Positions 1-64,000 of a stretch of 64,000 nt of DNA are shown one piece after another. A program made the translations under genes and the position numbers. Under the pieces are notes generated by a model. It was given only the letters and a program-made list of their open reading frames with translations. It was not told the origin of the DNA and made no database searches. Source of the DNA: an uncultured Bacteroidia bacterium (GTDB lineage Bacteria; Bacteroidota; Bacteroidia; Bacteroidales; Prolixibacteraceae); the NCBI GenBank assembly GCA_903850335.1, contig CAINLJ010000114.1:8742-72741 (forward strand), written 5' to 3'. Positions within the stretch are counted from its first letter, which is position 1, and each line of letters starts with the position of its first letter.

Positions 1-1357
1 AAACAATCCGGCTGATCACCTGACCAAATTCGACAAGCTTACGTTGTGCAAAGGGAGTTTCAAGATCAAAGTTGATCATTTCGTGGATCCGGTCAGCTGC
101 CCGGCTTGCATAACCTTTCAGAAAAGTAAGAAGGCTCTTCTCCTTCGCTGTTTTCATAAGCTTAAGAACAGACTCAGCAATCTGATTATAGAGAATATCA
201 TTCGATCCCTCAAAGATCTGAAAAGGACGGCTATCCACAACAGACCGTCCAGCTATGTGATTCAATTTATAACCCTTAGCTCCAACTAATTGAAGTAATG
301 ATTGAGCAGACTCCTGCATCATATCAGATGTAACACTTTTTGTTATATTTGCTTCAAGACCCAGTCCTGAGAGATCATTTTCTACGCCGGCTATTTCACC
401 GGACTTTAGGCAAAACGCAGAACATATTGTGAAATTAGCCTGTAAACGTGAGAGACGATGCTGTACCTGGTCATAGTCAAAGAGATGTTTGTTGCTCACC
501 AAACGGGATTTGGTATGAGCAATTGCCTCATCCAGAATTCTTTTGATTATACCCAGTCCCATACCCGGAAATTGAAACCTGCTCCGGTGAAGTAAATCAA
601 GCATCATTTGTATTCCATTTGTTTTGGGGACAAGTTTTTTCTCTTCGGGAATATAAACGTCGATATGATTTCTTCCATAAGGAATTTGATAGAGTCCAAG
701 ATTCTCAAAATATTCTTCAACAACTATTTTTTGTTCAGGCTCATTTACATCGCACACAAACATTTCGATATCCCGCATTAATCCATTAGATTCAGTCCTG
801 CGACGTGCAGTGAGAATCCAGTAATCGGCCATGCCGGTCAGTCCTGCCCAATGCTTCTTACCTCTAAGATGATAAATCCCATCTTTGACCGTGCAGGAAG
901 TAATCATATTAAGTGCGTCGCTGCCAAAATCAGGCTCAGTAATCATCAGGCCCCCCATCTTTCGACTTTCTACAAATTGCTCAAAAACCTTTGCCTTAGC
1001 TGATTCCTGACCATATTTTGCGAAGGGCTGGATAAATAGCCCGTTATTTATTCCAAGTGTGAGCGAAAGAGCAAGAGATTCGTATGAGGCAGCTGAAACC
1101 AATGCAATATTCTCTTTTACATTACCATTAAATCCACCGTATTCTATTGGGATACAAAGTGACATAGGATTTAACGACATTAACTCCGTTAATACAGCAG
1201 GCGGAAGACCGCGCGTACTGCAAAACTGATCAATCTTATCATCCTCGTGAAAGGCACGCTTCATGCTGGCTTTAAAGTCTTCCAGAAAGTTCCGGAATCC
1301 TTTTTCATTAATCTGATAATTAACAGGTTGATCTACTCTTGTTTGCTGTTCCGACAT
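1..1357 (-). CDS. acyl-CoA dehydrogenase family protein (partial; C-terminal end lies beyond window start)
   Basis: Absent from the ORF track because it runs off the edge. My minus-strand translation from ATG (1357-1355) gives an uninterrupted ~452-codon frame: MSEQQTRVDQPVNYQINEKGFRNF...GGLMITEPDFGSDALNM...HWAGLTGMADYW...RPFQIFEGSNDILYNQIAE. These are ACAD-like motifs. Confidence 0.75.
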   Translation of the reverse strand, partial: MSEQQTRVDQPVNYQINEKGFRNFLEDFKASMKRAFHEDDKIDQFCSTRGLPPAVLTELMSLNPMSLCIPIEYGGFNGNVKENIALVSAASYESLALSLTLGINNGLFIQPFAKYGQESAKAKVFEQFVESRKMGGLMITEPDFGSDALNMITSCTVKDGIYHLRGKKHWAGLTGMADYWILTARRRTESNGLMRDIEMFVCDVNEPEQKIVVEEYFENLGLYQIPYGRNHIDVYIPEEKKLVPKTNGIQMMLDLLHRSRFQFPGMGLGIIKRILDEAIAHTKSRLVSNKHLFDYDQVQHRLSRLQANFTICSAFCLKSGEIAGVENDLSGLGLEANITKSVTSDMMQESAQSLLQLVGAKGYKLNHIAGRSVVDSRPFQIFEGSNDILYNQIAESVLKLMKTAKEKSLLTFLKGYASRAADRIHEMINFDLETPFAQRKLVEFGQVISRIV

Positions 1358-1482
1358 TTTTACTCTTAAGTTTAATTGAATGATCTGACAAAGATGTCCT
1401 TTAAATTTTAGAATCTAACAATTGGTATAAACTTTTGTTCTTATTATCTCATTTTACATATCTTATTAACCTCATTTTTACC

Positions 1483-1490
1483 TAAGTTTG
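1483..1490 (+). promoter_or_regulatory. candidate Bacteroidota sigma-A -7 box (TAnnTTTG)
   Basis: TAAGTTTG lies 95 nt upstream of the rhamnulokinase ATG. This is a motif match only. Confidence 0.3.
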
Positions 1491-1584
1491 CCATATACAT
1501 TTTCATAATCCTGAGAATTTGATCATCATTTAGTTAATATCCTATAAATAATTCAAGTACAACTCTTCTAATAAAAAAGATAAA

Positions 1585-3057
1585 ATGACCACAAGAAACT
1601 TTCTGGCTTTCGATTTGGGCGCATCCAGCGGACGTGCCATTCTGGGAACAATTTCTGACAGTAAATTAAGCTTAAAGGAAATTCATAGATTTGAAAATCA
1701 AATGGTTGAAATAAATGGATCCTATTTTTGGAATATTTTCAACCTTTTCAGTGAATTAAAAACCGGTCTAAAAAAATGCATCCGTGATTTTGAGGTCCAA
1801 CCTGAATCAATTGGTGTCGATACATGGGGAGTTGATATTGTATTGCTCGACAAAAACGGAATGATTGTCGGACTACCTTATGCATATCGCGACCCACGTA
1901 CCGATACGGCAATGGCGGAAGTTTTTAAAATCATTCCCAAAAAAGAGTTGTATCTGATGACTGGCACCCAATTTATGCAGTTCAATACCCTTTTCCAGCT
2001 TCATGCATACAAACGCGATGAGTCTCCTCAGCTTGAAATCGCAAAAGACATTTTATTTATGTCCGATTCCCTGGGTTATCTTTTTAGTGGAATAAAGAAA
2101 AATGAGTTTTCAATTGCCTCCACTTCTCAATTCCTTAAACCCGGAAAACTTGAATTCGACCATAGATTATTCGATGCAATAGGATTTGATATCAATCTTA
2201 TGCAGGAATTAGTGCTTCCAGGAACAGTGCTTGGAACGATAAAACCAGATATTCAGAAAGAAACCGGAAGCAGTAACATACCTGTGGTTGCTGTCGCCTC
2301 GCATGACACCGCTTCGGCTATAGCGGCAGTCCCGGCAACAGGACGAAACTGGGCTTATATTAGTTCTGGAACATGGTCACTGATGGGCATTGAAAGTGAC
2401 TATCCGCTCATATCTGAAGAAATTCTTGCGCTGAACTTTACAAACGAAGGTGGTGTCGAAGGAACTACACGGTTCCTAAAGAACATAATGGGTCTGTGGT
2501 TACTTCAGGAATGCCGTCGTACATGGGCTAGAGATTATAATTATACCTGGCCGGAGATGGTTCAGATGGGCCTAAATGCCCAACCCTTCAAATTTATCAT
2601 AGATCCTGATGCCCATGAATTCCTTAATCCGGGTAATATGCCTGCTGCGATTGCAGGTTATTGCCATAAAACAGGACAATCTGAACCGGAGACTCATGGG
2701 GAAGTTATACGTACTATTTTTGAAAGTCTCGCATTAAAATACAGATCCACACTGGACGCGATAAGGGAGGTAAGCCCGGCAAAAATAGATAAGATTCACA
2801 TTATTGGCGGAGGAGCAAACAATGAACTCTTATGCCAGTATGCTTCAAATGCGACAAATCTTCCCGTTTATGCCGGACCCGCCGAAGCCACGGCGATTGG
2901 CAATATCATGATGCAAGCCAAGGCTTTAGGTGCCGTATCTTCGCTTGAAGAGATCCGACAGATGGTCTTTGATTCTTTCGAGACAAAAGTTTTTTACCCT
3001 CAGAATGCACAAAACTGGGAGAAGCAATATCAGGAATTTAAACGGCTTTTTTCTTAA
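1585..3057 (+). CDS. rhaB: rhamnulokinase (FGGY carbohydrate kinase family)
   Basis: 490-aa ORF. The N-terminus FLAFDLGASSGRAILG...RFENQMVEINGSYFWNI resembles Bacteroides-type RhaB. A C-terminal IIGGGANNELL motif is also present. Confidence 0.7.
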   Translation: MTTRNFLAFDLGASSGRAILGTISDSKLSLKEIHRFENQMVEINGSYFWNIFNLFSELKTGLKKCIRDFEVQPESIGVDTWGVDIVLLDKNGMIVGLPYAYRDPRTDTAMAEVFKIIPKKELYLMTGTQFMQFNTLFQLHAYKRDESPQLEIAKDILFMSDSLGYLFSGIKKNEFSIASTSQFLKPGKLEFDHRLFDAIGFDINLMQELVLPGTVLGTIKPDIQKETGSSNIPVVAVASHDTASAIAAVPATGRNWAYISSGTWSLMGIESDYPLISEEILALNFTNEGGVEGTTRFLKNIMGLWLLQECRRTWARDYNYTWPEMVQMGLNAQPFKFIIDPDAHEFLNPGNMPAAIAGYCHKTGQSEPETHGEVIRTIFESLALKYRSTLDAIREVSPAKIDKIHIIGGGANNELLCQYASNATNLPVYAGPAEATAIGNIMMQAKALGAVSSLEEIRQMVFDSFETKVFYPQNAQNWEKQYQEFKRLFS

Positions 3058-3130
3058 CAATAATTAACCTTTATTTGGCACAATATTTGGAAAAAAACTT
3101 CCTATTATTATAAATTAAAATCAGGAAAGT

Positions 3131-3613
3131 ATGAAAAGATTATATTTCGGTTTATTGTTCGTCCTATGTACAAACCTTTTGAATGCTCAGGACCAGCAAA
3201 ATGCGATCGGTGTAAGGTCAGGAGCAGGTAGTGATGGTATTGAAACTGAGATTTCTTTTCAGCATTATCTCACAGATATCAACAGGGCAGAATTCGACCT
3301 TGGGGTGATCAGGGGAAATCAATATCAGGCTTTTAATATTGCTGGATTATACCATTGGGTATGGAAACTTGATTATGGCTTTGATTTATTTGGTGGTGGA
3401 GGTGGAAGAATCGGAACATGGAGCGATTCCAAACCAAATAACGAAAAAGGAAGCGGAGGGTTTTTACTGGCCGTAGCAGGACATGTGGGCGTAGATTATA
3501 CTTTCCCGGTTGGTGTACAGCTGGGATTGGACTATATGCCACAAATTAATCTGATAAATCACGGTGATGCGCTGGCAAGTACAGTTGCAATTTCAGTAAG
3601 GTACAGATTTTGA
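3131..3613 (+). CDS. small outer-membrane beta-barrel (porin-family) protein
   Basis: 160 aa with signal peptide MKRLYFGLLFVLCTNLLNA. It shows alternating amphipathic strands, Gly-rich loops and a C-terminal ...SVRYRF aromatic terminus. Confidence 0.55.
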   Translation: MKRLYFGLLFVLCTNLLNAQDQQNAIGVRSGAGSDGIETEISFQHYLTDINRAEFDLGVIRGNQYQAFNIAGLYHWVWKLDYGFDLFGGGGGRIGTWSDSKPNNEKGSGGFLLAVAGHVGVDYTFPVGVQLGLDYMPQINLINHGDALASTVAISVRYRF

Positions 3614-3640
3614 TCCGGTAAAAAAACGGTAATTTGATAT

Positions 3641-3671
3641 AAGAAGAGGCTGATCGGATCAGCCTCTTCTT
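3641..3671. terminator. bidirectional hairpin between convergent genes
   Basis: AAGAAGAGGCTG (3641-3652) is the perfect reverse complement of CAGCCTCTTCTT (3660-3671), giving a 12-bp stem with loop ATCGGAT. It sits between the OMP stop (3613) and the elbB stop (3670). Confidence 0.55.
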
Positions 3672-4326
3672 ACATTAATCTTATCAGCTCATTAACAACC
3701 ATCTGAGTTGCGTCTGCGATTTCAATAATATGTGCATCAAGCATATAGCAAGGAGTGGTAACAAGCTTGTACTTTGGATCAACGACAACGTGTGACAGAT
3801 CTGCCTGATGATGTATGCCACCCATCTTTTCAATAACCCGGATAGTTTCAGGATCATTCCCAATGGTAACTTCAGCACCCGGTAATATTTTAACAATTAA
3901 GGCGGGAGCAATACATAAAGCCCCAATCGGTATCGAAGCCTCAACAGAGGCTATAACAGCAAGTTCTACTTCTGGATCGACCGTACATTCGCTACCCTCA
4001 AAGGCCAGGGTACACAAATTCTTTGCAACACCAAACCCACCAGGGAAAATAACAGCATCGAAAGTCTCAGGCTCAAATAAATTTAATGGTTTTATCTTCC
4101 CGCGCGTTATTCTGGCCGCTTCAACCAAAACATTACGCGTCTCATCCATAGTCTTTCCGTTCAAATGATTAATAACCTGTGCCTGTTCCTTGTCAGGAGC
4201 AAAACATTCATAACTGGCTGACGCTTTTGATATGGCAAGTAATGTTAAAGTTGCTTCGTGAATTTCGGCACCATCATAAACCCCGCAGCCGGAAAGAATG
4301 ACTGCAAATCTTTTCTGTTTATTCAT
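3670..4326 (-). CDS. elbB: isoprenoid biosynthesis glyoxalase ElbB (DJ-1/PfpI superfamily)
   Basis: 218 aa. The N-terminus RFAVILSGCGVYDGAEIHEATLTLLAI and the nucleophile-elbow context IGALCIAPAL are typical of ElbB. Confidence 0.75.
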   Translation of the reverse strand: MNKQKRFAVILSGCGVYDGAEIHEATLTLLAISKASASYECFAPDKEQAQVINHLNGKTMDETRNVLVEAARITRGKIKPLNLFEPETFDAVIFPGGFGVAKNLCTLAFEGSECTVDPEVELAVIASVEASIPIGALCIAPALIVKILPGAEVTIGNDPETIRVIEKMGGIHHQADLSHVVVDPKYKLVTTPCYMLDAHIIEIADATQMVVNELIRLM

Positions 4327-4504
4327 AAGTTCTCCCTTTCATATTTATAAACTACTATTTAGAATCGTCGTATTAGGTTCGTACAATTAATGCCTGATCA
4401 CATCGAATTTTAGGCATCCAAATTTATATTAATTACTTTATTGACGATACGATTGTGCTAATTTGAATCTAATTTATACTGAATATACTCAAAAATGAAA
4501 AATC

Positions 4505-5368
4505 TTATCTTCTGTGTATAAAAAGATTTTTTATCAGATTAAGAAAGAAGAGCAGAATAATCAAGACTAAGTTAGTTGCAAGTACAAGTATAAACAAAAA
4601 ATTAATTGCTGAAATAAAACCCACAAAAGGTTCTGTCGTTAAACCTCCGTAACTTCCAATCCATAATGTGAGTAAATTGAATAAAACGATAATAACAATA
4701 ACCCAGAGAAATCCTGCACTTGCACCCTTTACATCCGGTTTACTCAATGTCATTGAGCTGCCAATGGAATATAAAACATAAATAAAAAGAAAAGATTTCC
4801 ACCAAATGACCGCCTTTCCTGCAAATAAGAGGTTTATATAGGTAAGCATGCCTGTGCGAAGTGAATCATAGAGCTGACCCAACAATTGCCGGCTGGTAAA
4901 AATGTCAGTTGCAAAACGAAATTTAAAAATATCCGTAATATTAAGTTTGTATAGAATAAGAGTGATCAAAAACAATACAATTCCTCCGGCCAGAATCGGA
5001 CCAATGCCAATAAAAAAGTTGCCAATTTTCTGATAGAAGCTTTTTTTATTGTACGAATGACTCACATGTCCCATTGACTCTCCATCCTTATTTGGTTCAA
5101 AAAGTGTTATTTCCTTTATTTTATGACCAAAAACTAGAGCAAAAAATGCGTGACTTAACTCATGAACCGAGCATCCCAGCCAGGCAAAACCATATAAAAA
5201 CAGGTTTCTTCCCAGTAGGCGTACACTTAATCGTGCCATCACACTAGCCGACAAATTAAGAAACACAATCAAAATTAAGAACGGTCCAAATAGGGTAAAA
5301 AGCTGGTTCAGACTCTCATGAAAGACCCTGATCAGGTACCCGCCAATCTGATATAGATATATTTCCAT
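4505..5368 (-). CDS. polytopic membrane protein with HExxH motif (putative membrane zinc metalloprotease)
   Basis: About 8 hydrophobic segments with HELSHAFFALVFGH inside a TM region. I moved the start from the track start (5440, overlapping folC) to ATG 5368 (MEIYLYQIGG...). Confidence 0.45.
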   Translation of the reverse strand: MEIYLYQIGGYLIRVFHESLNQLFTLFGPFLILIVFLNLSASVMARLSVRLLGRNLFLYGFAWLGCSVHELSHAFFALVFGHKIKEITLFEPNKDGESMGHVSHSYNKKSFYQKIGNFFIGIGPILAGGIVLFLITLILYKLNITDIFKFRFATDIFTSRQLLGQLYDSLRTGMLTYINLLFAGKAVIWWKSFLFIYVLYSIGSSMTLSKPDVKGASAGFLWVIVIIVLFNLLTLWIGSYGGLTTEPFVGFISAINFLFILVLATNLVLIILLFFLNLIKNLFIHRR

Positions 5369-5396
5369 CTCAATGAGGTTGAAAAAAACTGTCTGT

Positions 5397-6707
5397 TTAA
5401 GGTATAACTTCCGCAACAACGAAAGTACTGCCACCAACAAAAATCAGATCATCGGCACCAGAATTAAGCCGGGCCGCCAGAAAAGCATCAGCTACTGTTA
5501 GATAGCTCTGACCCTGAAGGTTAAAAAAAGCAGCCATCTTCCTCAACTGATTTTCATCAAGAGCACGCGGAATTGAAGCCCTGGTAAAGTAATAAATTGC
5601 TTCACGTGGAAGAAGGTTTAGTACAGATGCAATATCCTTATCGTTTACCATTCCGATTACAATGTGCAGATTTTTAAAAGGCGTCTGACGAATCTGAGCC
5701 ACCACCTCCCGAATTCCGGCCTCATTATGACCAGTATCACAGATAATGCGTGGATTAGCACCAATTATTTGCCAACGACCCATCAGTCCTGTATTACCAC
5801 AAACACTTTCCAGTCCTTTTTTTAATGCCTCATCTGTAATATTAAATCCCTGCAGCCGAAGCTCCTCTACAGCTGCAAGTACAGTACAAAGATTTTTTGA
5901 CTGATAACTCCCTAAAAGATCCAGTCTTAAATTCCCGTAAACGACCTCATTCCCCTTCCTGACCGTAAATACCTGCCTGTTATCCGGAGAGTAAAGTCCT
6001 TTCCCCGATTGAAAACGCTGATCTGCAAAAATCACAGGCGCAGATTTTTCAGATGCAATCCCTTTAAAGATGATATTCGTTTGCGGATGTGTCTCACCAA
6101 TGACAACAGGAACGTACTGTTTAATAATCCCGGCCTTCTCGAGTGCAATCTTACCTAAGGTATCGCCCAAAAGGAAGGTATGGTCAAGACTGATATTCGT
6201 AATAACAGAAAGTTCAGGATGTATAACATTTGTTGAATCCAGTCTGCCACCAAGACCAACTTCAACAACTGCAATGTCTGTATGTTGTTTGGCAAAATAA
6301 TCGAAAGCCATCAGTACAGTCAGTTCAAAAAACGAGGGTTCAAGCCCTGCTTCCACATTTTTTTCAAGAAATTCATTTACAAAATCAACAACAAATTGCT
6401 TTTTTACCATTTCGCCGTTTACCCGGATTCTTTCACGAAAGTCCTTAAGGTGAGGAGATGTGTAAAGTCCTGTTTTATATCCTGATTCAACGAGAATGCT
6501 TGCCAGCATATGGGATACGGAACCCTTACCATTAGTCCCACCAACATGAACAGATTTAAAATTTTTGTGAGGATAACCAAAGAGTCTGTCCAGAGCAAGC
6601 GTATTATCAAGACTATCCTTATAAGCAGCCTGACCAGAACGTTGATAATAAGGGAGATGATCGTATAAATAATTTATGACTTCGTCGTAGTTCTGCATTG
6701 TACTCAA
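5397..6707 (-). CDS. folC: bifunctional folylpolyglutamate synthase / dihydrofolate synthase
   Basis: 436 aa with Mur-ligase P-loop HVGGTNGKGS, TSPHL and LDHTFLLG motifs. Length is typical of FolC. Confidence 0.85.
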   Translation of the reverse strand: MSTMQNYDEVINYLYDHLPYYQRSGQAAYKDSLDNTLALDRLFGYPHKNFKSVHVGGTNGKGSVSHMLASILVESGYKTGLYTSPHLKDFRERIRVNGEMVKKQFVVDFVNEFLEKNVEAGLEPSFFELTVLMAFDYFAKQHTDIAVVEVGLGGRLDSTNVIHPELSVITNISLDHTFLLGDTLGKIALEKAGIIKQYVPVVIGETHPQTNIIFKGIASEKSAPVIFADQRFQSGKGLYSPDNRQVFTVRKGNEVVYGNLRLDLLGSYQSKNLCTVLAAVEELRLQGFNITDEALKKGLESVCGNTGLMGRWQIIGANPRIICDTGHNEAGIREVVAQIRQTPFKNLHIVIGMVNDKDIASVLNLLPREAIYYFTRASIPRALDENQLRKMAAFFNLQGQSYLTVADAFLAARLNSGADDLIFVGGSTFVVAEVIP

Positions 6708-6810
6708 TTTAATTTGCTAAAATTGTAAACAAAGATGATAATTTCCCAGGGTAAAAGAAGTCTGCGTTATTTTTTTTCTATTTTTAGCAGGAAATAAAAG
6801 AGAGAAAATA

Positions 6811-8133
6811 ATGCCAAAATCAAAAGTGTTCGTAATTGATACTAACGTCATTCTGCATGATTACGAATGTATTTATCACTTTAATGATAATGATGTCGTA
6901 CTTCCGATTACAGTTTTAGAAGAATTGGACCGTTTTAAGAGAGGAAATGACCAGATTAATTTTCAGGCCAGACAATTCGTTCGAATACTAGACGAAATAG
7001 TTGGAAATGAGTTATTTAATGGCGGAATCTCACTTGGGCCAGATAAAGGCAAACTCACAATTGAAACTGGAAAACCCTTTTCCGAAAAAATTAAAGAATC
7101 TTTCCGTGAAGATATTCCGGATCATCGGATACTTGCAATAACAGAATATCTTAGGGAAAAATTTAAAGACCGGAAAGTCGTCCTGGTTACTAAAGATGTA
7201 AACCTGAGGATGAAGGCGAAATCACTTCATATAGAATCTGAAGATTACAAAAACGACAAAGTACAGGATATTAATGTTTTATATCAGGGGATTCGTGAAA
7301 TTAAAGACTATAGTGATCTGTTAATTGCAAAACTTTATGAAACTAACTTCCTGACAATCGAGGAATCAGGGATTGAATTACCCCCTTTTGCAAACGAGTT
7401 TTTTATACTCAAGAGCTCCAGATCCAGCGTTCTGGCATACTACAGTCCGTTCAGACAGCGATTTGAACGGGTTGATAAAAAAATTGCCTATGGCATCAAA
7501 CCACGTAATGCAGAACAAACATTCTCAATTCATGCGTTGGTAGATCCCGAAATTAAATTAATAAGCCTGACAGGAAAAGCAGGAACCGGCAAAACTTTAC
7601 TCGCCTTGGCAGCCGCTATTGCCCAGCATAATATTTACGAACAGGTCTTACTTGCCCGGCCTATTGTGGCATTAAGTAACCGTGATATTGGATTTCTTCC
7701 AGGCGATGCCGAGGAAAAAGTTCTTCCGTATATGCAACCGCTTTTCGACAATCTGGCCGTAATCAAACGTTGCTTTAGTCACAGTAGTCCGGAATACAGG
7801 CAAATCGAAGACCTTAAAAAAGACGATAGGTTAGTAATAAGCCCTTTGGCCTTTATTAGGGGCCGCAGTTTATCCAATTGTTACTTCATTATCGATGAAG
7901 CACAAAACCTCACGCCCCACGAAGTTAAGACAATAATAACAAGGGCTGGCGAAGGAACAAAGATGATATTTACAGGTGATATTCAACAGATCGACTCTCC
8001 ATATCTGGATATGCAATCCAACGGACTGGCTTACCTCACAGACAGGATGAAAGGACAGGATATTTTTGCTCACATTAACCTGGTTAAAGGAGAACGCAGC
8101 TACCTCGCCGAACTGGCAAGTGATCTGTTATGA
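6811..8133 (+). CDS. PIN-domain / PhoH-like ATPase (PhoH2 type)
   Basis: 440 aa. N-terminal PIN (VFVIDTNVILHD, LEELD) is followed by a PhoH ATPase with Walker A GKAGTGKT and Walker B FIIDEAQN. Confidence 0.85.
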   Translation: MPKSKVFVIDTNVILHDYECIYHFNDNDVVLPITVLEELDRFKRGNDQINFQARQFVRILDEIVGNELFNGGISLGPDKGKLTIETGKPFSEKIKESFREDIPDHRILAITEYLREKFKDRKVVLVTKDVNLRMKAKSLHIESEDYKNDKVQDINVLYQGIREIKDYSDLLIAKLYETNFLTIEESGIELPPFANEFFILKSSRSSVLAYYSPFRQRFERVDKKIAYGIKPRNAEQTFSIHALVDPEIKLISLTGKAGTGKTLLALAAAIAQHNIYEQVLLARPIVALSNRDIGFLPGDAEEKVLPYMQPLFDNLAVIKRCFSHSSPEYRQIEDLKKDDRLVISPLAFIRGRSLSNCYFIIDEAQNLTPHEVKTIITRAGEGTKMIFTGDIQQIDSPYLDMQSNGLAYLTDRMKGQDIFAHINLVKGERSYLAELASDLL

Positions 8134-8169
8134 TAAAAATGAATCAGAAATCAATAGGATAAAGTAAAT

Positions 8170-8451
8170 ATGTTAAAAGTAAACGAGTATTTCGAAGGCA
8201 GAGTAAAGTCTATTGCAGTCGAAAATGAAGAAGGAGTAGCCACTGTCGGGGTTATGGAAGCTGGTGAGTATGAATTTGGAACCTCAACTGTCGAGATCAT
8301 GACGATCACAGGTGGGACATTAGAAGTTTTACTTCCCGGGGATGTGGAATGGATTACATTCGGAAAAGGAGGAATATTCACTGTAGACAAACAGGTAAAA
8401 TTCAAAGTTAAAGCAAGCGCACCTGTAGCCTACCATTGTCAATATAAATAA
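8170..8451 (+). CDS. ppnP: pyrimidine/purine nucleoside phosphorylase PpnP (DUF1255)
   Basis: 93 aa. MLKVNEYFEGRVKSIAV...GVMEAGEYEFGT...MTITGG is collinear with E. coli YaiE/PpnP as I recall it. Confidence 0.8.
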   Translation: MLKVNEYFEGRVKSIAVENEEGVATVGVMEAGEYEFGTSTVEIMTITGGTLEVLLPGDVEWITFGKGGIFTVDKQVKFKVKASAPVAYHCQYK

Positions 8452-8536
8452 TTTAAATTCATATCCTGATATTGCGGAATACACAATCAAATAAGGTTGT
8501 ATACCCGGCAATATTCACTGATTATAACTGAAAGGC

Positions 8537-9076
8537 TTACTCCTCAAGCAGAACTTTTAGCTTATCCAGGCCATTTTGAAGATCCAGAGCCATCATTCCC
8601 TCAATATCGCGCAGGAGTAGAAGCAGATTCAGAGGATATTTCATCTTTCCTGTAAACCCCCAGGTCACAATTGTACTGGATTCATTGATGCTTTTAAAAG
8701 AAAACGAAGCCTGATTCGTGGTCTTAAAAGGCTTTAGAAACCTTAATTCGTAATCTATCCGCTCGCCATCAATGATTTTTATTATTTCCTGTTCCCCCTT
8801 ACCAACATCCTTCATTTGACTATCCCATGCCGACACAAAGCCGACAGTGCCATCTACTCCAATATACTCTTTCTTCATACCCGGATCCTTACTGGCCCAG
8901 ACGCTAAAATAATCCTGATTCTTGAGGATCCTTATATATTCAAAGACTTCAGGTAAAGGCTTGTTTATAAGGATAGAACGGTTGATTGAAAGAATTTTTC
9001 CAGTAAATATCGGGACTACCAGAATAAGGAAAATTAATGTAACAAAAATTGCGGTGAAAATTTTAAAAATTACCAT
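8537..9076 (-). CDS. membrane-anchored SRPBCC (START/polyketide-cyclase-like) protein
   Basis: 179 aa with an N-terminal TM helix, then an alpha/beta pattern typical of SRPBCC. Assignment is by resemblance only. Confidence 0.45.
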   Translation of the reverse strand: MVIFKIFTAIFVTLIFLILVVPIFTGKILSINRSILINKPLPEVFEYIRILKNQDYFSVWASKDPGMKKEYIGVDGTVGFVSAWDSQMKDVGKGEQEIIKIIDGERIDYELRFLKPFKTTNQASFSFKSINESSTIVTWGFTGKMKYPLNLLLLLRDIEGMMALDLQNGLDKLKVLLEE

Positions 9077-9148
9077 GGTTTTACTTTTCTATTTGGTTTA
9101 AGCAATATAACATATTCAGTCCAAAAAAGTTTATTCCCAACTAATTCA

Positions 9149-9156
9149 TATTTTTG
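9149..9156 (+). promoter_or_regulatory. candidate -7 box (TAnnTTTG)
   Basis: TATTTTTG lies 33 nt upstream of ATG 9189. Confidence 0.35.
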
Positions 9157-9188
9157 ACAATCCGATACTCCATTAAACTTCTAAAATC

Positions 9189-10511
9189 ATGCAAAGAAAT
9201 ATTCAAATCCTAGTTCTTCTGGTTCTTTGTTTTTCATATCAGTCCAGGGCAGAAATACTCGTGTCAGAAAAGAAAAAGAATGAGCATCCGAAATTCAAAG
9301 AATTCATATCCATTCCCATGGCCGGGAATTGCTGGGCTGTGACCTCCGATGGAAATCAGGCAGACTGTGTAACAGATTCCGGTGTTATTGGATGGAACAA
9401 CTCTGACACCAAATTACATGTCTATTTCAAGTCAGTAAAAACAGGGAACGCGCATTTGGCCCTTAGAATAAGGGTTAAATCAGAACCCTCCACTTGTCTG
9501 GTAAAACTGGGGAATGAAGTAAACAAAATAAAGATTTTATCATCATCGTACGATACAATCTATGCAGGGAAATTCACTATTAAAAACGCAGGTTACCAGT
9601 CCCTTATTATTAGTTGTAATGAAGGAAATGCCGTGAATTATCCTGAAATTTCAGATTTACTAATTTTTGAGAATAATAAATCCGAAAAGCCGACCTATGT
9701 AAAAGACGACTTTTATTTTGGCCGTCGAGGACCTTCCGTTCATTTGAACTACCTAATGGACCAACCACAAGAGAAAATCGAATGGTTTTATAATGAAATA
9801 AAGGTTCCGGCAGGCAATGATATTGTTGGTTCATTTTTCATGGCTAACGGATTTAGTGAAGGGTACTTCGGTATACAGGTAAATTCAGCATATGAAAGGA
9901 GGATTTTGTTCTCGGTCTGGAGTCCTCATAACACCGATAAGCCTGATGAAATACCTGATGATGAAAGGGTTATTCTATTAAAGAAAGGTGAATCTGTTAA
10001 GGCCGGAAGTTTTGGCGACGAAGGATCTGGCGGACAAAGTTATCGTGTGTTTCCGTGGAAAGCCGGAACAAGATATGGCTTTTTAATCAGAGGAAAACCG
10101 GTTAGCAATAATTCCACAGAATATTCGGCATACTTTTTTGCTCCGGAGTCTGGTCAATGGGAGCTTATTGCTTGTTTTAAGAGACCAAAGACAAACACCT
10201 ATCTGACACATCTTCATTCCTTTCTGGAGAATTTTCTACCTGAGCAAGGGAATATCGCCCGAATGGGAATTTATTCGAACCAGTGGGTTTGTGATTCAAA
10301 GGGTAAATGGACTGAAATAAATAAAGTACGTTTTACGGCTGATGCTACTGCAAGAAAAGGTGCCCGGTCAGACTATGCCGGTGGTATTTCAGAAAAAGGC
10401 TTTTATCTGAAAAATTGTGGTTTCTTTGATAAGAATACACAAATAAATAGTGTATATAAAAGGGCTTTAAGTGGAAACCTGCCGATCATAAATTTCGCAA
10501 ATCTACCTTAA
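9189..10511 (+). CDS. secreted DUF5077/DUF3472-like protein
   Basis: 440 aa with signal peptide MQRNIQILVLLVLCFSYQSRA. The C-terminal half, with FGDEGSGGQSY and WSPHNTD, resembles DUF3472 as recalled. Confidence 0.5.
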   Translation: MQRNIQILVLLVLCFSYQSRAEILVSEKKKNEHPKFKEFISIPMAGNCWAVTSDGNQADCVTDSGVIGWNNSDTKLHVYFKSVKTGNAHLALRIRVKSEPSTCLVKLGNEVNKIKILSSSYDTIYAGKFTIKNAGYQSLIISCNEGNAVNYPEISDLLIFENNKSEKPTYVKDDFYFGRRGPSVHLNYLMDQPQEKIEWFYNEIKVPAGNDIVGSFFMANGFSEGYFGIQVNSAYERRILFSVWSPHNTDKPDEIPDDERVILLKKGESVKAGSFGDEGSGGQSYRVFPWKAGTRYGFLIRGKPVSNNSTEYSAYFFAPESGQWELIACFKRPKTNTYLTHLHSFLENFLPEQGNIARMGIYSNQWVCDSKGKWTEINKVRFTADATARKGARSDYAGGISEKGFYLKNCGFFDKNTQINSVYKRALSGNLPIINFANLP

Positions 10512-10555
10512 TTGGGAATTTCAGGATTGAATATCTTTTTCTCAGGAATTTAAGG

Positions 10556-10563
10556 TAAATTTG
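10556..10563 (+). promoter_or_regulatory. candidate -7 box (TAnnTTTG)
   Basis: TAAATTTG lies 93 nt upstream of ATG 10656, immediately 5' of the nested-stem element. Confidence 0.3.
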
Positions 10564-10632
10564 CCGGCTGTTACAACCGGAGACTATAGAAATGCATCTA
10601 TAGTGCAATTGGTCTCTGAAAAGATCAGCCGG
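10564..10632 (+). other. nested three-stem RNA/DNA structure in the intergenic leader
   Basis: Three nested pairings. CCGGCTG (10564-10570) pairs with CAGCCGG (10626-10632). CGGAGAC (10578-10584) pairs with GTCTCTG (10612-10618), with one G-U. TATAG (10585-10589) pairs with CTATA (10598-10602). Confidence 0.3.
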
Positions 10633-10655
10633 ATGAGAAAAAGACTATAATTTAA

Positions 10656-11510
10656 ATGAGGAAATATTTATTTTATATTATACTTATATTAAGTGTTTTA
10701 AGTGGATGCGGCCATTTTTCTGCCGTCTCTTCGGGAGACACGGAAGTAGCTAAAGTTGGAGATAAATCTTTATTGCGTAAGGACCTGGCAGCGGCACTAC
10801 CAAGGGGGATTACTAAGCCCGACAGCATAAATCAGTCCGGATTTCTTATTCAAAGATGGGTGAGACAGGAATTAATGCTTAAACAGGCGGAGGAGAACCT
10901 CAATGATGAACAAAAAGATGTACAGCGGGAATTAGACGAATACAGGACATCAATTATAATCCACAGATATCAGCAACAACTTATCAATCAAAAGCTTGAT
11001 ACTGCTATTGCGTCAGGTGATATCCGAAAGTTCTACGATGAACATCCCGAAAAATTTGTACTGGATCAGAATATAGTTAAGGCTATTTATATAGAAGTTC
11101 CTAAACGCGAAGCAAAACTCGATCAATTAAAGAGGTGGTTAAATGCCTCGGACGATAAATCACGCATGGAACTGGAAAAATATAGTTTTCAATATGCTAC
11201 TAAATTTGACTACTTTAATGAGCAATGGATAGATTTTAGTCAGATCAGATCAAGGATGCCTTATAGTTTCACAAGTCCGGAGACAATATTGAAACGGAAC
11301 AGTTTTATTGAAGCTTCTGATGATAGTAAATACTACCTTGCAGCCATCAAAGATTACAGGTTAATTGGTGATCAGGCACCTTTTGAATTTGTTAAAGACC
11401 GAATCTCCGGGTTAATTTTGAATACAAGAAAAATAGAGTTCATTGAAGAACTACAAAAAAATATCTACGCAAAAGGGAAGAGTGCAAATTTATTTAAGAT
11501 AAAAGACTGA
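10656..11510 (+). CDS. SurA-N/PPIase-family chaperone-like lipoprotein
   Basis: 284 aa with lipobox LSVLSGC. It is helical, chaperone-like, and the first gene of a PPIase/OstA-like envelope operon. No clear parvulin motif was seen. Confidence 0.45.
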   Translation: MRKYLFYIILILSVLSGCGHFSAVSSGDTEVAKVGDKSLLRKDLAAALPRGITKPDSINQSGFLIQRWVRQELMLKQAEENLNDEQKDVQRELDEYRTSIIIHRYQQQLINQKLDTAIASGDIRKFYDEHPEKFVLDQNIVKAIYIEVPKREAKLDQLKRWLNASDDKSRMELEKYSFQYATKFDYFNEQWIDFSQIRSRMPYSFTSPETILKRNSFIEASDDSKYYLAAIKDYRLIGDQAPFEFVKDRISGLILNTRKIEFIEELQKNIYAKGKSANLFKIKD

Positions 11511-11526
11511 AATTAAGAAATATAAA

Positions 11527-12882
11527 ATGTTTAAAAACGTAATAAAGAGTGTCCTCGTTGCAGGGACAATAATTCTCGGATCAATGATCACAAATGCTCA
11601 GGATAAAGTTGTTGATCAGATCCTTGCAGTTGTAGGCAGTAATCCGATTCTTAAATCGGATATCGAGACAACTGCAATACAGAATCAGGCACAGGGTATT
11701 ACTTTGCCTGGTGATGCAAAGTGTGTAATTCTTGAGCAGCTGCTTGAAAGAAAATTACTTCTTGCTGAAGCCGAACTTGATACGTTGATTGTAATAAGCG
11801 ACAATCAGATTAATCAGCAGATGGACCGGCAGATGAACTATTTCATTGAGAATATTGGTTCTGAAAAAGAAGTCGAAAAATACTTCAGCAAGCCTATTGT
11901 TCAACTCAAGGCAGAGATGAGTGAAACGATTAAGGATCAGTTGAAGACTGAGCAGATGCAGACTAAAATTATATCAAAGGTTACAGTCACACCCTCTGAA
12001 GTCAGGCAGTTTTTCAGACAATTACCCTCCAAGGACATTCCTGAAATAGGTTCACAACTTGAGTATTCGCAGCTAACGTTGCTTCCGGCTATTACTGAGA
12101 AACAGGATATGGAAGTAAAAGCAAAACTTAGGGACTTCAAAAAACGTATTGAAAACGGCGATAATTTTGCCACATTGGCAATCATGTATTCCGAAGATCC
12201 CGGATCTGCAAGAAATGGCGGTGAAATGGATTACGTTGGACGTGCCATGCTGGATGCAACATTTGCCACCGAGGCATTTAATCTAAAACCCAATCAGATT
12301 TCAAAGGTTATCAGGAGTGAATTTGGATACCATATCATTCAGCTAATCGATCGTAAAGGTGAAAAGATCAAGTGCCGTCATATTTTGCTTAGACCTAAAT
12401 TGGACCCTAAAGAGCTGGAGATTACAAAGAACCGAATTGACAGTGTCGCTGATTTCGTACGTAAAGGCAAAATAACCTGGGAACAGGCAACATATCTTTA
12501 TTCTTCCGACAAAAACACACGAAATAATGGCGGACTTGTAACTTCGCAGCGTACAGGATCATCGAAATTTGAAATGTCTGAAATTGATCCCGATGTAAGT
12601 AAGATTATTGCAACAATGAATATCGGTGAGACCTCCCGTGCCTTTATTACTATGGACGACAAACAAAGAGAGGTATACAAGATCATCAGGTTAAACAATA
12701 AAACCAAATCGCACAAGGCAAATCTGCAGGAAGATTACCAAAAAATCAGTGAGATGTTCCTGGCAAAGAAGAAGGAGGAGACCTATCGTAAGTGGATTGC
12801 AAAACAACAGGCAAAAACATACATTCACGTGGATGACTCCTATGCAAACTGTAACTTCAAACTTAAATCCTGGAGGAAGTAG
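11527..12882 (+). CDS. SurA-like peptidyl-prolyl isomerase (parvulin domains)
   Basis: 451 aa with a signal peptide. A parvulin signature is present (FATLAIMYSEDPGSARNGGEMDY...SEFGYHIIQL), followed by a second degenerate rotamase repeat. Confidence 0.75.
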   Translation: MFKNVIKSVLVAGTIILGSMITNAQDKVVDQILAVVGSNPILKSDIETTAIQNQAQGITLPGDAKCVILEQLLERKLLLAEAELDTLIVISDNQINQQMDRQMNYFIENIGSEKEVEKYFSKPIVQLKAEMSETIKDQLKTEQMQTKIISKVTVTPSEVRQFFRQLPSKDIPEIGSQLEYSQLTLLPAITEKQDMEVKAKLRDFKKRIENGDNFATLAIMYSEDPGSARNGGEMDYVGRAMLDATFATEAFNLKPNQISKVIRSEFGYHIIQLIDRKGEKIKCRHILLRPKLDPKELEITKNRIDSVADFVRKGKITWEQATYLYSSDKNTRNNGGLVTSQRTGSSKFEMSEIDPDVSKIIATMNIGETSRAFITMDDKQREVYKIIRLNNKTKSHKANLQEDYQKISEMFLAKKKEETYRKWIAKQQAKTYIHVDDSYANCNFKLKSWRK

Positions 12883-12921
12883 TCATTTTAGTTGACCGTT
12901 AATGTTTTATCCGGCAGAAGT

Positions 12922-14526
12922 ATGAGTAGATCCAAGAAATTCGGCTTATCTCCGTTGCTCTTTTTTGTTTTTATTGCGGGCTTTTTTATTCAGGCAATGC
13001 AACCACAAACCGGAGTTAAGAAGAAACGGGTCGAGATTGAAAATGCAGACTTATATACCTATGATGCATCAATAGTTGCTAATGCACAACGTCTGATCGG
13101 GAATGTCCGTTTCAGACATAATCAGGCACTTATGTTTTGCGACAGTGCTTATTCCTATACAGACAGTAACAAGTTTGATGCCTTTGGCAATGTGCATATT
13201 ATACAAGGGGATACATTGCACCTTTATGGTGATAAAATGTTCTATAACGGTGATACAAGGCTTGCCCGTTTCCTAAGCCACGTAAAGATGATTGATAAGT
13301 CAATTACCCTTACAACCGAGGCAATGGATTTTGATCTCAGCACAAACATCGGATACTACAACCATAGAGGGAAGATTGTTGATACAACAAACGTACTAAC
13401 AAGTATTATTGGCCGTTACTATTCAAACGAAAATTTGCTTTTTTTCAAGGATTCGGTCGTTTTAACCAATAAGGATTTTATTTTACGTGCCGATACATTA
13501 AAGTACAACAGTCAGACCGAGCGCGCATTTATCGTTGGGCCGACAACAATCAAAGGGACCAAAAAAGATGGGGTTCTTTATTCGGAGAGAGGATGGTACG
13601 ATACAAGAAAAAATATTGCTGAGCTTTACAAAGGATCAAAAATTACAACGAAGTCTCAGATCCTCGAAGGAGATACCCTTTTTTATGATCGTGCGACGGG
13701 AAATGGCCGCGGGAAACATCGGGTCACACTTAGGGATACAACTAACAAGATACTTATCAAGGGGAAATTCGGTGTCTATAATGAAACATCTAAAATTGCC
13801 TTTGTTACTGATTCGGCAATGTTTATCCAGTTTGGGAAGAAAGATACCATGTACATGCATGCTGATACGCTTCGAACAAAACCCGATACAACAGATACTA
13901 AAAATAAAGATGCCAAATATTTCATGGCATATAGAAATGTCAGATTTCATAAACCGGATCTGCAAGGGAAATGTGATTCACTTGGTTATAAGATGGTTGA
14001 TTCCACTATGCTAATGTTTTATGATCCAATGGTCTGGTCTGTAAAAAATCAGATGACTGCCGATAAAATCCAATTTGTTTCCAAACAACCAGACCCCAGT
14101 ATTGCAAACCTTGATGGCAATGCGTTCATTGTAATGGCAGAGGATAGTATACGATTTAACCAGATTTCAGGCAAAAGTATTATCGGCCAAATATTCAATA
14201 ACAAACTCAGGATAGCAGATGTTAATGGGAATTCTCAGACGCTTTATTATCTGAAGGACAAGGAGAAATATTCGGGTATGAATCGTTTACTTAGCAGCAA
14301 AATAAAGCTTCATCTGACTGAGAATCGAATAGATAGTATCAGATTTTATCCGAAACCCGAGGGTAAAACTATTCCAATAAAAGAATTAAACGAAGAAGAT
14401 AAAAAACTGGACGGGTTTGTTTGGCGCGAAAGTGAGCGACCTCTTAATCCCGGCGACCTCTATCCAATTGATGAAAAGCGCAAAAAAAATGCAGGTCCTG
14501 TAAGAAAACCTGCATCAAACGAATAA
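12922..14526 (+). CDS. OstA-like (LptA/LptD-N fold) protein
   Basis: Repeated beta-jellyroll-like segments (LIGNVRFRHNQALMFCDSAYSY...GNVHIIQGDTLHLYGDKMFYNG). I prefer ATG 12922 (MSRSKKFGLSPLLFF, signal-like) over the track TTG at 12892. Confidence 0.6.
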   Translation: MSRSKKFGLSPLLFFVFIAGFFIQAMQPQTGVKKKRVEIENADLYTYDASIVANAQRLIGNVRFRHNQALMFCDSAYSYTDSNKFDAFGNVHIIQGDTLHLYGDKMFYNGDTRLARFLSHVKMIDKSITLTTEAMDFDLSTNIGYYNHRGKIVDTTNVLTSIIGRYYSNENLLFFKDSVVLTNKDFILRADTLKYNSQTERAFIVGPTTIKGTKKDGVLYSERGWYDTRKNIAELYKGSKITTKSQILEGDTLFYDRATGNGRGKHRVTLRDTTNKILIKGKFGVYNETSKIAFVTDSAMFIQFGKKDTMYMHADTLRTKPDTTDTKNKDAKYFMAYRNVRFHKPDLQGKCDSLGYKMVDSTMLMFYDPMVWSVKNQMTADKIQFVSKQPDPSIANLDGNAFIVMAEDSIRFNQISGKSIIGQIFNNKLRIADVNGNSQTLYYLKDKEKYSGMNRLLSSKIKLHLTENRIDSIRFYPKPEGKTIPIKELNEEDKKLDGFVWRESERPLNPGDLYPIDEKRKKNAGPVRKPASNE

Positions 14527-14537
14527 TTTATCCCTGT

Positions 14538-14759
14538 TTAATATTCATCTTCATTAAAAAAGAAATCATCCTTGCTGGGATAATCAGGCCAAATATCTTC
14601 AATTGACTCATAGATCTCCCCTTCATCTTCCATCTCCTGTAAGTTTTCAATTACTTCCAATGGCGCTCCAGATCGAATGGCAAAATCGATCAACTCATCT
14701 TTCGTTGCAGGCCATGGTGCATCTTCAAGTTTCGAAGCCAATTCTAATGTCCAATACAT
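14538..14759 (-). CDS. DUF2795 domain protein
   Basis: 73 aa. WPATKDELIDFAIRSGAPLEVIENLQ is the characteristic DUF2795 core. Confidence 0.7.
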   Translation of the reverse strand: MYWTLELASKLEDAPWPATKDELIDFAIRSGAPLEVIENLQEMEDEGEIYESIEDIWPDYPSKDDFFFNEDEY

Positions 14760-14841
14760 ATTTATTTCAGATTAAGTGTAATTTCCTCAAGGCGCAATTT
14801 TAATACTAATTTTTTAAAAATAAAACCATAAAAAAATATTT

Positions 14842-15387
14842 TTAAGGTTTCCATGGAATTTCTTTTAGACCCGTGTCCTGAGATATTTTACGGGATAAAA
14901 CATAGAGAAAATCTGATAAACGGTTGAGATATTTTAGGACATCTTCCTGAATTTTAATCACGGAGGAAAGCTGATAGGTGCGTCTTTCGGCCCTCCTGCA
15001 TACAGTTCGTGCAATATGACAGTAGGAAACCACATTATTCCCCCCCGGTAGAATAAAGTTGGTTAAGGTGGGCAGACTGTCCAGTATCTGATCCATTCTT
15101 CGTTCCAAAACAGCGATATTTTCAGATGAATTTTCCCAGTTGATAGCTGGTTCCACCTTCGAAGTATCTGTTGCTAAAATGGCCCCTATGATAAATAGAA
15201 TATTTTGAATATCAATCAGGTCAGAAATGTCCTGTGAATCTATATCCTGCGAACGGATCAGTCCGATCCATGAATTCAGTTCATCAACTGTTCCATAGGC
15301 TTCAAGCCGCAGATCATATTTTTCAACGCGTGTGCCACCAATCAATCCTGTAGTGCCATCATCACCTGTTCGCGTATATACACGCAT
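14842..15387 (-). CDS. cob(I)yrinic acid a,c-diamide adenosyltransferase, PduO type
   Basis: 181 aa with the hallmark N-terminus YTRTGDDGTTGL...RLEAYGTVDELNS. It lies 17 nt downstream of the ABC ATPase gene. Confidence 0.8.
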   Translation of the reverse strand: MRVYTRTGDDGTTGLIGGTRVEKYDLRLEAYGTVDELNSWIGLIRSQDIDSQDISDLIDIQNILFIIGAILATDTSKVEPAINWENSSENIAVLERRMDQILDSLPTLTNFILPGGNNVVSYCHIARTVCRRAERRTYQLSSVIKIQEDVLKYLNRLSDFLYVLSRKISQDTGLKEIPWKP

Positions 15388-15404
15388 GCTATATAAATTT
15401 GAGA

Positions 15405-16103
15405 TTAATATATTGGGTTTTCATTCTTATGATCTGTTTCAACCTGACCGTCCTTGAGTTTGATGATCCGATGAGCATGCAAGGCAATATCCTCTTCATG
15501 GGTAACTAATATAATCGTATTTCCAGCCGAATGAATCGCTGCAAAGAGTTTCATAATCTCCTCTGAAGTTTTTGAATCAAGATTTCCAGTAGGTTCATCA
15601 GCCAGTAAAATTGACGGCGAATTTACAAGGGCACGCGCAACTGCAACTCTCTGACGCTGACCTCCGGAGAGCTCATTCGGACGATGCTCCATCCGGTCAC
15701 TTAACCCTACACTCAATAATTTCGCCGTAGCCAGTTCAATCCGCTTTTCCTTGATTACCCCTGCATAGATCAATGGAAGCATAACATTTTCAAGAGCGGA
15801 ATATCGTGGTAACAAATTAAAAGTCTGAAATACAAAGCCAATTTCTGTATTTCTTATTTCAGCCAGACGATCGTCATCAAGTTTACTTACATCCTTTTCA
15901 TTCAGGGTATAACTTCCGGATGTTGGGGTGTCAAGACAACCAATAATATTCATTAAGGTTGATTTCCCTGAACCTGAAGCTCCCATGATTGCGACATATT
16001 CACCTTTAAATATATCCAGTGACACTGAGCGCAAAGCCAAAACAGCCTGAGTCCCTACCTGGTAGTTTTTAACTATGTCGCGCAGCTTAATTAATTTTTC
16101 CAT
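15405..16103 (-). CDS. ABC transporter ATP-binding protein (MacB/LolD type, unfused)
   Basis: 232 aa with Walker [10 protein letters not shown], signature LSGGQRQR and Walker B ILLADEPT. Confidence 0.85.
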
Positions 16104-16121
16104 CTTTCGTTTTTGCCTTTA

Positions 16122-16129
16122 CAAAATTA
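16122..16129 (-). promoter_or_regulatory. candidate -7 box (TAnnTTTG on minus strand)
   Basis: The minus strand reads TAATTTTG 19 nt upstream of ATG 16103. This could be an internal promoter for the ATPase and the PduO-type gene. Confidence 0.3.
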
Positions 16130-16178
16130 CACAAAATGATCCTAAAAAACCCCGCCAATACCGTTAAACAGACCAGGT

Positions 16179-17420
16179 TTAAATTTTCTTGTTCTCAGGC
16201 TCACTTGTCAGGATCTTATCCATTTCCTTTAATCCATTGGTTATAATAACAAATTTGTCATTTTTCTCCCCTGTGATAACCTTTCTTTTTACAATTTTTC
16301 CGGATTCTTTGAGGTAAACAAAATGACTGCCATTACTTGTAAAAAGGCATGGAAGGGGAATTACAAGCGCATTTGACTTTTTTTCGATAATAATTTCATT
16401 GCTTGTTGTCATTGACGGTTTCAGCTTACTTATATCACCCTTTAAACGAACATATAATTTAAAAACATTGGAATCGAACCCTGTCATATCCTGTCCAATA
16501 TTTGAAATTTTAGCTATGGTAGCTAAAATTTCTTTATTCTTCAAGGCATCAATTCTAACTCTCACACTGTCACCAACATGAATCTTGGAGATAAAAATTT
16601 CCTCCACATAAGTTTCAGAGACCAAACTGGTCAGGTCGGGCAAAGTCGCAATAGCCGGATCCCAAAGATTTACATAATCATCAATCTTCGTTTTTCTTCC
16701 TCCCCACTTTCGGGCATAAATGACCATGCCGTCCCCAGGTGCAGTTATACGGGTAGCGATTAATGCCTGCTGGTATTTTTCATTCATCTCCTTAAACTCA
16801 TTATACTGCCTCTCCTTTCGCGAACATCTGATCTTAAATTCATTTTGCTGCATTTTATAACTTCGTCTCTTTGAATCAAGCAGTCTGGCAGTGCGATCGT
16901 AAGAGATCTGTGTCATACGTTGATTGGCAGGAGAATCGTATATGGATTGTTCGACATCAATCTTTTTATATTTCAGATCAAACTCAAGTTGCTCCAAATC
17001 ATCCCTGCTTGTACTTAGGGTTACTGCAGAATCCAGCTTCGCATCATTAAAGGCAGCACTGCTCTTTTCGAGGGATTCGGTGTTTTGTTGCATAAGTTGT
17101 TTTATTCTCCCTTCATCCAGAAGAGCAACGTAATCCCCTTTTTTAACTATAGTTCCTTCGGGGACAAGATCCTTTATTTGCAACTGATAAATACTTAAGT
17201 TTCTGTCGCCTAATACATCCGGGAAATTGATCAAAACAGCCCGTTCACTTTGCATCTCTCCTTTACAGGTTATAATGGATTCAAATTTATCCTTCTTAAC
17301 CACATAAATATTAGATGGCCGCTGCAATTTAAGAACAATAAATAACCCGATAATTAGAATTAATGCTAATGAAAAAATAACCGGTTTTGGTCTCATTTTC
17401 ATAAAATTAATCAGTCTCAT
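16179..17420 (-). CDS. efflux periplasmic adaptor (HlyD/MFP family), paralog B
   Basis: 413 aa with an N-terminal TM anchor, a coiled-coil hairpin and barrel-sandwich/beta-barrel motifs. It shares the segment LPDLTSLVSETYVEEIFISKIHVGD with paralog A. There is a 4-nt overlap with the upstream TolC gene. Confidence 0.75.
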   Translation of the reverse strand: MRLINFMKMRPKPVIFSLALILIIGLFIVLKLQRPSNIYVVKKDKFESIITCKGEMQSERAVLINFPDVLGDRNLSIYQLQIKDLVPEGTIVKKGDYVALLDEGRIKQLMQQNTESLEKSSAAFNDAKLDSAVTLSTSRDDLEQLEFDLKYKKIDVEQSIYDSPANQRMTQISYDRTARLLDSKRRSYKMQQNEFKIRCSRKERQYNEFKEMNEKYQQALIATRITAPGDGMVIYARKWGGRKTKIDDYVNLWDPAIATLPDLTSLVSETYVEEIFISKIHVGDSVRVRIDALKNKEILATIAKISNIGQDMTGFDSNVFKLYVRLKGDISKLKPSMTTSNEIIIEKKSNALVIPLPCLFTSNGSHFVYLKESGKIVKRKVITGEKNDKFVIITNGLKEMDKILTSEPENKKI

Positions 17421-18901
17421 TCTATAGGAATTTTGTCAAAATCGATTGTCAAATCAGTTTTTCGTTCAAAGTCAAAAAGAGTTAATTGCCTGATAGTAAA
17501 ATAATTATTCCAGTATTTTCGGAGTGATGCAATATATGCCCGCCGAGCGGTTTCAACATCATTGCGTGCCAGATTTAGCTTGGTTACATCCAGTTTCCCA
17601 ATCTTAAAGCGTCGCATTGTTACGTCATATCCCATTTTTGCAATAGTATCGGCTCTGGCCGAATTTAAGACCTGTTCGGATTGTAAATTGAATTCCATCA
17701 CATTCATAAGTACAGATTGCTGAAAATCAATCAGTTCTTGCTTAATACTGTTTCTAACTACCTCCCTGTTGGATTTTGCCATTAGCACAGCCCCCTTCCT
17801 CCGGCCCCAATCGAGTATTGGTATCGAAAGACCAACAATTCCAAGGTTTTGAAATTTGTTCGGATTTTGATAAGCATTTGAAATTTCTGTAGCTTTTTGA
17901 TTGATCCCGGCTGATGCGCTTATGTCAACACTTAATCCGTTCTGAGCCTTGGTCTGCGCCACTTTGTTGTCTTCGTCAAGAAGCCGCTGTTGTTCCAAAA
18001 GCATGCCCGGATTATTTAGCAAAGCCTTTTGGATAGCCTCGTCAACATCTACCTGTAACGTCGAAACTGAAGAAGGCAATATACATTCAACTATAGTACC
18101 TTTATCGAGAGCGAGGTATGAATTAAGATCAGCTCTTGCCCTCACTAAACCCTGATTTGCACGGGTTACAGCAAGCTTTGCATTCATTTGGGTAAGTTCC
18201 ATATTCAGCAACTCATCCTGTGTTACAGTTCCAACCTGATACCTTCCTTTCCCTAATTGAAAAAGGGTGTCAGCATTGGCTAAATTTGTGACCGCAATAT
18301 TTTTTTCAATCTGTGCATCAATCATAGCAAAGAACTTACTTGTAGCAGTTAGTGCAATATTCTCCATGGATTGGATCAGATTTTTCTTCGCCATTTCAAA
18401 TTTTACAGGTTCTATTTTTGATGCCCAATGCATACTGTTATACCCGTTAACCCTTTGCGTATAACCCACACTCAGGGCATTGGCTGAATATAGTGTCTGC
18501 TGGTCGCCAATGAAATTTCTGGCCATTCCAAGATCAGAACTAACATTAAAACTTCCTCCTGTCAATCCTACAAGCTGTGACATCCTTAAAGAAGCACTCG
18601 AAGTCAGGTTATTTTGTTGCGAATAGATCCAGGTGTGTGCGGTATAATCGTAGTCCTGTCTGATCGAATTACTGAAGGATAATGGATTTGACCCTATGGA
18701 TAAGGATGGAAGCTTATTGGCTTTGTAATACTTAAATGCCCAATAACTCGAAAAGTACATGTTTTTTTGTTTGAATGCATCAATCGAATTTTGGGAAGCA
18801 ATGTCAATCACCTGATTTAATGTCAGTTTAACGACTTTTTCCTCAGCTTTTAACGATAACCCAAGGCAACAAAATAAAAGGAAAATAAAATATCGGATCA
18901 T
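17417..18901 (-). CDS. TolC-family outer membrane efflux protein
   Basis: 494 aa with a signal peptide and a two-repeat helical/beta architecture. The N-terminal LTLNQVIDIA and the pattern of ARxD/NL repeats are typical of OEP/TolC. Confidence 0.75.
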   Translation of the reverse strand: MIRYFIFLLFCCLGLSLKAEEKVVKLTLNQVIDIASQNSIDAFKQKNMYFSSYWAFKYYKANKLPSLSIGSNPLSFSNSIRQDYDYTAHTWIYSQQNNLTSSASLRMSQLVGLTGGSFNVSSDLGMARNFIGDQQTLYSANALSVGYTQRVNGYNSMHWASKIEPVKFEMAKKNLIQSMENIALTATSKFFAMIDAQIEKNIAVTNLANADTLFQLGKGRYQVGTVTQDELLNMELTQMNAKLAVTRANQGLVRARADLNSYLALDKGTIVECILPSSVSTLQVDVDEAIQKALLNNPGMLLEQQRLLDEDNKVAQTKAQNGLSVDISASAGINQKATEISNAYQNPNKFQNLGIVGLSIPILDWGRRKGAVLMAKSNREVVRNSIKQELIDFQQSVLMNVMEFNLQSEQVLNSARADTIAKMGYDVTMRRFKIGKLDVTKLNLARNDVETARRAYIASLRKYWNNYFTIRQLTLFDFERKTDLTIDFDKIPIE

Positions 18902-18911
18902 TTGAATTAAG

Positions 18912-20276
18912 TTATTGACGTAATGATTCTACCGGGTCCTTTTCCGCAGCCCTCTTTGCAGGTACATACCCAAATACTATCCCAATAAAGACTGACACCC
19001 CAAAGGAGATAATTATGGAGAACAGTGAAATAATCGTTTTAATATCAAAGACTGTTTGTATGATTTTCGTTAAAATAACCCCCAGGATAATTCCAATTAA
19101 ACCACCGGAAATACTAATTAAGGTGGATTCAGAGAGGAACTGGAAAACGATATCCTTCCGTGAAGCTCCAATCGCCTGACGGGTTCCGATTTCCCTGATC
19201 CGCTCCATGACCGACGCGAGCATTATATTCATAATTCCAATACCACCGACAATTAATGATATTCCGGCGATTGCTCCCAGAACGATGTTGAAAATATTTT
19301 TTGTCTTTTGCTGTTGTTTCAATAACAATTCAGGAATGCTTACATCAAAGTCCTGCACATTATTATGCTTCCTTAAAAGCATTTTTCCCACAATCTTAGC
19401 AGTTGAGGTCAGAGTGGGTGTTTCAGCAACCTGAATAATTACCATATCAAGCTGGTTGGTATCTTCAATGGTTGTATTTTGGTTACCTCCCCTGCCTGAA
19501 GCCTCAACCTGATCAGCCCTGATCAGTGCTTTATTCCTGTATCTCAACAACATAGTTTTAACAGGAATAATAATTTTATTATCCGTACTGCTGATCGCCA
19601 TTGTACCTCCCCCTGTGCCTACAAAACTTCGTTTCTCGATAACACCTATGATTTTAAGCCAGATTTGACCACATTTTATGAATTTTCCCACTGGATTCTC
19701 CTGATTAAAGAAGACGTTCTTGACGTTATTTCCAATGATACAAACCGGATAACCGTTTATCAGGTGTTGAATATTAAAAAATGTACCGGATTCAAGCCTG
19801 ATATCGAACAAACTGAAATAAGTGTTTGTGGTTCCTTCCAATTTTATAGGGCTGCTTTTATCATTCAGGATTGCAGAATAATTAAAATTAATTACCGGAC
19901 AGACATCTTTAACTGTTGGAATAATTTCTTTGATTGATTCAGCGTCCAGCAGTGTAAGCCCCCTGGAGAATTTGGTCTTACTGGCAGACTGTGTCTGTCC
20001 TGCATCACCTGAGGCAGCACTCTTTTGATCGTTGGCTGTTGCCTGATTGGATGGTAAAATTGGTGTAACAATAATATTGTTTACGCCCACCATTTTAATT
20101 TGTTCAAGGATCTCCTGCTCAGCACCATTGCCGATTGCAAGCATACTGATCACTGCAGCGACTCCGAAAATAATCCCCAGTGCGGTAAGTAATGATTTAA
20201 TCTTATTGGCAAAAATAGCTTCTACCGCAATTAAAACATTATAAGAATATCGTTCATAATATGCTCTTATCTTCAT
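18912..20276 (-). CDS. MacB-type ABC permease (FtsX domain, no fused NBD)
   Basis: 454 aa. One N-terminal TM is followed by a ~270-aa periplasmic domain and a C-terminal 3-TM FtsX bundle (GGIGIMNIMLASVMERIREIGTRQAIGA). Confidence 0.75.
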   Translation of the reverse strand: MKIRAYYERYSYNVLIAVEAIFANKIKSLLTALGIIFGVAAVISMLAIGNGAEQEILEQIKMVGVNNIIVTPILPSNQATANDQKSAASGDAGQTQSASKTKFSRGLTLLDAESIKEIIPTVKDVCPVINFNYSAILNDKSSPIKLEGTTNTYFSLFDIRLESGTFFNIQHLINGYPVCIIGNNVKNVFFNQENPVGKFIKCGQIWLKIIGVIEKRSFVGTGGGTMAISSTDNKIIIPVKTMLLRYRNKALIRADQVEASGRGGNQNTTIEDTNQLDMVIIQVAETPTLTSTAKIVGKMLLRKHNNVQDFDVSIPELLLKQQQKTKNIFNIVLGAIAGISLIVGGIGIMNIMLASVMERIREIGTRQAIGASRKDIVFQFLSESTLISISGGLIGIILGVILTKIIQTVFDIKTIISLFSIIISFGVSVFIGIVFGYVPAKRAAEKDPVESLRQ

Positions 20277-20294
20277 CCGTTCAGAATTATTCGG

Positions 20295-21668
20295 TTATTT
20301 CACGGGCAGGTTTCCCGAACCTGCTTCCCCTACACCCGATTGTGAAACTAAAGGCTCTTTATTAGCAGATTCCAGTAACTTTCTTTTCTCATTTTCAATT
20401 TTGACTTTCTGCTCCTTATAAATCTCCCAGCCTGTGGTTTCAATTTCATCTGGCTTTTCAGGTTCATTATATACAACTTCATCACCTTCAGCCAGTCCCT
20501 TATTCACAACAGTGTAATTTTCATTCTCACTTCCAAGATCAACGATCTGTCGCACAATCCCCTTCTTTCTCAGATACACATATTTCAAAGTATCGTTTGC
20601 ATAGACAGCATCTGACGGGATAATCAATCTGTCCGTGTAGGAACCTGTAACGATTGTATTACTTGTTGTCATGGCCGGCTTTAGTAGAGGATCGAATCCG
20701 AAAACCCTGATCTTAACTTCAAAAACTTTCGCATCGCTTTTAGGCATAGGCTGGCCAATGTTTGCAACTGAAATCACCTCTCCTTTCAGCTCTTTTTCAG
20801 GAAAAGCATCAATACTTAATTTAACTTTCTGCCCATTTTTAATTTTGGAAATATCAATTTCGTTAACGTAAGTTTTTGAGATCATCCTAGTCATATCGGG
20901 AAGTGTGGCGATAATTGGGTTCCAGGTACTAACGCTTGATCCCACTTGTATTTTGGTCCCCATCCTGTCCTTTGCATAGATAACCATTCCCTGTTTGGGA
21001 GCCTTGATCGTCAGGGCATCTGACAACTTCAACAATTCATCAATTTTTTGGTTTTTTTGCTGCAAATCCAATGAAGCCCTGTCCACTTTCGATTTTGCCT
21101 GTCTCTCCTTCAGTTGAAAGCCTTTTTTATCCTGCTCCAATTTTCGCCTGACCTTTTCAAGATCCATCTCTGCCTTCTTAATTACAGATGGAGACTCGTA
21201 TGCTGACTCCGCAACAATAATCTTTTTTTCTTCAACATCTGAAGTGGAGTTAATTAACTGGTCACGAAAGTTGCTCAGCGTAAGATTTGAATCCATTTTG
21301 GCATCCTGGAGCGCAACAAGTGACAACTCCATATCCTCCCGTGCCTTTGTCAGCACTTCTTCGATCACCTTGTGGTCGAGTGTTGCAATAAACTGACCGG
21401 AATCAACAACACTTCCCTCTTCAAGTAAATCTGATATTTTTATTTCATAAATACCTACATTTCTTCCTGCCAACTCGGCCGGAACAACAATATTAACAGA
21501 CTTTTCAGCTTCTAGCTGACCGGATGTGTGTACCTTTATTTCTATTGGCCCCTTTACAACTTTGCAAGTAACAACCTCAATTTCTGAGCTTTTACTCCTA
21601 TTCAAATAGAAAATTAAAAACAGGACAATGGCAGCACCTGAAATAATAAATACGGATTTTCTCTTCAT
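20295..21668 (-). CDS. efflux periplasmic adaptor (HlyD/MFP family), paralog A
   Basis: About 457 aa from ATG 21668 (MKRKSVFIISG, TM anchor). It has a coiled-coil and barrel motifs (LPDMTRMISKTYVNEIDISKIKNGQ), plus an extra ~60-aa charged C-terminal tail. Confidence 0.75.
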   Translation of the reverse strand: MKRKSVFIISGAAIVLFLIFYLNRSKSSEIEVVTCKVVKGPIEIKVHTSGQLEAEKSVNIVVPAELAGRNVGIYEIKISDLLEEGSVVDSGQFIATLDHKVIEEVLTKAREDMELSLVALQDAKMDSNLTLSNFRDQLINSTSDVEEKKIIVAESAYESPSVIKKAEMDLEKVRRKLEQDKKGFQLKERQAKSKVDRASLDLQQKNQKIDELLKLSDALTIKAPKQGMVIYAKDRMGTKIQVGSSVSTWNPIIATLPDMTRMISKTYVNEIDISKIKNGQKVKLSIDAFPEKELKGEVISVANIGQPMPKSDAKVFEVKIRVFGFDPLLKPAMTTSNTIVTGSYTDRLIIPSDAVYANDTLKYVYLRKKGIVRQIVDLGSENENYTVVNKGLAEGDEVVYNEPEKPDEIETTGWEIYKEQKVKIENEKRKLLESANKEPLVSQSGVGEAGSGNLPVK

Positions 21669-21836
21669 TATGATCGTATTATAATCTGATTCACGGAAAT
21701 TATACAATTTATATTCTTAATATTCAATCGTTTAAAATGAAACAAAATTTCCAGAAATAAAATAAAAAAGGTGGGTAAAGATAAGAATAGAAATGATGTA
21801 AAATATACTTGTACGTTAACGGAAGAAAAATTCCGA

Positions 21837-22598
21837 TTAAAATCGATGAATAAAGCTCTCCTTTTGCAGATTTTTTCGAAATAGGACAAATCCTGTTTCA
21901 AAATGATCCAATGTTACTCTAACCTCCCTGTTGGAGACCAATTCATTCCATAAACTTTCCATTTCGACAGATTGATGTATCCCCCTTATGATCAAAATTT
22001 CATCATCTCCATGATTAGCCAGAATTGAATTGATAAGATATTTTGACTTTTCAGGAAAGTACGGGTAATTAATTACATAAAAACCCTGATCAGTAATCGG
22101 GACTTCATTCTCATTATAAATGAAGAGATTAGGGATCGTTAAATCAACATGTAATGCTGAGACGAATTGGTCGTAAAGTTCATTACCAGAAATAAAATAT
22201 ACAGGAATCCTGTTATTTGCCAAAGCGAGTGCTGAAAGATTGACACCAAGGCCTGGACCATAATAAGTAACAGCAGAGGGTTGAAACCACCGGATTAAAC
22301 GGAGCATCATCTCACCAAATTTATTTCGCAATTCAATTTTTCTGTAAATTTCATTGGGCTTTGCCGGGAAACTCAGCAACGAAGAATTTGAACCAATACG
22401 AGCTTGAAAATCCTTTTGAGCTAACAGTTTTATTGCCCTGCTGCGTAAACTTTTCAAAATCAGATATTCAGGTATTTTCTGGCGATTTTCTATAACGGTA
22501 GTAATCAGGAGGAAAAGAAAGGGCGAATGTATTCCATGTCCACCCCTATGGTGCGCTTTGAAATAATATCTCTGGAAACTTTTCTGTTTATGATTCAT
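21837..22598 (-). CDS. conserved hypothetical, possibly class I SAM-dependent methyltransferase-like
   Basis: 253 aa from ATG 22598. The N-terminal HGIHSPFLF motif resembles a Bacteroidota family usually annotated as a SAM methyltransferase. No clear GxGxG was seen. Confidence 0.4.
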   Translation of the reverse strand: MNHKQKSFQRYYFKAHHRGGHGIHSPFLFLLITTVIENRQKIPEYLILKSLRSRAIKLLAQKDFQARIGSNSSLLSFPAKPNEIYRKIELRNKFGEMMLRLIRWFQPSAVTYYGPGLGVNLSALALANNRIPVYFISGNELYDQFVSALHVDLTIPNLFIYNENEVPITDQGFYVINYPYFPEKSKYLINSILANHGDDEILIIRGIHQSVEMESLWNELVSNREVRVTLDHFETGFVLFRKNLQKESFIHRF

Positions 22599-22688
22599 TT
22601 TAAAGGTTTCTAAGAACAAAACTAAGAAACATTTAGTAATCTTAGGAATGAAGTTTGGAAAGCTGTTTTTTTCATGTAAGTTTGTTTT

Positions 22689-24794
22689 ATGTCGGGAATA
22701 CTATCACAGGATATTAAATTTCTTCCGGGCGTCGGACCGCGAAAGTCGATCATTCTGAACCAGGAGCTGAAGATTTTTACTTTGGGTGATCTGATCTATT
22801 ATTTTCCCTATAAATACGTAGACCGCACCAAATTCTATACTATTCGGGAGATTAACAGCACTTTACCCTACATTCAGATAAAAGGCAGAATAACCGGATC
22901 TGAGGTTACAGGCGTTGGCAGAAACCAGCGTCTGATCGCATACTTTTCTGATGGAACAGGAATTCTTGAACTAATCTGGTTTCAGGGTATCCGTTATGTT
23001 ACACAAACGATAAAAACCGGAATCGAATATATTGCATTCGGAAAACCGACAGAGTTTAATAATCAGTTCAGCATCGTACATCCCGAATTGGATGAAAATA
23101 CTCAGGAATCTAATTTAAAGGATGGCTTTATTCAGGCATTTTACAATACATCCGAGAAATTAAAATCAAATTTTATTCATTCAAAGAACATCCTTAAACT
23201 TCAATATACCGCGCTTCAACTTGCAAAAGGAAGTATCTACGAATCGATGCCTGCATGGCTCGTTCAAAAACTTGGAATGATTGGGCTTGAATCAGCTTTA
23301 ATCAACATCCACTTTCCGGAAAATCCGCAGGTCCTTAAAAAAGCAGAATACAGGCTTAAATTTGAAGAATTATTCTATATCCAGTTAAAATTACTTCATC
23401 TTAGAGAAGACCGTCATAAAAAATTCAGGGGTCATTTATTTACAAAGGTCGGTAGTTATTTTAATGATTTCTTTTATAATCATCTGCCATTTGAATTAAC
23501 AAATGCCCAGAAACGTGTGGTCAAAGAGATCCGGAAGGATATGGGAACTGGCCGGCAAATGAACAGACTTCTCCAGGGCGATGTAGGAAGTGGGAAGACA
23601 ATGGTTGCTCTTATGTCGATGCTTATTGCCCTGGATAATGGTTTTCAATGTTGTCTGATGGCTCCAACTGAAATACTGGCTAATCAGCATCATATTTCAA
23701 TTCAGAAGTTCCTTGGCGACATGAGTGTGAAAGTAAAATTGTTAACCGGTTCGACAAAAAAGAGTGAGCGGGCTGTAATTCATAATGAGCTACTTACCGG
23801 GAATCTTCATATATTAACAGGCACTCATGCATTACTTGAGGATATTGTCCAGTTCGAGTCGCTTGGGTTGGTAATCATTGATGAACAGCATCGGTTCGGA
23901 GTAACTCAGCGTGCAAGGTTATGGCGCAAAAATTTTATTCCGCCTCATGTTCTTGTAATGACGGCAACTCCAATTCCAAGGACCCTTGCTATGACAGTTT
24001 ACGGTGACCTTGATGTATCAGTTATCGACGAATTGCCGCCAGGGCGAAAGCCAATACATACCGTTCATTATTTCGAAAACAAAAGATTGATTGTTTACGA
24101 TTTTATTCGAAAAGAGATTGCAGAGGGACGACAGGTGTATATTGTCTATCCACTAATTTCTGAATCAGAAAAAATGGATTACAAAAATCTCGAAGAGGGT
24201 TACGAGCAGATAAAAAAAATATTTCCTCATCCTGAATACTCAATTGGAATGGTTCATGGAAGGCTGAAAGCAGCTGCGAAAGACATTGAAATGCAACGCT
24301 TTAAAAAAGGAGAAACCCAGATTCTGGTCGCAACAACAGTTATTGAAGTAGGTGTCGATGTACCAAATGCCTCTGTAATGATTATTGAGAGCACCGAGAG
24401 ATTTGGTTTGTCTCAGCTGCATCAGCTCAGAGGCAGGGTGGGAAGAGGTGCAGAACAATCGTACTGCATTCTGTTAAGTAGTTATAAGCTTGGTTCTGAA
24501 AGCAGAAAAAGAATCGAAACGATGGTCGCAACAAATGATGGGTTCGAAATAGCCGAGGCAGATATGCGTCTTAGGGGTCCCGGCGATATTGAAGGGACCC
24601 AGCAGAGTGGAATCGCATTCGACCTTAAGATAAGCAATCTTGCCAGGGATGGGCAGATTTTGCAATATGCCAGAGACATAGCCGAATCAATAATTTCCGA
24701 AGACCCACTACTTGAACAAAAACAAAATGAAATCCTGAAGAAACAATTAATTGCTCTTAGAAAAAACCATTTAAACTGGGGCTCCGTAAGTTAA
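22689..24794 (+). CDS. recG: ATP-dependent DNA helicase RecG
   Basis: 701 aa with an N-terminal wedge/OB region, Walker A GDVGSGKT, DEQH box IIDEQHRFG, and the TATPIPRT and QLRGRVGRG motifs. Confidence 0.9.
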   Translation: MSGILSQDIKFLPGVGPRKSIILNQELKIFTLGDLIYYFPYKYVDRTKFYTIREINSTLPYIQIKGRITGSEVTGVGRNQRLIAYFSDGTGILELIWFQGIRYVTQTIKTGIEYIAFGKPTEFNNQFSIVHPELDENTQESNLKDGFIQAFYNTSEKLKSNFIHSKNILKLQYTALQLAKGSIYESMPAWLVQKLGMIGLESALINIHFPENPQVLKKAEYRLKFEELFYIQLKLLHLREDRHKKFRGHLFTKVGSYFNDFFYNHLPFELTNAQKRVVKEIRKDMGTGRQMNRLLQGDVGSGKTMVALMSMLIALDNGFQCCLMAPTEILANQHHISIQKFLGDMSVKVKLLTGSTKKSERAVIHNELLTGNLHILTGTHALLEDIVQFESLGLVIIDEQHRFGVTQRARLWRKNFIPPHVLVMTATPIPRTLAMTVYGDLDVSVIDELPPGRKPIHTVHYFENKRLIVYDFIRKEIAEGRQVYIVYPLISESEKMDYKNLEEGYEQIKKIFPHPEYSIGMVHGRLKAAAKDIEMQRFKKGETQILVATTVIEVGVDVPNASVMIIESTERFGLSQLHQLRGRVGRGAEQSYCILLSSYKLGSESRKRIETMVATNDGFEIAEADMRLRGPGDIEGTQQSGIAFDLKISNLARDGQILQYARDIAESIISEDPLLEQKQNEILKKQLIALRKNHLNWGSVS

Positions 24795-24836
24795 AAATAA
24801 TAATCCTTCGGTATTTTTTTCTTAAAACAAAAAACC

Positions 24837-24844
24837 TACTTTTG
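24837..24844 (+). promoter_or_regulatory. candidate -7 box (TAnnTTTG)
   Basis: TACTTTTG lies 126 nt upstream of ATG 24970. This would imply a long 5' leader. Confidence 0.3.
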
Positions 24845-24939
24845 CCACGCGAACCAATATCATATTACGAATGGACGAAGGGCCTGCGGATATATTTTTA
24901 TTAACCTGATATCACAGGAAAGCCATTCTATTGGATGTG

Positions 24940-24966
24940 CTCCTTGTAATATCACAAAGCAAGGAG
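24940..24966 (+). promoter_or_regulatory. hairpin sequestering a Shine-Dalgarno-like AAGGAGG
   Basis: CTCCTTG (24940-24946) is the perfect complement of CAAGGAG (24960-24966), with a 13-nt loop. The 3' arm is the AAGGAGGA box 3-4 nt before ATG 24970. Confidence 0.35.
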
Positions 24967-24969
24967 GAT

Positions 24970-26238
24970 ATGACATCAATCACAACATTCTATTTAAGTC
25001 GTATTGTAGGACAAAAAGTTCTCGATCATAATGGTATCTACCTCGGTACTGTCAAAGATCTGCTTGTAGATCCAGAACCTTCGACATATCCAACCGGTCA
25101 TCCTGTTGTAAAAGGGATAAAAATCAAGTATGCAAGAAATATTACATTCTATTCTTTCGAAAACTTCCATGTCGAAAAGGTCAATGGCAAATTAACAGTA
25201 ATCTGTGATCAACTCATCGAATTATCTAAAGATGAGACTAATAATAGCATGCTCCTTGTAGATGCAGTTCTTGATAATCAAATCGTGGACCTTAACGGGA
25301 GGAAGCTTGTACGTGTTAACGACGTCCGTCTGGTTACAATAAGCAGCGGAACATTCGCCGTTGCCGTAGACATCGGTATTGAAGGACTATTACGAAGAAT
25401 AGGTATCGTTAAACCGCTAAAAATTATTGTAGAATTTTTAGGTGGAACTATCCCTGCGAAATTTATCCTCTGGGAAGATGTCGAGACTATTGACTTTTCC
25501 AATCTGAATATTAAACTCTCGAAGAGTTATACAAAACTTCAGACACTACACCCTTCCGACCTCGCTGACATCATCGAAGACCTTGGACGCAAAGCGAGTA
25601 CCGAGGTTTTTTCTGCCCTCGATGACGAAAAAGCGGCGGATGTAATGGAAGAACTCGATACCGAAACCCAGGTACATATCCTCGAAAGTCTTTCGATCGA
25701 AAAAGCTGCTGATGTACTCGATAAGATGCCTGCCGATGAAGTGGCAGATATTCTGGATGCACTCGAAGACGACAAGGCAGAATTGCTCCTGAACGAAATG
25801 GAGAAAGATACATCCCAGGAAGTAAGGGAATTGCTCGTTTATCCGGATCATACGGTAGGAAGTATAATGTCGTCCGAGGTGATGTCATTTAACCAGCATA
25901 CAACAATTGAAGAGGTTCTTGCTGAACTGAGAAACCAAAAACCCGAATTCGAAACGCTCTATAACCTGTTTGTCACAGATGACAAGGATGTACTTCTTGC
26001 AACTTTCTCTATCCGTGATGTAGTTATTTCATCACCCGATGTTCAGATTAAACAAATCATGAAGCCATCGCCCGTCCATCTTCGTGATTATCAAAAAATT
26101 AATGAAGTTGCGGAAATAGTTTCGAAATACAATTTATTAGCCATCCCTGTTGTCGATAAGAAGAATGTATTAAAGGGTATGGTGGTCATCGACGACGTGA
26201 TTGAAGACTTAATTAAGAAACGCAGAACCAACAAATAA
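24970..26238 (+). CDS. MgtE-like cytosolic module (PRC-barrel + MgtE_N + 2xCBS), no membrane domain
   Basis: The N-terminal region (LSRIVGQKVLDHNGIYLGTVKDLLVD) is PRC-barrel-like. An acidic helical MgtE_N region follows (LHPSDLADIIEDL...EKAADVLDKMPADEVADILDAL), then a CBS pair. The protein ends ...LIKKRRTNK with no TM segments. I prefer ATG 24970 to the track TTG at 24931. Confidence 0.75.
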   Translation: MTSITTFYLSRIVGQKVLDHNGIYLGTVKDLLVDPEPSTYPTGHPVVKGIKIKYARNITFYSFENFHVEKVNGKLTVICDQLIELSKDETNNSMLLVDAVLDNQIVDLNGRKLVRVNDVRLVTISSGTFAVAVDIGIEGLLRRIGIVKPLKIIVEFLGGTIPAKFILWEDVETIDFSNLNIKLSKSYTKLQTLHPSDLADIIEDLGRKASTEVFSALDDEKAADVMEELDTETQVHILESLSIEKAADVLDKMPADEVADILDALEDDKAELLLNEMEKDTSQEVRELLVYPDHTVGSIMSSEVMSFNQHTTIEEVLAELRNQKPEFETLYNLFVTDDKDVLLATFSIRDVVISSPDVQIKQIMKPSPVHLRDYQKINEVAEIVSKYNLLAIPVVDKKNVLKGMVVIDDVIEDLIKKRRTNK

Positions 26239-26248
26239 CCATTGAGTT

Positions 26249-27499
26249 ATGTCAAAAAATAAAAAATCCATTTTCCAAAAGATCGGTTTATTTCTGGCAA
26301 TTCTTGGTCCCGGAATAATCACCGGTAGCGTCGATAATGATGCAGGGGGAATTACTACCTACTCAGTGGCTGCTGCTATCTATGGCTATAGCCTGATCTG
26401 GACTCTCATCCCTTCATTTATAGTACTTGTAGTGATTCAGGAAATGAATGCGCGTATGGGTATTGTTACCGGCAAAGGCCTTGCTGACCTGATTCGTGAA
26501 AATGCAGGAGTGAAAATAACATTCTTCATATTTATTGGACTATTAATTGCAGATATAGGAAATACGACGACCGAATTTGCAGGTGTGGCCGGAAGTATGG
26601 AAGTCTTTGGAGTAAGTAAATATATTTCGGTGCCCATAGTTGGTTTCATGGTCTGGTTTTTAGTTGTTAAAGGAACATATAAGATAGCAGAACGTATCTT
26701 CCTGTTATTCAGCATCTCGTTACTTATGTATGTTGTGTCTGCCATAATGGGGAAACCACATTGGGGGGAAATTGGACATTCAATTATTCATCCGCAGATG
26801 GAACTCTCAGCCAGGAGTATCTCCATGGTTATCGGTATTATTGGAACAACAATTGCTCCCTGGATGCAGTTTTACATGCAATCGTCTGTGATCGAAAAAG
26901 GATTGAAGATGAAGCAATACAAATACACCCTGATCGACATCATTGTAGGATGTGTCGCCACTGTTGTGGTAGCATTCTTTATAATGGTAGCCTGCGCTTC
27001 GACCCTGCATGAAAACGGCGTGCAAATTAACGAAGCAAAAGATGCCGCACTGGCTCTTAAACCACTTGCCGGAGCTTTCGCCTCACAGGTATTTGCATTT
27101 GGGCTCTTTATTGCATCAATATTCTCGGCCACTATATTACCACTTGCGACTGCATTTTATGTCTGTGAAGCCTTCGGATTTGAAGCTGGCATAGATAAAA
27201 AGTGGAGTGAAGCTAAAGAATTTTATATTCTTTATACAGGCATTCTGATCGTGGGAGCAGCTATTATCCTGATCCCCCAAGCCCCTTTAATCCTGATATC
27301 CCTGTGGTCGCAAATAATTAACGGGATGCTTTTACCTGTTGTCCTGATCTGCATGATTCTATTGGTTAATAACAAAAAAATCATGGGGAAATATGTAAAT
27401 AAGCTCACCAACAATATCATTGGATGGGGTGCAGTAATTATCCTTATTGCATTGTCCTTAATTCTTTTATTGATGCCTGTGTTTGGAGGGGGAAATTAA
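26249..27499 (+). CDS. NRAMP-family transporter with NRMT-like (Mg-type) site substitutions
   Basis: 416 aa with ~11 TM segments. The TM1 motif reads D31-A-G-G where canonical NRAMPs have DPGN. The TM6 motif reads A203-P-W (GTTIAPWMQFYMQS) where canonical NRAMPs have MPH...LHS. It starts 10 nt after the upstream gene. Confidence 0.8.
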   Translation: MSKNKKSIFQKIGLFLAILGPGIITGSVDNDAGGITTYSVAAAIYGYSLIWTLIPSFIVLVVIQEMNARMGIVTGKGLADLIRENAGVKITFFIFIGLLIADIGNTTTEFAGVAGSMEVFGVSKYISVPIVGFMVWFLVVKGTYKIAERIFLLFSISLLMYVVSAIMGKPHWGEIGHSIIHPQMELSARSISMVIGIIGTTIAPWMQFYMQSSVIEKGLKMKQYKYTLIDIIVGCVATVVVAFFIMVACASTLHENGVQINEAKDAALALKPLAGAFASQVFAFGLFIASIFSATILPLATAFYVCEAFGFEAGIDKKWSEAKEFYILYTGILIVGAAIILIPQAPLILISLWSQIINGMLLPVVLICMILLVNNKKIMGKYVNKLTNNIIGWGAVIILIALSLILLLMPVFGGGN

Positions 27500-28988
27500 T
27501 ATTAATACTCTTGGTTCAAAATTCAGCATTCCCTTATTTTGTATATTCAACTCAGGAATATTAGCAGAAATGTGATAGATATTGGTCCTGAATGCATCAC
27601 TTAAATTCAAACTGAACGTATTATTTTCGTTCCTCGATTTCATTTGAAGACCAGCAGAAACTGAACTTATGCAGCTGCTCTTGCATACCCCCCAAAGTTA
27701 AGGAGACTGATAAAATCCAGAGAGTTCACCAGAAAGCCTTTCCCCGATTTTAAAATTATTGATTATATTGATATTGAAATTCTTAAGGCTTAAATCTATT
27801 TTCTGACCATCGTAAAAAGTTTTAACATTTTGAACAATACCATTCATATTATTCTGAATATTCCACCATCCGGTAACATTTACAGGGAACGCAATCATGA
27901 AAGACGTTGTAGTCACCTTATCAAGATTCCTTGATAACATGTAAAGAATATTTTTCACAGTATCCTGCCTTGGCTGGAAACGGCGGATGGCGTTGTTTTC
28001 TACAGTATGCGTAAGAGAAAACAGTACCGTTTTATACCTGTAATCTGTTTTGAGAATATCACTAATGGATGGTTGAAGTTTTTCATTTCCGGCAAGGTAG
28101 GTATCAGGTGATTGAAAAACGATAAAAGGTTCCAGTTCATTGAAGGAAGGCCGGGTTATCCTGCGGCTGTATGAAAACTGAAGGGTACCGCTCTTTGTAA
28201 GATCATGAGATAAAAATAATGTAGGAAAGAGTTCTTCATAGTGCTGGTCAATAATGCCATGCTGTGTTTGTGTATTCAAAACCGTGTTAGTGTATTCATA
28301 ACGAAGTCCTGCAAACATGCTGGTTTTAGGATTAAATTTAAAGTTTACAGATGAATAAACGGCATTGATATCCTCATGTAATGAATATTTATTTGTTAGA
28401 TCCTCATTAAATTTCCAGACCCAGGCAATCTGTTTGGCAACACTGACATCATTTTCAAAAGCGGTATTGGTATGTTTGAGTCCGGCTTCAAATTTGGTAT
28501 CCTTTCCTAAGTTCCGGGAATAATCTAATTTCGAAACAAAAGTATTTATTGGATGGTGGTGTAGTGATAAGTTCGATCTTTTTGATGTTCTCTGAACTCA
28601 TGCTGCTTAACATTTCGATCGCAGAAGTCAGAGGCATCTGAGTTTCCTTCCCGTTAATCATCCGCACGACACCTTCCTTCCCACCAAGAGAAACCGTTTT
28701 ATTTTGACGATTTGCAATTACTCCCGGAGATCTCTCCAAAACATCAAGGGCCGTGCTTCCAGCAGAGGTAATACTTTTATCAACATTGACTACCAACCGG
28801 TCAATCTGTTGCTCATAAACAGGCTTTTTTGCAACAATATCAACATTCTCCAAAAGTTTAGAATCCTCTTCAGCTACAAGAGGAGTAACATGGATATGAT
28901 CTTTTGGGCTTAGAATTTCAAACGGTTGCGAATACAACATCCGTAATGCACATTTGTTGCGGTTCGTTCGTTCCAAAAGTACTACCAC
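27467..28988 (-). pseudogene. decayed TonB-dependent-receptor-like outer membrane beta-barrel (OMP_b-brl_3 type)
   Basis: The plug-like piece (EEDSKLLENVDIVAKKPVYEQQIDRLVVNVDKS...IKKIELITTPPS) shifts frame near 28540 into a barrel piece (KLDYSRNLGKDTKFEAGL...GLRYEYTNT...). An in-frame TAA sits at 27698-27700. The same frame then continues for 76 barrel-like codons (LWGVCKSS...SAGLQMKSRNENNTFSLNLSDAFRTN...). The N-terminal ~100 aa and ~200 internal aa are missing. Confidence 0.7.
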
Positions 28989-29007
28989 AATTTTATTTGA
29001 GTGTCAC

Positions 29008-29679
29008 CTATATCTCGGAAGGTAAGGAAAAGAGAGAGGTGAAATTTTTATAGATTTGATATTTAAGAAAATCCAGTGGAAGGTCAAGTGTTTTGGACAT
29101 TTGGTCATAGATGTCCTCAATGGGCGTTTTAGCTTCATCAGTCTCAAGAAAAAGTGAGGTTAACGGAATCATTCGGATCGCTTCAAGCAATCGTTGCGAA
29201 GGATTCAAAATCGATTTACCTACTGAAAAATAACATCCCAGACCGATCAGTTGTCTTGTAATTATGGCACCTTCAGAATATCCGTGTAAAACACACGGAA
29301 CCTTGGATCGCTTAAGAAAAGGCATAATCTCATTCCATGATCTTACTGAATGAATTATCAATGGAACCTGATGAGTTTCAGCGAAAGTGATTTGTAACTG
29401 AAAAATATTTTTCTGAATGTCAAAATCAACCTGACATACCTTATCCAAACCTGTCTCTCCAACGCCAATGAATTTATTGTTGGAAAGCAGACCGTCAAGC
29501 ATCTCAAGTATCTCTTTATCAGTAAAATTATCAGCGTGCCACGGATGGATAGCTGAAGTAAAGAACGATTTTATGGGATCTTTGAAATCCAATTCTTCAA
29601 GGTGAAAACTCTGAACTGATATGATATCATCAGATGTTCTTGAAATGTGGGTATGTATATCAATAAATGGTATAGTCAA
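29008..29679 (-). CDS. TatD-family metal-dependent hydrolase
   Basis: 223 aa with IDIHTHI, GETGLD, IIHSVR, LHGY and LETD motifs in the canonical order. Confidence 0.75.
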   Translation of the reverse strand: MTIPFIDIHTHISRTSDDIISVQSFHLEELDFKDPIKSFFTSAIHPWHADNFTDKEILEMLDGLLSNNKFIGVGETGLDKVCQVDFDIQKNIFQLQITFAETHQVPLIIHSVRSWNEIMPFLKRSKVPCVLHGYSEGAIITRQLIGLGCYFSVGKSILNPSQRLLEAIRMIPLTSLFLETDEAKTPIEDIYDQMSKTLDLPLDFLKYQIYKNFTSLFSLPSEI

Positions 29680-29755
29680 ATCTTTTTTGTATCATTTTTT
29701 CAAAAGTAATTGTATTTTTAGAAAAATAACTGATCAAAACCATGATGATTAACAG

Positions 29756-30418
29756 ATGACTGAAATAATTATTAGTGAAAACATTAAAAAAAGAATTCCC
29801 CATTTATCGCTGGGTTGCGTTGAATGTAGGGTTGATATTTTAGAAGAGAATCATGATTTGTGGCAGGAGATTGATGCAGTTAGCAGGGTTCTTTCTTTAT
29901 CGGCTGAACTTTCAGATGTAGGCAGCCATCCGGCAATCAGGGCGTCAAGGCAGGCGTATAAGGCTTGCGGAAAGGACCCTGCGAGATACCGCCTTTCTTC
30001 CGAGGCTTTGATGCGACGGATTGTCAAAGGGAATCAATTGTATAAAATCAATAATGTTGTCGATCTTGTCAACCTTGTCTCTTTGAAATCCGGGATGTCA
30101 ATAGGTGGTTATGATGCGGATAAGATCAGGGGGTTAGTGAGCTTTGACATTGGCCTTAAGGACGAGCCTTACGAAGCAATCGGAAGAGGAGAATTGAACA
30201 TTGAGAATCTTCCGGTATTCAGGGACAATTTGTCCGCTTTTGGTTCGCCAACAAGTGATTCCGTTCGCACCTGTGTTACCTCAGGTACAAGAAAATTCTT
30301 AATGATTATAGTTGGATTTTCAGGGTCTGTACAAACAAACCTGACATTAAATCTGGCTTTAAGTCTTTTAGAGAAATATGCCAATGCCGGAGAAATAGAA
30401 ACTATTTTAGTCAAATAA
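29756..30418 (+). CDS. B3/B4 (PheT-like tRNA-binding) domain protein
   Basis: 220 aa. HPAIRASRQAYKACGKDPARYRLSSEALMRRIVKG...INNVVDLVNLVSLK matches the stand-alone B3/4 family as recalled. Confidence 0.6.
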   Translation: MTEIIISENIKKRIPHLSLGCVECRVDILEENHDLWQEIDAVSRVLSLSAELSDVGSHPAIRASRQAYKACGKDPARYRLSSEALMRRIVKGNQLYKINNVVDLVNLVSLKSGMSIGGYDADKIRGLVSFDIGLKDEPYEAIGRGELNIENLPVFRDNLSAFGSPTSDSVRTCVTSGTRKFLMIIVGFSGSVQTNLTLNLALSLLEKYANAGEIETILVK

Positions 30419-30442
30419 TCAGGATGTTCCTCTCTAATGAAT

Positions 30443-30450
30443 TAATTTTG
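30443..30450 (+). promoter_or_regulatory. candidate -7 box (TAnnTTTG)
   Basis: TAATTTTG lies 20 nt upstream of ATG 30470. Confidence 0.35.
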
Positions 30451-30469
30451 CACAATAATTAATGTTTAA

Positions 30470-31033
30470 ATGATGAGATATTTTACAAAATTTCTATTGT
30501 GGCTAACAGGATGGAAAATAATAAGCGGGGTCGTACCTGTTCCCAAATGTGTGGTCCTTGGTGTTCCACATACGTCAATCTGGGACTTTGTTGTTTCATG
30601 GATGTTCTATAAATCCATTGGCGGAAAGCCGAATATCGTTGTAAATAAAAAATTCTTCTTCTGGCCAGCTTGTTATCTGATGAACTACATGGGTGCCATT
30701 CCGGTGGATACTGCAAGAGGAGCAAGTCTTGTAAAGCAGATCATGTCAGAATTTAAAAAAAGGGAAATCCTCCATTTGGCCATTGCTCCGGAGGGAACAC
30801 GTGAGCCAACAACAAAATGGAAAGGCGGTTTTCATACAATTGCCCGCGCGGCCAATGTCCCGGTGTTCTGCGCTGTCTTCGACTGGGGTCGCAAGGAAAT
30901 AGGCATATTGGACCAAATAGAACTTACGGATGATTTAAATGCTGATATGCACCGAATCAAACAATGGTATAAAGACCGGGGAGTAAAGGGGAAATACCCT
31001 GAAAAGTTTATCCTGGGTGAAGGGTTAGATTAA
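30470..31033 (+). CDS. lysophospholipid (PlsC-family) acyltransferase
   Basis: 187 aa with an N-terminal TM, an HxxxxD box (HTSIWD) and a downstream APEGTR motif. Confidence 0.6.
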   Translation: MMRYFTKFLLWLTGWKIISGVVPVPKCVVLGVPHTSIWDFVVSWMFYKSIGGKPNIVVNKKFFFWPACYLMNYMGAIPVDTARGASLVKQIMSEFKKREILHLAIAPEGTREPTTKWKGGFHTIARAANVPVFCAVFDWGRKEIGILDQIELTDDLNADMHRIKQWYKDRGVKGKYPEKFILGEGLD

Positions 31034-31041
31034 ATATTCTG

Positions 31042-31827
31042 ATGAAAACTAAAGATACATTGCGTATTACACTCGCTCAAATAGATCTTGAATGGGAAAA
31101 TCCATCTCAAAATCTTACAAATGTGGAAAGTTTAATCCGGCCATTAAAAGGACTGACGGATCTCGTTATTCTCCCCGAAACCTTTAACACCGGATTTACA
31201 ATGCGGGTGACGGATTTAGCTGAACCTATGGATGGCACAACAATCCAATGGATGAGCCGGTTGACAAGAGAATTAAATCTTGCTTTGTGTGGAAGTATTC
31301 TTGTAACCGAGGAAGAAAAATACTTCAACCGCTTCCTTTTTGTCACTCCCGATGGTGTGGTTAGATTCTACAATAAACGTCATTTGTTTTCCATTGGACA
31401 GGAATCAGAATTATTAACACCAGGCGATCAACGGGAACTTATAAATTATTTAGGTTGGGGAATAGCACCTTTTATTTGTTACGACATTAGGTTTCCCGTT
31501 TGGTGCAGGAATCGTGCTGGTGCCGATCTTATGATATTTTCGGCAAACTGGCCTGAATCACGCGTGGATGTATGGAATACACTATTAAAGGCAAGAGCTA
31601 TTGAAAACCAGGTTTACGTGGCGGGTGTTAACAGGACCGGAACAGATGGGAATGGATTAACGTATTCCGGAAACAGTCAAATTATTAATGCAAGAGGCGA
31701 AATAACAGGTATTAATAATTTATCAAATAACGACTTAATAACATATAATATTTCCAAACAAGAGTTGGCAGATTTCAGGATTAAATTTCCTGTATCCGAC
31801 GATGCAGATAGTTTTGTTATATCCTGA
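31042..31827 (+). CDS. carbon-nitrogen hydrolase (omega-amidase YafV-like, nitrilase superfamily)
   Basis: 261 aa. The Glu-Lys-Cys triad contexts are LPETFNTGF, YNKRHLF and FICYDIRFP. Confidence 0.75.
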   Translation: MKTKDTLRITLAQIDLEWENPSQNLTNVESLIRPLKGLTDLVILPETFNTGFTMRVTDLAEPMDGTTIQWMSRLTRELNLALCGSILVTEEEKYFNRFLFVTPDGVVRFYNKRHLFSIGQESELLTPGDQRELINYLGWGIAPFICYDIRFPVWCRNRAGADLMIFSANWPESRVDVWNTLLKARAIENQVYVAGVNRTGTDGNGLTYSGNSQIINARGEITGINNLSNNDLITYNISKQELADFRIKFPVSDDADSFVIS

Positions 31828-31828
31828 T

Positions 31829-32043
31829 TTAAAATTCAAATGAGTTCCAACGGACAATTTGTTCTATGGATTTGCGTTGCTTGACAGGTGTTCCAGTGTT
31901 CACGGGATAACCTAAAGCTATTAATGCAACAGGATCCATATGATCCGGAAGTTCAAAAATGTCCCGGAATTTAGATTCGTCGAAATTGCATATCCAACAA
32001 CCACTCTCGCGGATAAAGTGAATGTATTTGCCCCAGTAATGGC
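31829..32043 (-). pseudogene. nitroreductase-family C-terminal remnant
   Basis: My minus-strand translation gives SQTGHYWGKYIHFIRESGCWICNFDESKFRDIFELPDHMDPVALIALGYPVNTGTPVKQRKSIEQIVRWNSFEF*. It has no start codon and is bounded upstream by a stop. It matches only the last ~70 aa of nitroreductases. Confidence 0.55.
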
Positions 32044-32158
32044 CGGTCTGTGATTACAACAAATAGATAAACTGAAGGTTCCAAATCTTTCCAAATTATT
32101 TTATGGTTAATAATATAGTACCCTGATTATCAGAATAGGTGTATTGGAAAGAATTGGC

Positions 32159-32166
32159 TAGCTTTG
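32159..32166 (+). promoter_or_regulatory. candidate -7 box (TAnnTTTG)
   Basis: TAGCTTTG lies 52 nt upstream of ATG 32218. Confidence 0.35.
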
Positions 32167-32196
32167 CACTTAAAATGAAGGCATATTTAATTATAA

Positions 32197-33831
<1,635 letters not shown>

Positions 33832-33869
33832 TAATTCATAATTTATTTCTACGCATGCAAAATTTCCAT

Positions 33870-33877
33870 TAGTTTTG
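33870..33877 (+). promoter_or_regulatory. candidate -7 box (TAnnTTTG)
   Basis: TAGTTTTG lies 30 nt upstream of ATG 33907. Confidence 0.35.
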
Positions 33878-33906
33878 GTCAAAATTTAATTTAAAATATT
33901 CAGAAC

Positions 33907-34788
33907 ATGAAAAAGTTTATTTATGTATTATTAATTCCGGTCATAATTCTCGCATCCGGATGTGGTCACCGTAAAGAACAAATCGCTCGTCTTCAGATGC
34001 AAAATGATAGCTTAAGAGCTGTTGGAACTGACAAAGATGCAAATATTGCTGATTTTGTTACAACATTTAATGAAGTTGAAGCTAATCTTGATTCTATTAA
34101 AAGGATTGAACAGGTTATCGATAAGAGCGCTAAGTCGGGTGAAGTAAAAGGCTCACGCAAAGATCAGATTAAGAGCGATATAGCTTATATATATAATTTA
34201 CTTCAGAAAAATCGTAAATTGGTTGCCGAACTCACTTCAAAATTAAGCAAGTCAAATAAACATGCTGCTGAGCTTCAGAAAATGATTGATAACCTCAATA
34301 AATCAATCGATGAGAAGAATACCCAGATCGCTCAGCTTACTGACGAATTAGGTAAACTAAACATACAGGTGAAAGACCTTAATGTAAAAGTATCTGATTT
34401 AAATACGAATGTGAACAATCTGACAACAGACAATCAGAAAAAACAAGCCGAAATTGATGCGAAGACTGAGGCACTAAATACAGCCTATTATGTTATAGGA
34501 ACTAACCGCGAACTTAAGGATAAGAAGATTATCGGCGGAACTGGCGGATTCATCGGAATTGGTCGCACAAAAAATATTATGGCTGATCTGAATATGAATG
34601 ACTTCACAAAAGTGGATATCACTAAAATAAGTGAGATACCTGTGATGAAGAAGAAGGCTACAATTATTACAAAACATCCAAATGGTTCTTACCGTATTGA
34701 TGGTAATAAGTCAGTCGACAAGATCGTTATTTTAAATGCAAAAGACTTCTGGAGCCTTTCAAAAGTGCTTGTTGTAGTTGCAAAATAA
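33907..34788 (+). CDS. coiled-coil lipoprotein of unknown function
   Basis: 293 aa with lipobox ILASGCG. A ~170-aa heptad-rich coiled coil (LQKMIDNLNKSIDEKNTQIAQLTDELGKLNIQVKDLNVKVSDLN) precedes a globular C-terminal domain (YYVIGTNRELKDKKII...). Confidence 0.6.
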   Translation: MKKFIYVLLIPVIILASGCGHRKEQIARLQMQNDSLRAVGTDKDANIADFVTTFNEVEANLDSIKRIEQVIDKSAKSGEVKGSRKDQIKSDIAYIYNLLQKNRKLVAELTSKLSKSNKHAAELQKMIDNLNKSIDEKNTQIAQLTDELGKLNIQVKDLNVKVSDLNTNVNNLTTDNQKKQAEIDAKTEALNTAYYVIGTNRELKDKKIIGGTGGFIGIGRTKNIMADLNMNDFTKVDITKISEIPVMKKKATIITKHPNGSYRIDGNKSVDKIVILNAKDFWSLSKVLVVVAK

Positions 34789-34810
34789 TTGTAATATCTA
34801 AAAAAGTAAA

Positions 34811-34841
34811 GCCGGTCTCTTCGGAGAACCGGCTTTTTTTT
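34811..34841 (+). terminator. rho-independent terminator
   Basis: GCCGGTCTC pairs with GAGAACCGGC (9 bp with one bulged A, loop TTCG). A T8 run follows at 34834-34841, 23 nt after the stop of the lipoprotein gene. Confidence 0.7.
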
Positions 34842-34879
34842 GTTTATATCTAATCTTACTTCGAAGAATTCGTTATATT

Positions 34880-36514
34880 TTAATTGGTCAGCGTCTTGAA
34901 CTCTGCTTTGCTGTAGGTTATTTTTTCTGCTTCATAACGCTTTATTTGCACAAGTAAACGTTTCCGGAACCATTTATAATTCAAATTTGCTTTTGGTGTC
35001 CATGCTACTTCAGCTAAAGCAGCTGCACGTGGAAAGGTCATATAATCAACATATACAGGGGTTTTCATATATGGCGTCCAAATATTACCCTGAATACCCA
35101 TAATATATCTGGACTCCTTGTTATTCAAAGATTTAGGTATTGGATCAAAATTGTAAATCTGTTCAAGTGTAACAAGACCGCCAACTGCAAGAGGTTCAGT
35201 TGAAGGATTCCCCTGATATTGATCGAAATTATAGTACTTTCCGTTTGATACAACAGTAAGATTTTTTTTTCGTACTGAAGTAATAGTATAATCTTCACCA
35301 TGCCAGGCAACTATGACCCCACCTGTTCTGCTTGTATCCTTGAGGAGTTCATCCCAGCCAACAACTTCTTTACCAAGTGAATGAATCATTTTAGTCACTC
35401 TTCCGACAAAATAGTTATGAAGTGCCTGTGTAGAGACAATACTGTCCTCTTTCATTCGGGTCTCACAATCAGGACACCTGTCCCATCGCGTGACAGGGCA
35501 ATCCGCACCTCCAATATGGAAATATTTACCAGGAAACAGCCCGGCCATTTCACTAAACACATCATTAAGAAAAATAAACGTGTTCTCTTTACCCGGACAA
35601 TAAACATCACTATACATCCCCCATCGTCCACCCACCTGATACGGAACTCCGTTGCAACCAAGCTCTGGGTAAGCAGCAAGTGCCGAAAGAGCATGACCCG
35701 GTATTCCAATCTCAGGAACAATTGTAATATACCGATCCGAAGCATATTCTACAATCTCCCGAATATCATTTTGAGAATAATATCCTGCTGCTGAGACAGT
35801 GTCTATTCCATAGCCATTGGCAAGATGACCTCTAAGAGTATTGGTCCGTACTGAACCAACCTCAGTAAGCCGCGGATATTTCTTAATCTCTATTCGCCAT
35901 CCCTGATCATCAGCTAAATGCCATTGAAAAGTATTAAATTTATGCATTGCCATCTCATCCAGGAACTTTAGTATATACTCCTTGGGCATAAAATGGCGGC
36001 TTACATCAAGCATTAATCCGCGCCAGGCAAATCGCGGGGCATCTTTTATGTCTACTGCCGGAAGAATGATCTCACCAACTTGTTTTGGTGATGGAGGCAT
36101 TAGCTGGAACAAGGTTTGAACACCATAAAACAGACCATTTGCAGCAGCTGCCTCAATTAAGACACCATCAGGTAAAACTGAAAGATGATAATCCTCTTTC
36201 CCCAGATTTAATGTAGGATCCAATTTAAGAAATACAGACTGCTTTACACCAAATTCGTACGCCGTAATACCTAAATTCGCTATTCCAAAATACCGTTCCA
36301 GGTGGCTTGTCAAAAATCCGGCTATGTGTCGTAATTGTTCATTTTCATTGCTGATACCTATTTTTGTAGCTGAATTGATCACAAATACACCATCCTTATC
36401 AGTCCCCTCTGCAGGTTGCGGAATGATTCGTATTACTGGTCTGGGCAGAGGTTCTTTACAAGATCCAAGAAATAGAATCAGACAAACTGGAAACAATATT
36501 CGAAGCAAGTTCAT
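34880..36514 (-). CDS. beta-N-acetylhexosaminidase (GH20)
   Basis: 544 aa with a lipoprotein-type signal (LFLGSC). The GH20 core includes RGLMLDVSRHF, FQWHLADDQGWRIEIKKYPRLTE and a later HIGGAD-type region. Confidence 0.85.
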   Translation of the reverse strand: MNLLRILFPVCLILFLGSCKEPLPRPVIRIIPQPAEGTDKDGVFVINSATKIGISNENEQLRHIAGFLTSHLERYFGIANLGITAYEFGVKQSVFLKLDPTLNLGKEDYHLSVLPDGVLIEAAAANGLFYGVQTLFQLMPPSPKQVGEIILPAVDIKDAPRFAWRGLMLDVSRHFMPKEYILKFLDEMAMHKFNTFQWHLADDQGWRIEIKKYPRLTEVGSVRTNTLRGHLANGYGIDTVSAAGYYSQNDIREIVEYASDRYITIVPEIGIPGHALSALAAYPELGCNGVPYQVGGRWGMYSDVYCPGKENTFIFLNDVFSEMAGLFPGKYFHIGGADCPVTRWDRCPDCETRMKEDSIVSTQALHNYFVGRVTKMIHSLGKEVVGWDELLKDTSRTGGVIVAWHGEDYTITSVRKKNLTVVSNGKYYNFDQYQGNPSTEPLAVGGLVTLEQIYNFDPIPKSLNNKESRYIMGIQGNIWTPYMKTPVYVDYMTFPRAAALAEVAWTPKANLNYKWFRKRLLVQIKRYEAEKITYSKAEFKTLTN

Positions 36515-36556
36515 TTATCGGGTAATTTATATTTCCAAAAGCTCAAAAGTATAAAA

Positions 36557-37909
36557 TTAATTATTCTTCGACCGGATTCCTCTAAGAAGAATAAAACCAT
36601 TTAAAACGAATCCAATGATTATTAAGGTATTGCCAAATACTGCATTCATGTTTAAGGAAATAATTTTCCCTGCCAGTGCTACACTGCCCCCGGTTATCAT
36701 TGCCGCAGAACTCCACCTTTTACTGGCAGTAAAACCCAAAAGTCCGGCTATTGTGGGAATAATAAAGCTACCGGAAAAGATAGTCAGAGCAAGAAGCAGT
36801 GACTGGATAATAGAATGAACACTCAATGATAATAGAATACTGAGTAGTCCCGTAACAAGCATAACGATCTTGGTATTTCGTAATGAGCTACTTTTCTCAA
36901 GCCCTTTTGATATCGTGTCACTGACAATTGTGGAGGTAGTCATCAATGTTGTCGATCCTGTTGACATAACAGCAGATAACAGAGCGGCCACAAGTAAACC
37001 AATTCCCCAATCAGGTAGCTTATTCATCATTACCGGAATTAATGCCGATCCGTTATGATTTAAAACTTCCGGGAATTTAAAGGTGGCAAAGACCCCTAAG
37101 AAAGTTATGCACAATGAAAATGGTATTAATATAATGGCACTAATCAGAACACTTCTTCTTGCAACAATTTCATTTTCAGCACAAAATATCCGGGAATATA
37201 TATCCGGACCAACAACAAATGTCGAAGAGTAAGTCAGAATAAGAACTACAAGATCAAAAGGATGAAAACCATTATTAAAAGGAAATTTCAAGGCAGTCAT
37301 TTTTACCGGTGACACGGGCTCGGTGAAGTAAACGTACACGGCAGTTAACACGATCCCCCCAATAATAATAAATGCCTGGTAAAGATCAGTTTTAAGTACC
37401 GATATCTGCCCTCCGATAACCGTATAAAAAATAAAAACGGAACCCGCACCCCATACTCCGATAGAATAATCAAGGCCAGTAAAACCAGCCAATATTTTGG
37501 CAGCTCCGATGATCTGTGCGGCTATAATTCCAATCCAGGCAACAGAAATTATAAAGGAGGAAATCATTTTTGCCTCTGAGCCATAGTAATCGCCAATCAT
37601 TTGTGGGAGTGTATAACTACCCTGACGTCTTACAAGCATAGATACCGGAACCAACAAAAAAAGCCCAAATGAGGCACATAACAAAAGCCAGGATGCTGCC
37701 CAACCCTGTGTTAAAGTAAGATCAGCAGTGCCGAGGATAGCAGAACTTCCGAGTATGGTTGCAAGTAAAGACCCTGTTATCTGCCATATATTTCCTCGCT
37801 TTCCAGCGACATAGTAATCACTTCCTGTCTTTATCCTGCGGGATGAGATAATGCCTGTAAGGATCATTGAAAATACATACAGTATGATTATGAAGTATTT
37901 AAGCATCAC
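36557..37909 (-). CDS. sodium:solute symporter (SSS) family transporter
   Basis: 450 aa with ~13 TM segments. The N-terminal DYYVAGKR...TGSLLAT motif is typical of SSS family members. Confidence 0.75.
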   Translation of the reverse strand: MMLKYFIIILYVFSMILTGIISSRRIKTGSDYYVAGKRGNIWQITGSLLATILGSSAILGTADLTLTQGWAASWLLLCASFGLFLLVPVSMLVRRQGSYTLPQMIGDYYGSEAKMISSFIISVAWIGIIAAQIIGAAKILAGFTGLDYSIGVWGAGSVFIFYTVIGGQISVLKTDLYQAFIIIGGIVLTAVYVYFTEPVSPVKMTALKFPFNNGFHPFDLVVLILTYSSTFVVGPDIYSRIFCAENEIVARRSVLISAIILIPFSLCITFLGVFATFKFPEVLNHNGSALIPVMMNKLPDWGIGLLVAALLSAVMSTGSTTLMTTSTIVSDTISKGLEKSSSLRNTKIVMLVTGLLSILLSLSVHSIIQSLLLALTIFSGSFIIPTIAGLLGFTASKRWSSAAMITGGSVALAGKIISLNMNAVFGNTLIIIGFVLNGFILLRGIRSKNN

Positions 37910-37936
37910 TTATCCCGGATTAATAAAAAAGTGATA

Positions 37937-38827
37937 TCATCTTTTGGGATCATGATGAGCTGAGACATGTTCACGACGGAAAGGTGGTAGAAACACCCAA
38001 TAAATTCCTCCTAATGAAATAATTGCTGAGAGCAGAAAAAACATTACACTCAAGGCTATACATAATTCATTATCAAGACTCATCATCTTTGCACCTACAA
38101 GGAAAACCATTTCCCTTGCACCGATTCCACCAATAGTTATAGGCAATGCTGTAGCTATCGCAGAAACAAAAAAGAGAAACAGGTAGTCAAAAAGATCCTG
38201 ACTTTGGTGGAAAGCTGAGAGAATCATAATGGCAGAAATAAATTGCATCCCTTGTAAAGCCATTGACCACCAGAATAATCCGGCATGAATACGAAAAAAA
38301 CTTTTAAAAAAATATTTCAGTACAAGAAGATAAAATCCATATATAAAGGGAATTACAATCCATACATGTCTGGCATATTCAAGATGCAAACCTGACAAAT
38401 AGTACAAAAGGACTGTTATCATTCCTATTGCTACAAGGCCGGCAATACGGTTTACAAGCATAGTCCCAATATTCTTTTTAAGGCCGTTCTTTCGGTATTT
38501 ATTTACAAGATATACCTTATAGCCATCACCACCTATACCCCCAGGAAGGAATAAATTATAAAACATACCCAGCCAGAACAATTTAATGTTCAAGGATTGT
38601 GATATGTGTGCCCCAGTGTTGCGAAAAGAAAGATTCTGACGAAATGCTGAGAAAATAAATGAAATAACTAAAAGTATGAAAGCAATCAAAAGGTAATAAT
38701 AATTGGCTGTTGAAAATACACCCAAAACTTCTTTGATCGATATTTTTGATATAACCCACCAGATTGCACCTACTGAAACAGCAAATTTTAACAGGTTTAT
38801 AAAAGCCTTTTTAAGTTTTATTTTCAC
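37937..38827 (-). CDS. UPF0104 / lysylphosphatidylglycerol-synthase-TM-like (flippase-like) membrane protein
   Basis: 296 aa with ~8 TM segments. The N-terminal KFAVSVGAIWWVISKISIKEV and the GGIGGDGYKV and GGIGAREM motifs resemble UPF0104. Confidence 0.5.
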   Translation of the reverse strand: MKIKLKKAFINLLKFAVSVGAIWWVISKISIKEVLGVFSTANYYYLLIAFILLVISFIFSAFRQNLSFRNTGAHISQSLNIKLFWLGMFYNLFLPGGIGGDGYKVYLVNKYRKNGLKKNIGTMLVNRIAGLVAIGMITVLLYYLSGLHLEYARHVWIVIPFIYGFYLLVLKYFFKSFFRIHAGLFWWSMALQGMQFISAIMILSAFHQSQDLFDYLFLFFVSAIATALPITIGGIGAREMVFLVGAKMMSLDNELCIALSVMFFLLSAIISLGGIYWVFLPPFRREHVSAHHDPKR

Positions 38828-38841
38828 TTTAAATTATTCTT

Positions 38842-39951
38842 CTATAACTTAATAAATACCTTACGCTTGTAAAGAAAATAACAAATCCACCATAATCCGG
38901 CCCATACCGTTAATGACAAAACAATATCATTTGTAAGCACGCCAGCAGGCAGGAAAACTGCATTAATAAAAGGTTTAACAATTGCCTCAATCCAGCTATT
39001 CCCATTCGTGTGTGCAAAAAGATAGATAAACAGTGGATTCATGCCAACTACTGCAAAAAACAGTGAGAATTTTGTGTATTTCCTGATATCAATTAACCAG
39101 TACGAAAAAGCCATTGCAATCATACACCAACCGCCACTAACAAAAACAAAAGAAGCTGTACAAATATGTTTTATAATGGGGATAAAAGGGCTAAGGGCGA
39201 AACCAACGAAGAGACCTACAATTCCGGCTAAAAGCATGATCTTGATTTTCATTTTTGGCTTCCAGTTGTTCATCAAAATCATTCCTGTTATAACGCCCCA
39301 TATCGTATGCGCTGCAGTTGGAATTGCATTAAATGCAACCCAGTGGCCTCCTCCAGGCATCCCGGTCAATGCAAGGTCAAACCAGGATCCGAAGTTTTGA
39401 TCAGGGGTAAAGGGCTGGTTAAATCCACTAACATTCCAGTATAAATAAATCAACTGTGAAATTAGTATTAGTAAAAAAGAGATTATCAACTGCCATTTGA
39501 CTGTTTTGCGCATCAATAAGAATGCAATAAAGTATGATACAGACAGTTGTGCAAGAACATTTGTGAACCTAAAAGTTATCTTTCCAGGTCCAATACAATA
39601 TAAAGCCCAACCTAATATAAGAAGCATCAGTGAACGGATTACAGCATGACGTAAAGTCACATTCCAGCTATCTCCTCGGTTCCACCTTTTAGTCATTGAG
39701 AAAGGCATCGAAACCCCGACAATAAACATGAAAAACGGCTGGATCAAGTCCCAAAAATGTAACCCAATCCATTCAACATGTTCAAGCTGGTGTCCTATTG
39801 CCGAAATAATCGTCCCGTTAAAAAAAGGATCAGTTAAAGTATTGAAGAAACCTGAGAACTCACCTATTAGCATGAACATAGTAAATCCCCTGAAAAAATC
39901 AATAGAGAGCATCCTGTGCTGTTCCTGTCCCGGGAGGTTTGTATTACTCAT
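38842..39951 (-). CDS. DUF5009/DUF1624 membrane acyltransferase-like protein (HGSNAT / NagX-like)
   Basis: 369 aa with ~11 TM segments. The N-terminal RMLSIDFFRGFTMFMLI motif is characteristic of the family. Confidence 0.6.
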   Translation of the reverse strand: MSNTNLPGQEQHRMLSIDFFRGFTMFMLIGEFSGFFNTLTDPFFNGTIISAIGHQLEHVEWIGLHFWDLIQPFFMFIVGVSMPFSMTKRWNRGDSWNVTLRHAVIRSLMLLILGWALYCIGPGKITFRFTNVLAQLSVSYFIAFLLMRKTVKWQLIISFLLILISQLIYLYWNVSGFNQPFTPDQNFGSWFDLALTGMPGGGHWVAFNAIPTAAHTIWGVITGMILMNNWKPKMKIKIMLLAGIVGLFVGFALSPFIPIIKHICTASFVFVSGGWCMIAMAFSYWLIDIRKYTKFSLFFAVVGMNPLFIYLFAHTNGNSWIEAIVKPFINAVFLPAGVLTNDIVLSLTVWAGLWWICYFLYKRKVFIKL

Positions 39952-40094
39952 TTTATTATCTGGGTACGTTAATAATGCTTTTGGTATTCAACCAAATTAA
40001 GCCACTCCTTCAGTATAGTTCCCTGAAAAAGTGGCTTAAAGATAACCCAAAATTTATTTCAAATTATCAATTAGCAGGTTACAAAAAATTACTA

Positions 40095-43000
40095 TTACTT
40101 TTTACTTAATTCCTTTAATCTGATATTTTTAAATTTAACTACTGAACCATGTCCAAGGAAACCAATATGACCTTTTTCACGGAAAAGTCCGGGGTGGTCC
40201 TTGTGGTCCATCGGACCATTCCTGGCAGCTTCTTTGATATCACCATCAAGAATGACAGTACCATTGAGCGTAACTTTAATCCTTGTACCCTTAGCAATAA
40301 CTTCCTCATAATTCCATTGTCCAACAGGCTTTAAAAATCCGCGTTTAGCAGGAATAATCCCATACACTGAACCATGATACTGATAAGGCTGAAGATTAGC
40401 ATATACAGGATCCTCATTATCCAAAACCTGAATTTCCATTCCCTGATAAGCTGCATCACCTTCTAATGGAGCACGTATTCCAAGACCGTTATTGGCAGCC
40501 GGAGTTAGCTGAAATTCCAAACGGATGGCAAAATCGCTATATTCACCGGCAGTAAAAATATTTCCATGTGATGGACCATTATCAAGATGCAAGACTATTT
40601 CACCATTTTCGACATGGTAGTCAACAAGATTTCCTGTCCACCCATCAAAGCTTGTACCATTAAAAAGAGCCTTGAATCCATCTTTGGACTCTTCTTCAGA
40701 AACTGTGTATGCATCATTATTTAACTCTTTAACATAAATATCCCGGAAAGCCAGGTCCGTTCCATGCGCCTGAAGTTCAATCCCCTCTTTTGCAAAGATA
40801 GGAAGTGAACGGTCCCAATAGTTTTCAAGGATAACATTATCAACAACAAGCTCACCGTTAAGGTAAACGGTGACCTTATCCCCGATCATCCTGATTCGGA
40901 AAGTATTCCAATCTCCAATAGGATTATCTCCAACTTTCAAAGGTTTAGAGGCATTTTTCTGATTATTGTACAAGCCACCGGAACCTACCTGGGCACCTAC
41001 TTCGACACGCGAAGTATCCCAGATTTGAACCTGTGGAGAACCGCGGAGATAAATACCACTGTCACCTTTTTTTGTAATTCGCCAGTCTACAACCATTTCA
41101 AAGTCACCATATTGTTTTACCGAACATAGGTTATCGCCTGAACCATTGAAGACAATACAGCCATCCTTAGCCGCCCAGTTAGTTCCCAGATTCAGATTAG
41201 CATCTGCTTGCTTTTTTGCTAATTCCTTAGGATCCATTTTCTTACGCGTGATCGGATTACCTACCAATGCCTGCCATCCACTGAGATCCTTTCCATTAAA
41301 CATAGGCACAAGCCCATCTTCATACGACATCTCATCCAGGTATTTATTAATTCTAGCCCTGTCGTATTCACTTTCGCTGCCTGAAAGACTATTTAAAGCC
41401 TTGTTCAACGCGTCACGAACCACAACACCTGAGAGTCCGGCTTTCCCCTGACCAGGCAGTGCTATAGACATTACAGATTGTGCAGCCTCTTCCTTTAATT
41501 CTGAATCACCCAGAAAGGAAGAGACAGTAACTAATGAAAGAAAAGTCTTAACCTGACCCATTGATTTTATAATCAATTCTTTATCTTTAGAATTTTTGGC
41601 GAACTCAATGATCTTACGGTATTGCAATAATTTCTGATCTTCGGGTAGTGAAGATGTTTTTATCTGTCGAACAAAACCATTTATCGCATTTGAGAGTTTA
41701 ATACCTGTCGATGACTTACAAATTTCGTACAATGCCGCGGATGCACTATGATCCTTCCAGTTGATAAGTGCCTTAAGAGCATCCTCTCTTTCCTGTTCAA
41801 CTGCAGATGAAATAAATCCTGTAACCGATTTAAGTGCCATTGAACCACCTAATCGAGGTAATATTTCTATAATTCTGCTTTTTACAGCAACCTTATCAAG
41901 CTGTCTGATTAAGGGTGCTGTCTTTTCATTCTCATTGGCTAAATCAGCCGAAGCATTTACCAAAGCCTCCTGAATATTACTAATCTTATCGCAATCTTCG
42001 GTGGCATAAAGAAGTTTTAACAGCCTGTCGGTTTGCTGCGGAGTAGCAGTATTTTTCATTGCCGAATAGGCTGCAGATTTTATTGTTGGATTTGAACTCT
42101 CAGTATATTTAAAAATCTGATCAAAATATCTTTTCCCTGATTTAGCCCCAATAAGTGAAATTATCTCGCTCTTTGACTTCTCAGGTGCACTTTCAAGAAT
42201 AGCGGCAACAGGATCCAAACCTTTTTCATCGATTAAAGACATTAAATTAGCAGTAACGCATGCAGGTTCTACACCTTTGTTCAAAAGAATTGTCAAATCA
42301 CTAATGGATTCTTTCCCTTTTAGTTTTGCATAGGCAGATATTGCAGCCTGACTGACTTCAGCTGAGGGACTTGCAAATTGTTTTTTAATGAAATCAAGAG
42401 AATACAAATCGCCCTTTTTACCTAACATAGTAATGATCTCAGCTTTTTGTTCATCCGGGGCCTTATTAGCTTTTACTGTCCAGGCCTTTGTCTGGGCCTG
42501 CTGACTCTTTCCGGCAAGATTCAAAACTGCAAATCTGAAAGCCTTATCGGTACTGTCAAATACCTTCAAGAGTAAGGACTGAGCCTCTTTTTCGAAATAT
42601 GCATTATAAATTGAAAGCGCAGTTGATTTGGTATGTAATTGGGCAGATGTTTTGCAAAGACTGATTATTTCGTTACAGGCTTTTGCACATAACGGAAGAT
42701 TTCCGGTTTCTCCTAGTCTTTGTGCATAAGACACAACCGCGGAAGTAGCATTTGAAGGTTCATAAACAAAACCAGCCTTAGTTGCTGCAGCAAAAAGGGG
42801 TTCAAATGATTCGGGGGCACCAATAGACGCAATTGCTGCGAGTGATACTTTTTTAAGATTAAGGTTTTCTGAAGAAATATTTTTTAAAATCTCAGGATTA
42901 GAAGCTGTAACATGTAACTCGCCAAGTGCCCTGGTAATTGTGACAAGAGAAGTACCTTCTGCCCCAATTAAGGCTTTTACCAATTCATTTTTAGCTGCAT

Positions 43001-43487
43001 CACTATTAACTGAAGTCAGCACAAAAACAGCCGGTTCACATAAATCATTATTTTTAAGGTACTGGCTTACAGAACCAACTGCCTTATCCTTACCTATTAA
43101 CTTAAGTTGACGCATGAAAAATGCCTTAACTTCAGGATCTGTAGCTGATTCCAACGCATGAATAAATTCAGTTTCAGCAAAAACCCTTTTATCTTCTTTG
43201 CCAGGCTGACTGACATATCTCGTAAGTCCGTTTAGTGCAAAGACTACAGCCGTATTATCACCTTTTCCCGAAGGAGTCATTTTACCGGCAATTTGTTGAA
43301 AACCATCGGTTCCCAGAGATATCAGTTCTTCAGCCAGTTTATCTCTTTGCTGCAGATTGTTTGAAGGCATCTGTGCCAGCATGTCTGCAATTTTAGTATT
43401 CAATGTCCTGTTATCCTGTGCCTCCAGACCTGAGACAATTGATAACAAGAAAAATATCACCAAAAGAAAATTAAATATCTTGTTCAT
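40095..43487 (-). CDS. secreted giant HEAT/ARM-repeat protein with two C-terminal DUF1080 (3-keto-disaccharide-hydrolase-like) domains
   Basis: 1130 aa with a signal peptide. About 700 aa are helical repeats. DUF1080 copy 1 reads LVPMFNGKDLSGWQ...YGDFEMVVDWRITKKGDSGIYLRG...QIWD. Copy 2 reads FKALFNGTSFDGWTG...YSDFAIRLEFQ...NNGLGIR...GHIGFLGHGSVVKFKNIRLKEL. Confidence 0.7.
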   Translation of the reverse strand: MNKIFNFLLVIFFLLSIVSGLEAQDNRTLNTKIADMLAQMPSNNLQQRDKLAEELISLGTDGFQQIAGKMTPSGKGDNTAVVFALNGLTRYVSQPGKEDKRVFAETEFIHALESATDPEVKAFFMRQLKLIGKDKAVGSVSQYLKNNDLCEPAVFVLTSVNSDAAKNELVKALIGAEGTSLVTITRALGELHVTASNPEILKNISSENLNLKKVSLAAIASIGAPESFEPLFAAATKAGFVYEPSNATSAVVSYAQRLGETGNLPLCAKACNEIISLCKTSAQLHTKSTALSIYNAYFEKEAQSLLLKVFDSTDKAFRFAVLNLAGKSQQAQTKAWTVKANKAPDEQKAEIITMLGKKGDLYSLDFIKKQFASPSAEVSQAAISAYAKLKGKESISDLTILLNKGVEPACVTANLMSLIDEKGLDPVAAILESAPEKSKSEIISLIGAKSGKRYFDQIFKYTESSNPTIKSAAYSAMKNTATPQQTDRLLKLLYATEDCDKISNIQEALVNASADLANENEKTAPLIRQLDKVAVKSRIIEILPRLGGSMALKSVTGFISSAVEQEREDALKALINWKDHSASAALYEICKSSTGIKLSNAINGFVRQIKTSSLPEDQKLLQYRKIIEFAKNSKDKELIIKSMGQVKTFLSLVTVSSFLGDSELKEEAAQSVMSIALPGQGKAGLSGVVVRDALNKALNSLSGSESEYDRARINKYLDEMSYEDGLVPMFNGKDLSGWQALVGNPITRKKMDPKELAKKQADANLNLGTNWAAKDGCIVFNGSGDNLCSVKQYGDFEMVVDWRITKKGDSGIYLRGSPQVQIWDTSRVEVGAQVGSGGLYNNQKNASKPLKVGDNPIGDWNTFRIRMIGDKVTVYLNGELVVDNVILENYWDRSLPIFAKEGIELQAHGTDLAFRDIYVKELNNDAYTVSEEESKDGFKALFNGTSFDGWTGNLVDYHVENGEIVLHLDNGPSHGNIFTAGEYSDFAIRLEFQLTPAANNGLGIRAPLEGDAAYQGMEIQVLDNEDPVYANLQPYQYHGSVYGIIPAKRGFLKPVGQWNYEEVIAKGTRIKVTLNGTVILDGDIKEAARNGPMDHKDHPGLFREKGHIGFLGHGSVVKFKNIRLKELSKK

Positions 43488-43552
43488 CAGATTATTATTT
43501 TAAATCGTAAACCATTTTGGTTTAAATATGATAAGGAGTGCTATCGTATAAT

Positions 43553-44824
43553 TTAAATTGTTGTCCATGGAGCCCTCATCGGCTGGTGAATTAACCTGTT
43601 GGCTGCTTCATCATTGATAAACTCCTGTTTTTCAGGATCAAAATTCAATGTCCTGCCTAATCTTACGGCCAGAATACCCATGTTCACCATTGTGCATGAA
43701 CGGAAACCATTCAATTCATTCAAAGCGAATTTTTGTCTTGTCCTTACAGAATCGCTGAATGTTGTAATCCGTGCTTCTGGATCAGGAAGTGTTTCAATAA
43801 ACTGTTTTAGTTTAGGGATATCCGATTCGAAGCCTTTAAATATTTTTCCATGTGGACCCTCAATATATGCGGCATCTTTATCCTTATTCTCACCATCAAG
43901 AATAATTTTACAACCATCAGCGTAGGTATATTCAATCCGGCGCCAGGATCCAACGGCATCTTCATGTTGCTGCGGGGCATCAACCTCAACCTTTACAGGA
44001 CTTGTGTTGTCTTTCCCAAGCAGATACTGAACGGGATCAAGGTAATGCTGGCCCATATCTCCCAGTCCGCCACCATCATAATCCCAGTATCCACGGAATT
44101 TAGAGTGAACACGTTCAACATTATATGGCCGGTAAGGCGCAGGACCTAACCAAAAATCATAGTCCAATTCTTCAGGTATCGGTTGGGGAGAAAGATTCGT
44201 CTCACCACGCCAGTAAAATTTCCAGTCAAAACCAGTATTACCGCTTACTGTCACCTTTAAAGGCCAACCAAGAATCCCACTTTCAATGACTTTTTTAAGC
44301 GGTTTGACTTCCGTTCCCAGACCGTAGAAGTTATCTTTAAACCTAAACCAGGTATTCAATCTGAACATACGTCCATGTTTATTCACCTCTTCCACTACCC
44401 GCTGACCTTCGCCTATTGTACGAGTCATAGGTTTTTCACACCAGATATCTTTCCCTGCACGCGCAGCTTCGATAGCCATCAACCCATGCCAGTGAGGTGG
44501 TGTAGCAATGTGCACAATGTCGATTTCAGGGCGTAGCAGAAGTTCACGATAGTCATGAAATGTCTGTACACTGTTTGGAATCATAGACTGTGCCAATTGA
44601 AGATGCTTTTTGTCAACATCACAAATAGCGACAACTTTCGTCCCTTCGTACGATATATGTCCGCGGCCCATGCCACCGGTACCTATGATTGCTTTTGTAA
44701 GCTGATCACTGGGTGCAACATAACCGGTACCGCCTAATACATGACGGGGAACGATCATCATTCCTGCCACAGTTACTGCCGATGCCTTAAGAAAACCTCT
44801 GCGATTTGGTGAGTGCTTATCCAT
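43553..44824 (-). CDS. TAT-exported Gfo/Idh/MocA family oxidoreductase
   Basis: 423 aa with the twin-arginine signal NRRGFLKASAVTVAGMM. The Rossmann region is AIIGTGGMGRGH and the EKP motif is CEKPM. Confidence 0.8.
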   Translation of the reverse strand: MDKHSPNRRGFLKASAVTVAGMMIVPRHVLGGTGYVAPSDQLTKAIIGTGGMGRGHISYEGTKVVAICDVDKKHLQLAQSMIPNSVQTFHDYRELLLRPEIDIVHIATPPHWHGLMAIEAARAGKDIWCEKPMTRTIGEGQRVVEEVNKHGRMFRLNTWFRFKDNFYGLGTEVKPLKKVIESGILGWPLKVTVSGNTGFDWKFYWRGETNLSPQPIPEELDYDFWLGPAPYRPYNVERVHSKFRGYWDYDGGGLGDMGQHYLDPVQYLLGKDNTSPVKVEVDAPQQHEDAVGSWRRIEYTYADGCKIILDGENKDKDAAYIEGPHGKIFKGFESDIPKLKQFIETLPDPEARITTFSDSVRTRQKFALNELNGFRSCTMVNMGILAVRLGRTLNFDPEKQEFINDEAANRLIHQPMRAPWTTI

Positions 44825-44924
44825 ATAATTTGATTATTTTGTGTGGAAATTCGAATTCAGCGAAGCAAAAATAAGATTTACTTGGATACCGCCAAGTACT
44901 TTTAAGAAGTATTTAAGTTTCTAT

Positions 44925-45944
44925 TTAACGTATCTCCTCTGAACCGTCCTTATATCGCGCAAACCGGCCTCTTTCACGAGGGTGAACCTGATCACGATGA
45001 GGCCAGGGCCATCCACCAAACTCTGTTAAACGGTAATCAGACATTGCCTGCTGAATTTCAGACTGAGAATTCATTACAAAGGGGCCATATTGAACAACAG
45101 GCTCTTCAATTGGTCTTCCTTGAAGTAACAGGATCTGACTTTCTGTATTGCCATTTATTATCTGTGTTCTTTGATTTCCCCTTAGCTCAACAGCCTTATT
45201 GGCTTCCAGCTTTGTGCCATTAATACTTAGTGAATCTCCTAAATGAAAATATATTGTTCTGTTTATTCCCTCCCCGGCAAGTGGTACTTCCCAATGACTT
45301 TCGGGATCCATCCTGATTGTCCAGACTGCAACTTCATTTTCGGGATCCGAAGCCCATGAATCAGGCGTTACAGAGACAGAATTAATCCCGTCAATTGCCC
45401 CTGCAATTACATTAATCTCAATACTCTTCCCATTCTCATCGGCAATTTTATGAACAGGAATTTCCTCAGACCAAAGCATCTTGAAATAAGGATCGGCAAA
45501 CTTATTCTTTCTGGAAAGATTGAGCCAAATCTGAAAAAGCTCTGTCGGATTTCCTGAATGCTGATTCAAAAGAGGAAACATTTCGCAATGCTGCAAGCCG
45601 GATCCGGCAGTCATCCATTGGACATCACCCATGCCATACCTGCCGGCTTGCCCATGCGAGTCGGAATGATCAACAAATCCATTCCTGACAATCGTAATTG
45701 TTTCAAAACCCCTGTGCGGATGAACAGGGAATCCTGGAATACGGTTTCCATGATACATCCTCCATCCGTCCTTCATGGTAAAATCCTGACCAATATCTCT
45801 CCCGGCAAGTGAGGCTGCAGGACCCATTTGCTCATTCCCCTGCGGATAATCGTCCAGATGATGAGCACAAAAAAGAAACGGATTTACTGCCGGCCACATG
45901 AAACCAAGTGGCTTTACACGTATAATAACATCATTTTCAATCAT
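44925..45944 (-). CDS. pirin family protein
   Basis: 339 aa with the bicupin metal-site motif GFPVHPHRGFETITIV...DVQWMTAGSGLQHCE. Confidence 0.85.
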   Translation of the reverse strand: MIENDVIIRVKPLGFMWPAVNPFLFCAHHLDDYPQGNEQMGPAASLAGRDIGQDFTMKDGWRMYHGNRIPGFPVHPHRGFETITIVRNGFVDHSDSHGQAGRYGMGDVQWMTAGSGLQHCEMFPLLNQHSGNPTELFQIWLNLSRKNKFADPYFKMLWSEEIPVHKIADENGKSIEINVIAGAIDGINSVSVTPDSWASDPENEVAVWTIRMDPESHWEVPLAGEGINRTIYFHLGDSLSINGTKLEANKAVELRGNQRTQIINGNTESQILLLQGRPIEEPVVQYGPFVMNSQSEIQQAMSDYRLTEFGGWPWPHRDQVHPRERGRFARYKDGSEEIR

Positions 45945-45960
45945 ATAATTTAAATTAATA

Positions 45961-46923
45961 TTAATTTATATTTCTCTTTTCTGAACAATATATTTTGAAT
46001 TTAGTATAAAAAGGTTCCTGAAATTGCCCCCACAACCATGCAACTAACGAGGTATGGGTATTCCTGCATGAATTCATAATGGTCTCGTAGCCTTGTGAGC
46101 CATTGTCTGCAAATTCTCCTATTAAAACCGGTGCGATATTCCTGTTATTAAGATCATTTAATATTTTCTCTATCGCAGAACCCTGAATATTCCAATAGGT
46201 ATCATAGGCATGAATATCAAACACAATATTTTTTCGTCCTTTCAATAATTCCGAACCTTTTTCAAGAAATGGTTCATGCCCCTGCCCCATTGCATTACCA
46301 CAAACAACAACAATATTATTTGCACCTGTCTCACGTAAACTATCAATCATCGATGAGGTATCGAATAACCATTGTGAGCTCGGTGCGGTCTTTGTCTTAT
46401 CCCAGTGATAAGGTTCATTCCATATTCCAAACCAAACATCACTTTGGTTGGCGAAAAGTTTTGCAATCTGCTTCCATCTAGTAATAATAGCCTGATATCT
46501 AGTATCCTGCGAAGGAATTACACCAAGCAGCTGACACCCGGGATAAGGGGTCGAACCACCCGGAAAAGCATCAGAATCATACCAGAAGGCAGTCAGGATT
46601 ACTACAAATCCCTTTTTTCTAGCCAGAGACACAATAGATTGAAGGTCATAGTCCGTTGAACATTTCATGTCGATACATTCCCTCGCTATATCCATTCCCC
46701 ACGATGAAATTTCATCATAATTCAAGTCCCAATGACTCATTTTATTAGTCCCCCTGAACTCCCAGGACTTATTATTTCTCATGAGTTTAGAGCCATTGGT
46801 AGAAAATACCTGACTCTTTATAACCGGAAAAGATTCCGGAGGAAAAGGATTTACACAACCTTCAATTACCTGACAGGCAATTAAAAATGAGAGGCAAGAC
46901 AATACAAGGCTAAAATAACTCAC
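45961..46923 (-). CDS. glycoside hydrolase family 5 (cellulase-family) lipoprotein
   Basis: 320 aa with lipobox FLIAC. The acid/base context is FGIWNEPY and the nucleophile context is LIGEFA. Confidence 0.75.
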   Translation of the reverse strand: MSYFSLVLSCLSFLIACQVIEGCVNPFPPESFPVIKSQVFSTNGSKLMRNNKSWEFRGTNKMSHWDLNYDEISSWGMDIARECIDMKCSTDYDLQSIVSLARKKGFVVILTAFWYDSDAFPGGSTPYPGCQLLGVIPSQDTRYQAIITRWKQIAKLFANQSDVWFGIWNEPYHWDKTKTAPSSQWLFDTSSMIDSLRETGANNIVVVCGNAMGQGHEPFLEKGSELLKGRKNIVFDIHAYDTYWNIQGSAIEKILNDLNNRNIAPVLIGEFADNGSQGYETIMNSCRNTHTSLVAWLWGQFQEPFYTKFKIYCSEKRNIN

Positions 46924-46930
46924 CGAATAA

Positions 46931-47266
46931 TTATTCTTTATTTATTTTTGAATTTACAAATTCGTAGTCGCGCTCAACTTTTGCTATACGTACCTTAAAG
47001 GATTGATACCATTGAGTCCGTCCTTTCCCCCGGGCAATTGTATGCTCTGAATTTTCTTTCCACCGCCTTATCGATTCAATATCCCTCCAGTAGGATACGG
47101 TGATCCCAAGTTCCTCTCTGGCTGATTCAAAACCCAGAAATCCTTCTTGTCCTGAAGCAAGCTCAATCATCCTGGCAGAAACTTCGGTATATCCCAGGTC
47201 ATGATCAGTTCTGACAGAGGTAAAAATTACCGCATAATAAGGTGGATCAGGCGTCTTTGCTATCAT
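46931..47266 (-). CDS. antibiotic biosynthesis monooxygenase (ABM) family protein
   Basis: 111 aa. PYYAVIFTS...GFLGFES...ITVSYWRDIESIRRWKENSEH is a typical ABM pattern. Confidence 0.7.
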   Translation of the reverse strand: MIAKTPDPPYYAVIFTSVRTDHDLGYTEVSARMIELASGQEGFLGFESAREELGITVSYWRDIESIRRWKENSEHTIARGKGRTQWYQSFKVRIAKVERDYEFVNSKINKE

Positions 47267-47329
47267 ATAAATCCTGTTAAACGAATGCTTTTACCCATTT
47301 AATGCCTGTTTTAACGTCTCAATATCGAA

Positions 47330-47740
47330 TTAATTCATGATCGGACAAATGATACTGACCCGATTTCCTTCAGTGTCATAAAATGAGACATATAAGCCGA
47401 AACCTGGAATCTCCATTGGTTCTCCGAGAACTGTCCCTCCCGATCCGGTTATTTTATTCATCGCTTCATAAATATCCTCCACGGCTATCACAATCGAAGG
47501 ATACTGAGCAGGCCAGTCCTCTTTTCGGGGAAAAAACCCACCATTGATCGTCCCGGGCATTTTGGGCCTCCCATTTTCATCATTCTCCCCTGTACTTGCA
47601 ATCACATAATTCCCCATATCCTCTCCCAGCAACTGGGTTTGCCATCCAAAAACATTTGCATAGAAATCAGCCATACGCGTGCGGTCATCAGCGGGCATTT
47701 CAAAGTGAACTACCGGATTCATCTTTTTCATTGTTTTCAC
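47330..47740 (-). CDS. VOC (glyoxalase/bleomycin-resistance) family protein
   Basis: 136 aa. VVHFEMPADD...FYANVFGW...GGTVLGEPMEIPGFG...FYDTEGNRV is typical of the VOC family. Confidence 0.65.
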   Translation of the reverse strand: MKTMKKMNPVVHFEMPADDRTRMADFYANVFGWQTQLLGEDMGNYVIASTGENDENGRPKMPGTINGGFFPRKEDWPAQYPSIVIAVEDIYEAMNKITGSGGTVLGEPMEIPGFGLYVSFYDTEGNRVSIICPIMN

Positions 47741-47838
47741 TATTATTTTAAATTGTTAATCCTGATTTTGAACAGTGAACCGAAAGGTCGTGTAAAAACA
47801 TTCCGTACAGGAAAATAACCGGATGGCTTGTTAAAAGT

Positions 47839-48198
47839 TCATGACTTTGCCTTTTCAGTATCTTCCAAAACCCTGAAATGAACGATTCTAGTTATCAAAT
47901 CAAAGGGTATTTCCTTATCAAGTGGAAATTGGATTGTCCCTTTGGACACTTTGAAGCCGGAAAGTTCATCATTAAATGCAACTATAGGTGAAGAGGTCGG
48001 ATAAAAGCCAATATGCTTTTGGTAGGCAGCAAAATATACTAATACCCTTTTCAATCTGAATGCAGGCATACTATAACTGATAACCTCTCTCGCCATAGGT
48101 GCTGCATCCTGAATCGTTTTACGGATTTGTTCCAGCATCATTTGCACTTCATCCGGAAACTGTAATATATACTCATCAATATTTTTGTAAGTTCTCAT
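47839..48198 (-). CDS. DUF1801 (YdhG-like) domain protein
   Basis: 119 aa. IDEYILQFPDEVQ...SYSMPAFRLKR...FAAYQKHIGFYP...KGTIQFPLDK follows the DUF1801 pattern. Confidence 0.6.
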   Translation of the reverse strand: MRTYKNIDEYILQFPDEVQMMLEQIRKTIQDAAPMAREVISYSMPAFRLKRVLVYFAAYQKHIGFYPTSSPIVAFNDELSGFKVSKGTIQFPLDKEIPFDLITRIVHFRVLEDTEKAKS

Positions 48199-48199
48199 C

Positions 48200-48700
48200 T
48201 CAGTAATTTAATGGCTTAATTTTTCGTTGATTTTCACTGCAAGAAATAAGCACTTTAAGACGTTTCATCCTTGTAACCTCTTGTTTAGCACTTATAACCC
48301 ATTTAATTGCCGGTTTACGATACGAAGGTGATAAAGAGTTAAAGAATCGCCAGGCAATTTCATTTGTTCTGAATTGATTTTCAAATTCTTCAGAAAACTC
48401 ATAATGGTTATTTTCATATAGATCCTTGTTATAATCTCCGCCATTAGAAAGCAGATGGGTATGAACATCCATCATACCTGGCAACACAGTACAACCTTTT
48501 AGATCTTTTGTGGTGGAAGAGTCAGGCACTTCATTCTTGAAGTTTACATTGATAATGCGGTCTTTGTAGACAATAATCGTTGGATTAGCCATTGACTGGT
48601 CGGCCTTAGTGTCGATCAATCTATCGGCAAGAATAGCATAAGTCTGTCTACCCGAAAAATCAAAGAACAGGAAAAAAGCAATAGTTAGAAGAAGCTTCAT
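48200..48700 (-). CDS. chimeric ORF: amidohydrolase N-terminal fragment fused to a YdeI/OmdA-type C-terminal domain
   Basis: aa 1-~95 carry a signal peptide plus the first amidohydrolase strand-loop with the metal motif (LPGMMDVHTHLL). aa ~100-166 read AWRFFNSLSPSYRKPAIKWVISAKQEVTRMKRLKVLI, typical of the YdeI/OmpD-associated domain. The ~300 aa amidohydrolase barrel is absent. Confidence 0.5.
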   Translation of the reverse strand: MKLLLTIAFFLFFDFSGRQTYAILADRLIDTKADQSMANPTIIVYKDRIINVNFKNEVPDSSTTKDLKGCTVLPGMMDVHTHLLSNGGDYNKDLYENNHYEFSEEFENQFRTNEIAWRFFNSLSPSYRKPAIKWVISAKQEVTRMKRLKVLISCSENQRKIKPLNY

Positions 48701-48783
48701 ATTTTTTGCTCACTTTATTGATATGTTGTTTAACTTTCAATTGGAAACAAAAGCATTTCTGATGCGAAGACCTGTCATTCAGC

Positions 48784-49917
48784 CTATATTGGCCTTGATG
48801 TGATTACTTCATATTTCCGTTTTAACACAAGAAATGGTATTTCAATTAACTGGTATGAAACGATTGAAATGAGTATCGTAATAATTAGTGAAAATATAAA
48901 CATTGTCAGACTATTTAAGGGTATTACATGTAAACGTTTAAGTGTAAAAGTCACAATAACGATAGCCAGACGGTGGTAAATATATAAACCATATGACCTT
49001 TTACCCAAAAAGACAAAGATTTTATTTGACAGTTTTCTCTTCAGATAGGAACTTTTCAGGGTTGCATAAAGTATTAATGTAGTGGATATTCCGACAAGGA
49101 GGTAAGTTAGAATTTGCCAATAGGTTATGACATTGCGAGCGGGTAAAAATTCGATCAAAGTAAAAACAAGAATTCCTGTACCCGCTAAAATCAGTGGATT
49201 AATTTTCTTTAAACAAAAGTCCAATCCACCAAACCCGACAACAATACCAAGTATGATTGATTCGAAATGGGTAAAAGGTAACACATAAATTGCCGGGTAG
49301 GGAACATTTTGGTAGATCAGATAAAACCGTATCGCATTGAATATTACAACCAGTAATAGTAAACTAATCAACCTCATTTTGAATGAGGCCCTAACTAGTG
49401 TGTAAATAATAAATGGAATAAAAATATAAAACTGCTCCTCATAGCCAATTGTCCATAGATGACCTGAAAAAGACATTTTATTATATCCATAAATTGACGA
49501 TAAAATATTATCTGAAAAGGTGAATAGACCTAAAATTCTTATCATGATATCATTTGAGAGCTTACCATGAAATACAATCAGAGTGGCAAAAATGGATAAG
49601 GCAACGAGCAAAAAATATATGGGCCAGATACGAAATATACGCCGTATGTAGAATTTCCTAAAGTTTATAGTATTTGTTTTTTTACTTTCAGCAATCAATA
49701 AGTATGTGAACAAGTATGCAGATAACACAAAAAACAAGTCAACACCAATCCAACCGTTAATTTTTAATACAGACAGGTAAGGTATGTTTGCAAATAAGGT
49801 ATTGTGATGTATGAACACCAAAATAAAGGCAAAAAACCGTAGCCCGTCTAATTCAGGAAAATAGATTCTTTCCGAAATCTTATTATCTGAATTTTTTTGG
49901 GGCTTGGTTTCTGTCAT
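48784..49917 (-). CDS. acyltransferase family 3 (OafA-like O-acyltransferase) membrane protein
   Basis: 377 aa with ~10 TM segments. The N-terminal FPELDGLRFFAFILVFIHH motif is present. Confidence 0.7.
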   Translation of the reverse strand: MTETKPQKNSDNKISERIYFPELDGLRFFAFILVFIHHNTLFANIPYLSVLKINGWIGVDLFFVLSAYLFTYLLIAESKKTNTINFRKFYIRRIFRIWPIYFLLVALSIFATLIVFHGKLSNDIMIRILGLFTFSDNILSSIYGYNKMSFSGHLWTIGYEEQFYIFIPFIIYTLVRASFKMRLISLLLLVVIFNAIRFYLIYQNVPYPAIYVLPFTHFESIILGIVVGFGGLDFCLKKINPLILAGTGILVFTLIEFLPARNVITYWQILTYLLVGISTTLILYATLKSSYLKRKLSNKIFVFLGKRSYGLYIYHRLAIVIVTFTLKRLHVIPLNSLTMFIFSLIITILISIVSYQLIEIPFLVLKRKYEVITSRPI

Positions 49918-50100
49918 ATAATCAATTTTGGACCCTGAGAATATTAAAATATGTTTACCAAAGATAGTTATTCGAGTGAAACTCCAAAATTAAAATCTTA
50001 CTTTATATGTGGCCATTGCGCTGGCAATCTGACTCTCTTCACTTGTATCCGGAAATAAGTAATTTCTTTATGTTGGCGTTAATCATTTTCTAAAATTTAA

Positions 50101-52209
50101 TTATGGCAATTTATTAAAATTTTCATATTTTACAATCCAGTCACCATTTTTTGGAAATCCCGGAGCATGGCCTTCAGTGCCATCCCATCCACCAGCCATC
50201 ATAGCAATGGCTGAAAGAAACGCACCGTTTGAAGGGAAATAGGGAAACGGACCACCCGTTGCCAAACCATGCTTATCAAACTGAAAGTTTGCAGAAGAGT
50301 GAAGTAACATATCAACTGCAAGTTCCGGATTACCGGTTCGTGCTGCAGCCATGGCCATCATTGGAAAGTCCCATCCCCAGGTTCGGTTAAAATCCCATGT
50401 TGCCAAAACCTTATCCAAAGTCCTTTTAAAGCATTCAATATCAACACCATCACCAGGTAACATTCCATATACACCAACCAACCCGGGATGTTCAAAATTA
50501 AATTTTGTCCACATGTTTTCGATATTCTCATGAGTAACATACAAACCCTCTTGTTGCGGGAGTGGAGAAAGCTTCTTCAGCACATCATCCCAATTATCGT
50601 CCCTTTTCAATCCTAACCGTTCTTTCCAAATCTGTGCTGTCCTTAAACCAAAGCGCCAATAACCAAGTTCAAATGCAGGATTAAATGTGGTCTCAGGTTT
50701 TGTGTTTTCGGAGACTATATACATTGGTGGACCCAGAATATAACGACCCTTAGTTTTTTCCAGATAAGCGTAATCAGCCATAAATGAGGCAGTCGAGAAA
50801 ACTACGTCACGCCATTTTTCAAGGGTTTCCTTTTGGGGATGCAACCGGTAATCCAACTCTGCAAAATAAATCGGATGTGGCTACTGCCAGATAAGCAGAG
50901 CATGAATGGGATGAGGCCAGTCACGGTCTGAATTGGCAGTACATTTGGGCCAGCGTGCACCCTTATAACCTTGCTTTTTAGCACGTTCTTTTGATGTTGA
51001 AAGATAGTCCTTATAAACATGCAGGCTTCTTTCAAACAGGGGCCATCTGTTCCATAGCGCATAGTGTACACTGTGCCACCAAATCATTTCGAAATGAAAT
51101 CGACCATACCACCCATTGTTTACCAATCCGGATTCCTGTGGAGGGTAAATCCCAGCCTCGTTTACTCTCATCAAATATTGTGAAAGGACAATTCTGCGTT
51201 CGAGTTCTTCCCATCGCGGGTCTTTGCTTTGGGATAAATCAATTGCAGCACCTGATTCCCAGAATTCGGACCAGCCCATACTACTTTCTTTAAAAACCTG
51301 AACCGGTGACAATAATTCTTTGGTTCTTTTTTCCTGAGAGAAACAGCAAGTAAATCCTATACTGTCAGTATTTTCAGGATTCAGATAAAACCACTGCGGT
51401 GATGAACTTGTGTCATCTGACACGAAATGACCTGGAGAAGTCCAGTTCAAAAAAACAAAGTATTTTGCGTCATCCAACTGTCTGGCTATTACTGCCGAAT
51501 TACTATTTTTTCGTTCAATTTTAGATGATTGTGCATTCCCTTTTGTGGTATCTTCACCTCCTGGGTTTGGATAAGGAAAATAGAGAAATATCTTTATTTG
51601 ACCGGTTTTAATTAAATCTGATTTTACAGAAACACCAATAGCATCTTCTCGTGGATGACAAGCTGTTTTCACTTTTACCTGCCTGCCTTCCAATTCAAAA
51701 TAACTGGATATGATTCCAGTCCACATTTCGATTTCCTGATGTGTATTTTTGAGGTCTTCAGCTTTCGCAAATGTTCCATCAGATTTTAAAAGGCAGAATC
51801 CAATACGCCCCAGGTTATACCGATGTGGATTCTCAGCCAACCAGGCCGACAATTCCGGCTGTTCTGCATTAGGAATGTCGTATTGGACCATCCGTCCATG
51901 CGTATCCAACATTAAACCTTTAAATTCCTTTACGCTCTTTCCTTTTGGTAAGGGTAGACTATGCCAGCTCCAATGCGACATTGTATTAAATTGGACAAAG
52001 GTTTGAAGTCCGGTAATATCCATACCAAAAGCGAACTCTCCATTACCCACCTGGGCCGGACTATTTGGAATAGTTGATGACGATACTATCCTGTGCCGTT
52101 CAACAACAGCTTTCCTGTCGATCTTCAAAAGGTCAGGATTTAGGTTGATTTGCCCCAAAACATTCAGGGAAAGAAATAAAAATAAAATTGCTCGAGTCAG
52201 GTATTTCAA
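50101..52209 (-). pseudogene. secreted glycoside-hydrolase-like protein interrupted by a single in-frame TAG
   Basis: Track ORFs 50881..52209 and 50101..50856 are in the same frame. My translation across the junction is ...HPIHALLIWQ*PHPIYFAELDYRLHPQKE..., with TAG at 50883-50881. A signal peptide is present at the N-terminus. The family cannot be assigned by eye. Confidence 0.7.
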
Positions 52210-52279
52210 TAATTTTAGTTATTAGGTTGATATGAATTTCAGATCAAACTGATATTCGAAGCAAAATTGCTATTTTCAA

Positions 52280-52726
52280 TTATACTTTAAACCTTAGAAC
52301 CGTTTTTAATTTTTCAGGAGCTACTTTTCTTGGATCTGACAAATAGATCTCCCTGTGTTCATGGGAAGTTCGGCTAAGGTTTGAACTTTTTGCAAAATCT
52401 TCCATTATCCTAAAACTAACAGGTTCACTATCATAACTGCCAATATGTAACATTTGAACACAATTCCCTTCTTCAATTGTCTCAAATTTCACCTTTCCCA
52501 GTAATTCATGAGGCTTTTTATTTTTAGTTCTTTGCAAGTTATCATAAGCATGATCGTCCGTTACAAAGTCAGGTTGCCTGAGCATAAGATTAAAAATCAA
52601 TGTATTCTTATCCAGTGTTCCATTGTAATTTGCCTTTGCCGGATCATCAATATCCCACACACCTTCAAGGGGAAAGACAGTAAAATCATAATAATTTTTC
52701 GGAATGAATCCATGTTTCGGACTCAT
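52280..52726 (-). CDS. GyrI-like small-molecule-binding domain protein, N-terminally truncated
   Basis: 148 aa. PLEGVWDIDD...MLRQPDFVT...EEGNCVQMLHIGSYDSEP...HREIYLSDPRKVAPEKLKTVLRF matches the C-terminal ~2/3 of ~205-aa GyrI-like proteins. An upstream in-frame stop lies 8 codons before the ATG. Confidence 0.6.
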   Translation of the reverse strand: MSPKHGFIPKNYYDFTVFPLEGVWDIDDPAKANYNGTLDKNTLIFNLMLRQPDFVTDDHAYDNLQRTKNKKPHELLGKVKFETIEEGNCVQMLHIGSYDSEPVSFRIMEDFAKSSNLSRTSHEHREIYLSDPRKVAPEKLKTVLRFKV

Positions 52727-52753
52727 TTTAATTGAATAGGATAACGAATAAAT

Positions 52754-53247
52754 TTATACACTTCCCTTTTTATTCCATCTTTGCCAGTTCTCATTAATGA
52801 GCCACTCTTTGAAAGAAGTTAACTTTACTCCGGAAAAGTTACTTTTATTTTTTTGTATGTCCACATTAAATCCAAATTTATTGAACCATTTATACATCAG
52901 ATAAACTTCCCGGTTCATTACTAATTTTACGGCAATCATCGGAATACCTTTGAATCTAACCGGGTGGCCAAAAACTTCAGAGCAATTAATTGATGTCTTT
53001 TCCCCGGTTTAATTGCATCGAACAATTTACCCCCCAATATACCTTTAAATACTTGGAGTATGTAGTAATTCTCCATGAATTTAACAGGCCTTAAAATAGT
53101 ATGATTTATGCCAGTGCCTCGTATATAATTTTCAATTGCATATTTAGTCTCAAAATGCGGCACCCCTGTATTTAAATCAACCCCTGCAATTGACTCAAAA
53201 ATAAAGTGTGAAATATTACTTTTCATAGCGGCATCAGCCATGACCAA
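52754..53247 (-). pseudogene. NmrA-like NAD(P)-binding protein remnant (N-terminus missing, frameshifted)
   Basis: ORF 52936..53247 (DAAMKSNISHFIFES...GVPHFETKYAIENYIRGTGINHTILRPVKFMENY) and ORF 52754..52939 (...YKWFNKFGFNVDI...FKEWL) are consecutive NmrA segments in different frames. No Rossmann GxxGxxG region is present, and an in-frame stop lies 7 codons upstream. Confidence 0.65.
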
Positions 53248-53330
53248 AAGAAAACGATAGGGTAATTAAAACTTTTTTGTAATTTTTTTGCAGGAAAATT
53301 TAAATGAAGGGTACAACTAAGGGTTATATA

Positions 53331-54854
53331 TTAAGGAGAGTTTTTAACGAGAGCAATTTCATTTTTTATTCTTTGTTTGATATCTACATTAGCATTTTCA
53401 AAAACAAATATTGTAGTTCCAAATTCTCTGGCAAGAATATTTGTCACATTGCCTGAGATATATGATTTTTCGAAGTACGGGCTTGTTGTTTCCAATTCCT
53501 TGCTGACCTTTTCAAAGGTTTTTATGCGAATTAAATTCACGTATTTTTTATCAAGTTGAAACCAATTTATGTAATCTGCATTGAATGAAACAGCTCCGAT
53601 GGAATTATTTTTTGAATAATAATTGATTGCGCCAGCCTGTCCATAATTATCACATAGTATAAGTGTTTGTCCCTGAGATGCTAACCTGGAATAAATTGAA
53701 TCTGTTTTTTGTGCTAATTCCTTCCATCCAAGCATATCTGCATAATCTTGTGGCAAAGCATGGTTTTTGCCATCTTCCCAACGGAGTAATCCATACTTTT
53801 CATAGAGCCCGGAATGGTTAAGAATATATTCCGGACTTTTATTTGGAAACATCAGTTGATACATTGGGAAAAAGAACAAAACAGGAATTAACACCACGAT
53901 GGGTTGCAGATATTTTTTCCAATCAGTATTTATAAGCCTTTCCAGATAAACGGCACCAAAGGCGATGTAAATAGGATACAAACCCATTGCGTAATAGCTT
54001 TTACCCCTTAGCCAGATAAAAACTGTCAAGGTAATCCAAAAGGTAAAAAAGAAGATCCTGTACTTTTTAAAAGGGGGATAAAATACAAGCGAATAAAGGC
54101 CTGAAAAAATAACAAACAGGGAACCAATGAAATAGTACAATTGATCCTTGATAAAATCCCAACGTTTAACATATACGAGTTGAGTTTTTGCCAATTCCCG
54201 CATGTGATGATAAACCGGAAAATGATTGTTGTACTGCCAAATTAAATTGGGCAAGATCAAAATAAGGAACAACAATATTGATAAGTAGAAATGCTTGTTT
54301 TTAAAAACAGATTGTCTTGTAAGTAAAAACGCGGGAAAAAGTCCGGCAATTAGGAAGACAATATTATACTTATTTAAAAATCCAAGAGCCAGGACTGTCA
54401 TCCCAAAATACAACCATTTGTTAATTTGGGAATTACAATACTTAATCAGAATAAAACAAACGGTTGTCCAGCAAAGAACATCCAGAGAATTAGGTTGGTA
54501 CAAAATGTTCAATCGTAAAAGGGCCGAAAATAATACGGATGTGGCACCTAAAACTAAAGCAAACACATTTCCTTTTAATTCTTCAATAGCCTTCCAAACA
54601 ACAATGATCGTTAATGAACCAAATAATGCAGGGAAAAAACGTATCAAAAAGATAGAATTACCAAAAAGATTAATGAAATACGAAATCCAGGATGTGACAG
54701 GTGGAACCGATAAAAATCCCCAGGCTAAATGCTTCCCCTGGTCGAGATGTAAAAATTCATCTCTGTGCAATTCGTATACCGGATTTACTAAAACATATTG
54801 TAAGACAAACTTTGCAATTATAAAGCTAATCAGGAGCAGTGATTTTCTTGTCAT
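53331..54854 (-). CDS. glycosyltransferase family 39 (ArnT/PMT-like) membrane protein
   Basis: 507 aa with ~12 TM segments in the N-terminal 2/3. The early loop motif HRDEFLHLDQGKHLAWG and a soluble C-terminal domain are present. Confidence 0.65.
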   Translation of the reverse strand: MTRKSLLLISFIIAKFVLQYVLVNPVYELHRDEFLHLDQGKHLAWGFLSVPPVTSWISYFINLFGNSIFLIRFFPALFGSLTIIVVWKAIEELKGNVFALVLGATSVLFSALLRLNILYQPNSLDVLCWTTVCFILIKYCNSQINKWLYFGMTVLALGFLNKYNIVFLIAGLFPAFLLTRQSVFKNKHFYLSILLFLILILPNLIWQYNNHFPVYHHMRELAKTQLVYVKRWDFIKDQLYYFIGSLFVIFSGLYSLVFYPPFKKYRIFFFTFWITLTVFIWLRGKSYYAMGLYPIYIAFGAVYLERLINTDWKKYLQPIVVLIPVLFFFPMYQLMFPNKSPEYILNHSGLYEKYGLLRWEDGKNHALPQDYADMLGWKELAQKTDSIYSRLASQGQTLILCDNYGQAGAINYYSKNNSIGAVSFNADYINWFQLDKKYVNLIRIKTFEKVSKELETTSPYFEKSYISGNVTNILAREFGTTIFVFENANVDIKQRIKNEIALVKNSP

Positions 54855-55002
54855 TAAATTTTGGGGATAAAATCCATTCGATCGTATTTAGAAAACTTTC
54901 GTGCCTTTACCGGTAGTTATTAAACTAAATAAGCTTATCTGAACAAGGTCTGTCCACGCATTAGAACAGTTCCCATAGCATTCAAATTCAGGAACTAAAC
55001 CA

Positions 55003-55431
55003 CTATTTTGGATCAAAATCCACCATCCATTCAATTCCGTATTTGTCTCTGAACATTCCAAAATATGAACCCCAGGGGCTATCTGCAATAGGCATTTCTA
55101 CTTTTCCTCCTGCCGTGAGTCCATAAAATATTTTATCAGCTTCTTCTTTACTCTCAGCACTAATTGAAATCTTACTCCGGTTCTCGTTTTCGTTTACCTG
55201 TCCCATAAATGATGGCACGTCGCTCCCCATTAAAACATTGGATTTACCAACAGGCAATGCGATATGCATGATTTTGTTAGCTTCGTCTTCATTCAAAGGA
55301 ATACCAGGGTCACCAGGCATGTCTTTGAAACGAACTAACATTGCAAATTCATTTCCAAAAACCGATTTATAAAATGTAAATGCTTCTTCCGCATTTCCGT
55401 TAAAATGAAGGTAAGGATTGATCTGTGCCAT
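55003..55431 (-). CDS. VOC family protein (PhnB-like)
   Basis: 142 aa. INPYLHFNGNAEEAFTFYKSVFG...MHIALPVG...LMGSD...SPWGSYFGMFRDKYGIEWMV follows the PhnB-like pattern. Confidence 0.7.
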   Translation of the reverse strand: MAQINPYLHFNGNAEEAFTFYKSVFGNEFAMLVRFKDMPGDPGIPLNEDEANKIMHIALPVGKSNVLMGSDVPSFMGQVNENENRSKISISAESKEEADKIFYGLTAGGKVEMPIADSPWGSYFGMFRDKYGIEWMVDFDPK

Positions 55432-55552
55432 AATATTTCCAATTTAAATGATTAAAAAGATATTTAGTACTGTAAGAAAATTTAATATTCTCTCTTTACT
55501 TTAATGTATTCACATTTTTAGAAACTCTAAAATTTGACTCTGCAGATCTCTT

Positions 55553-56125
55553 TTAATGTCTGTCAACTATGTAATTGAGTTCAGTTACTCCACAAGTAAA
55601 TTGCCTTGTTGTCAATAATTTTAATTTAGCTTTTTCCCGGATGTTTACAAATAATGGAATTCCTTGTCCAAGAATAATTGGATTAACAAATAACCAATAA
55701 CCGTCAATTAAGTTCAATTGCATAAGTGTATGTGTAGCTGTGGGGCTGCCAAAGAGCAGGATATCGTTACCAGGCTGATACTTTATTTCGTTAATACTTT
55801 CTGTAAGGTTATTGTTAATAATTTTTGTGTTTACCAAACCCACATCTTTCATTGTTGATGATAATACAACTTTATGAACCTTGCTATACCATTTTGAATG
55901 TTCGATATCGTGTCTTGTCGCTTTCGGATTGTCTCCAGCTGCAGGCCAGTAATTTTCCATCATTTCATAAGTTACCCGACCATATAAAGCTGTGTCCCCT
56001 TCCCTTATCCGGTCATGTCCATAATCAAAAATTTCTTCATCCACTTTAATCCAGTCCATTTCTCCATTCAATCCTGCTACAAAACCGTCCAGGGATATGT
56101 GCATAAAGGATATTATTTTTCTCAT
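55553..56125 (-). CDS. dihydrofolate reductase family protein (RibD C-terminal domain type)
   Basis: 190 aa. MRKIISFMHISLDGFVAG...GRVTYEMM...LLFGSPT...NPIILGQGIPLF is typical of the family. Confidence 0.75.
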   Translation of the reverse strand: MRKIISFMHISLDGFVAGLNGEMDWIKVDEEIFDYGHDRIREGDTALYGRVTYEMMENYWPAAGDNPKATRHDIEHSKWYSKVHKVVLSSTMKDVGLVNTKIINNNLTESINEIKYQPGNDILLFGSPTATHTLMQLNLIDGYWLFVNPIILGQGIPLFVNIREKAKLKLLTTRQFTCGVTELNYIVDRH

Positions 56126-56160
56126 ACAGTTTTGTTTTTAAATTTATTTATGGTTTGTAA

Positions 56161-56868
56161 CTATTTAATCCCACAAAAGGCTCCAAAGCACATATTTTTG
56201 TGAAGAATTTCTACATTTCTAAAGCCAACCTGTTTCATTAAGTCCAATTGGTAATTTATCGACCTTGGGGAATCTTCTTTTGCCACATATTCCAAAACTT
56301 TTTGACGATACTCTTTTCCGCCGACCCCTTCCAAATAGTCGCCATATTTTTCCCATATATATTCGTTTAACACGGCGGTGTCTTGTGTAATTAAATCAGA
56401 TATCATGATGCACCCACCTGCTTTGAGTAAGTTATATAATTTTTTAAAAGTTGCTTCCCAATCAGTATCATCTCTTAAATGATGCAACACCGCACCGGCC
56501 AGAATAATATCAAATTGATTTTCACTCAGCTCGACCTCACGAATGTCGCCTTGTAAAACAGTTACACTATTTCTTGTTTTTTCTGATACCCTGATAAATG
56601 CCCTGTCGAGCATAGGTTTACTCAAGTCTACCAAAGTACAATTTAGATCTGGAATTTTTGTTAGCATCATTAGCGTATAATTTCCACCCCCGCAACCAAT
56701 GTCTAATAAATATTCAGCATTAGGAACAATTCTTTTTGAAGACTCCGTAATAATTTCCAATGAAATTTTTGCGTCAATGGTAGAAAGTTGACCTGTGTCG
56801 ATGTTCGAAAATCGATCAACATCATTATCAAATCGTTCTTTAATTTCTTCAACTGTTGATTTTCTCAT
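56161..56868 (-). CDS. class I SAM-dependent methyltransferase
   Basis: 235 aa with motif I LLDIGCGGGNYT, an acidic post-I residue (LVDLS) and motif II ILAGAVLHHL. Confidence 0.8.
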   Translation of the reverse strand: MRKSTVEEIKERFDNDVDRFSNIDTGQLSTIDAKISLEIITESSKRIVPNAEYLLDIGCGGGNYTLMMLTKIPDLNCTLVDLSKPMLDRAFIRVSEKTRNSVTVLQGDIREVELSENQFDIILAGAVLHHLRDDTDWEATFKKLYNLLKAGGCIMISDLITQDTAVLNEYIWEKYGDYLEGVGGKEYRQKVLEYVAKEDSPRSINYQLDLMKQVGFRNVEILHKNMCFGAFCGIK

Positions 56869-56892
56869 TCCGAAAAAGTTAAGGTTTCTTTC

Positions 56893-57060
56893 TTATAATC
56901 CTGATTTAATTGTATCTTCAAAATCAGATGCTGAATCTCTGGTCGCAATTGCCCAAAAGACCCACATTCCAAATGTAATTGCCAATGCTATAAAGGGTGA
57001 TAAAAAAGCAACAAAAATGCCACCACTAAATGCCTCAATTCGTGTTGTTTGCTTTTCCAT
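56893..57060 (-). CDS. small membrane ORF, possible DUF1211/TMEM175-like N-terminal fragment
   Basis: 55 aa, below the track cutoff. It reads MEKQTTRIEAFSGGIFVAFLSPFIALAITFGMWVFWAIATRDSASDFEDTIKSGL. RIEAFS resembles the DUF1211 N-terminal motif, then the sequence diverges. Weak call. Confidence 0.25.
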   Translation of the reverse strand: MEKQTTRIEAFSGGIFVAFLSPFIALAITFGMWVFWAIATRDSASDFEDTIKSGL

Positions 57061-57315
57061 TTTAATTGTTAGTTAGTCTTTATTAAAAACTGTTCTCCTT
57101 TGTTTTTGACCATAATCGATAATCTATTCAATCAGGTTTTTGATTGTCTATCGGTGTAAAATACGTTTATGATCTATTGCAATCTGTTCTTCCCGATTAT
57201 ATTTCGCCTTGCCATTTTAATATCTTTCAAATAACAAAATTCTTTTGTTAAAGTTGACAATGTATTGTAAAGTTGTAATCGGTTTCGGATAAAAATTGCT
57301 TTTTGTTCCTTCTTT

Positions 57316-57765
57316 TTATCGGAGTAAAGTTTGTAAATATCCATTTAAATCTGTCGTCTTTTCACCAAGTAAAGCGAAAAACTCAGTATCAAACTTTTCT
57401 ACTGTCACAACTGCTTTTTTGACAATTTTAACTCCTTCTATGGTAAGTTCGACTGTCTTAGCTCTTGTATCTGTTAAATGTTCTTGTCGTACAATAAGGT
57501 TTTTTTGCTGGAGAGTTCTCAGGACTGTTGAGGTAGTCATTGGGTCAATTTTTGTATGTGATGATAAGATTATCTGTGTCACATCTTGTTTTTTAAGGCT
57601 TAACCAATGAATGCTAGCCATTAAAACAAATTGCGAATGAGTTAGTCCATACTGCTTTAATGCTTTTTTTATTTCTCGCTGCCACAGATTTGTAACTTGC
57701 CACAATAAAAATCCTGAACTTTCTTCAGGCTTTTCTACACTAAAGGGATTCTCAGTTGATTTCAT
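57316..57765 (-). CDS. MarR family transcriptional regulator
   Basis: 149 aa with the winged-helix pattern LTHSQFVLMASIHWL...TQIILSSHTKIDPMTTSTVLRTLQQKNLIVRQEHLTDTRAK. Its ATG overlaps the upstream gene's stop (ATGA). Confidence 0.7.
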   Translation of the reverse strand: MKSTENPFSVEKPEESSGFLLWQVTNLWQREIKKALKQYGLTHSQFVLMASIHWLSLKKQDVTQIILSSHTKIDPMTTSTVLRTLQQKNLIVRQEHLTDTRAKTVELTIEGVKIVKKAVVTVEKFDTEFFALLGEKTTDLNGYLQTLLR

Positions 57766-58181
57766 AATCTCGAAGCAAATTTCATTTGTGCCTGCATTTC
57801 TTGTGGTAAACCGTCAGCAATATTTTTTGCAACTAATTTTACCCATAAGAAACTTAAGATGCCTTTCACTGTCATTGTTGTTGTAATTTTAAGTCCGATT
57901 GGTGTTTCTTCAAATGTATGTTCACCAAACATTTTGGCTAAAGGGAATTTTGTTTGGTCAACGAACTTTTGGTGCTCAATAGCCTCGAGCAATAAAATTT
58001 TTACTTTCGGACCCCCTTTAGGTTTTAATTCAAACGTGTTTCCCTTTTCAAATTTACCAGTCATTCTTGCAAAATCAATTTCTGTATCCCATAAATGCCA
58101 GTTATTTACGTCAGCAAATAGTTTCCACATTTGTTCTTTTGTAACCTCTGTCGTTAAGATTGAGTGCGTTTTTGTCCACAT
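57762..58181 (-). CDS. SRPBCC (polyketide cyclase/START-like) protein
   Basis: 139 aa from ATG 58181 (MWTKTHSILTTEVTKEQMWKLFADVNNWHLWD...). The track start at 58214 is a TTG. Confidence 0.55.
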   Translation of the reverse strand: MWTKTHSILTTEVTKEQMWKLFADVNNWHLWDTEIDFARMTGKFEKGNTFELKPKGGPKVKILLLEAIEHQKFVDQTKFPLAKMFGEHTFEETPIGLKITTTMTVKGILSFLWVKLVAKNIADGLPQEMQAQMKFASRL

Positions 58182-58496
58182 AGTTTTTATAATTAATAAA
58201 TATTGTATGCGCAAATATAATATGCATACTTATTATATGCAAATTTATTAATCGTGAACTCCAATTTTTTCGTTATAATTTAGCTTTTACCTATGTTGAT
58301 AAGTACTGTACAGGTATTACTATAAAGTAAGATTTTCCCGGAAATTTCTTTTGGGGGAAGAATTCAACTTTCCCCTTGTTTTTCTTATGCAGGTATTTCA
58401 CTGTTTTGTCATTAAGTCTGGGATCAATCGGGAAGATAACAATTTTGGCAAATGATTTTTGTGCAAATGAATTTGCAAGATCCTACGCATCAGTTG

Positions 58497-58673
58497 TTAC
58501 TTTGATAAATTATATTTTATACTTTTTAAGGTAAAAACCTGACCCTCTACTAAAAAGAAGTCATTTTTTTTTAGCCTGATCACCTCAATAAAATCACAAA
58601 AAACCAATAATTCGTCGTCAGTCAACGAAATTATAGCTTCAATACTGCGTCTTATTTTAGTAATTTTATCCAT
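58497..58673 (-). pseudogene. Crp/Fnr-family regulator N-terminal fragment
   Basis: 58-aa ORF, below the track cutoff: MDKITKIRRSIEAIISLTDDELLVFCDFIEVIRLKKNDFFLVEGQVFTLKSIKYNLSK*. It matches the start of Bacteroidota cNMP-binding regulators. The rest of the domain and the HTH are absent. Confidence 0.5.
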
Positions 58674-58944
58674 AAAACATCTTGTCTACTGCTCAATGAT
58701 CCCTTCTGCTAATTGAGGATAAATTTGAGTCTTCTTAACTGAAGAGAAAGCCCTGGAATACAAAAAAAAAAATTCAATTACGCGAATCATGGGTTTAGGA
58801 ACTCTGGTTGCTGGAATTTCTAAAAAGAGTTTTTTGACTAAAAATGAACCAAAATCTCCTCTTAAAAATTGATACGGAGGCCGGCAACCACAGGATTTTT
58901 AAACAGACCCGCCAAACACAAAGAAGGGGTCAGTAAGGTCCGGT

Positions 58945-59406
58945 TTATCCATTTACTTCAATGTCAAGTTGTCTTCCTTCCGCAAATGCATTCTTGTCCA
59001 TTCCATCACCAACCCCAATTCCAATGGCTAAACCTATAGGTAACCCTATTCCTAAATAAGCCATATTTCCCAGGCTGGTTCCAAAGGCAACACCAATTGG
59101 AATGCCAAATGCAGCCATTCCCAGACTCATCCACATGTTCCGATAGTAGTTTCTTGGTGTGAGTTTAAGATCTTTTTCCAGCAATTTGATTATTCTTTGC
59201 AGTCTATGTTTAATTTGTTTCCTCAATTCGTTTCCAATATTTGAAATAGAATTGATTTCATCAATGTTTTTGTTGATTGAAACAACTATTTCATCTGGTA
59301 ATTCCCTTTTTTCCAGTTCAATTAATAGTTTCGTGAATTGAGCATAAATTTCATTCAATTTGATTTCCTTATTGTCTGATCGCTGGTTTAATTCATGTAG
59401 TTTCAT
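58945..59406 (-). CDS. hypothetical protein with helical N-domain and C-terminal glycine-zipper membrane segment
   Basis: 153 aa. The C-terminus is LGMAAFGIPIGVAFGTSLGNMAYLGIGLPIGLAIGIGVGDGM. I recognise no family. Confidence 0.5.
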   Translation of the reverse strand: MKLHELNQRSDNKEIKLNEIYAQFTKLLIELEKRELPDEIVVSINKNIDEINSISNIGNELRKQIKHRLQRIIKLLEKDLKLTPRNYYRNMWMSLGMAAFGIPIGVAFGTSLGNMAYLGIGLPIGLAIGIGVGDGMDKNAFAEGRQLDIEVNG

Positions 59407-59665
59407 AGTGAGCTTTTGTACACGAATATATATAATTCACCTTGATTAATTAACAAAAAAAGTAATTTAGGAGAAATTAAAATTGCAATAAGTTGACCCC
59501 ATCGAGCCACTTAAATTGACAATGAATGCCACTGGATATTCCAGAAGTGATATTACTGCTTAAAATCCAGAATAACGTTCAATTTGGACTATAGGTTTGG
59601 ATTTGTGGCCAAATGAGGTTCTATTAATTGGCTGTCGCAATTCTTTTGGTAACACCCGAATAGTT

Positions 59666-60163
59666 TTACACATTATTCTTTATTACCTTTACTTTCTCCA
59701 TTACTTCGCTACTCATTTTATTTTTGTATTCAAGCATTTTTTGACGAAATATTTTTTCCCGGACAGAAAGTATTTGAATTGAAAGCAATCCAGCATTTTT
59801 AGCACCATTCAATGCAACCGTTGCTACTGGCACTCCTCCTGGCATTTGAAGTATTGATAAAATAGAGTCCCATCCATCAATAGAGTTAGACGATTTAATT
59901 GGAACACCAATTACAGGCAAAGGCGAAATAGCAGCGACCATGCCAGGCAAATGTGCAGCACCTCCAGCACCAGCAACAATAACCTCAATACCTTTTTTAT
60001 GGGCATTTTCTGCAAAGTCGTATAGTCTTTTGGGAGTGCGGTGGGCAGAAACAATTGTAATTTCATAAGGAACACCAAATTCTTTTAAAATTTCTGCTGC
60101 CTGATTCATAATTGGCATATCTGAGTCGGAGCCCATAATAATGCTTACAAGAGGGTTTACCAT
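59666..60163 (-). CDS. purE: 5-(carboxyamino)imidazole ribonucleotide mutase (class I PurE)
   Basis: 165 aa with [17 protein letters not shown] and [13 protein letters not shown] motifs. It overlaps purK by 7 nt. Confidence 0.9.
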
Positions 60164-61311
60164 GACTTAACTCTTAATTTTTGCCTTACAATACATGCTT
60201 TTTGTTTTGCTTCATCAATAGAAGTAGCAATGACGGTTACATGCCCCATTTTCCGGTATGGTTTTGTAATTCTTTTCCCATATAAATGAATTTTCACGCC
60301 TTCGATGCTCATGCAATCGGTCAATCCTTCATATTTTACAGATCCTTCATAGTCAGGTTCACCTAAAAGATTAATCATTACAGAAGGCATTTTTAGCTTT
60401 GTGCTACCCAGCGGAAAATTAAATATAGCTCTTAATAATTGCTCATATTGTGAAGTTTCAATACTTTCTATAGTATGATGACCACTGTTGTGGGGACGTG
60501 GTGCAATTTCATTAATCCAAACATCATTATATTTATCCACAAACATTTCCACAGATAAAAGTCCGCAAAGGTTAAGTGAAGCTATCAGCTTAATCGCAAT
60601 TCCATTTGCGTGCTGAAGAATTTTTTCATCCAATGAGGAAGGACAAATTAATTTCTCAACCATATTTGCTTCATTAAATTCCATCTCTGCCACCGGAAAA
60701 CATTTTGTTTCTCCTTTGCAATTTCGTGCAACTATGACTGAAATCTCTGTTTGTATCTCAACCAGTTTTTCTATAATAGAATCACCATCTAATAAGTTCT
60801 TGAGGTCATATTGTGTATGTATGATCGCAACTCCTTTTCCATCGTAACCGCCTTTTCTTAATTTCTGTACAAAAGGAAATGGAATTTCACCAGTTGTAGC
60901 AGCTTCAATTATTTCAGCTTTGCTTTTAAACAGTAGAAATTGTGCGGATGGAATTTGATTGTTTCGATAAAACTCTTTCTGCAAGCCTTTATCCCAAATA
61001 ATTCGCAAAGTATCAGGGTCTGGAAATATCTTTTTCCCTTCGGATTTTAACTTCTGTAAGGCTTCGATGTTGACATTCTCAATTTCAAATGTTATCATAT
61101 CAACCATTTCTCCAAAACGAATCACATCTTCATAATCGAGTTGATTTCCTCTGACATAGTTAGTACAGCATGTTGAGGCAGGGCAATGGTGATCGGTATC
61201 CAAAATAAATGTCTTAATATCCCAGTTACTTGCAGCCAGAACCAGCATTTTGCCTAGCTGGCCGCCTGCAATAATTCCAAGTTTAAAATCTGATGTTACA
61301 AGTTGCTCCAT
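60157..61311 (-). CDS. purK: 5-(carboxyamino)imidazole ribonucleotide synthase (N5-CAIR synthetase)
   Basis: 384 aa with [13 protein letters not shown], an ATP-grasp core ([15 protein letters not shown]) and [12 protein letters not shown]. Confidence 0.9.
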
Positions 61312-61341
61312 TGTACATGTGTTGATATTGTTTATCTTTTA

Positions 61342-62304
61342 CTAAATGTAATTGACTATTAAATAATACAGGGGCATTCCAATTGTTATATTAAAAGGAA
61401 ATGTAATACCCAAAGCCATTGGAATATACAAACCCGGATCGGATTTGGGTGCAGCAAAACGCATGGCGGCAGGCACCGCAATATATGAAGCGCTTGCAGC
61501 AAGAATAGCAAAAATGAATCTGTTCCCAATATCATGAACAAAAAGTCCGCTTAAGGCTGCTACTATACAACCATTTACCATTGGAATCACTATTGCAAAT
61601 GCTGTTGCAAACCAGCCATATATTCTAAAGGAAGAGAATCTTCGGGCTGTAACCATCCCCATTTCTAAAAGGAAAATGGCAAGGAATCCTTTAAAAATAT
61701 CAGTTGTAAATGGTTTTATTCCTTCCGCTTGTTTAGTGTCAGCAATCAGCCCAATAATTAAACTTCCGATGATCATCAACACACTTCCGTTAGTGAATGA
61801 ATGTTTAATAGTTTGGGTTAATTTCCCTTTGCTACGTGTATCAGTATCAAATTTCATCATCAGAATTATACCCATAATAATTGCAGGTGATTCCATTAAT
61901 GCCATCACCGCAACCATGTGACCGCCAAATACAATTTTCTGTGATTCGAGAAATGAAACAGCAGCCACAAAAGTTACTGCACTTACCGAACCATAAGCAG
62001 CAGCGACTGCACCTGCATCACTGATACTCATTTTGCGTTTAAGGATGAAAAAAGTGTATAATGGAATTACAGAAGCGATTAAAACTCCAAATATCAACGA
62101 ATAAATTATTTCTGCAGTAAAACCACTGTGTGCTAATTCCTGTCCACCTTTAAAACCAATAGAGAAAAGCAAATACAATGAAATAAATTTGCTTATTGAT
62201 TCAGGAATTTCAAGGTCGCTTTTAACTATGACAGCAAAAGTTCCCAGTGCAAAAAATAATAATGTTGGATTTGTTAGATTTGAAATTAGAATTTGAAAGT
62301 CCAT
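61342..62304 (-). CDS. SbtA-like sodium-dependent bicarbonate transport family permease (Sbt_1/DUF897)
   Basis: 320 aa with ~10 TM segments. The N-terminus LLFFALGTFAVIVKSDLEIPESISKFISLYLLFSIGFKGGQEL matches the family as recalled. Confidence 0.65.
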   Translation of the reverse strand: MDFQILISNLTNPTLLFFALGTFAVIVKSDLEIPESISKFISLYLLFSIGFKGGQELAHSGFTAEIIYSLIFGVLIASVIPLYTFFILKRKMSISDAGAVAAAYGSVSAVTFVAAVSFLESQKIVFGGHMVAVMALMESPAIIMGIILMMKFDTDTRSKGKLTQTIKHSFTNGSVLMIIGSLIIGLIADTKQAEGIKPFTTDIFKGFLAIFLLEMGMVTARRFSSFRIYGWFATAFAIVIPMVNGCIVAALSGLFVHDIGNRFIFAILAASASYIAVPAAMRFAAPKSDPGLYIPMALGITFPFNITIGMPLYYLIVNYI

Positions 62305-62339
62305 GATTTTATCTTTTTAAAGTTTATGTTAACAATGAT

Positions 62340-63041
62340 TTATTTTATAAAACTCACTTTGCCAGTGGTAATGTCATAGAATGCACCTACAATTTTCACT
62401 TTGCCTTGTTTTACTAATTCATTTATTACAGAACTTTGTTCTAAAATATCGGCAATTGTAAATTCTACATTTTTTATTGAAGTCTGAGAAACCATCAAAT
62501 CCATATTTGATCTGTCGCCTGTAATTGCAGGTTTAATATGGTCAACAAGCTGAGTAAGGTTACCTAAATCAACATTGTCAATTGCTCCTTTTACGGCTCC
62601 GCATTTATTGTGCCCCATTACTACTATTAGTTTGGTTCCTTTTACCTTGGTTGCAAACTCCATACTTCCTAAAATATTTGGGTCTTCAATATTGCCTGCA
62701 ACTCTTGCTACAAAAATATTTCCTATGCCCTGGTCAAAAATTATTTCCGGTGGGATACGAGAATCTAAACAGGAAAGAACGAGTGAATGAGGGTGCTGGT
62801 CATCTTTTGTTTCCTCAATTTCTTCTTTGTAGTTCGTGTTAATTTGTTTACTGTCCAAAAATCGTTGATTACCATTTTTGAGCTCTGCAAGTGCATCATC
62901 CGGAGTTTTAATATCAACATTTTTAGGCGGAGCAAGTGATTTTCTTGATGCCGTATGATCGGGTTGACTATTTGCGATTATAAATGAGAGACTTAATAAT
63001 ATCGCAATCAATGTAGTTGGAATGAATCTTGTCATTTTCAT
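62340..63041 (-). CDS. beta-class carbonic anhydrase with signal peptide (periplasmic)
   Basis: 233 aa with signal MKMTRFIPTTLIAILLSLSFIIANS. The zinc-site motifs are SCLDSRIPPE and VMGHNKCGAV. Confidence 0.85.
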   Translation of the reverse strand: MKMTRFIPTTLIAILLSLSFIIANSQPDHTASRKSLAPPKNVDIKTPDDALAELKNGNQRFLDSKQINTNYKEEIEETKDDQHPHSLVLSCLDSRIPPEIIFDQGIGNIFVARVAGNIEDPNILGSMEFATKVKGTKLIVVMGHNKCGAVKGAIDNVDLGNLTQLVDHIKPAITGDRSNMDLMVSQTSIKNVEFTIADILEQSSVINELVKQGKVKIVGAFYDITTGKVSFIK

Positions 63042-63061
63042 GATGTTTTAATTTTTGTTTC

Positions 63062-63107
63062 TGCAAAGATGTGTACTCTTATTTATATATTTTTATTTAT
63101 CTTTGCA
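63062..63107. promoter_or_regulatory. perfect 9-bp inverted repeat in the divergent promoter region
   Basis: TGCAAAGAT (63062-63070) and ATCTTTGCA (63099-63107) are separated by 28 AT-rich nt. The right arm contains TATCTTTG (63098-63105), a TAnnTTTG box 25 nt upstream of the LysR ATG. The left arm read on the minus strand is the near-match CATCTTTG. Confidence 0.4.
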
Positions 63108-63129
63108 ATGATCATCATAAATATTTTTT

Positions 63130-64000
63130 ATGGATTATACTTTCAACCAACTCCGGATATTTTTAAAAGTTACGCAAACACAAAGCGTAACGAAGGCATC
63201 CGAAGAACTGCACTTGACGCAGCCTGCAGTATCCATACAACTCAAAAATTTTCAAGACCAGTTTGAAATTCCGCTAACAGAAATAGTTGGCCGAAAAATA
63301 TTCATCACTGATTTTGGTAAAGAAATTGCAGAGGCAGCGGAAAATATATTAAATCAGGTACATGCAATTAATTACAAAACACAATCTCACAAAGGTCAGT
63401 TGTCAGGTCGACTTAAAATTTCAAGTGTGTCAACTGGAAAATATGTGATTCCGTATGTATTATCTGACTTTTTACAAAAGCACGACAGCATAGAGTTACT
63501 ACTTGATGTAACCAACAAATTAAAAGTAATAAGGAGCCTTGAGAATAACGAAGTGGATTTTTCATTGGTTTCAATCCTACCTGACAGCATTAAAGTTGAT
63601 AAGATAGAATTGATGCAAAACAAATTGTATTTAGTAAGCAATACAAAGCAGAAGTTCGCAAACAAGTTGTATGATAAAACAATTTTTGAATCACTGCCTT
63701 TGATCTACAGGGAGCAAGGCTCGGGTACAAGAAAAACAATGGAAATGTTTATAAAACAAAATAATTTACCTGTAAGAAAAAAGATGGAACTTACTTCAAA
63801 TGAAGCTGTTAAACAAGCAGTAGTTGCAGGTCTGGGTTGCTCAATTATGCCATTGATTGGCATGAAGAATGAATTACAAAATGGGGAATTACAAATTATA
63901 CCTGTAATAGGATTTCCAATAAAATCAGTATGGAATTTAATCTGGATGAAAGGGAAAAATCATTCTCCTGTTGCTCTATCACTATTAGATTATGTAAGAA
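63130..64000 (+). CDS. LysR-family transcriptional regulator (partial; continues past window end)
   Basis: Not in the track because it runs off the edge. My translation from ATG 63130 is MDYTFNQLRIFLKVTQTQSVTKASEELHLTQPAVSIQLKNFQDQFEIPLTEIVGRK... (HTH), followed by a LysR substrate-binding domain (LSGRLKISSVSTGKYVIP...). The frame stays open to position 64000. Confidence 0.85.
   Translation, partial: MDYTFNQLRIFLKVTQTQSVTKASEELHLTQPAVSIQLKNFQDQFEIPLTEIVGRKIFITDFGKEIAEAAENILNQVHAINYKTQSHKGQLSGRLKISSVSTGKYVIPYVLSDFLQKHDSIELLLDVTNKLKVIRSLENNEVDFSLVSILPDSIKVDKIELMQNKLYLVSNTKQKFANKLYDKTIFESLPLIYREQGSGTRKTMEMFIKQNNLPVRKKMELTSNEAVKQAVVAGLGCSIMPLIGMKNELQNGELQIIPVIGFPIKSVWNLIWMKGKNHSPVALSLLDYVR

Follow-up and report, generated by a model that had tools for sequence, protein, structure and literature searches.

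A soluble MgtE-like protein as regular companion and candidate Mg2+ sensor of NRMT-type transporters

A gene for a soluble protein that joins a PRC-type module to the Mg2+-sensing half of MgtE is an almost obligatory companion of NRMT genes across bacteria and archaea. The product of this gene would confer Mg2+ feedback inhibition in trans on the neighbouring transporter, a reading to which we give a probability of roughly 0.6, and for which we infer the interaction, the sign of the regulation and the ligand. The pair described here lies in a window of 64,000 nucleotides (the whole stretch of DNA that was analysed, from contig CAINLJ010000114.1) of an uncultured Bacteroidia bacterium of the Prolixibacteraceae, where gene 1 encodes the sensor-like protein and gene 2 the transporter.

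The window operon is a further example of a system known since 2014. In Shin et al. 2014 (PLoS Genet, PMC4072509), "mgtE-nramp operons" are described, most nrmT genes adjoin a gene with homology to MgtE's N-terminal cytoplasmic domain, and this neighbour is speculated to give cytoplasmic feedback regulation, the same hypothesis as the one favoured here, or to act as a metal chaperone. A sequence-only reading of the window had presented the two-gene arrangement as uncharacterised, which fails, since both the pairing and the idea of regulation were already in print; the trans-sensor itself is a reasonable proposal, argued from inference in that reading and put forward as a hypothesis in the 2014 paper. 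In the literature searched, no later paper takes up the MgtE-like partner. What is new here is the near-universal adjacency, the two-repeat module, the retention of the Mg4, Mg6 and Mg7 ligands, and a basic tail in place of the acidic plug.

Both open reading frames were located again at the positions given in the sequence-only reading, with gene 1 ending in ...KKRRTNK and a spacing of 10 nt (26239-26248) before gene 2. The promoter, the structured leader and both genes would form a single transcription unit (Table 1). An in-frame TTG at 24931, 5' of the ATG at 24970, was rejected as the start of gene 1, because it lies inside the conserved non-coding leader and the relatives begin at the ATG. 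Gene 1 is homologous to the cytoplasmic part of MgtE only and adjoins an nrmT gene, just like the partner described by Shin et al., and the order and content of the operon are those of the examples given there (C. acetobutylicum Ca_c0685 and Ca_c3329; A. capsulatum Acp2976-Acp2977), with the MgtE-cytoplasmic homologue immediately 5' of the Nramp-related gene. Unlike them, the window operon belongs to the Bacteroidota, has no M-box and carries a conserved leader outside Rfam; moreover, the gene is split in C. acetobutylicum and unsplit in the window. The closest relatives of the operon, at 87-90% identity in the genome scan, come from Prolixibacteraceae and Mariniphaga MAGs.

Table 1. Coordinates of the operon and of its leader in the window.
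Feature	Coordinates	Strand	Description	Basis
Putative -7 box, Bacteroidota type	24838..24845	+	TACTTTTG = TAnnTTTG	Probable, from conservation
Conserved leader	24850..24969	+	~120 nt, with the 5' leader feature itself at 24869..24969	Alignments, covariance model
Invariant block	24871-24889	+	ATGGACGA..CCnGCGR	Leader alignments
Small hairpin	24905-24918	+	CCTG/CAGG	Leader alignments
Hairpin with Shine-Dalgarno-like strand	24939-24946 with 24960-24967	+	GCTCCTTG (24939-24946) paired with Shine-Dalgarno-like CAAGGAGG (24960-24967)	Leader alignments, covariance model
Gene 1	24970 (ATG)-26238	+	422 aa, predicted soluble	
PRC-barrel domain	24970..25254	+	Gene 1 aa 1-95	Pfam PRC
Second, diverged PRC-like repeat	25255..25533	+	Gene 1 aa 96-188	hhalign, conserved motif
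MgtE_N acidic helical domain	25546..25848	+	Gene 1 aa 193-293	Pfam, E 1.7e-24
CBS pair	25858..26211	+	Gene 1 aa ~297-414	Pfam CBS, two stretches, E 3.7e-14
Basic tail and stop	26212..26238	+	IKKRRTNK, gene 1 aa 415-422, net +5	Hand-extended MgtE alignment
Gene 2	26249-27499	+	416 aa, NRMT-type SLC11 transporter	

Among bacterial importers of Mg2+, NRMTs make up the fourth class, and gene 2 belongs, as judged from its sequence, to this branch of the SLC11/NRAMP family. The Pfam Nramp profile spans the protein (profile positions 1-356 of 357, E 2.3e-95), and in the PDB search EleNRMT (7qia, E 1.7e-108) is the best match, ahead of the best canonical MntH (8.7e-27). EleNRMT, from Eggerthella lenta (PDB 7QIA, 7QIC, 7QJI and 7QJJ; Ramanadane et al. 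2022, PMC8806188), aligns with gene 2 without gaps over 404 aa at 44% identity. The figure of 11 transmembrane helices for gene 2 is an estimate from homology and a crude hydropathy profile. The site residues D31, G34, E109, T200, A203, W205 and Q355 are all identical to their EleNRMT counterparts D55, G58, E133, T224, A227, W229 and Q379, whose importance is known from mutagenesis or structure (PMC8806188), and they are invariant or nearly so across 69 NRMTs. At the alpha-1 site, D31-A32-G33-G34, which is invariant in 69 relatives, the Asp is retained and the Asn is replaced by Gly; at the alpha-6 site, T200 stands for Ala and A203 for the soft-metal Met, while the alpha-10 Gln is kept as Q355. 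Both alpha-6b His positions hold non-protonatable residues (W205 and M210, the latter being Asn in EleNRMT), and E109 is retained as in EleNRMT (E133). The motifs DAGG and APW...MQS, read earlier as metal-site substitutions of an NRMT that has lost the soft-metal Met and both His residues, do line up with the metal-site and alpha-6b positions of EleNRMT (D31-G34 and A203-P204-W205...M210-Q211-S212). By analogy with EleNRMT, whose transport is, according to the literature, H+-independent and extends to Mn2+ besides Mg2+, gene 2 is predicted to carry Mg2+ (and Mn2+) without proton coupling.

The product of gene 1 opens with a module whose PRC character had been recognised from the sequence alone, although its extent had not: rather than a PRC-barrel-like N-terminus, it comprises about 185 residues with a PRC repeat and a probable second one. 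The first repeat is matched by Pfam PRC (PF05239) at aa 5-36 (26.7-31.7 bits, cutoff 21.2), as are 37 of 39 diverse partners, and profile-based searching of the PDB yields PRC-barrel proteins along with H subunits of reaction centres (E about 0.01). The second repeat owes its PRC assignment to a single comparison, that of the first with the second half of the alignment (A10) by hhalign (probability 73%, E 3.2e-5), and is the best conserved portion of the module, with the motif LD.QIVD..G.K.VRVND ... D.G..GLLRR.G, in which D102, Q104, R115, N117, D118, D134, G139, R142 and R143 are invariant among the 39 partners from many phyla. All 70 same-strand partners located upstream of the transporter gene contain both repeats. 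The AF2 model of gene 1, of moderate quality (pLDDT 65) and used for domain boundaries only, reaches a pLDDT of about 80-88 across aa 10-90 and has low confidence over the second repeat; searched with Foldseek, it returns MgtE and CBS proteins, including the CBS domains of CorB and CorC among the weaker matches, and offers no informative match to the PRC-type half.

The C-terminal half of gene 1 corresponds to the Mg2+-sensing module of MgtE, within a protein predicted from its sequence to be soluble and cytoplasmic, presumably Mg2+-binding and, as MgtE, probably dimeric. In the PDB, gene 1 is best matched by cytoplasmic domains of MgtE (2yvy, with which Foldseek agrees), and the MgtE_N domain and CBS pair of T. 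thermophilus MgtE (PDB 2YVX, 2YVY) align to aa 190-414 with E 1.5e-32. Pfam and hydropathy uphold the earlier call of PRC, MgtE_N and a CBS pair free of transmembrane helices, with no hydrophobic stretch in gene 1 (maximum KD19 1.51) and no match to the Pfam MgtE transmembrane domain. Likewise, the match to TIGR00400 mgtE is confined to profile positions 19-253 of 450, its 164 bits lying below the cutoff of 232.75, and none of the 120 best relatives of gene 1, nearly all of 422 aa (range 401-438), has a Pfam match to the MgtE membrane domain.

The ligands of MgtE at Mg4, Mg6 and Mg7 are conserved in gene 1. In the alignment with the T. thermophilus protein, residues D224, D256 and D260 correspond to its ligands E59 (Mg7), D91 (Mg4) and D95 (Mg6), and D409 and E412 to D247 (Mg4) and D250 (Mg5), while N388 takes the place of D226. 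Among 73 partners, the position of D95 holds Asp in 71, that of D247 in 66 and that of D91 in 63; the position of E59 is Asp or Glu in 60, and one Mg5 ligand is Asn instead of Asp in most of them. The basic tail sits where MgtE has its acidic plug helix (E255, E258 and D259), and the C-terminal tails of 72 partners are mostly rich in Lys and Arg, with one acidic subclade. The partners lack sites Mg2 and Mg3 of the plug helix, through which MgtE links sensing to its pore. Gene 1 lacks, in addition to these sites, the plug helix, the five-helix pore domain and the pore Asp, and holds the extra N-terminal PRC-type module; it is therefore not an MgtE channel.

The genome scan was carried out with a query of nine sequences, a diverse alignment of 36 NRMTs having proved too divergent as a seed, and yielded 80 NRMT loci, 76 of them evaluable for the neighbouring gene. 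A gene with PRC-type, MgtE_N and CBS domains adjoins the NRMT gene in 73 of these 76, in more than ten phyla, and three loci with enough upstream sequence are without it. The pair is conserved well beyond the Bacteroidota: Ignavibacteriota, Bacillota, Omnitrophota, Nitrospirota, Acidobacteriota, Desulfobacterota and two archaeal MAGs are also among the paired loci. In most cases the partner gene precedes the transporter gene by 0-30 nt on the same strand, the two being convergent in two loci; Eggerthellaceae whose transporter is 91-93% identical to EleNRMT carry it 4 nt upstream. Partner and transporter show correlated pairwise identities (r = 0.75), and the operon appears to travel between phyla as a unit, as judged from sequences such as those of the Bacillota locus L021, whose NRMT and partner are 75% and 51% identical to those of the window. 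Of 789 strong representatives, the best 150, all of 484 aa or fewer, include no fusion of NRMT with MgtE_N/CBS.

In the proposed mechanism, uptake through gene 2 would be driven by the membrane potential, in a carrier without a cytoplasmic sensor of its own. The protein encoded by gene 1 may dock, through its PRC-type module and/or its basic tail, to the transporter or the membrane on the cytoplasmic side. Rising cytosolic Mg2+ (perhaps as Mg-ATP) would then bridge the acidic interface between the N-domain and the CBS pair at the equivalents of Mg4, Mg6 and Mg7, and the resulting compaction of the sensor would inhibit the transporter, with an outcome like the feedback control intrinsic to CorA and MgtE. 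The case for a sensor acting in trans is strengthened because near-universal adjacency and conserved Mg-site acids coincide with an uncoupled uniporter that has no sensor of its own. A cytoplasmic sensor closing a Mg2+ pathway is also the logic of the CorA funnel domain and of the CBS pairs of CNNM/CorC and CorB; unlike in these systems, the sensor would here be a separate polypeptide, and the transporter is a LeuT-fold carrier. Set against the proposal are the single published co-expression test, in which the partner was without effect, the dispensability of the partner for transport, the lack of a fusion with NRMT among the representatives examined, the Asn at Mg5, the absence of the Mg2 and Mg3 plug sites and the three partner-less loci.

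Adjacency as tight and near-universal as this, together with the co-variation of both proteins, would also suit a positive or structural accessory subunit that stabilises, assembles or activates the transporter, whether or not in a Mg2+-dependent manner. PRC barrels serve as protein-docking modules in reaction centres, and the structural work of Ramanadane in 2022 on EleNRMT reportedly required stabilising mutations. Such a role is nevertheless improbable. The partner is dispensable for transport, because CabNRMT and EleNRMT work alone; in PMC4072509, two Clostridium NrmTs rescued Mg2+ transport, and the single co-expression test, of the Acidobacterium capsulatum pair in B. subtilis, left Mg2+ rescue unchanged rather than improved. 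A purely structural role, furthermore, leaves the conserved Mg-binding acids unexplained. The 2014 assay, run on a gradient of 0-5 mM Mg2+, sought improved rescue at low Mg2+, so that an inhibitor would not be expected to show in it.

The pair could, on another account, serve mainly for the uptake of Mn2+ or of mixed metals, with a partner that senses Mn2+ or, for example, adenine nucleotides through its CBS domains instead of Mg2+. EleNRMT carries Mn2+ as well as Mg2+, the CBS domains of MgtE bind ATP (PDB 5x9h), and, according to PMC4072509, the A. capsulatum transporter rescued a defect in Mn2+ uptake despite its adjacent MgtE-like gene. The distribution of the M-box Mg2+ riboswitch bears on this account from both sides. 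No M-box was found in the window between 24000 and 28000 at E <= 1, nor in 13 Bacteroidota loci or in the Eggerthellaceae loci. However, the M-box (RF00380) precedes the operon in 10 of the 11 Bacillota loci examined (91-151 bits with the covariance model), which served as positive control for the search in the window, and NRMTs 66-75% identical to gene 2, that of L021 included, are under the control of this riboswitch. Moreover, T200 is invariant and equivalent to T224 of EleNRMT, which is critical for Mg2+ and less so for Mn2+ (PMC8806188), and the conserved acids of the partner are the ligands of Mg2+ sites in MgtE, all of which makes a system mainly for Mn2+ quite unlikely.

A cytoplasmic chaperone or buffer that accepts or stores cations without gating the transporter is the alternative named in PMC4072509, and the strong acidity of MgtE_N (net charge -22 over aa 189-295) would accord with it. 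We consider it very unlikely, as conserved interface ligands, and not general acidity, together with a PRC-type module better suit a conformational switch. Besides, cellular Mg2+ is millimolar and requires no chaperone. That the genes are mere co-transcribed neighbours of unrelated function is hardly credible, given that the pair is kept in 73 of 76 evaluable loci of bacteria and archaea, persists in two convergent and hence not co-transcribed loci, and, as the L021 identities suggest, moves between phyla as a unit.

Feedback by a separately encoded sensor may be accompanied by control at the 5' leader. Upstream of it, the motif TAnnTTTG, which we take to be the -7 promoter consensus of Bacteroidota, occurs 133-153 nt 5' of the ATG in most Bacteroidota loci, and TACTTTTGC is invariant in nine close relatives. 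In 26 sources, the covariance model of the leader (R1) gives one match per locus, always directly 5' of the homologue of gene 1, with no match elsewhere in 847 kb. In the leader pairing, 81.4% of the cells are paired, compared to 72.9% in shuffles (0/500), both sides change in 10 of 14 base pairs, and the window leader folds at -32.3 kcal/mol (z -2.9). RNAalifold on the MAFFT leader alignment returned practically no structure; the covariance model was adopted in its place because that alignment is not structure-aware. No Rfam family matches the leader in the window or in 13 Bacteroidota loci, and a metagenome scan with a 14-base leader pattern gave 120 matches, of which four are genuine leaders and the others chance.

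Two further helices were considered and set aside. An "anti-anti-SD" helix between the 5' block and the anti-SD strand is paired in 70% of the cells, compared to 65% after shuffling and 57-59% in slid controls, and a P1 helix closing the 5' block, seen in individual folds, is inconsistent in register and is not claimed.

Normal ribosomes of this Bacteroidota lineage ignore SD sequences. In Bacteroidia, an SD-blind lineage, rpsU is known to have an extended SD, with which the SD-like sequence of the window leader may be compared; its link to bS21-free ribosomes is offered as a lead. The M-box leads the same operon in Bacillota, whereas the window leader has no similarity to it. Tentatively, the leader might be an undescribed cis-regulatory RNA of Bacteroidota that replaces the M-box by hiding or exposing an unusually strong SD, with Mg2+ or bS21-free ribosomes as input, although we regard this as doubtful.

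Public annotations of both families are misleading: relatives of gene 1 appear as "magnesium transporter", "CBS domain-containing protein" or "MotE", some close ones even as the MgtE channel, and relatives of gene 2 as "MntH" or "Mn transporter". The accessible text of Shin et al. 2014 calls the partner an MgtE cytoplasmic-domain homologue only, with no mention of PRC domains, and EleNRMT was studied alone, the main text of PMC8806188 containing neither CBS nor operon and naming MgtE solely as an unrelated Mg2+ channel. The partner was left out of the structural studies of EleNRMT, although proteins 91-93% identical to this transporter have one. The survey supplies concrete residues and constructs for experiments on partner and transporter. 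If the reading of the leader were true, leader and gene 1 protein would together exert translational and post-translational control over an uncoupled Mg2+ carrier.

Two adjacent genes of the window, 10 nt apart, make up the operon (table). Pfam models place a PRC barrel, an MgtE_N domain and a CBS pair in gene 1, the soluble partner, whose closest solved structures are MgtE cytoplasmic domains. The NCBIfam mgtE model covers the protein at positions 19-253 of 450 only, scoring below the cutoff, and a search of gene 1 for a hydrophobic segment found none. Gene 2 matches the Nramp domain over its full length. Its closest solved structure is EleNRMT (E 1.7e-108, versus 8.7e-27 for canonical MntH), the NRAMP-related Mg2+ transporter (NRMT) of Eggerthella lenta, to which it aligns gap-free over 404 residues at 44% identity. 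All the EleNRMT residues singled out via structure or mutagenesis (D55, G58, E133, T224, A227, W229 and Q379; Ramanadane et al., PMC8806188) are matched, by D31, G34, E109, T200, A203, W205 and Q355, respectively, and 69 relatives show no or almost no variation at these metal-site positions. The sequence-only reading, which had seen the sensing part of MgtE without transmembrane helices beside an NRAMP-family protein with an NRMT-type metal site, was borne out in each detail open to checking, and the identities of the two genes are close to certain.

Positions of the features of the window and of the loci in other genomes
Feature	Position	Strand	Remarks
Gene 1	24970-26238	+	422 aa; ATG 24970 is the best start
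Gene 2	26249-27499	+	416 aa
Conserved leader	24838-24972		shared by Bacteroidota loci
Probable promoter box TAnnTTTG	24838-24845
Invariant block ATGGACGA..CCnGCGR	24871-24889		single occurrence in window
Small covarying hairpin	24905-24918
Predicted hairpin, GCTCCTTG paired with CAAGGAGG	24939-24946 with 24960-24967		just before ATG
SD-like AAGGAGG	24961-24967		sequestered in the predicted hairpin
Helicase-like ORF	22689-24794	+	701 aa; read as RecG from sequence alone
Two consecutive ORFs	27698-28988	-	206 and 166 aa; downstream of gene 2
TatD-family DNase, B3/4-domain protein, acyltransferase	29008-31033
Partner, deltaproteobacterial locus L060	2922-3224	-	downstream of NRMT, convergent
Partner, deltaproteobacterial locus L081	6321-7637	-	downstream of NRMT, convergent
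Second NRMT copy, L081	1-1281
Gene pair, Eggerthellaceae contigs L202-L205	2644-3996 and 4001-5296

The helicase-like ORF and the three genes beyond 29008 look unrelated to metal homeostasis. The two minus-strand ORFs downstream of gene 2 resemble the pieces of a broken-up gene for an outer-membrane beta-barrel (TonB-dependent-like), the first matching OMP_b-brl_3 at profile positions 132-337 of 408 only, and may reflect a pseudogene or a sequencing frameshift.

The two-gene arrangement, of which the sequence-only reading knew no characterisation, had already been described. The paper of Shin et al. 2014 (PMC4072509) defines NrmT, names such gene pairs mgtE-nramp operons, and speculates that the MgtE-like fragment serves 'cytoplasmic feedback regulation of transport', or has chaperone activity. 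The interpretation was sensible, but arrangement and hypothesis were both in print by 2014; the window adds a Bacteroidota example to an operon type already known. Term searches of the main text of the EleNRMT structure paper (PMC8806188) returned neither CBS nor operon, and MgtE in unrelated contexts only; MgtE and CBS were also absent by term search from one Cellier phylogenetic paper and a 2026 Nramp preprint. In the searchable literature, no paper brought NRMT together with CBS, nor PRC-barrel together with MgtE.

An NRMT alignment used to scan genomes, one for each species, yielded 80 loci from more than 10 phyla, including two MAGs labelled archaeal. The nearest belong to Prolixibacteraceae and Mariniphaga MAGs (87-90% identity), which assigns the window to Bacteroidota. 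In 70 of the loci, the NRMT is directly preceded by a same-strand gene that matches each of the three parts of gene 1, typically 0-30 nt off or overlapping. Two more have an upstream partner with one match missing (L067, cut by the contig end, and L044, where no intact NRMT ORF was called), and in L060 and L081 adjacency is retained even though co-transcription has been lost. Four loci, where the contig stops at the NRMT, were not evaluable, and three with upstream room hold no partner gene. Overall, 73 of 76 evaluable loci have an adjacent partner, which leaves little room for the two genes being unrelated neighbours. No NRMT-partner fusion occurred among the best 150 of 789 strong representatives. 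Public annotation is inconsistent: relatives of gene 1 are named 'magnesium transporter', 'magnesium transporter MgtE', 'CBS domain-containing protein' or 'flagellar motility protein MotE / YlmC', and those of the NRMT 'MntH' or 'Mn transporter'.

The published structural work on EleNRMT concerns the transporter without a partner, whereas proteins 91-93% identical to it, in Eggerthellaceae, follow a PRC/MgtE_N/CBS gene of 447-450 aa by 4 nt. An Rrf2-family gene lies convergently downstream of these pairs. Partner and transporter pairwise identities correlate (r = 0.75). The NRMTs of Desulfosporosinus (L021), Alicyclobacillus (L028) and Spirochaetaceae (L027) are 68-75% identical to gene 2, far above the expectation for vertical descent, and the Desulfosporosinus pair is 75% and 51% identical to that of the window, an indication that the operon has been transferred horizontally between phyla, seemingly with the pair as a unit.

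Each of the 70 partners that lie upstream on the same strand and match the three gene 1 parts has an N-terminal module of 174-196 residues; a further sequence is truncated at a contig end. Its first half is a PRC barrel, passed by Pfam in 37 of 39 diverse members, and retrieves PRC-barrel proteins and reaction-centre H subunits in a PDB profile search. The second half is probably another PRC barrel that has diverged, given its profile-profile match to the first (73% probability, E 3.2e-5). It is also the most conserved portion of the module, with D102, Q104, R115, N117, D118, D134, G139, R142 and R143 invariant across phyla.

Ligands of Thermus thermophilus MgtE, taken from the mutation tests of Maruyama et al. 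2018, were mapped through the gene 1/MgtE alignment. E59 (Mg7), D91 (Mg4), D95 (Mg6), D247 (Mg4), D250 (Mg5) and D226 (Mg5) correspond to D224, D256, D260, D409, E412 and N388 of gene 1. Among 73 partners, Asp occupies the D95 column in 71, the D91 column in 63 and the D247 column in 66, and either Asp or Glu occupies the E59 column in 60. In MgtE the chain runs on into an acidic plug helix (E255, E258 and D259; sites Mg2 and Mg3), whereas the partner ends there with a basic tail, IKKRRTNK (net +5) in gene 1. The module that closes on Mg2+ is thus kept, while the element covalently coupling it to a pore is replaced. Tails are K/R-rich in most relatives and acidic in one subclade (L030, L031, L037-L039, L041 and L045). 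The L030 pair resembles that of the window unevenly, with 69% identity for the NRMT and only 27% for the partner, which suggests that the partner was replaced or is diverging much faster.

NRMTs are reported to carry Mg2+ and Mn2+ without proton coupling, and CorA and MgtE have their brake built in as cytoplasmic domains (PMC4072509, introduction). A membrane-potential-driven, uncoupled carrier would need such a brake, which favours the published feedback idea. The partner would dock on the transporter or the membrane via its PRC-type module and/or basic tail, and Mg2+ bridging of its N-domain/CBS interface would inhibit the transporter. We give this Mg2+-dependent trans-inhibition a probability of roughly 55-60%. 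The pairing and the conserved MgtE ligand positions speak for the sequence-only proposal of a separate sensor acting in trans; beyond the gene identities and the constant pairing, we infer every step. An activating or stabilising subunit would also suit constant pairing, and gains nothing from the finding that co-expressing the Acidobacterium capsulatum pair in Mg2+-transport-deficient B. subtilis rescued it no better (Shin et al. 2014, PMC4072509). That result is no test of the inhibitor model, because an inhibitor would not better rescue at low Mg2+. A Mn2+ or nucleotide sensor would agree with the rescue of Mn2+ uptake by the same transporter (Shin et al. 2014, PMC4072509); against it, the kept ligands are those of the Mg2+ sites of MgtE. 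A chaperone or buffer would account less readily for these ligands.

In Bacillota, an M-box (the Mg2+ riboswitch RF00380) precedes the operon in 10 of the 11 loci examined (L021, L028, L036, L040, L043, L044, L046, L048, L051 and L055; 91-151 bits), in L048 directly before an NRMT lacking the partner gene. None was found in the window (24000-28000 searched, E <= 1), in 13 Bacteroidota loci or in two Eggerthellaceae loci.

The leader of the Bacteroidota loci matched no Rfam family. A covariance model built on ten sequences gave one match per locus, always ahead of a gene 1 homologue (26 sources), and no match elsewhere in 847 kb. In the model-fitted alignment, 81.4% of cells are paired; shuffles give 72.9%, none of the 500 being as high as the alignment, and slid controls 47-64%. 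Double changes occur in 10 of 14 pairs against 4.5 expected; fitting the alignment to the model inflates these statistics, so the two helices are graded as moderately supported. An alternative helix making the leader a simple switch was tried and not supported. Of the window's 39 long ORFs starting with ATG, gene 1 alone has a Shine-Dalgarno (SD)-like sequence at -20 to -3. It extends in relatives to AAGGAGGTGA(T), and in the window a 3-nt deletion has shortened the distance from GGAGG to the ATG to just 2 nt. Bacteroidia ribosomes are reported to be SD-blind, rpsU with its strong SD being the known exception. Mg2+ sensing, a response to ribosome composition and a protein-binding site are candidate roles of the leader.

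To the known operon type, these results add the near-universality of the pairing, the tandem of PRC-type repeats, a picture of which MgtE metal sites are kept and which are lost, and a Bacteroidota-specific leader, the part likeliest to yield something new.

Follow-up and report, generated by a model that had tools for sequence, protein, structure and literature searches.

A LysR-type regulator and four genes arranged divergently from it lie at one end of the window, by which we mean the whole 64,000-nucleotide stretch of DNA that was analysed (Table 1). The open reading frame listing places the four genes in a single direction on the minus strand (59666-63041) and the regulator in a plus-strand frame that stays open to the end of the window, as the initial annotation had described. 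It also returned the same spacings, with 35 nt between the genes for carbonic anhydrase (CA) and Sbt_1, 30 nt between those for Sbt_1 and PurK and an overlap of 7 nt between those for PurK and PurE, and the five gene identities proposed there (LysR, beta-CA, Sbt_1, PurK and PurE) were all borne out by Pfam and NCBIfam profile matches. The string of genes is not an assembly artefact, since independent assemblies (ENA and Logan) contain it, as do several metagenome runs from lake water. Its source is an uncultured lake Bacteroidia bacterium that appears to be a heterotroph: the genes sampled from the window are of the kind usual in heterotrophs, and none for RubisCO or carboxysomes was encountered.

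Table 1. Genes and predicted regulatory features of the locus, in window positions.
Feature	Position	Strand	Size and basis
Class I PurE, N5-CAIR mutase	59666..60163	-	165 aa; AIRC, TIGR01162; 7-nt overlap with purK
PurK (N5-carboxyaminoimidazole ribonucleotide synthetase); substrates include ATP and HCO3-	60157..61311	-	384 aa; NCBIfam equivalogs, Pfam
Sbt_1 / SbtA-family permease, presumed Na+/HCO3- symporter	61342..62304	-	320 aa; PF05982, SbtA homology
Exported (periplasmic) beta-carbonic anhydrase	62340..63041	-	233 aa; Pro_CA, PRK15219, zinc-site residues, signal peptide
Divergent control region; conserved operator, pair of Bacteroidota-type promoters facing each other (predicted)	63042..63129	.	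88 nt
Predicted -7-like box (CATCTTTG), promoter of CA-Sbt_1-purKE	63064..63071	-	ends 22 nt 5' of the CA start codon
Putative LysR-binding dyad ATAA-N8-ATAT	63085..63100	-	columns 30-45 of alignment A2
Predicted -7 box (TATCTTTG), lysR promoter	63098..63105	+	exact TAnnTTTG; overlaps the dyad
LysR-type regulator, NdhR/CcmR-CmpR-CbbR branch	63130..64000	+	290 of 307 codons, cut by the window end

With regard to the enzymes, the CA matches Pro_CA at 9.6e-39 and exceeds the cut-off of the NCBIfam subfamily PRK15219 (230.6 against 221 bits), and the best PDB matches are beta-CAs (for example 2a5v, 1.7e-29). The zinc motifs read earlier are present as CLDSR (residues 91-95) and HNKC (residues 144-147), which supply C91, D93, R95, H144 and C147, and the signal peptide claimed for this protein corresponds to a lone N-terminal hydrophobic segment (residues 9-23) following MKMTR, a pattern that recurs in 7 orthologues. 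A gene caller places the start two codons downstream, giving a protein of 231 aa. PurK carries the preATP-grasp, ATP-grasp and PurK_C domains and lies above two equivalog cut-offs (NF004679, 372.5 against 326; TIGR01161, 351.5 against 318.4), while PurE matches AIRC at 2.8e-64 and TIGR01162 at 206 against a cut-off of 149.6. Two loops that we take to mark class I enzymes, SAHRTP at residue 39 and AGGAAHLPG at residue 66, also occur in PurE.

The permease matches Sbt_1 (PF05982) at 8.3e-116 over 307 of the 308 profile positions and shares 66-93% identity with thousands of proteins from Bacteroidota. This Bacteroidota subgroup appears to be uncharacterised: a literature search returned no paper that treats it, and we know of no transport assay for any of its members. 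The sole PDB relative is Synechocystis SbtA (7cye, 1.4e-25), and the count of 10 transmembrane segments is based on homology to this 10-segment protein and on rough hydropathy. The match falls into two stretches that leave out SbtA residues 178-214, so that the cytoplasmic loop of around 40 residues that binds SbtB is missing; the locus likewise has no SbtB/PII-like partner gene, as had been noted initially. The Na+-site positions F110, G111, A112, A320 and S322 of SbtA align with Y104, G105, S106, A269 and S271, and, of the four residues that contact docked bicarbonate in the cyanobacterial protein, two are retained (S114 corresponds to S108, S324 to S273) and two are changed (Y140 to M134 and S327 to A276). 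We presume that the protein imports bicarbonate together with Na+.

The complete regulator, present in an identical contig (L001), is a protein of 307 aa with HTH_1 and LysR_substrate domains. Its top PDB match is the cyanobacterial NdhR/CcmR (5y2v, E 3.6e-50, residues 2-290), followed by CmpR (5z49, 3.3e-29), and the top NCBIfam match is CbbR at 170.7 bits, under its cut-off of 450. The proposal of a carbon-type LysR regulator therefore holds in that the protein falls within this branch, one member of which, NdhR/CcmR, controls sbtA in cyanobacteria. Furthermore, all three of the readable 2-oxoglutarate contacts of NdhR (Y105, S224 and N225) are kept, as Y105, S223 and N224, and four of its seven 2-PG contacts are identical, with two conservative changes.

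The control region between the regulator and the CA can be aligned without gaps over 17 Bacteroidota loci (LysR identity 55-100%), with 15 invariant and 7 near-invariant columns, and its layout is retained whether the leading gene encodes a CA, Icd, DUF6671, PyrC, a small CA-like protein or Sbt_1. An operator pattern derived from this alignment has exactly one match in the 64-kb window (63085-63120) and one per locus across 18 fetched loci, located in the gap between LysR and operon in the 15 that appear in the alignment or in the intergenic listing. It includes a dyad with the family consensus ATAA-N8-TTAT, accompanied by an extra TTAT half-site at 63117-63120. The reported motifs are ATAG-N8-CTAT for NdhR and TTA-N7/8-TAA for CmpR (PMC13249358); the dyad shares the spacing of the former, with three of four bases agreeing in each half-site, and is compatible with the latter. 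The dyad is a putative binding site for the LysR protein.

The two promoters predicted to face each other across this region are recognised by TAnnTTTG, which we take to be the Bacteroidota -7 consensus and from which the function of the lysR -7 box presumably follows. This box is kept as CAAAnnTA in columns 25-32 of A2, and, for the operon promoter, nearly every one of the 17 loci has a yAnnTTTGC element at the same place in the alignment (columns 59-67). No exact TAnnTTTG was found on the coding strand of either the CA-Sbt_1 or the Sbt_1-purK spacer, and one lies within the CA gene (62711-62718). A single transcript would fit both the tight packing and the lack of a -7 box in the Sbt_1-purK spacer, although an internal promoter may exist inside Sbt_1. 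A look through RNA runs found none that contains the locus. No recognisable terminator was found 3' of purE.

The neighbourhoods of related permeases were surveyed in 80 species-representative genomes (66-88% identity). The linkage of CA, sbtA and purKE that the initial annotation had proposed to look for in relatives stands in part: the permease lies recurrently beside CAs or bicarbonate-dependent enzymes, but the purKE link is confined to one clade of an unbootstrapped NJ tree, with one of the 80 genomes and four further metagenome contexts (five contexts in all). It is absent from the other 79 genomes, including L005, L088 and L090, whose permeases are 87% identical. A beta-CA gene directly adjoins Sbt_1 in eight loci of Bacteroidota and Acidobacteriota (L004, L005, L006, L010, L011, L012, L028 and L091), and convergent copies lie beside it in L069 and L075. 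Other cargo on the LysR/Sbt_1 module comprises dihydroorotase, the bicarbonate-dependent Sua5/TsaC, isocitrate dehydrogenase, DUF6671 and a degenerate small CA-like protein, for instance in the order DUF6671-Sua5-PyrC-smallCA-Sbt_1 (L088/L089), where Sua5 and dihydroorotase exceed their equivalog cut-offs. The gene string studied here is a clade-specific variant of a wider and so far undescribed LysR/Sbt_1 inorganic-carbon module of Bacteroidota.

On balance, we lean towards a low-inorganic-carbon response operon in a heterotrophic freshwater Bacteroidia bacterium. An NdhR/CcmR-like LysR would bind an operator of the ATAA-N8-TTAT type between two facing promoters and regulate lysR as well as the operon, probably by sensing a carbon-status metabolite such as 2-oxoglutarate. 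The exported CA would hydrate ambient or leaked CO2 in the periplasm, the permease would import the bicarbonate, presumably with Na+, and PurK and PurE, made from the shared transcript, would use bicarbonate and ATP to carboxylate AIR, the only step of purine synthesis that low CO2 makes limiting. Consistent with this, PurK uses HCO3-, PurE alone is enough only at very high DIC, and purK mutants of cyanobacteria require high CO2 (PMC10880623). We infer the substrate and direction of transport, the sharing of one transcript, the effector and the regulatory sign. The initial annotation had described a dedicated inorganic-carbon supply line; the supply function is supported by context, given the NdhR/CcmR-like regulator, the conserved operator and the bicarbonate-linked cargo in relatives, whereas a dedication to purines is overstated. 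As the same module carries other cargo in relatives, general bicarbonate provision is more likely than a purine-dedicated line; the resulting pool would probably feed every bicarbonate-dependent enzyme, with purKE as a clade-specific recruit. Additionally, cells need purE whatever the CO2 level, which would sit poorly with placing the entire string under strict control by low CO2.

The gene order could also be a historical accident, in which a real LysR-CA-Sbt_1 module sits upstream of housekeeping purK-purE with no selected coupling and purKE may be read through or have a promoter of their own. The restriction of the link to a single clade speaks for this, as do the highly variable neighbourhoods of Sbt_1, most of 78 loci having no common neighbour. 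Chance proximity does occur, since purE-purK lie 3.8 kb from Sbt_1 in Hymenobacter lutimineralis but not in three other Hymenobacter loci. Notwithstanding, the 30-nt spacer (found in six loci) and the 7-nt overlap are unchanged while PurK diverges to 75-85% identity, and the Sbt_1-purK-purE trio outlasts three upstream rearrangements, in which DUF6671 is lost or LysR-CA is replaced by DedA or TerC; in L084 and L093, both LysR and the CA are gone and the trio and its spacer persist. Independent arrangements, such as purK-sua5-X-Sbt_1 in L094, also bring purK and Sua5 beside the permease, a recurrence that exceeds the expectation for single-copy genes by a rough judgement made without phylogenetic correction. 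We consider an accidental order unlikely, while granting it real weight.

It is improbable that the permease instead handles another small anion or solute, or exports bicarbonate as one half of a CA-permease pair for pH/CO2 homeostasis: the two altered bicarbonate contacts, the missing SbtB and its loop, and the many loci in which Sbt_1 has unrelated neighbours (RidA, PhzF, prolyl oligopeptidase and ABC transporters) would fit such a role, as would membership of the broad CPA/AT superfamily, whose members transport varied substrates, but beta-CA genes recur next to Sbt_1 in two phyla, the regulator is NdhR/CmpR-like and the linked enzymes, except Icd, consume rather than produce bicarbonate.

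Among known systems close to the low-inorganic-carbon operon that we favour is cyanobacterial sbtA/sbtB, in which NdhR (CcmR) acts as LysR repressor and CmpR as activator. The two transporters share a Pfam family, the regulator is nearest to NdhR and then to CmpR and keeps the 2-oxoglutarate contact residues, and the dyad has the NdhR geometry upstream of the first operon gene. Conversely, the host is apparently a heterotroph, neither SbtB nor its binding loop is present, the operon opens with an exported beta-CA and closes with purK-purE, and the regulator is adjacent and divergent, like cmpR and unlike ndhR. The role proposed for the operon, the supply of cytoplasmic bicarbonate, is also that of the MpsAB/DabAB-type pumps and cytoplasmic CAs of heterotrophs (S. 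aureus, B. subtilis, E. coli Can), where it meets the needs of PurK, carbamoyl-phosphate synthase and acetyl-CoA carboxylase when CO2 is at its ambient level (bioRxiv 10.64898/2026.09.08.750065). In comparison with those systems, the transporter family is unrelated, the CA is exported and the transporter gene shares an operon with a consuming enzyme, an arrangement for which our literature search found no report in MpsAB/Dab or SbtA systems.

For proteorhodopsin-containing Bacteroidetes, anaplerotic CO2 uptake has been proposed in which a CA and a putative Na+-bicarbonate transporter feed carboxylations (PMC4148732). The phylum and the pairing are the same, but that proposal is a gene inventory, without a regulator, an operator or an operon link to specific consuming enzymes. 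In mammalian cells, mTORC1-SLC4A7 couples bicarbonate import to the de novo synthesis of purines and pyrimidines (PMC10912719), a shared logic with unrelated proteins and regulation; the likeness is one of analogy only. Lastly, E. coli cynR/cynTSX shares the architecture of a divergent LysR gene and a beta-CA-led operon with a membrane permease, although the regulator scores 86.9 bits against CynR in NCBIfam, well short of the 277-bit cut-off. The cyn operon detoxifies cyanate, with a cytoplasmic CynT and the MFS protein CynX, whereas the CA studied here is exported and the permease belongs to Sbt_1.

The operon of the window (coordinates in the table) appears, with slightly better than even confidence, to be a low-inorganic-carbon operon that gives cytoplasmic bicarbonate generally, with PurK-PurE recruited in this clade as co-expressed consumers. 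The four co-directional genes described in the initial annotation agree with the ORF listing, with spacings of 35 nt between the carbonic anhydrase (CA) and Sbt_1 genes and 30 nt between Sbt_1 and purK, and a 7-nt overlap between purK and purE. The gene assignments were each borne out by Pfam and NCBIfam. Independent assemblies (ENA and Logan) and several metagenome runs from lake water contain the identical gene string, which is therefore no assembly artefact; in those contigs, the full LysR protein has 307 aa, with HTH_1 and LysR_substrate domains.

Coordinates of the operon genes and of intergenic elements in the window
Feature	Position	Strand	Length	Basis or remark
beta-CA	63041-62340	minus	233 aa	ORF listing
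Sbt_1 permease	62304-61342	minus	320 aa	ORF listing
PurK	61311-60157	minus	384 aa	ORF listing
PurE	60163-59666	minus	165 aa	ORF listing
LysR gene	from 63130, open past window end	plus		frame reading
lysR -7 box TATCTTTG	63098-63105	plus		CAAAnnTA on displayed strand in 17-locus alignment
Putative operator dyad ATAA-N8-ATAT	63100-63085			family consensus ATAA-N8-TTAT, 17 loci
TTAT half-site	intergenic			conserved in 17-locus alignment; 63117-63120 in the window
yAnnTTTGC box, fit to Bacteroidota -7 promoter	about 14 nt past dyad			ends 22 nt before CA start

The beta-CA matches Pro_CA at 9.6e-39 and the PRK15219 subfamily with 230.6 bits against a cut-off of 221, and its zinc site is complete (C91, D93, R95, H144 and C147, within CLDSR at residues 91-95 and HNKC at 144-147). 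Read by sequence pattern, its N-terminus consists of MKMTR, a single hydrophobic segment (residues 9-23) and IIA/NS, and a similar signal-peptide-like N-terminus, for example ...AQA/QK, is common to seven CA orthologues. PurK, with RS_preATP-grasp, ATP-grasp and PurK_C domains, exceeds the cut-offs of two equivalogs (NF004679, 372.5 against 326; TIGR01161, 351.5 against 318.4). PurE has an AIRC domain (TIGR01162, 206 against 149.6) and carries the loops SAHRTP at residue 39 and AGGAAHLPG at residue 66, which we take to be marks of class I (N5-CAIR mutase) enzymes. Sbt_1, beta-CA, PurK, class I PurE and a LysR-type regulator of the NdhR/CmpR/CbbR branch are all known families.

The linkage of these genes was surveyed with one genome per species in 80 loci from Bacteroidota, Ignavibacteria/Kapaibacteria and Acidobacteriota, with permeases 66-88% identical to that of the window; neighbours were mapped by tblastn and clustering, and annotated with Pfam/NCBIfam. 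A divergent LysR gene lies upstream of Sbt_1 in 14 of the 80 loci, and a full-size beta-CA on the same strand in seven. Other genes found near Sbt_1 encode DUF6671 (eight loci), a true dihydroorotase (seven loci; NF006688, 621.8 against 535), isocitrate dehydrogenase (five loci) and Sua5/TsaC (TIGR00057 equivalog), while a degenerate Pro_CA-like ORF of 150-163 aa precedes Sbt_1 by 8-12 nt in four loci. The CA-sbtA-purKE linkage, for which the initial annotation had proposed such a survey, was recovered in one clade and missing from 79 of the 80 species loci, purK standing directly 3' of Sbt_1 only in L004, the closest relative.

Among the fetched loci of relatives (L numbers), the order LysR/CA-DUF6671-Sbt_1-purK-purE is seen in L086, L095 and L004, DedA-Sbt_1-purK-purE in L084 and TerC-Sbt_1-purK-purE in L093. 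Four arrangements classed as free of purKE have permeases 86-87% identical to the window's, namely LysR/CA-Sbt_1 (L005), LysR/Icd-80aa-smallCA-Sbt_1 (L090), Icd-DUF6671-Sua5-PyrC-smallCA-Sbt_1 (L088/L089) and purK-sua5-X-Sbt_1 (L094, listed as without purKE). A neighbour-joining tree of the permease, built without bootstrap, unites all Sbt_1-purK-purE loci in one clade, and in this clade the Sbt_1-purK spacer is always 30 nt long and variable in sequence. An apparent disruption of purK in L087 is a scaffold gap of Ns and not biology. No remnant of DUF6671 was found in the 462-nt CA-Sbt_1 gap of L005, and a metagenome scan with a PurK query for Sbt_1 upstream returned only one partial locus (L092).

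The supply-line idea draws on the ties of the permease to carbonic anhydrases, to a cyanobacterial-type regulator of inorganic-carbon uptake and, in different arrangements, to the bicarbonate- and ATP-consuming enzymes PurK and Sua5/TsaC. The operon would thus supply cytoplasmic bicarbonate in general, PurK-PurE being clade-specific recruits that consume it; among the purine steps, that of PurK is the one whose importance is limited to low CO2 (PMC10880623). With regard to the earlier proposal of a carbon line dedicated to purine synthesis, inorganic-carbon supply is supported by gene context and the purine exclusivity is overstated, the purKE link being rare and having arisen once. A dedicated line is disfavoured because in other lineages this module bears cargo of quite another kind, and because most Sbt_1 genes have unrelated neighbours. 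The main rival, under which the arrangement reflects neutral gene-order history, is rather unlikely; the confinement of the linkage to one clade is in its favour. Against it, the Sbt_1-purKE trio survived in two lineages that lost LysR and CA, which argues for a link between transporter and enzyme and not for mere regulatory hitch-hiking.

With regard to the permease, its match to PF05982 (E 8.3e-116, 387 bits against a cut-off of 27) spans profile positions 1-307 of 308, and the two profile checks suggested beforehand, for Sbt_1 and Pro_CA, both gave matches. Membership of the Sbt_1/SbtA family of Na+-dependent bicarbonate transporters (TC 2.A.83) is solid. The sole solved relative is Synechocystis SbtA (7cye, E 1.4e-25), which is matched in two stretches (query 7-172 and 166-314 against SbtA 12-177 and 215-365) that correspond to the two inverted repeats. 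SbtA residues 178-214, in the cytoplasmic loop region that binds SbtB, have no counterpart in the permease. In keeping with the earlier statement that an SbtB/PII-like partner is missing, none was found adjoining Sbt_1 in the window, where the next gene 3' is purK, nor was a PII-like gene found among the annotated recurrent neighbours of Sbt_1 in the fetched loci.

In SbtA, Na+ is held by main-chain contacts of F110, G111, A112, A320 and S322, and bicarbonate was docked to S114, Y140, S324 and S327 (PMC8352866). The former align with Y104, G105, S106, A269 and S271 of the permease, whereas two of the four docked-bicarbonate residues are kept (S114 as S108, S324 as S273) and two are changed (Y140 to M134, S327 to A276); the substrate-site residues, variants included, are invariant in 16 Bacteroidota sequences. 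With half of the docked-bicarbonate residues changed, sequence alone does not secure the substrate of the permease, and an AlphaFold model from the shallow 16-sequence alignment (pLDDT 46.5) was too poor for fold comparison. A different substrate or direction of transport is quite improbable for a permease with such recurrent carbonic anhydrase neighbours.

The LysR protein belongs, as initially thought, with regulators of inorganic-carbon uptake. Its best solved match is 5y2v (E 3.6e-50, residues 2-290), which is NdhR/CcmR of Synechocystis according to a review, followed by CmpR (3.3e-29), a putative LysR-family regulator (8sbf, 3.1e-25) and OxyR (7e-15). Against the CbbR model NF045990 it scores 170.7 bits, below the equivalog cut-off of 450; it is a relative and no orthologue of a named regulator. 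Cyanobacterial NdhR is a repressor of sbtA/B and of further carbon-uptake genes; its binding site is ATAG-N8-CTAT, and its effectors are 2-oxoglutarate (2-OG; contacts Y105, S224 and N225) and 2-phosphoglycolate (2-PG; contacts T101, T102, H130, N164, R195, T201 and R267) (PMC13249358). These contacts were mapped via the 5y2v alignment, in which chain numbering is native plus 8, a relation that eight positions bear out. The LysR protein retains each of the three readable 2-OG contacts; four of the seven 2-PG contacts are identical (T102, N164, R194 and T200), two are conservative (S101 and K130) and one is lost (S266).

The intergenic DNA adjoining lysR aligns without gaps over 17 loci whose LysR proteins are 55-100% identical. 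The putative dyad, upstream of the first operon gene, fits the ATAG-N8-CTAT / TTA-N7/8-TAA operator type, and the layout is unchanged whether the first gene encodes CA, isocitrate dehydrogenase, DUF6671, dihydroorotase, a small CA-like ORF or Sbt_1. A pattern derived from the alignment has one match in the 64-kb window (63085-63120) and one match per locus over 18 fetched loci; in 15 of these 18, namely those used in the alignment or in the list of intergenic regions, the match lies inside the LysR-operon gap. Judging from this alignment, the putative operator is clearly under selection, and we infer that LysR would bind the conserved ATAA-N8-TTAT sequence. An Rfam scan of the whole window found no riboswitch or other RNA family, and scans for sigma-70 promoters and intrinsic terminators gave counts at chance level, these models being uninformative for Bacteroidota. 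The 3' flank of purE folds as its shuffles do (z -0.41), so that no terminator is assignable. The sequencing runs that hold the locus are DNA metagenomes of lake water and sediment, with no RNA run among them.

A wider reading, possible but rather doubtful, is that heterotrophic Bacteroidota have a cyanobacterial-type carbon-sensing circuit with a modular low-CO2 regulon, of which the window would be the purine-wired variant. The circuit would consist of an NdhR/CcmR-like LysR, sensing 2-OG or a related acid via its conserved pocket, the ATAA-N8-TTAT operator and the SbtA-family importer. Its lineage-specific cargo would include the exported CA, the degenerate small CA-like partner, DUF6671 and isocitrate dehydrogenase (as a source of 2-OG), together with enzymes of biosynthesis that depend on bicarbonate or carbamate (PurK-PurE, Sua5/TsaC and dihydroorotase). 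Such a regulon would wire bicarbonate import directly into nucleotide and tRNA-modification synthesis.

Among known systems, the operon would work most like the cyanobacterial NdhR-sbtA circuit and like the heterotrophic supply of bicarbonate by MpsAB/Dab or Can. In contrast to the cyanobacterial circuit, it lacks SbtB and the SbtB-binding loop, its CA is predicted to be exported, its host appears to be a heterotroph, and it is fused to a consuming enzyme. To our knowledge, active inorganic-carbon acquisition and the sensing of its need in non-autotrophs have been studied in few organisms only, with E. coli Can and the MpsAB/Dab pumps of Firmicutes as examples. The pairing of CA with a Na+-bicarbonate transporter for anaplerosis in Bacteroidetes has already been proposed (PMC4148732). 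In the literature searched, neither an sbtA-purK operon, nor an NdhR-like regulator with its operator in Bacteroidota, nor modular cargo in the LysR/Sbt_1 cluster was described, and PF05982 appeared only in transporter-topology papers. If the wider reading is true, an importer of the SbtA family is controlled by an NdhR-like regulator in Bacteroidota that are abundant in fresh water, and heterotrophs share the logic by which cyanobacteria sense carbon. The operator, short and conserved, and the handful of genes linked to it would then offer a regulon open to direct testing. The fusion of the operon to PurK would provide clean genetic evidence of AIR carboxylation as a pressure point at ambient CO2, and the uncharacterised DUF6671 and small CA-like ORF would gain a functional neighbourhood.

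Several features of the relatives merit separate description. Several Bacteroidota have a small ORF of 150-175 aa that ends 8-12 nt before Sbt_1 (L010:1806-2279, L012:5501-5992, L037:5538-5990 and L089:2679-3161) or, as called in L090 (5508-6035), overlaps it. Its similarity to Pro_CA is weak (best 2.5e-6), and in the L089 copy, the one read by eye, neither of the zinc motifs CxDxR and HxxC is present; the ORF may encode a non-catalytic partner of the permease, at the place that SbtB takes in cyanobacteria. The DUF6671 protein of the LysR/Sbt_1 cluster (L004:5124-5960, L086:4124-4960 and L088:1354-2190) is 278 aa long, contains four C-terminal CxxC pairs and matches no NCBIfam model; it is encoded between CA and Sbt_1 in the closest relatives of the window, and is missing from the window's own 35-nt gap. 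An NADP-type isocitrate dehydrogenase (Iso_dh, 478 aa) comes first after the conserved LysR operator in some relatives (isocitrate dehydrogenase loci L090:3409-4845, L088:1-1077, L034, L011 and L035), and its product, 2-OG, serves as co-repressor for NdhR, the related regulator of cyanobacteria.

Acidobacteriota MAGs (Pyrinomonadaceae/Blastocatellia) carry Sbt_1 proteins 73-82% identical to the Bacteroidota protein (L006, L011, L014, L016, L018, L022, L025 and L078). These form their own clade, several in a RidA-Sbt_1-PhzF context, and the likeness suggests unusually strong conservation or transfer between phyla. In L069 (7066-7530) and L075 (7268-7651), a beta-CA and an adjacent gene of about 520 aa are convergent to Sbt_1; the latter may encode a SulP-type transporter, and several inorganic-carbon genes may be clustered there.

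A 153-aa ORF (58945-59406, minus strand) follows purE by 259 nt on the same strand; its N-terminal half is coiled, and its C-terminus is hydrophobic and rich in glycine. Pfam and NCBIfam gave no match for it, and the only copies found are those in the window's own contig (L001 and L002), so that it is not counted as part of the operon. Beyond the right end of the window, past LysR (L001:1-7742), lie a class A beta-lactamase-like gene, DUF418, DUF3267, an amidohydrolase and an IS66-family transposase, which place the operon close to a stretch that is variable and may be mobile. The sampled genes of the window comprise no others of pur or inorganic-carbon function, and the rest of the window is the ordinary chromosome of a low-GC, polysaccharide-degrading Bacteroidota heterotroph. 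A carbohydrate-related cluster (40095-43487, minus strand, with neighbours over 34880-46923) has ordinary-looking heterotroph content, including a 1130-aa protein with HEAT repeats and a 3-keto-disaccharide hydrolase domain, a GFO/IDH/MocA oxidoreductase, pirin, GH5, GH20 and a sodium:solute symporter.
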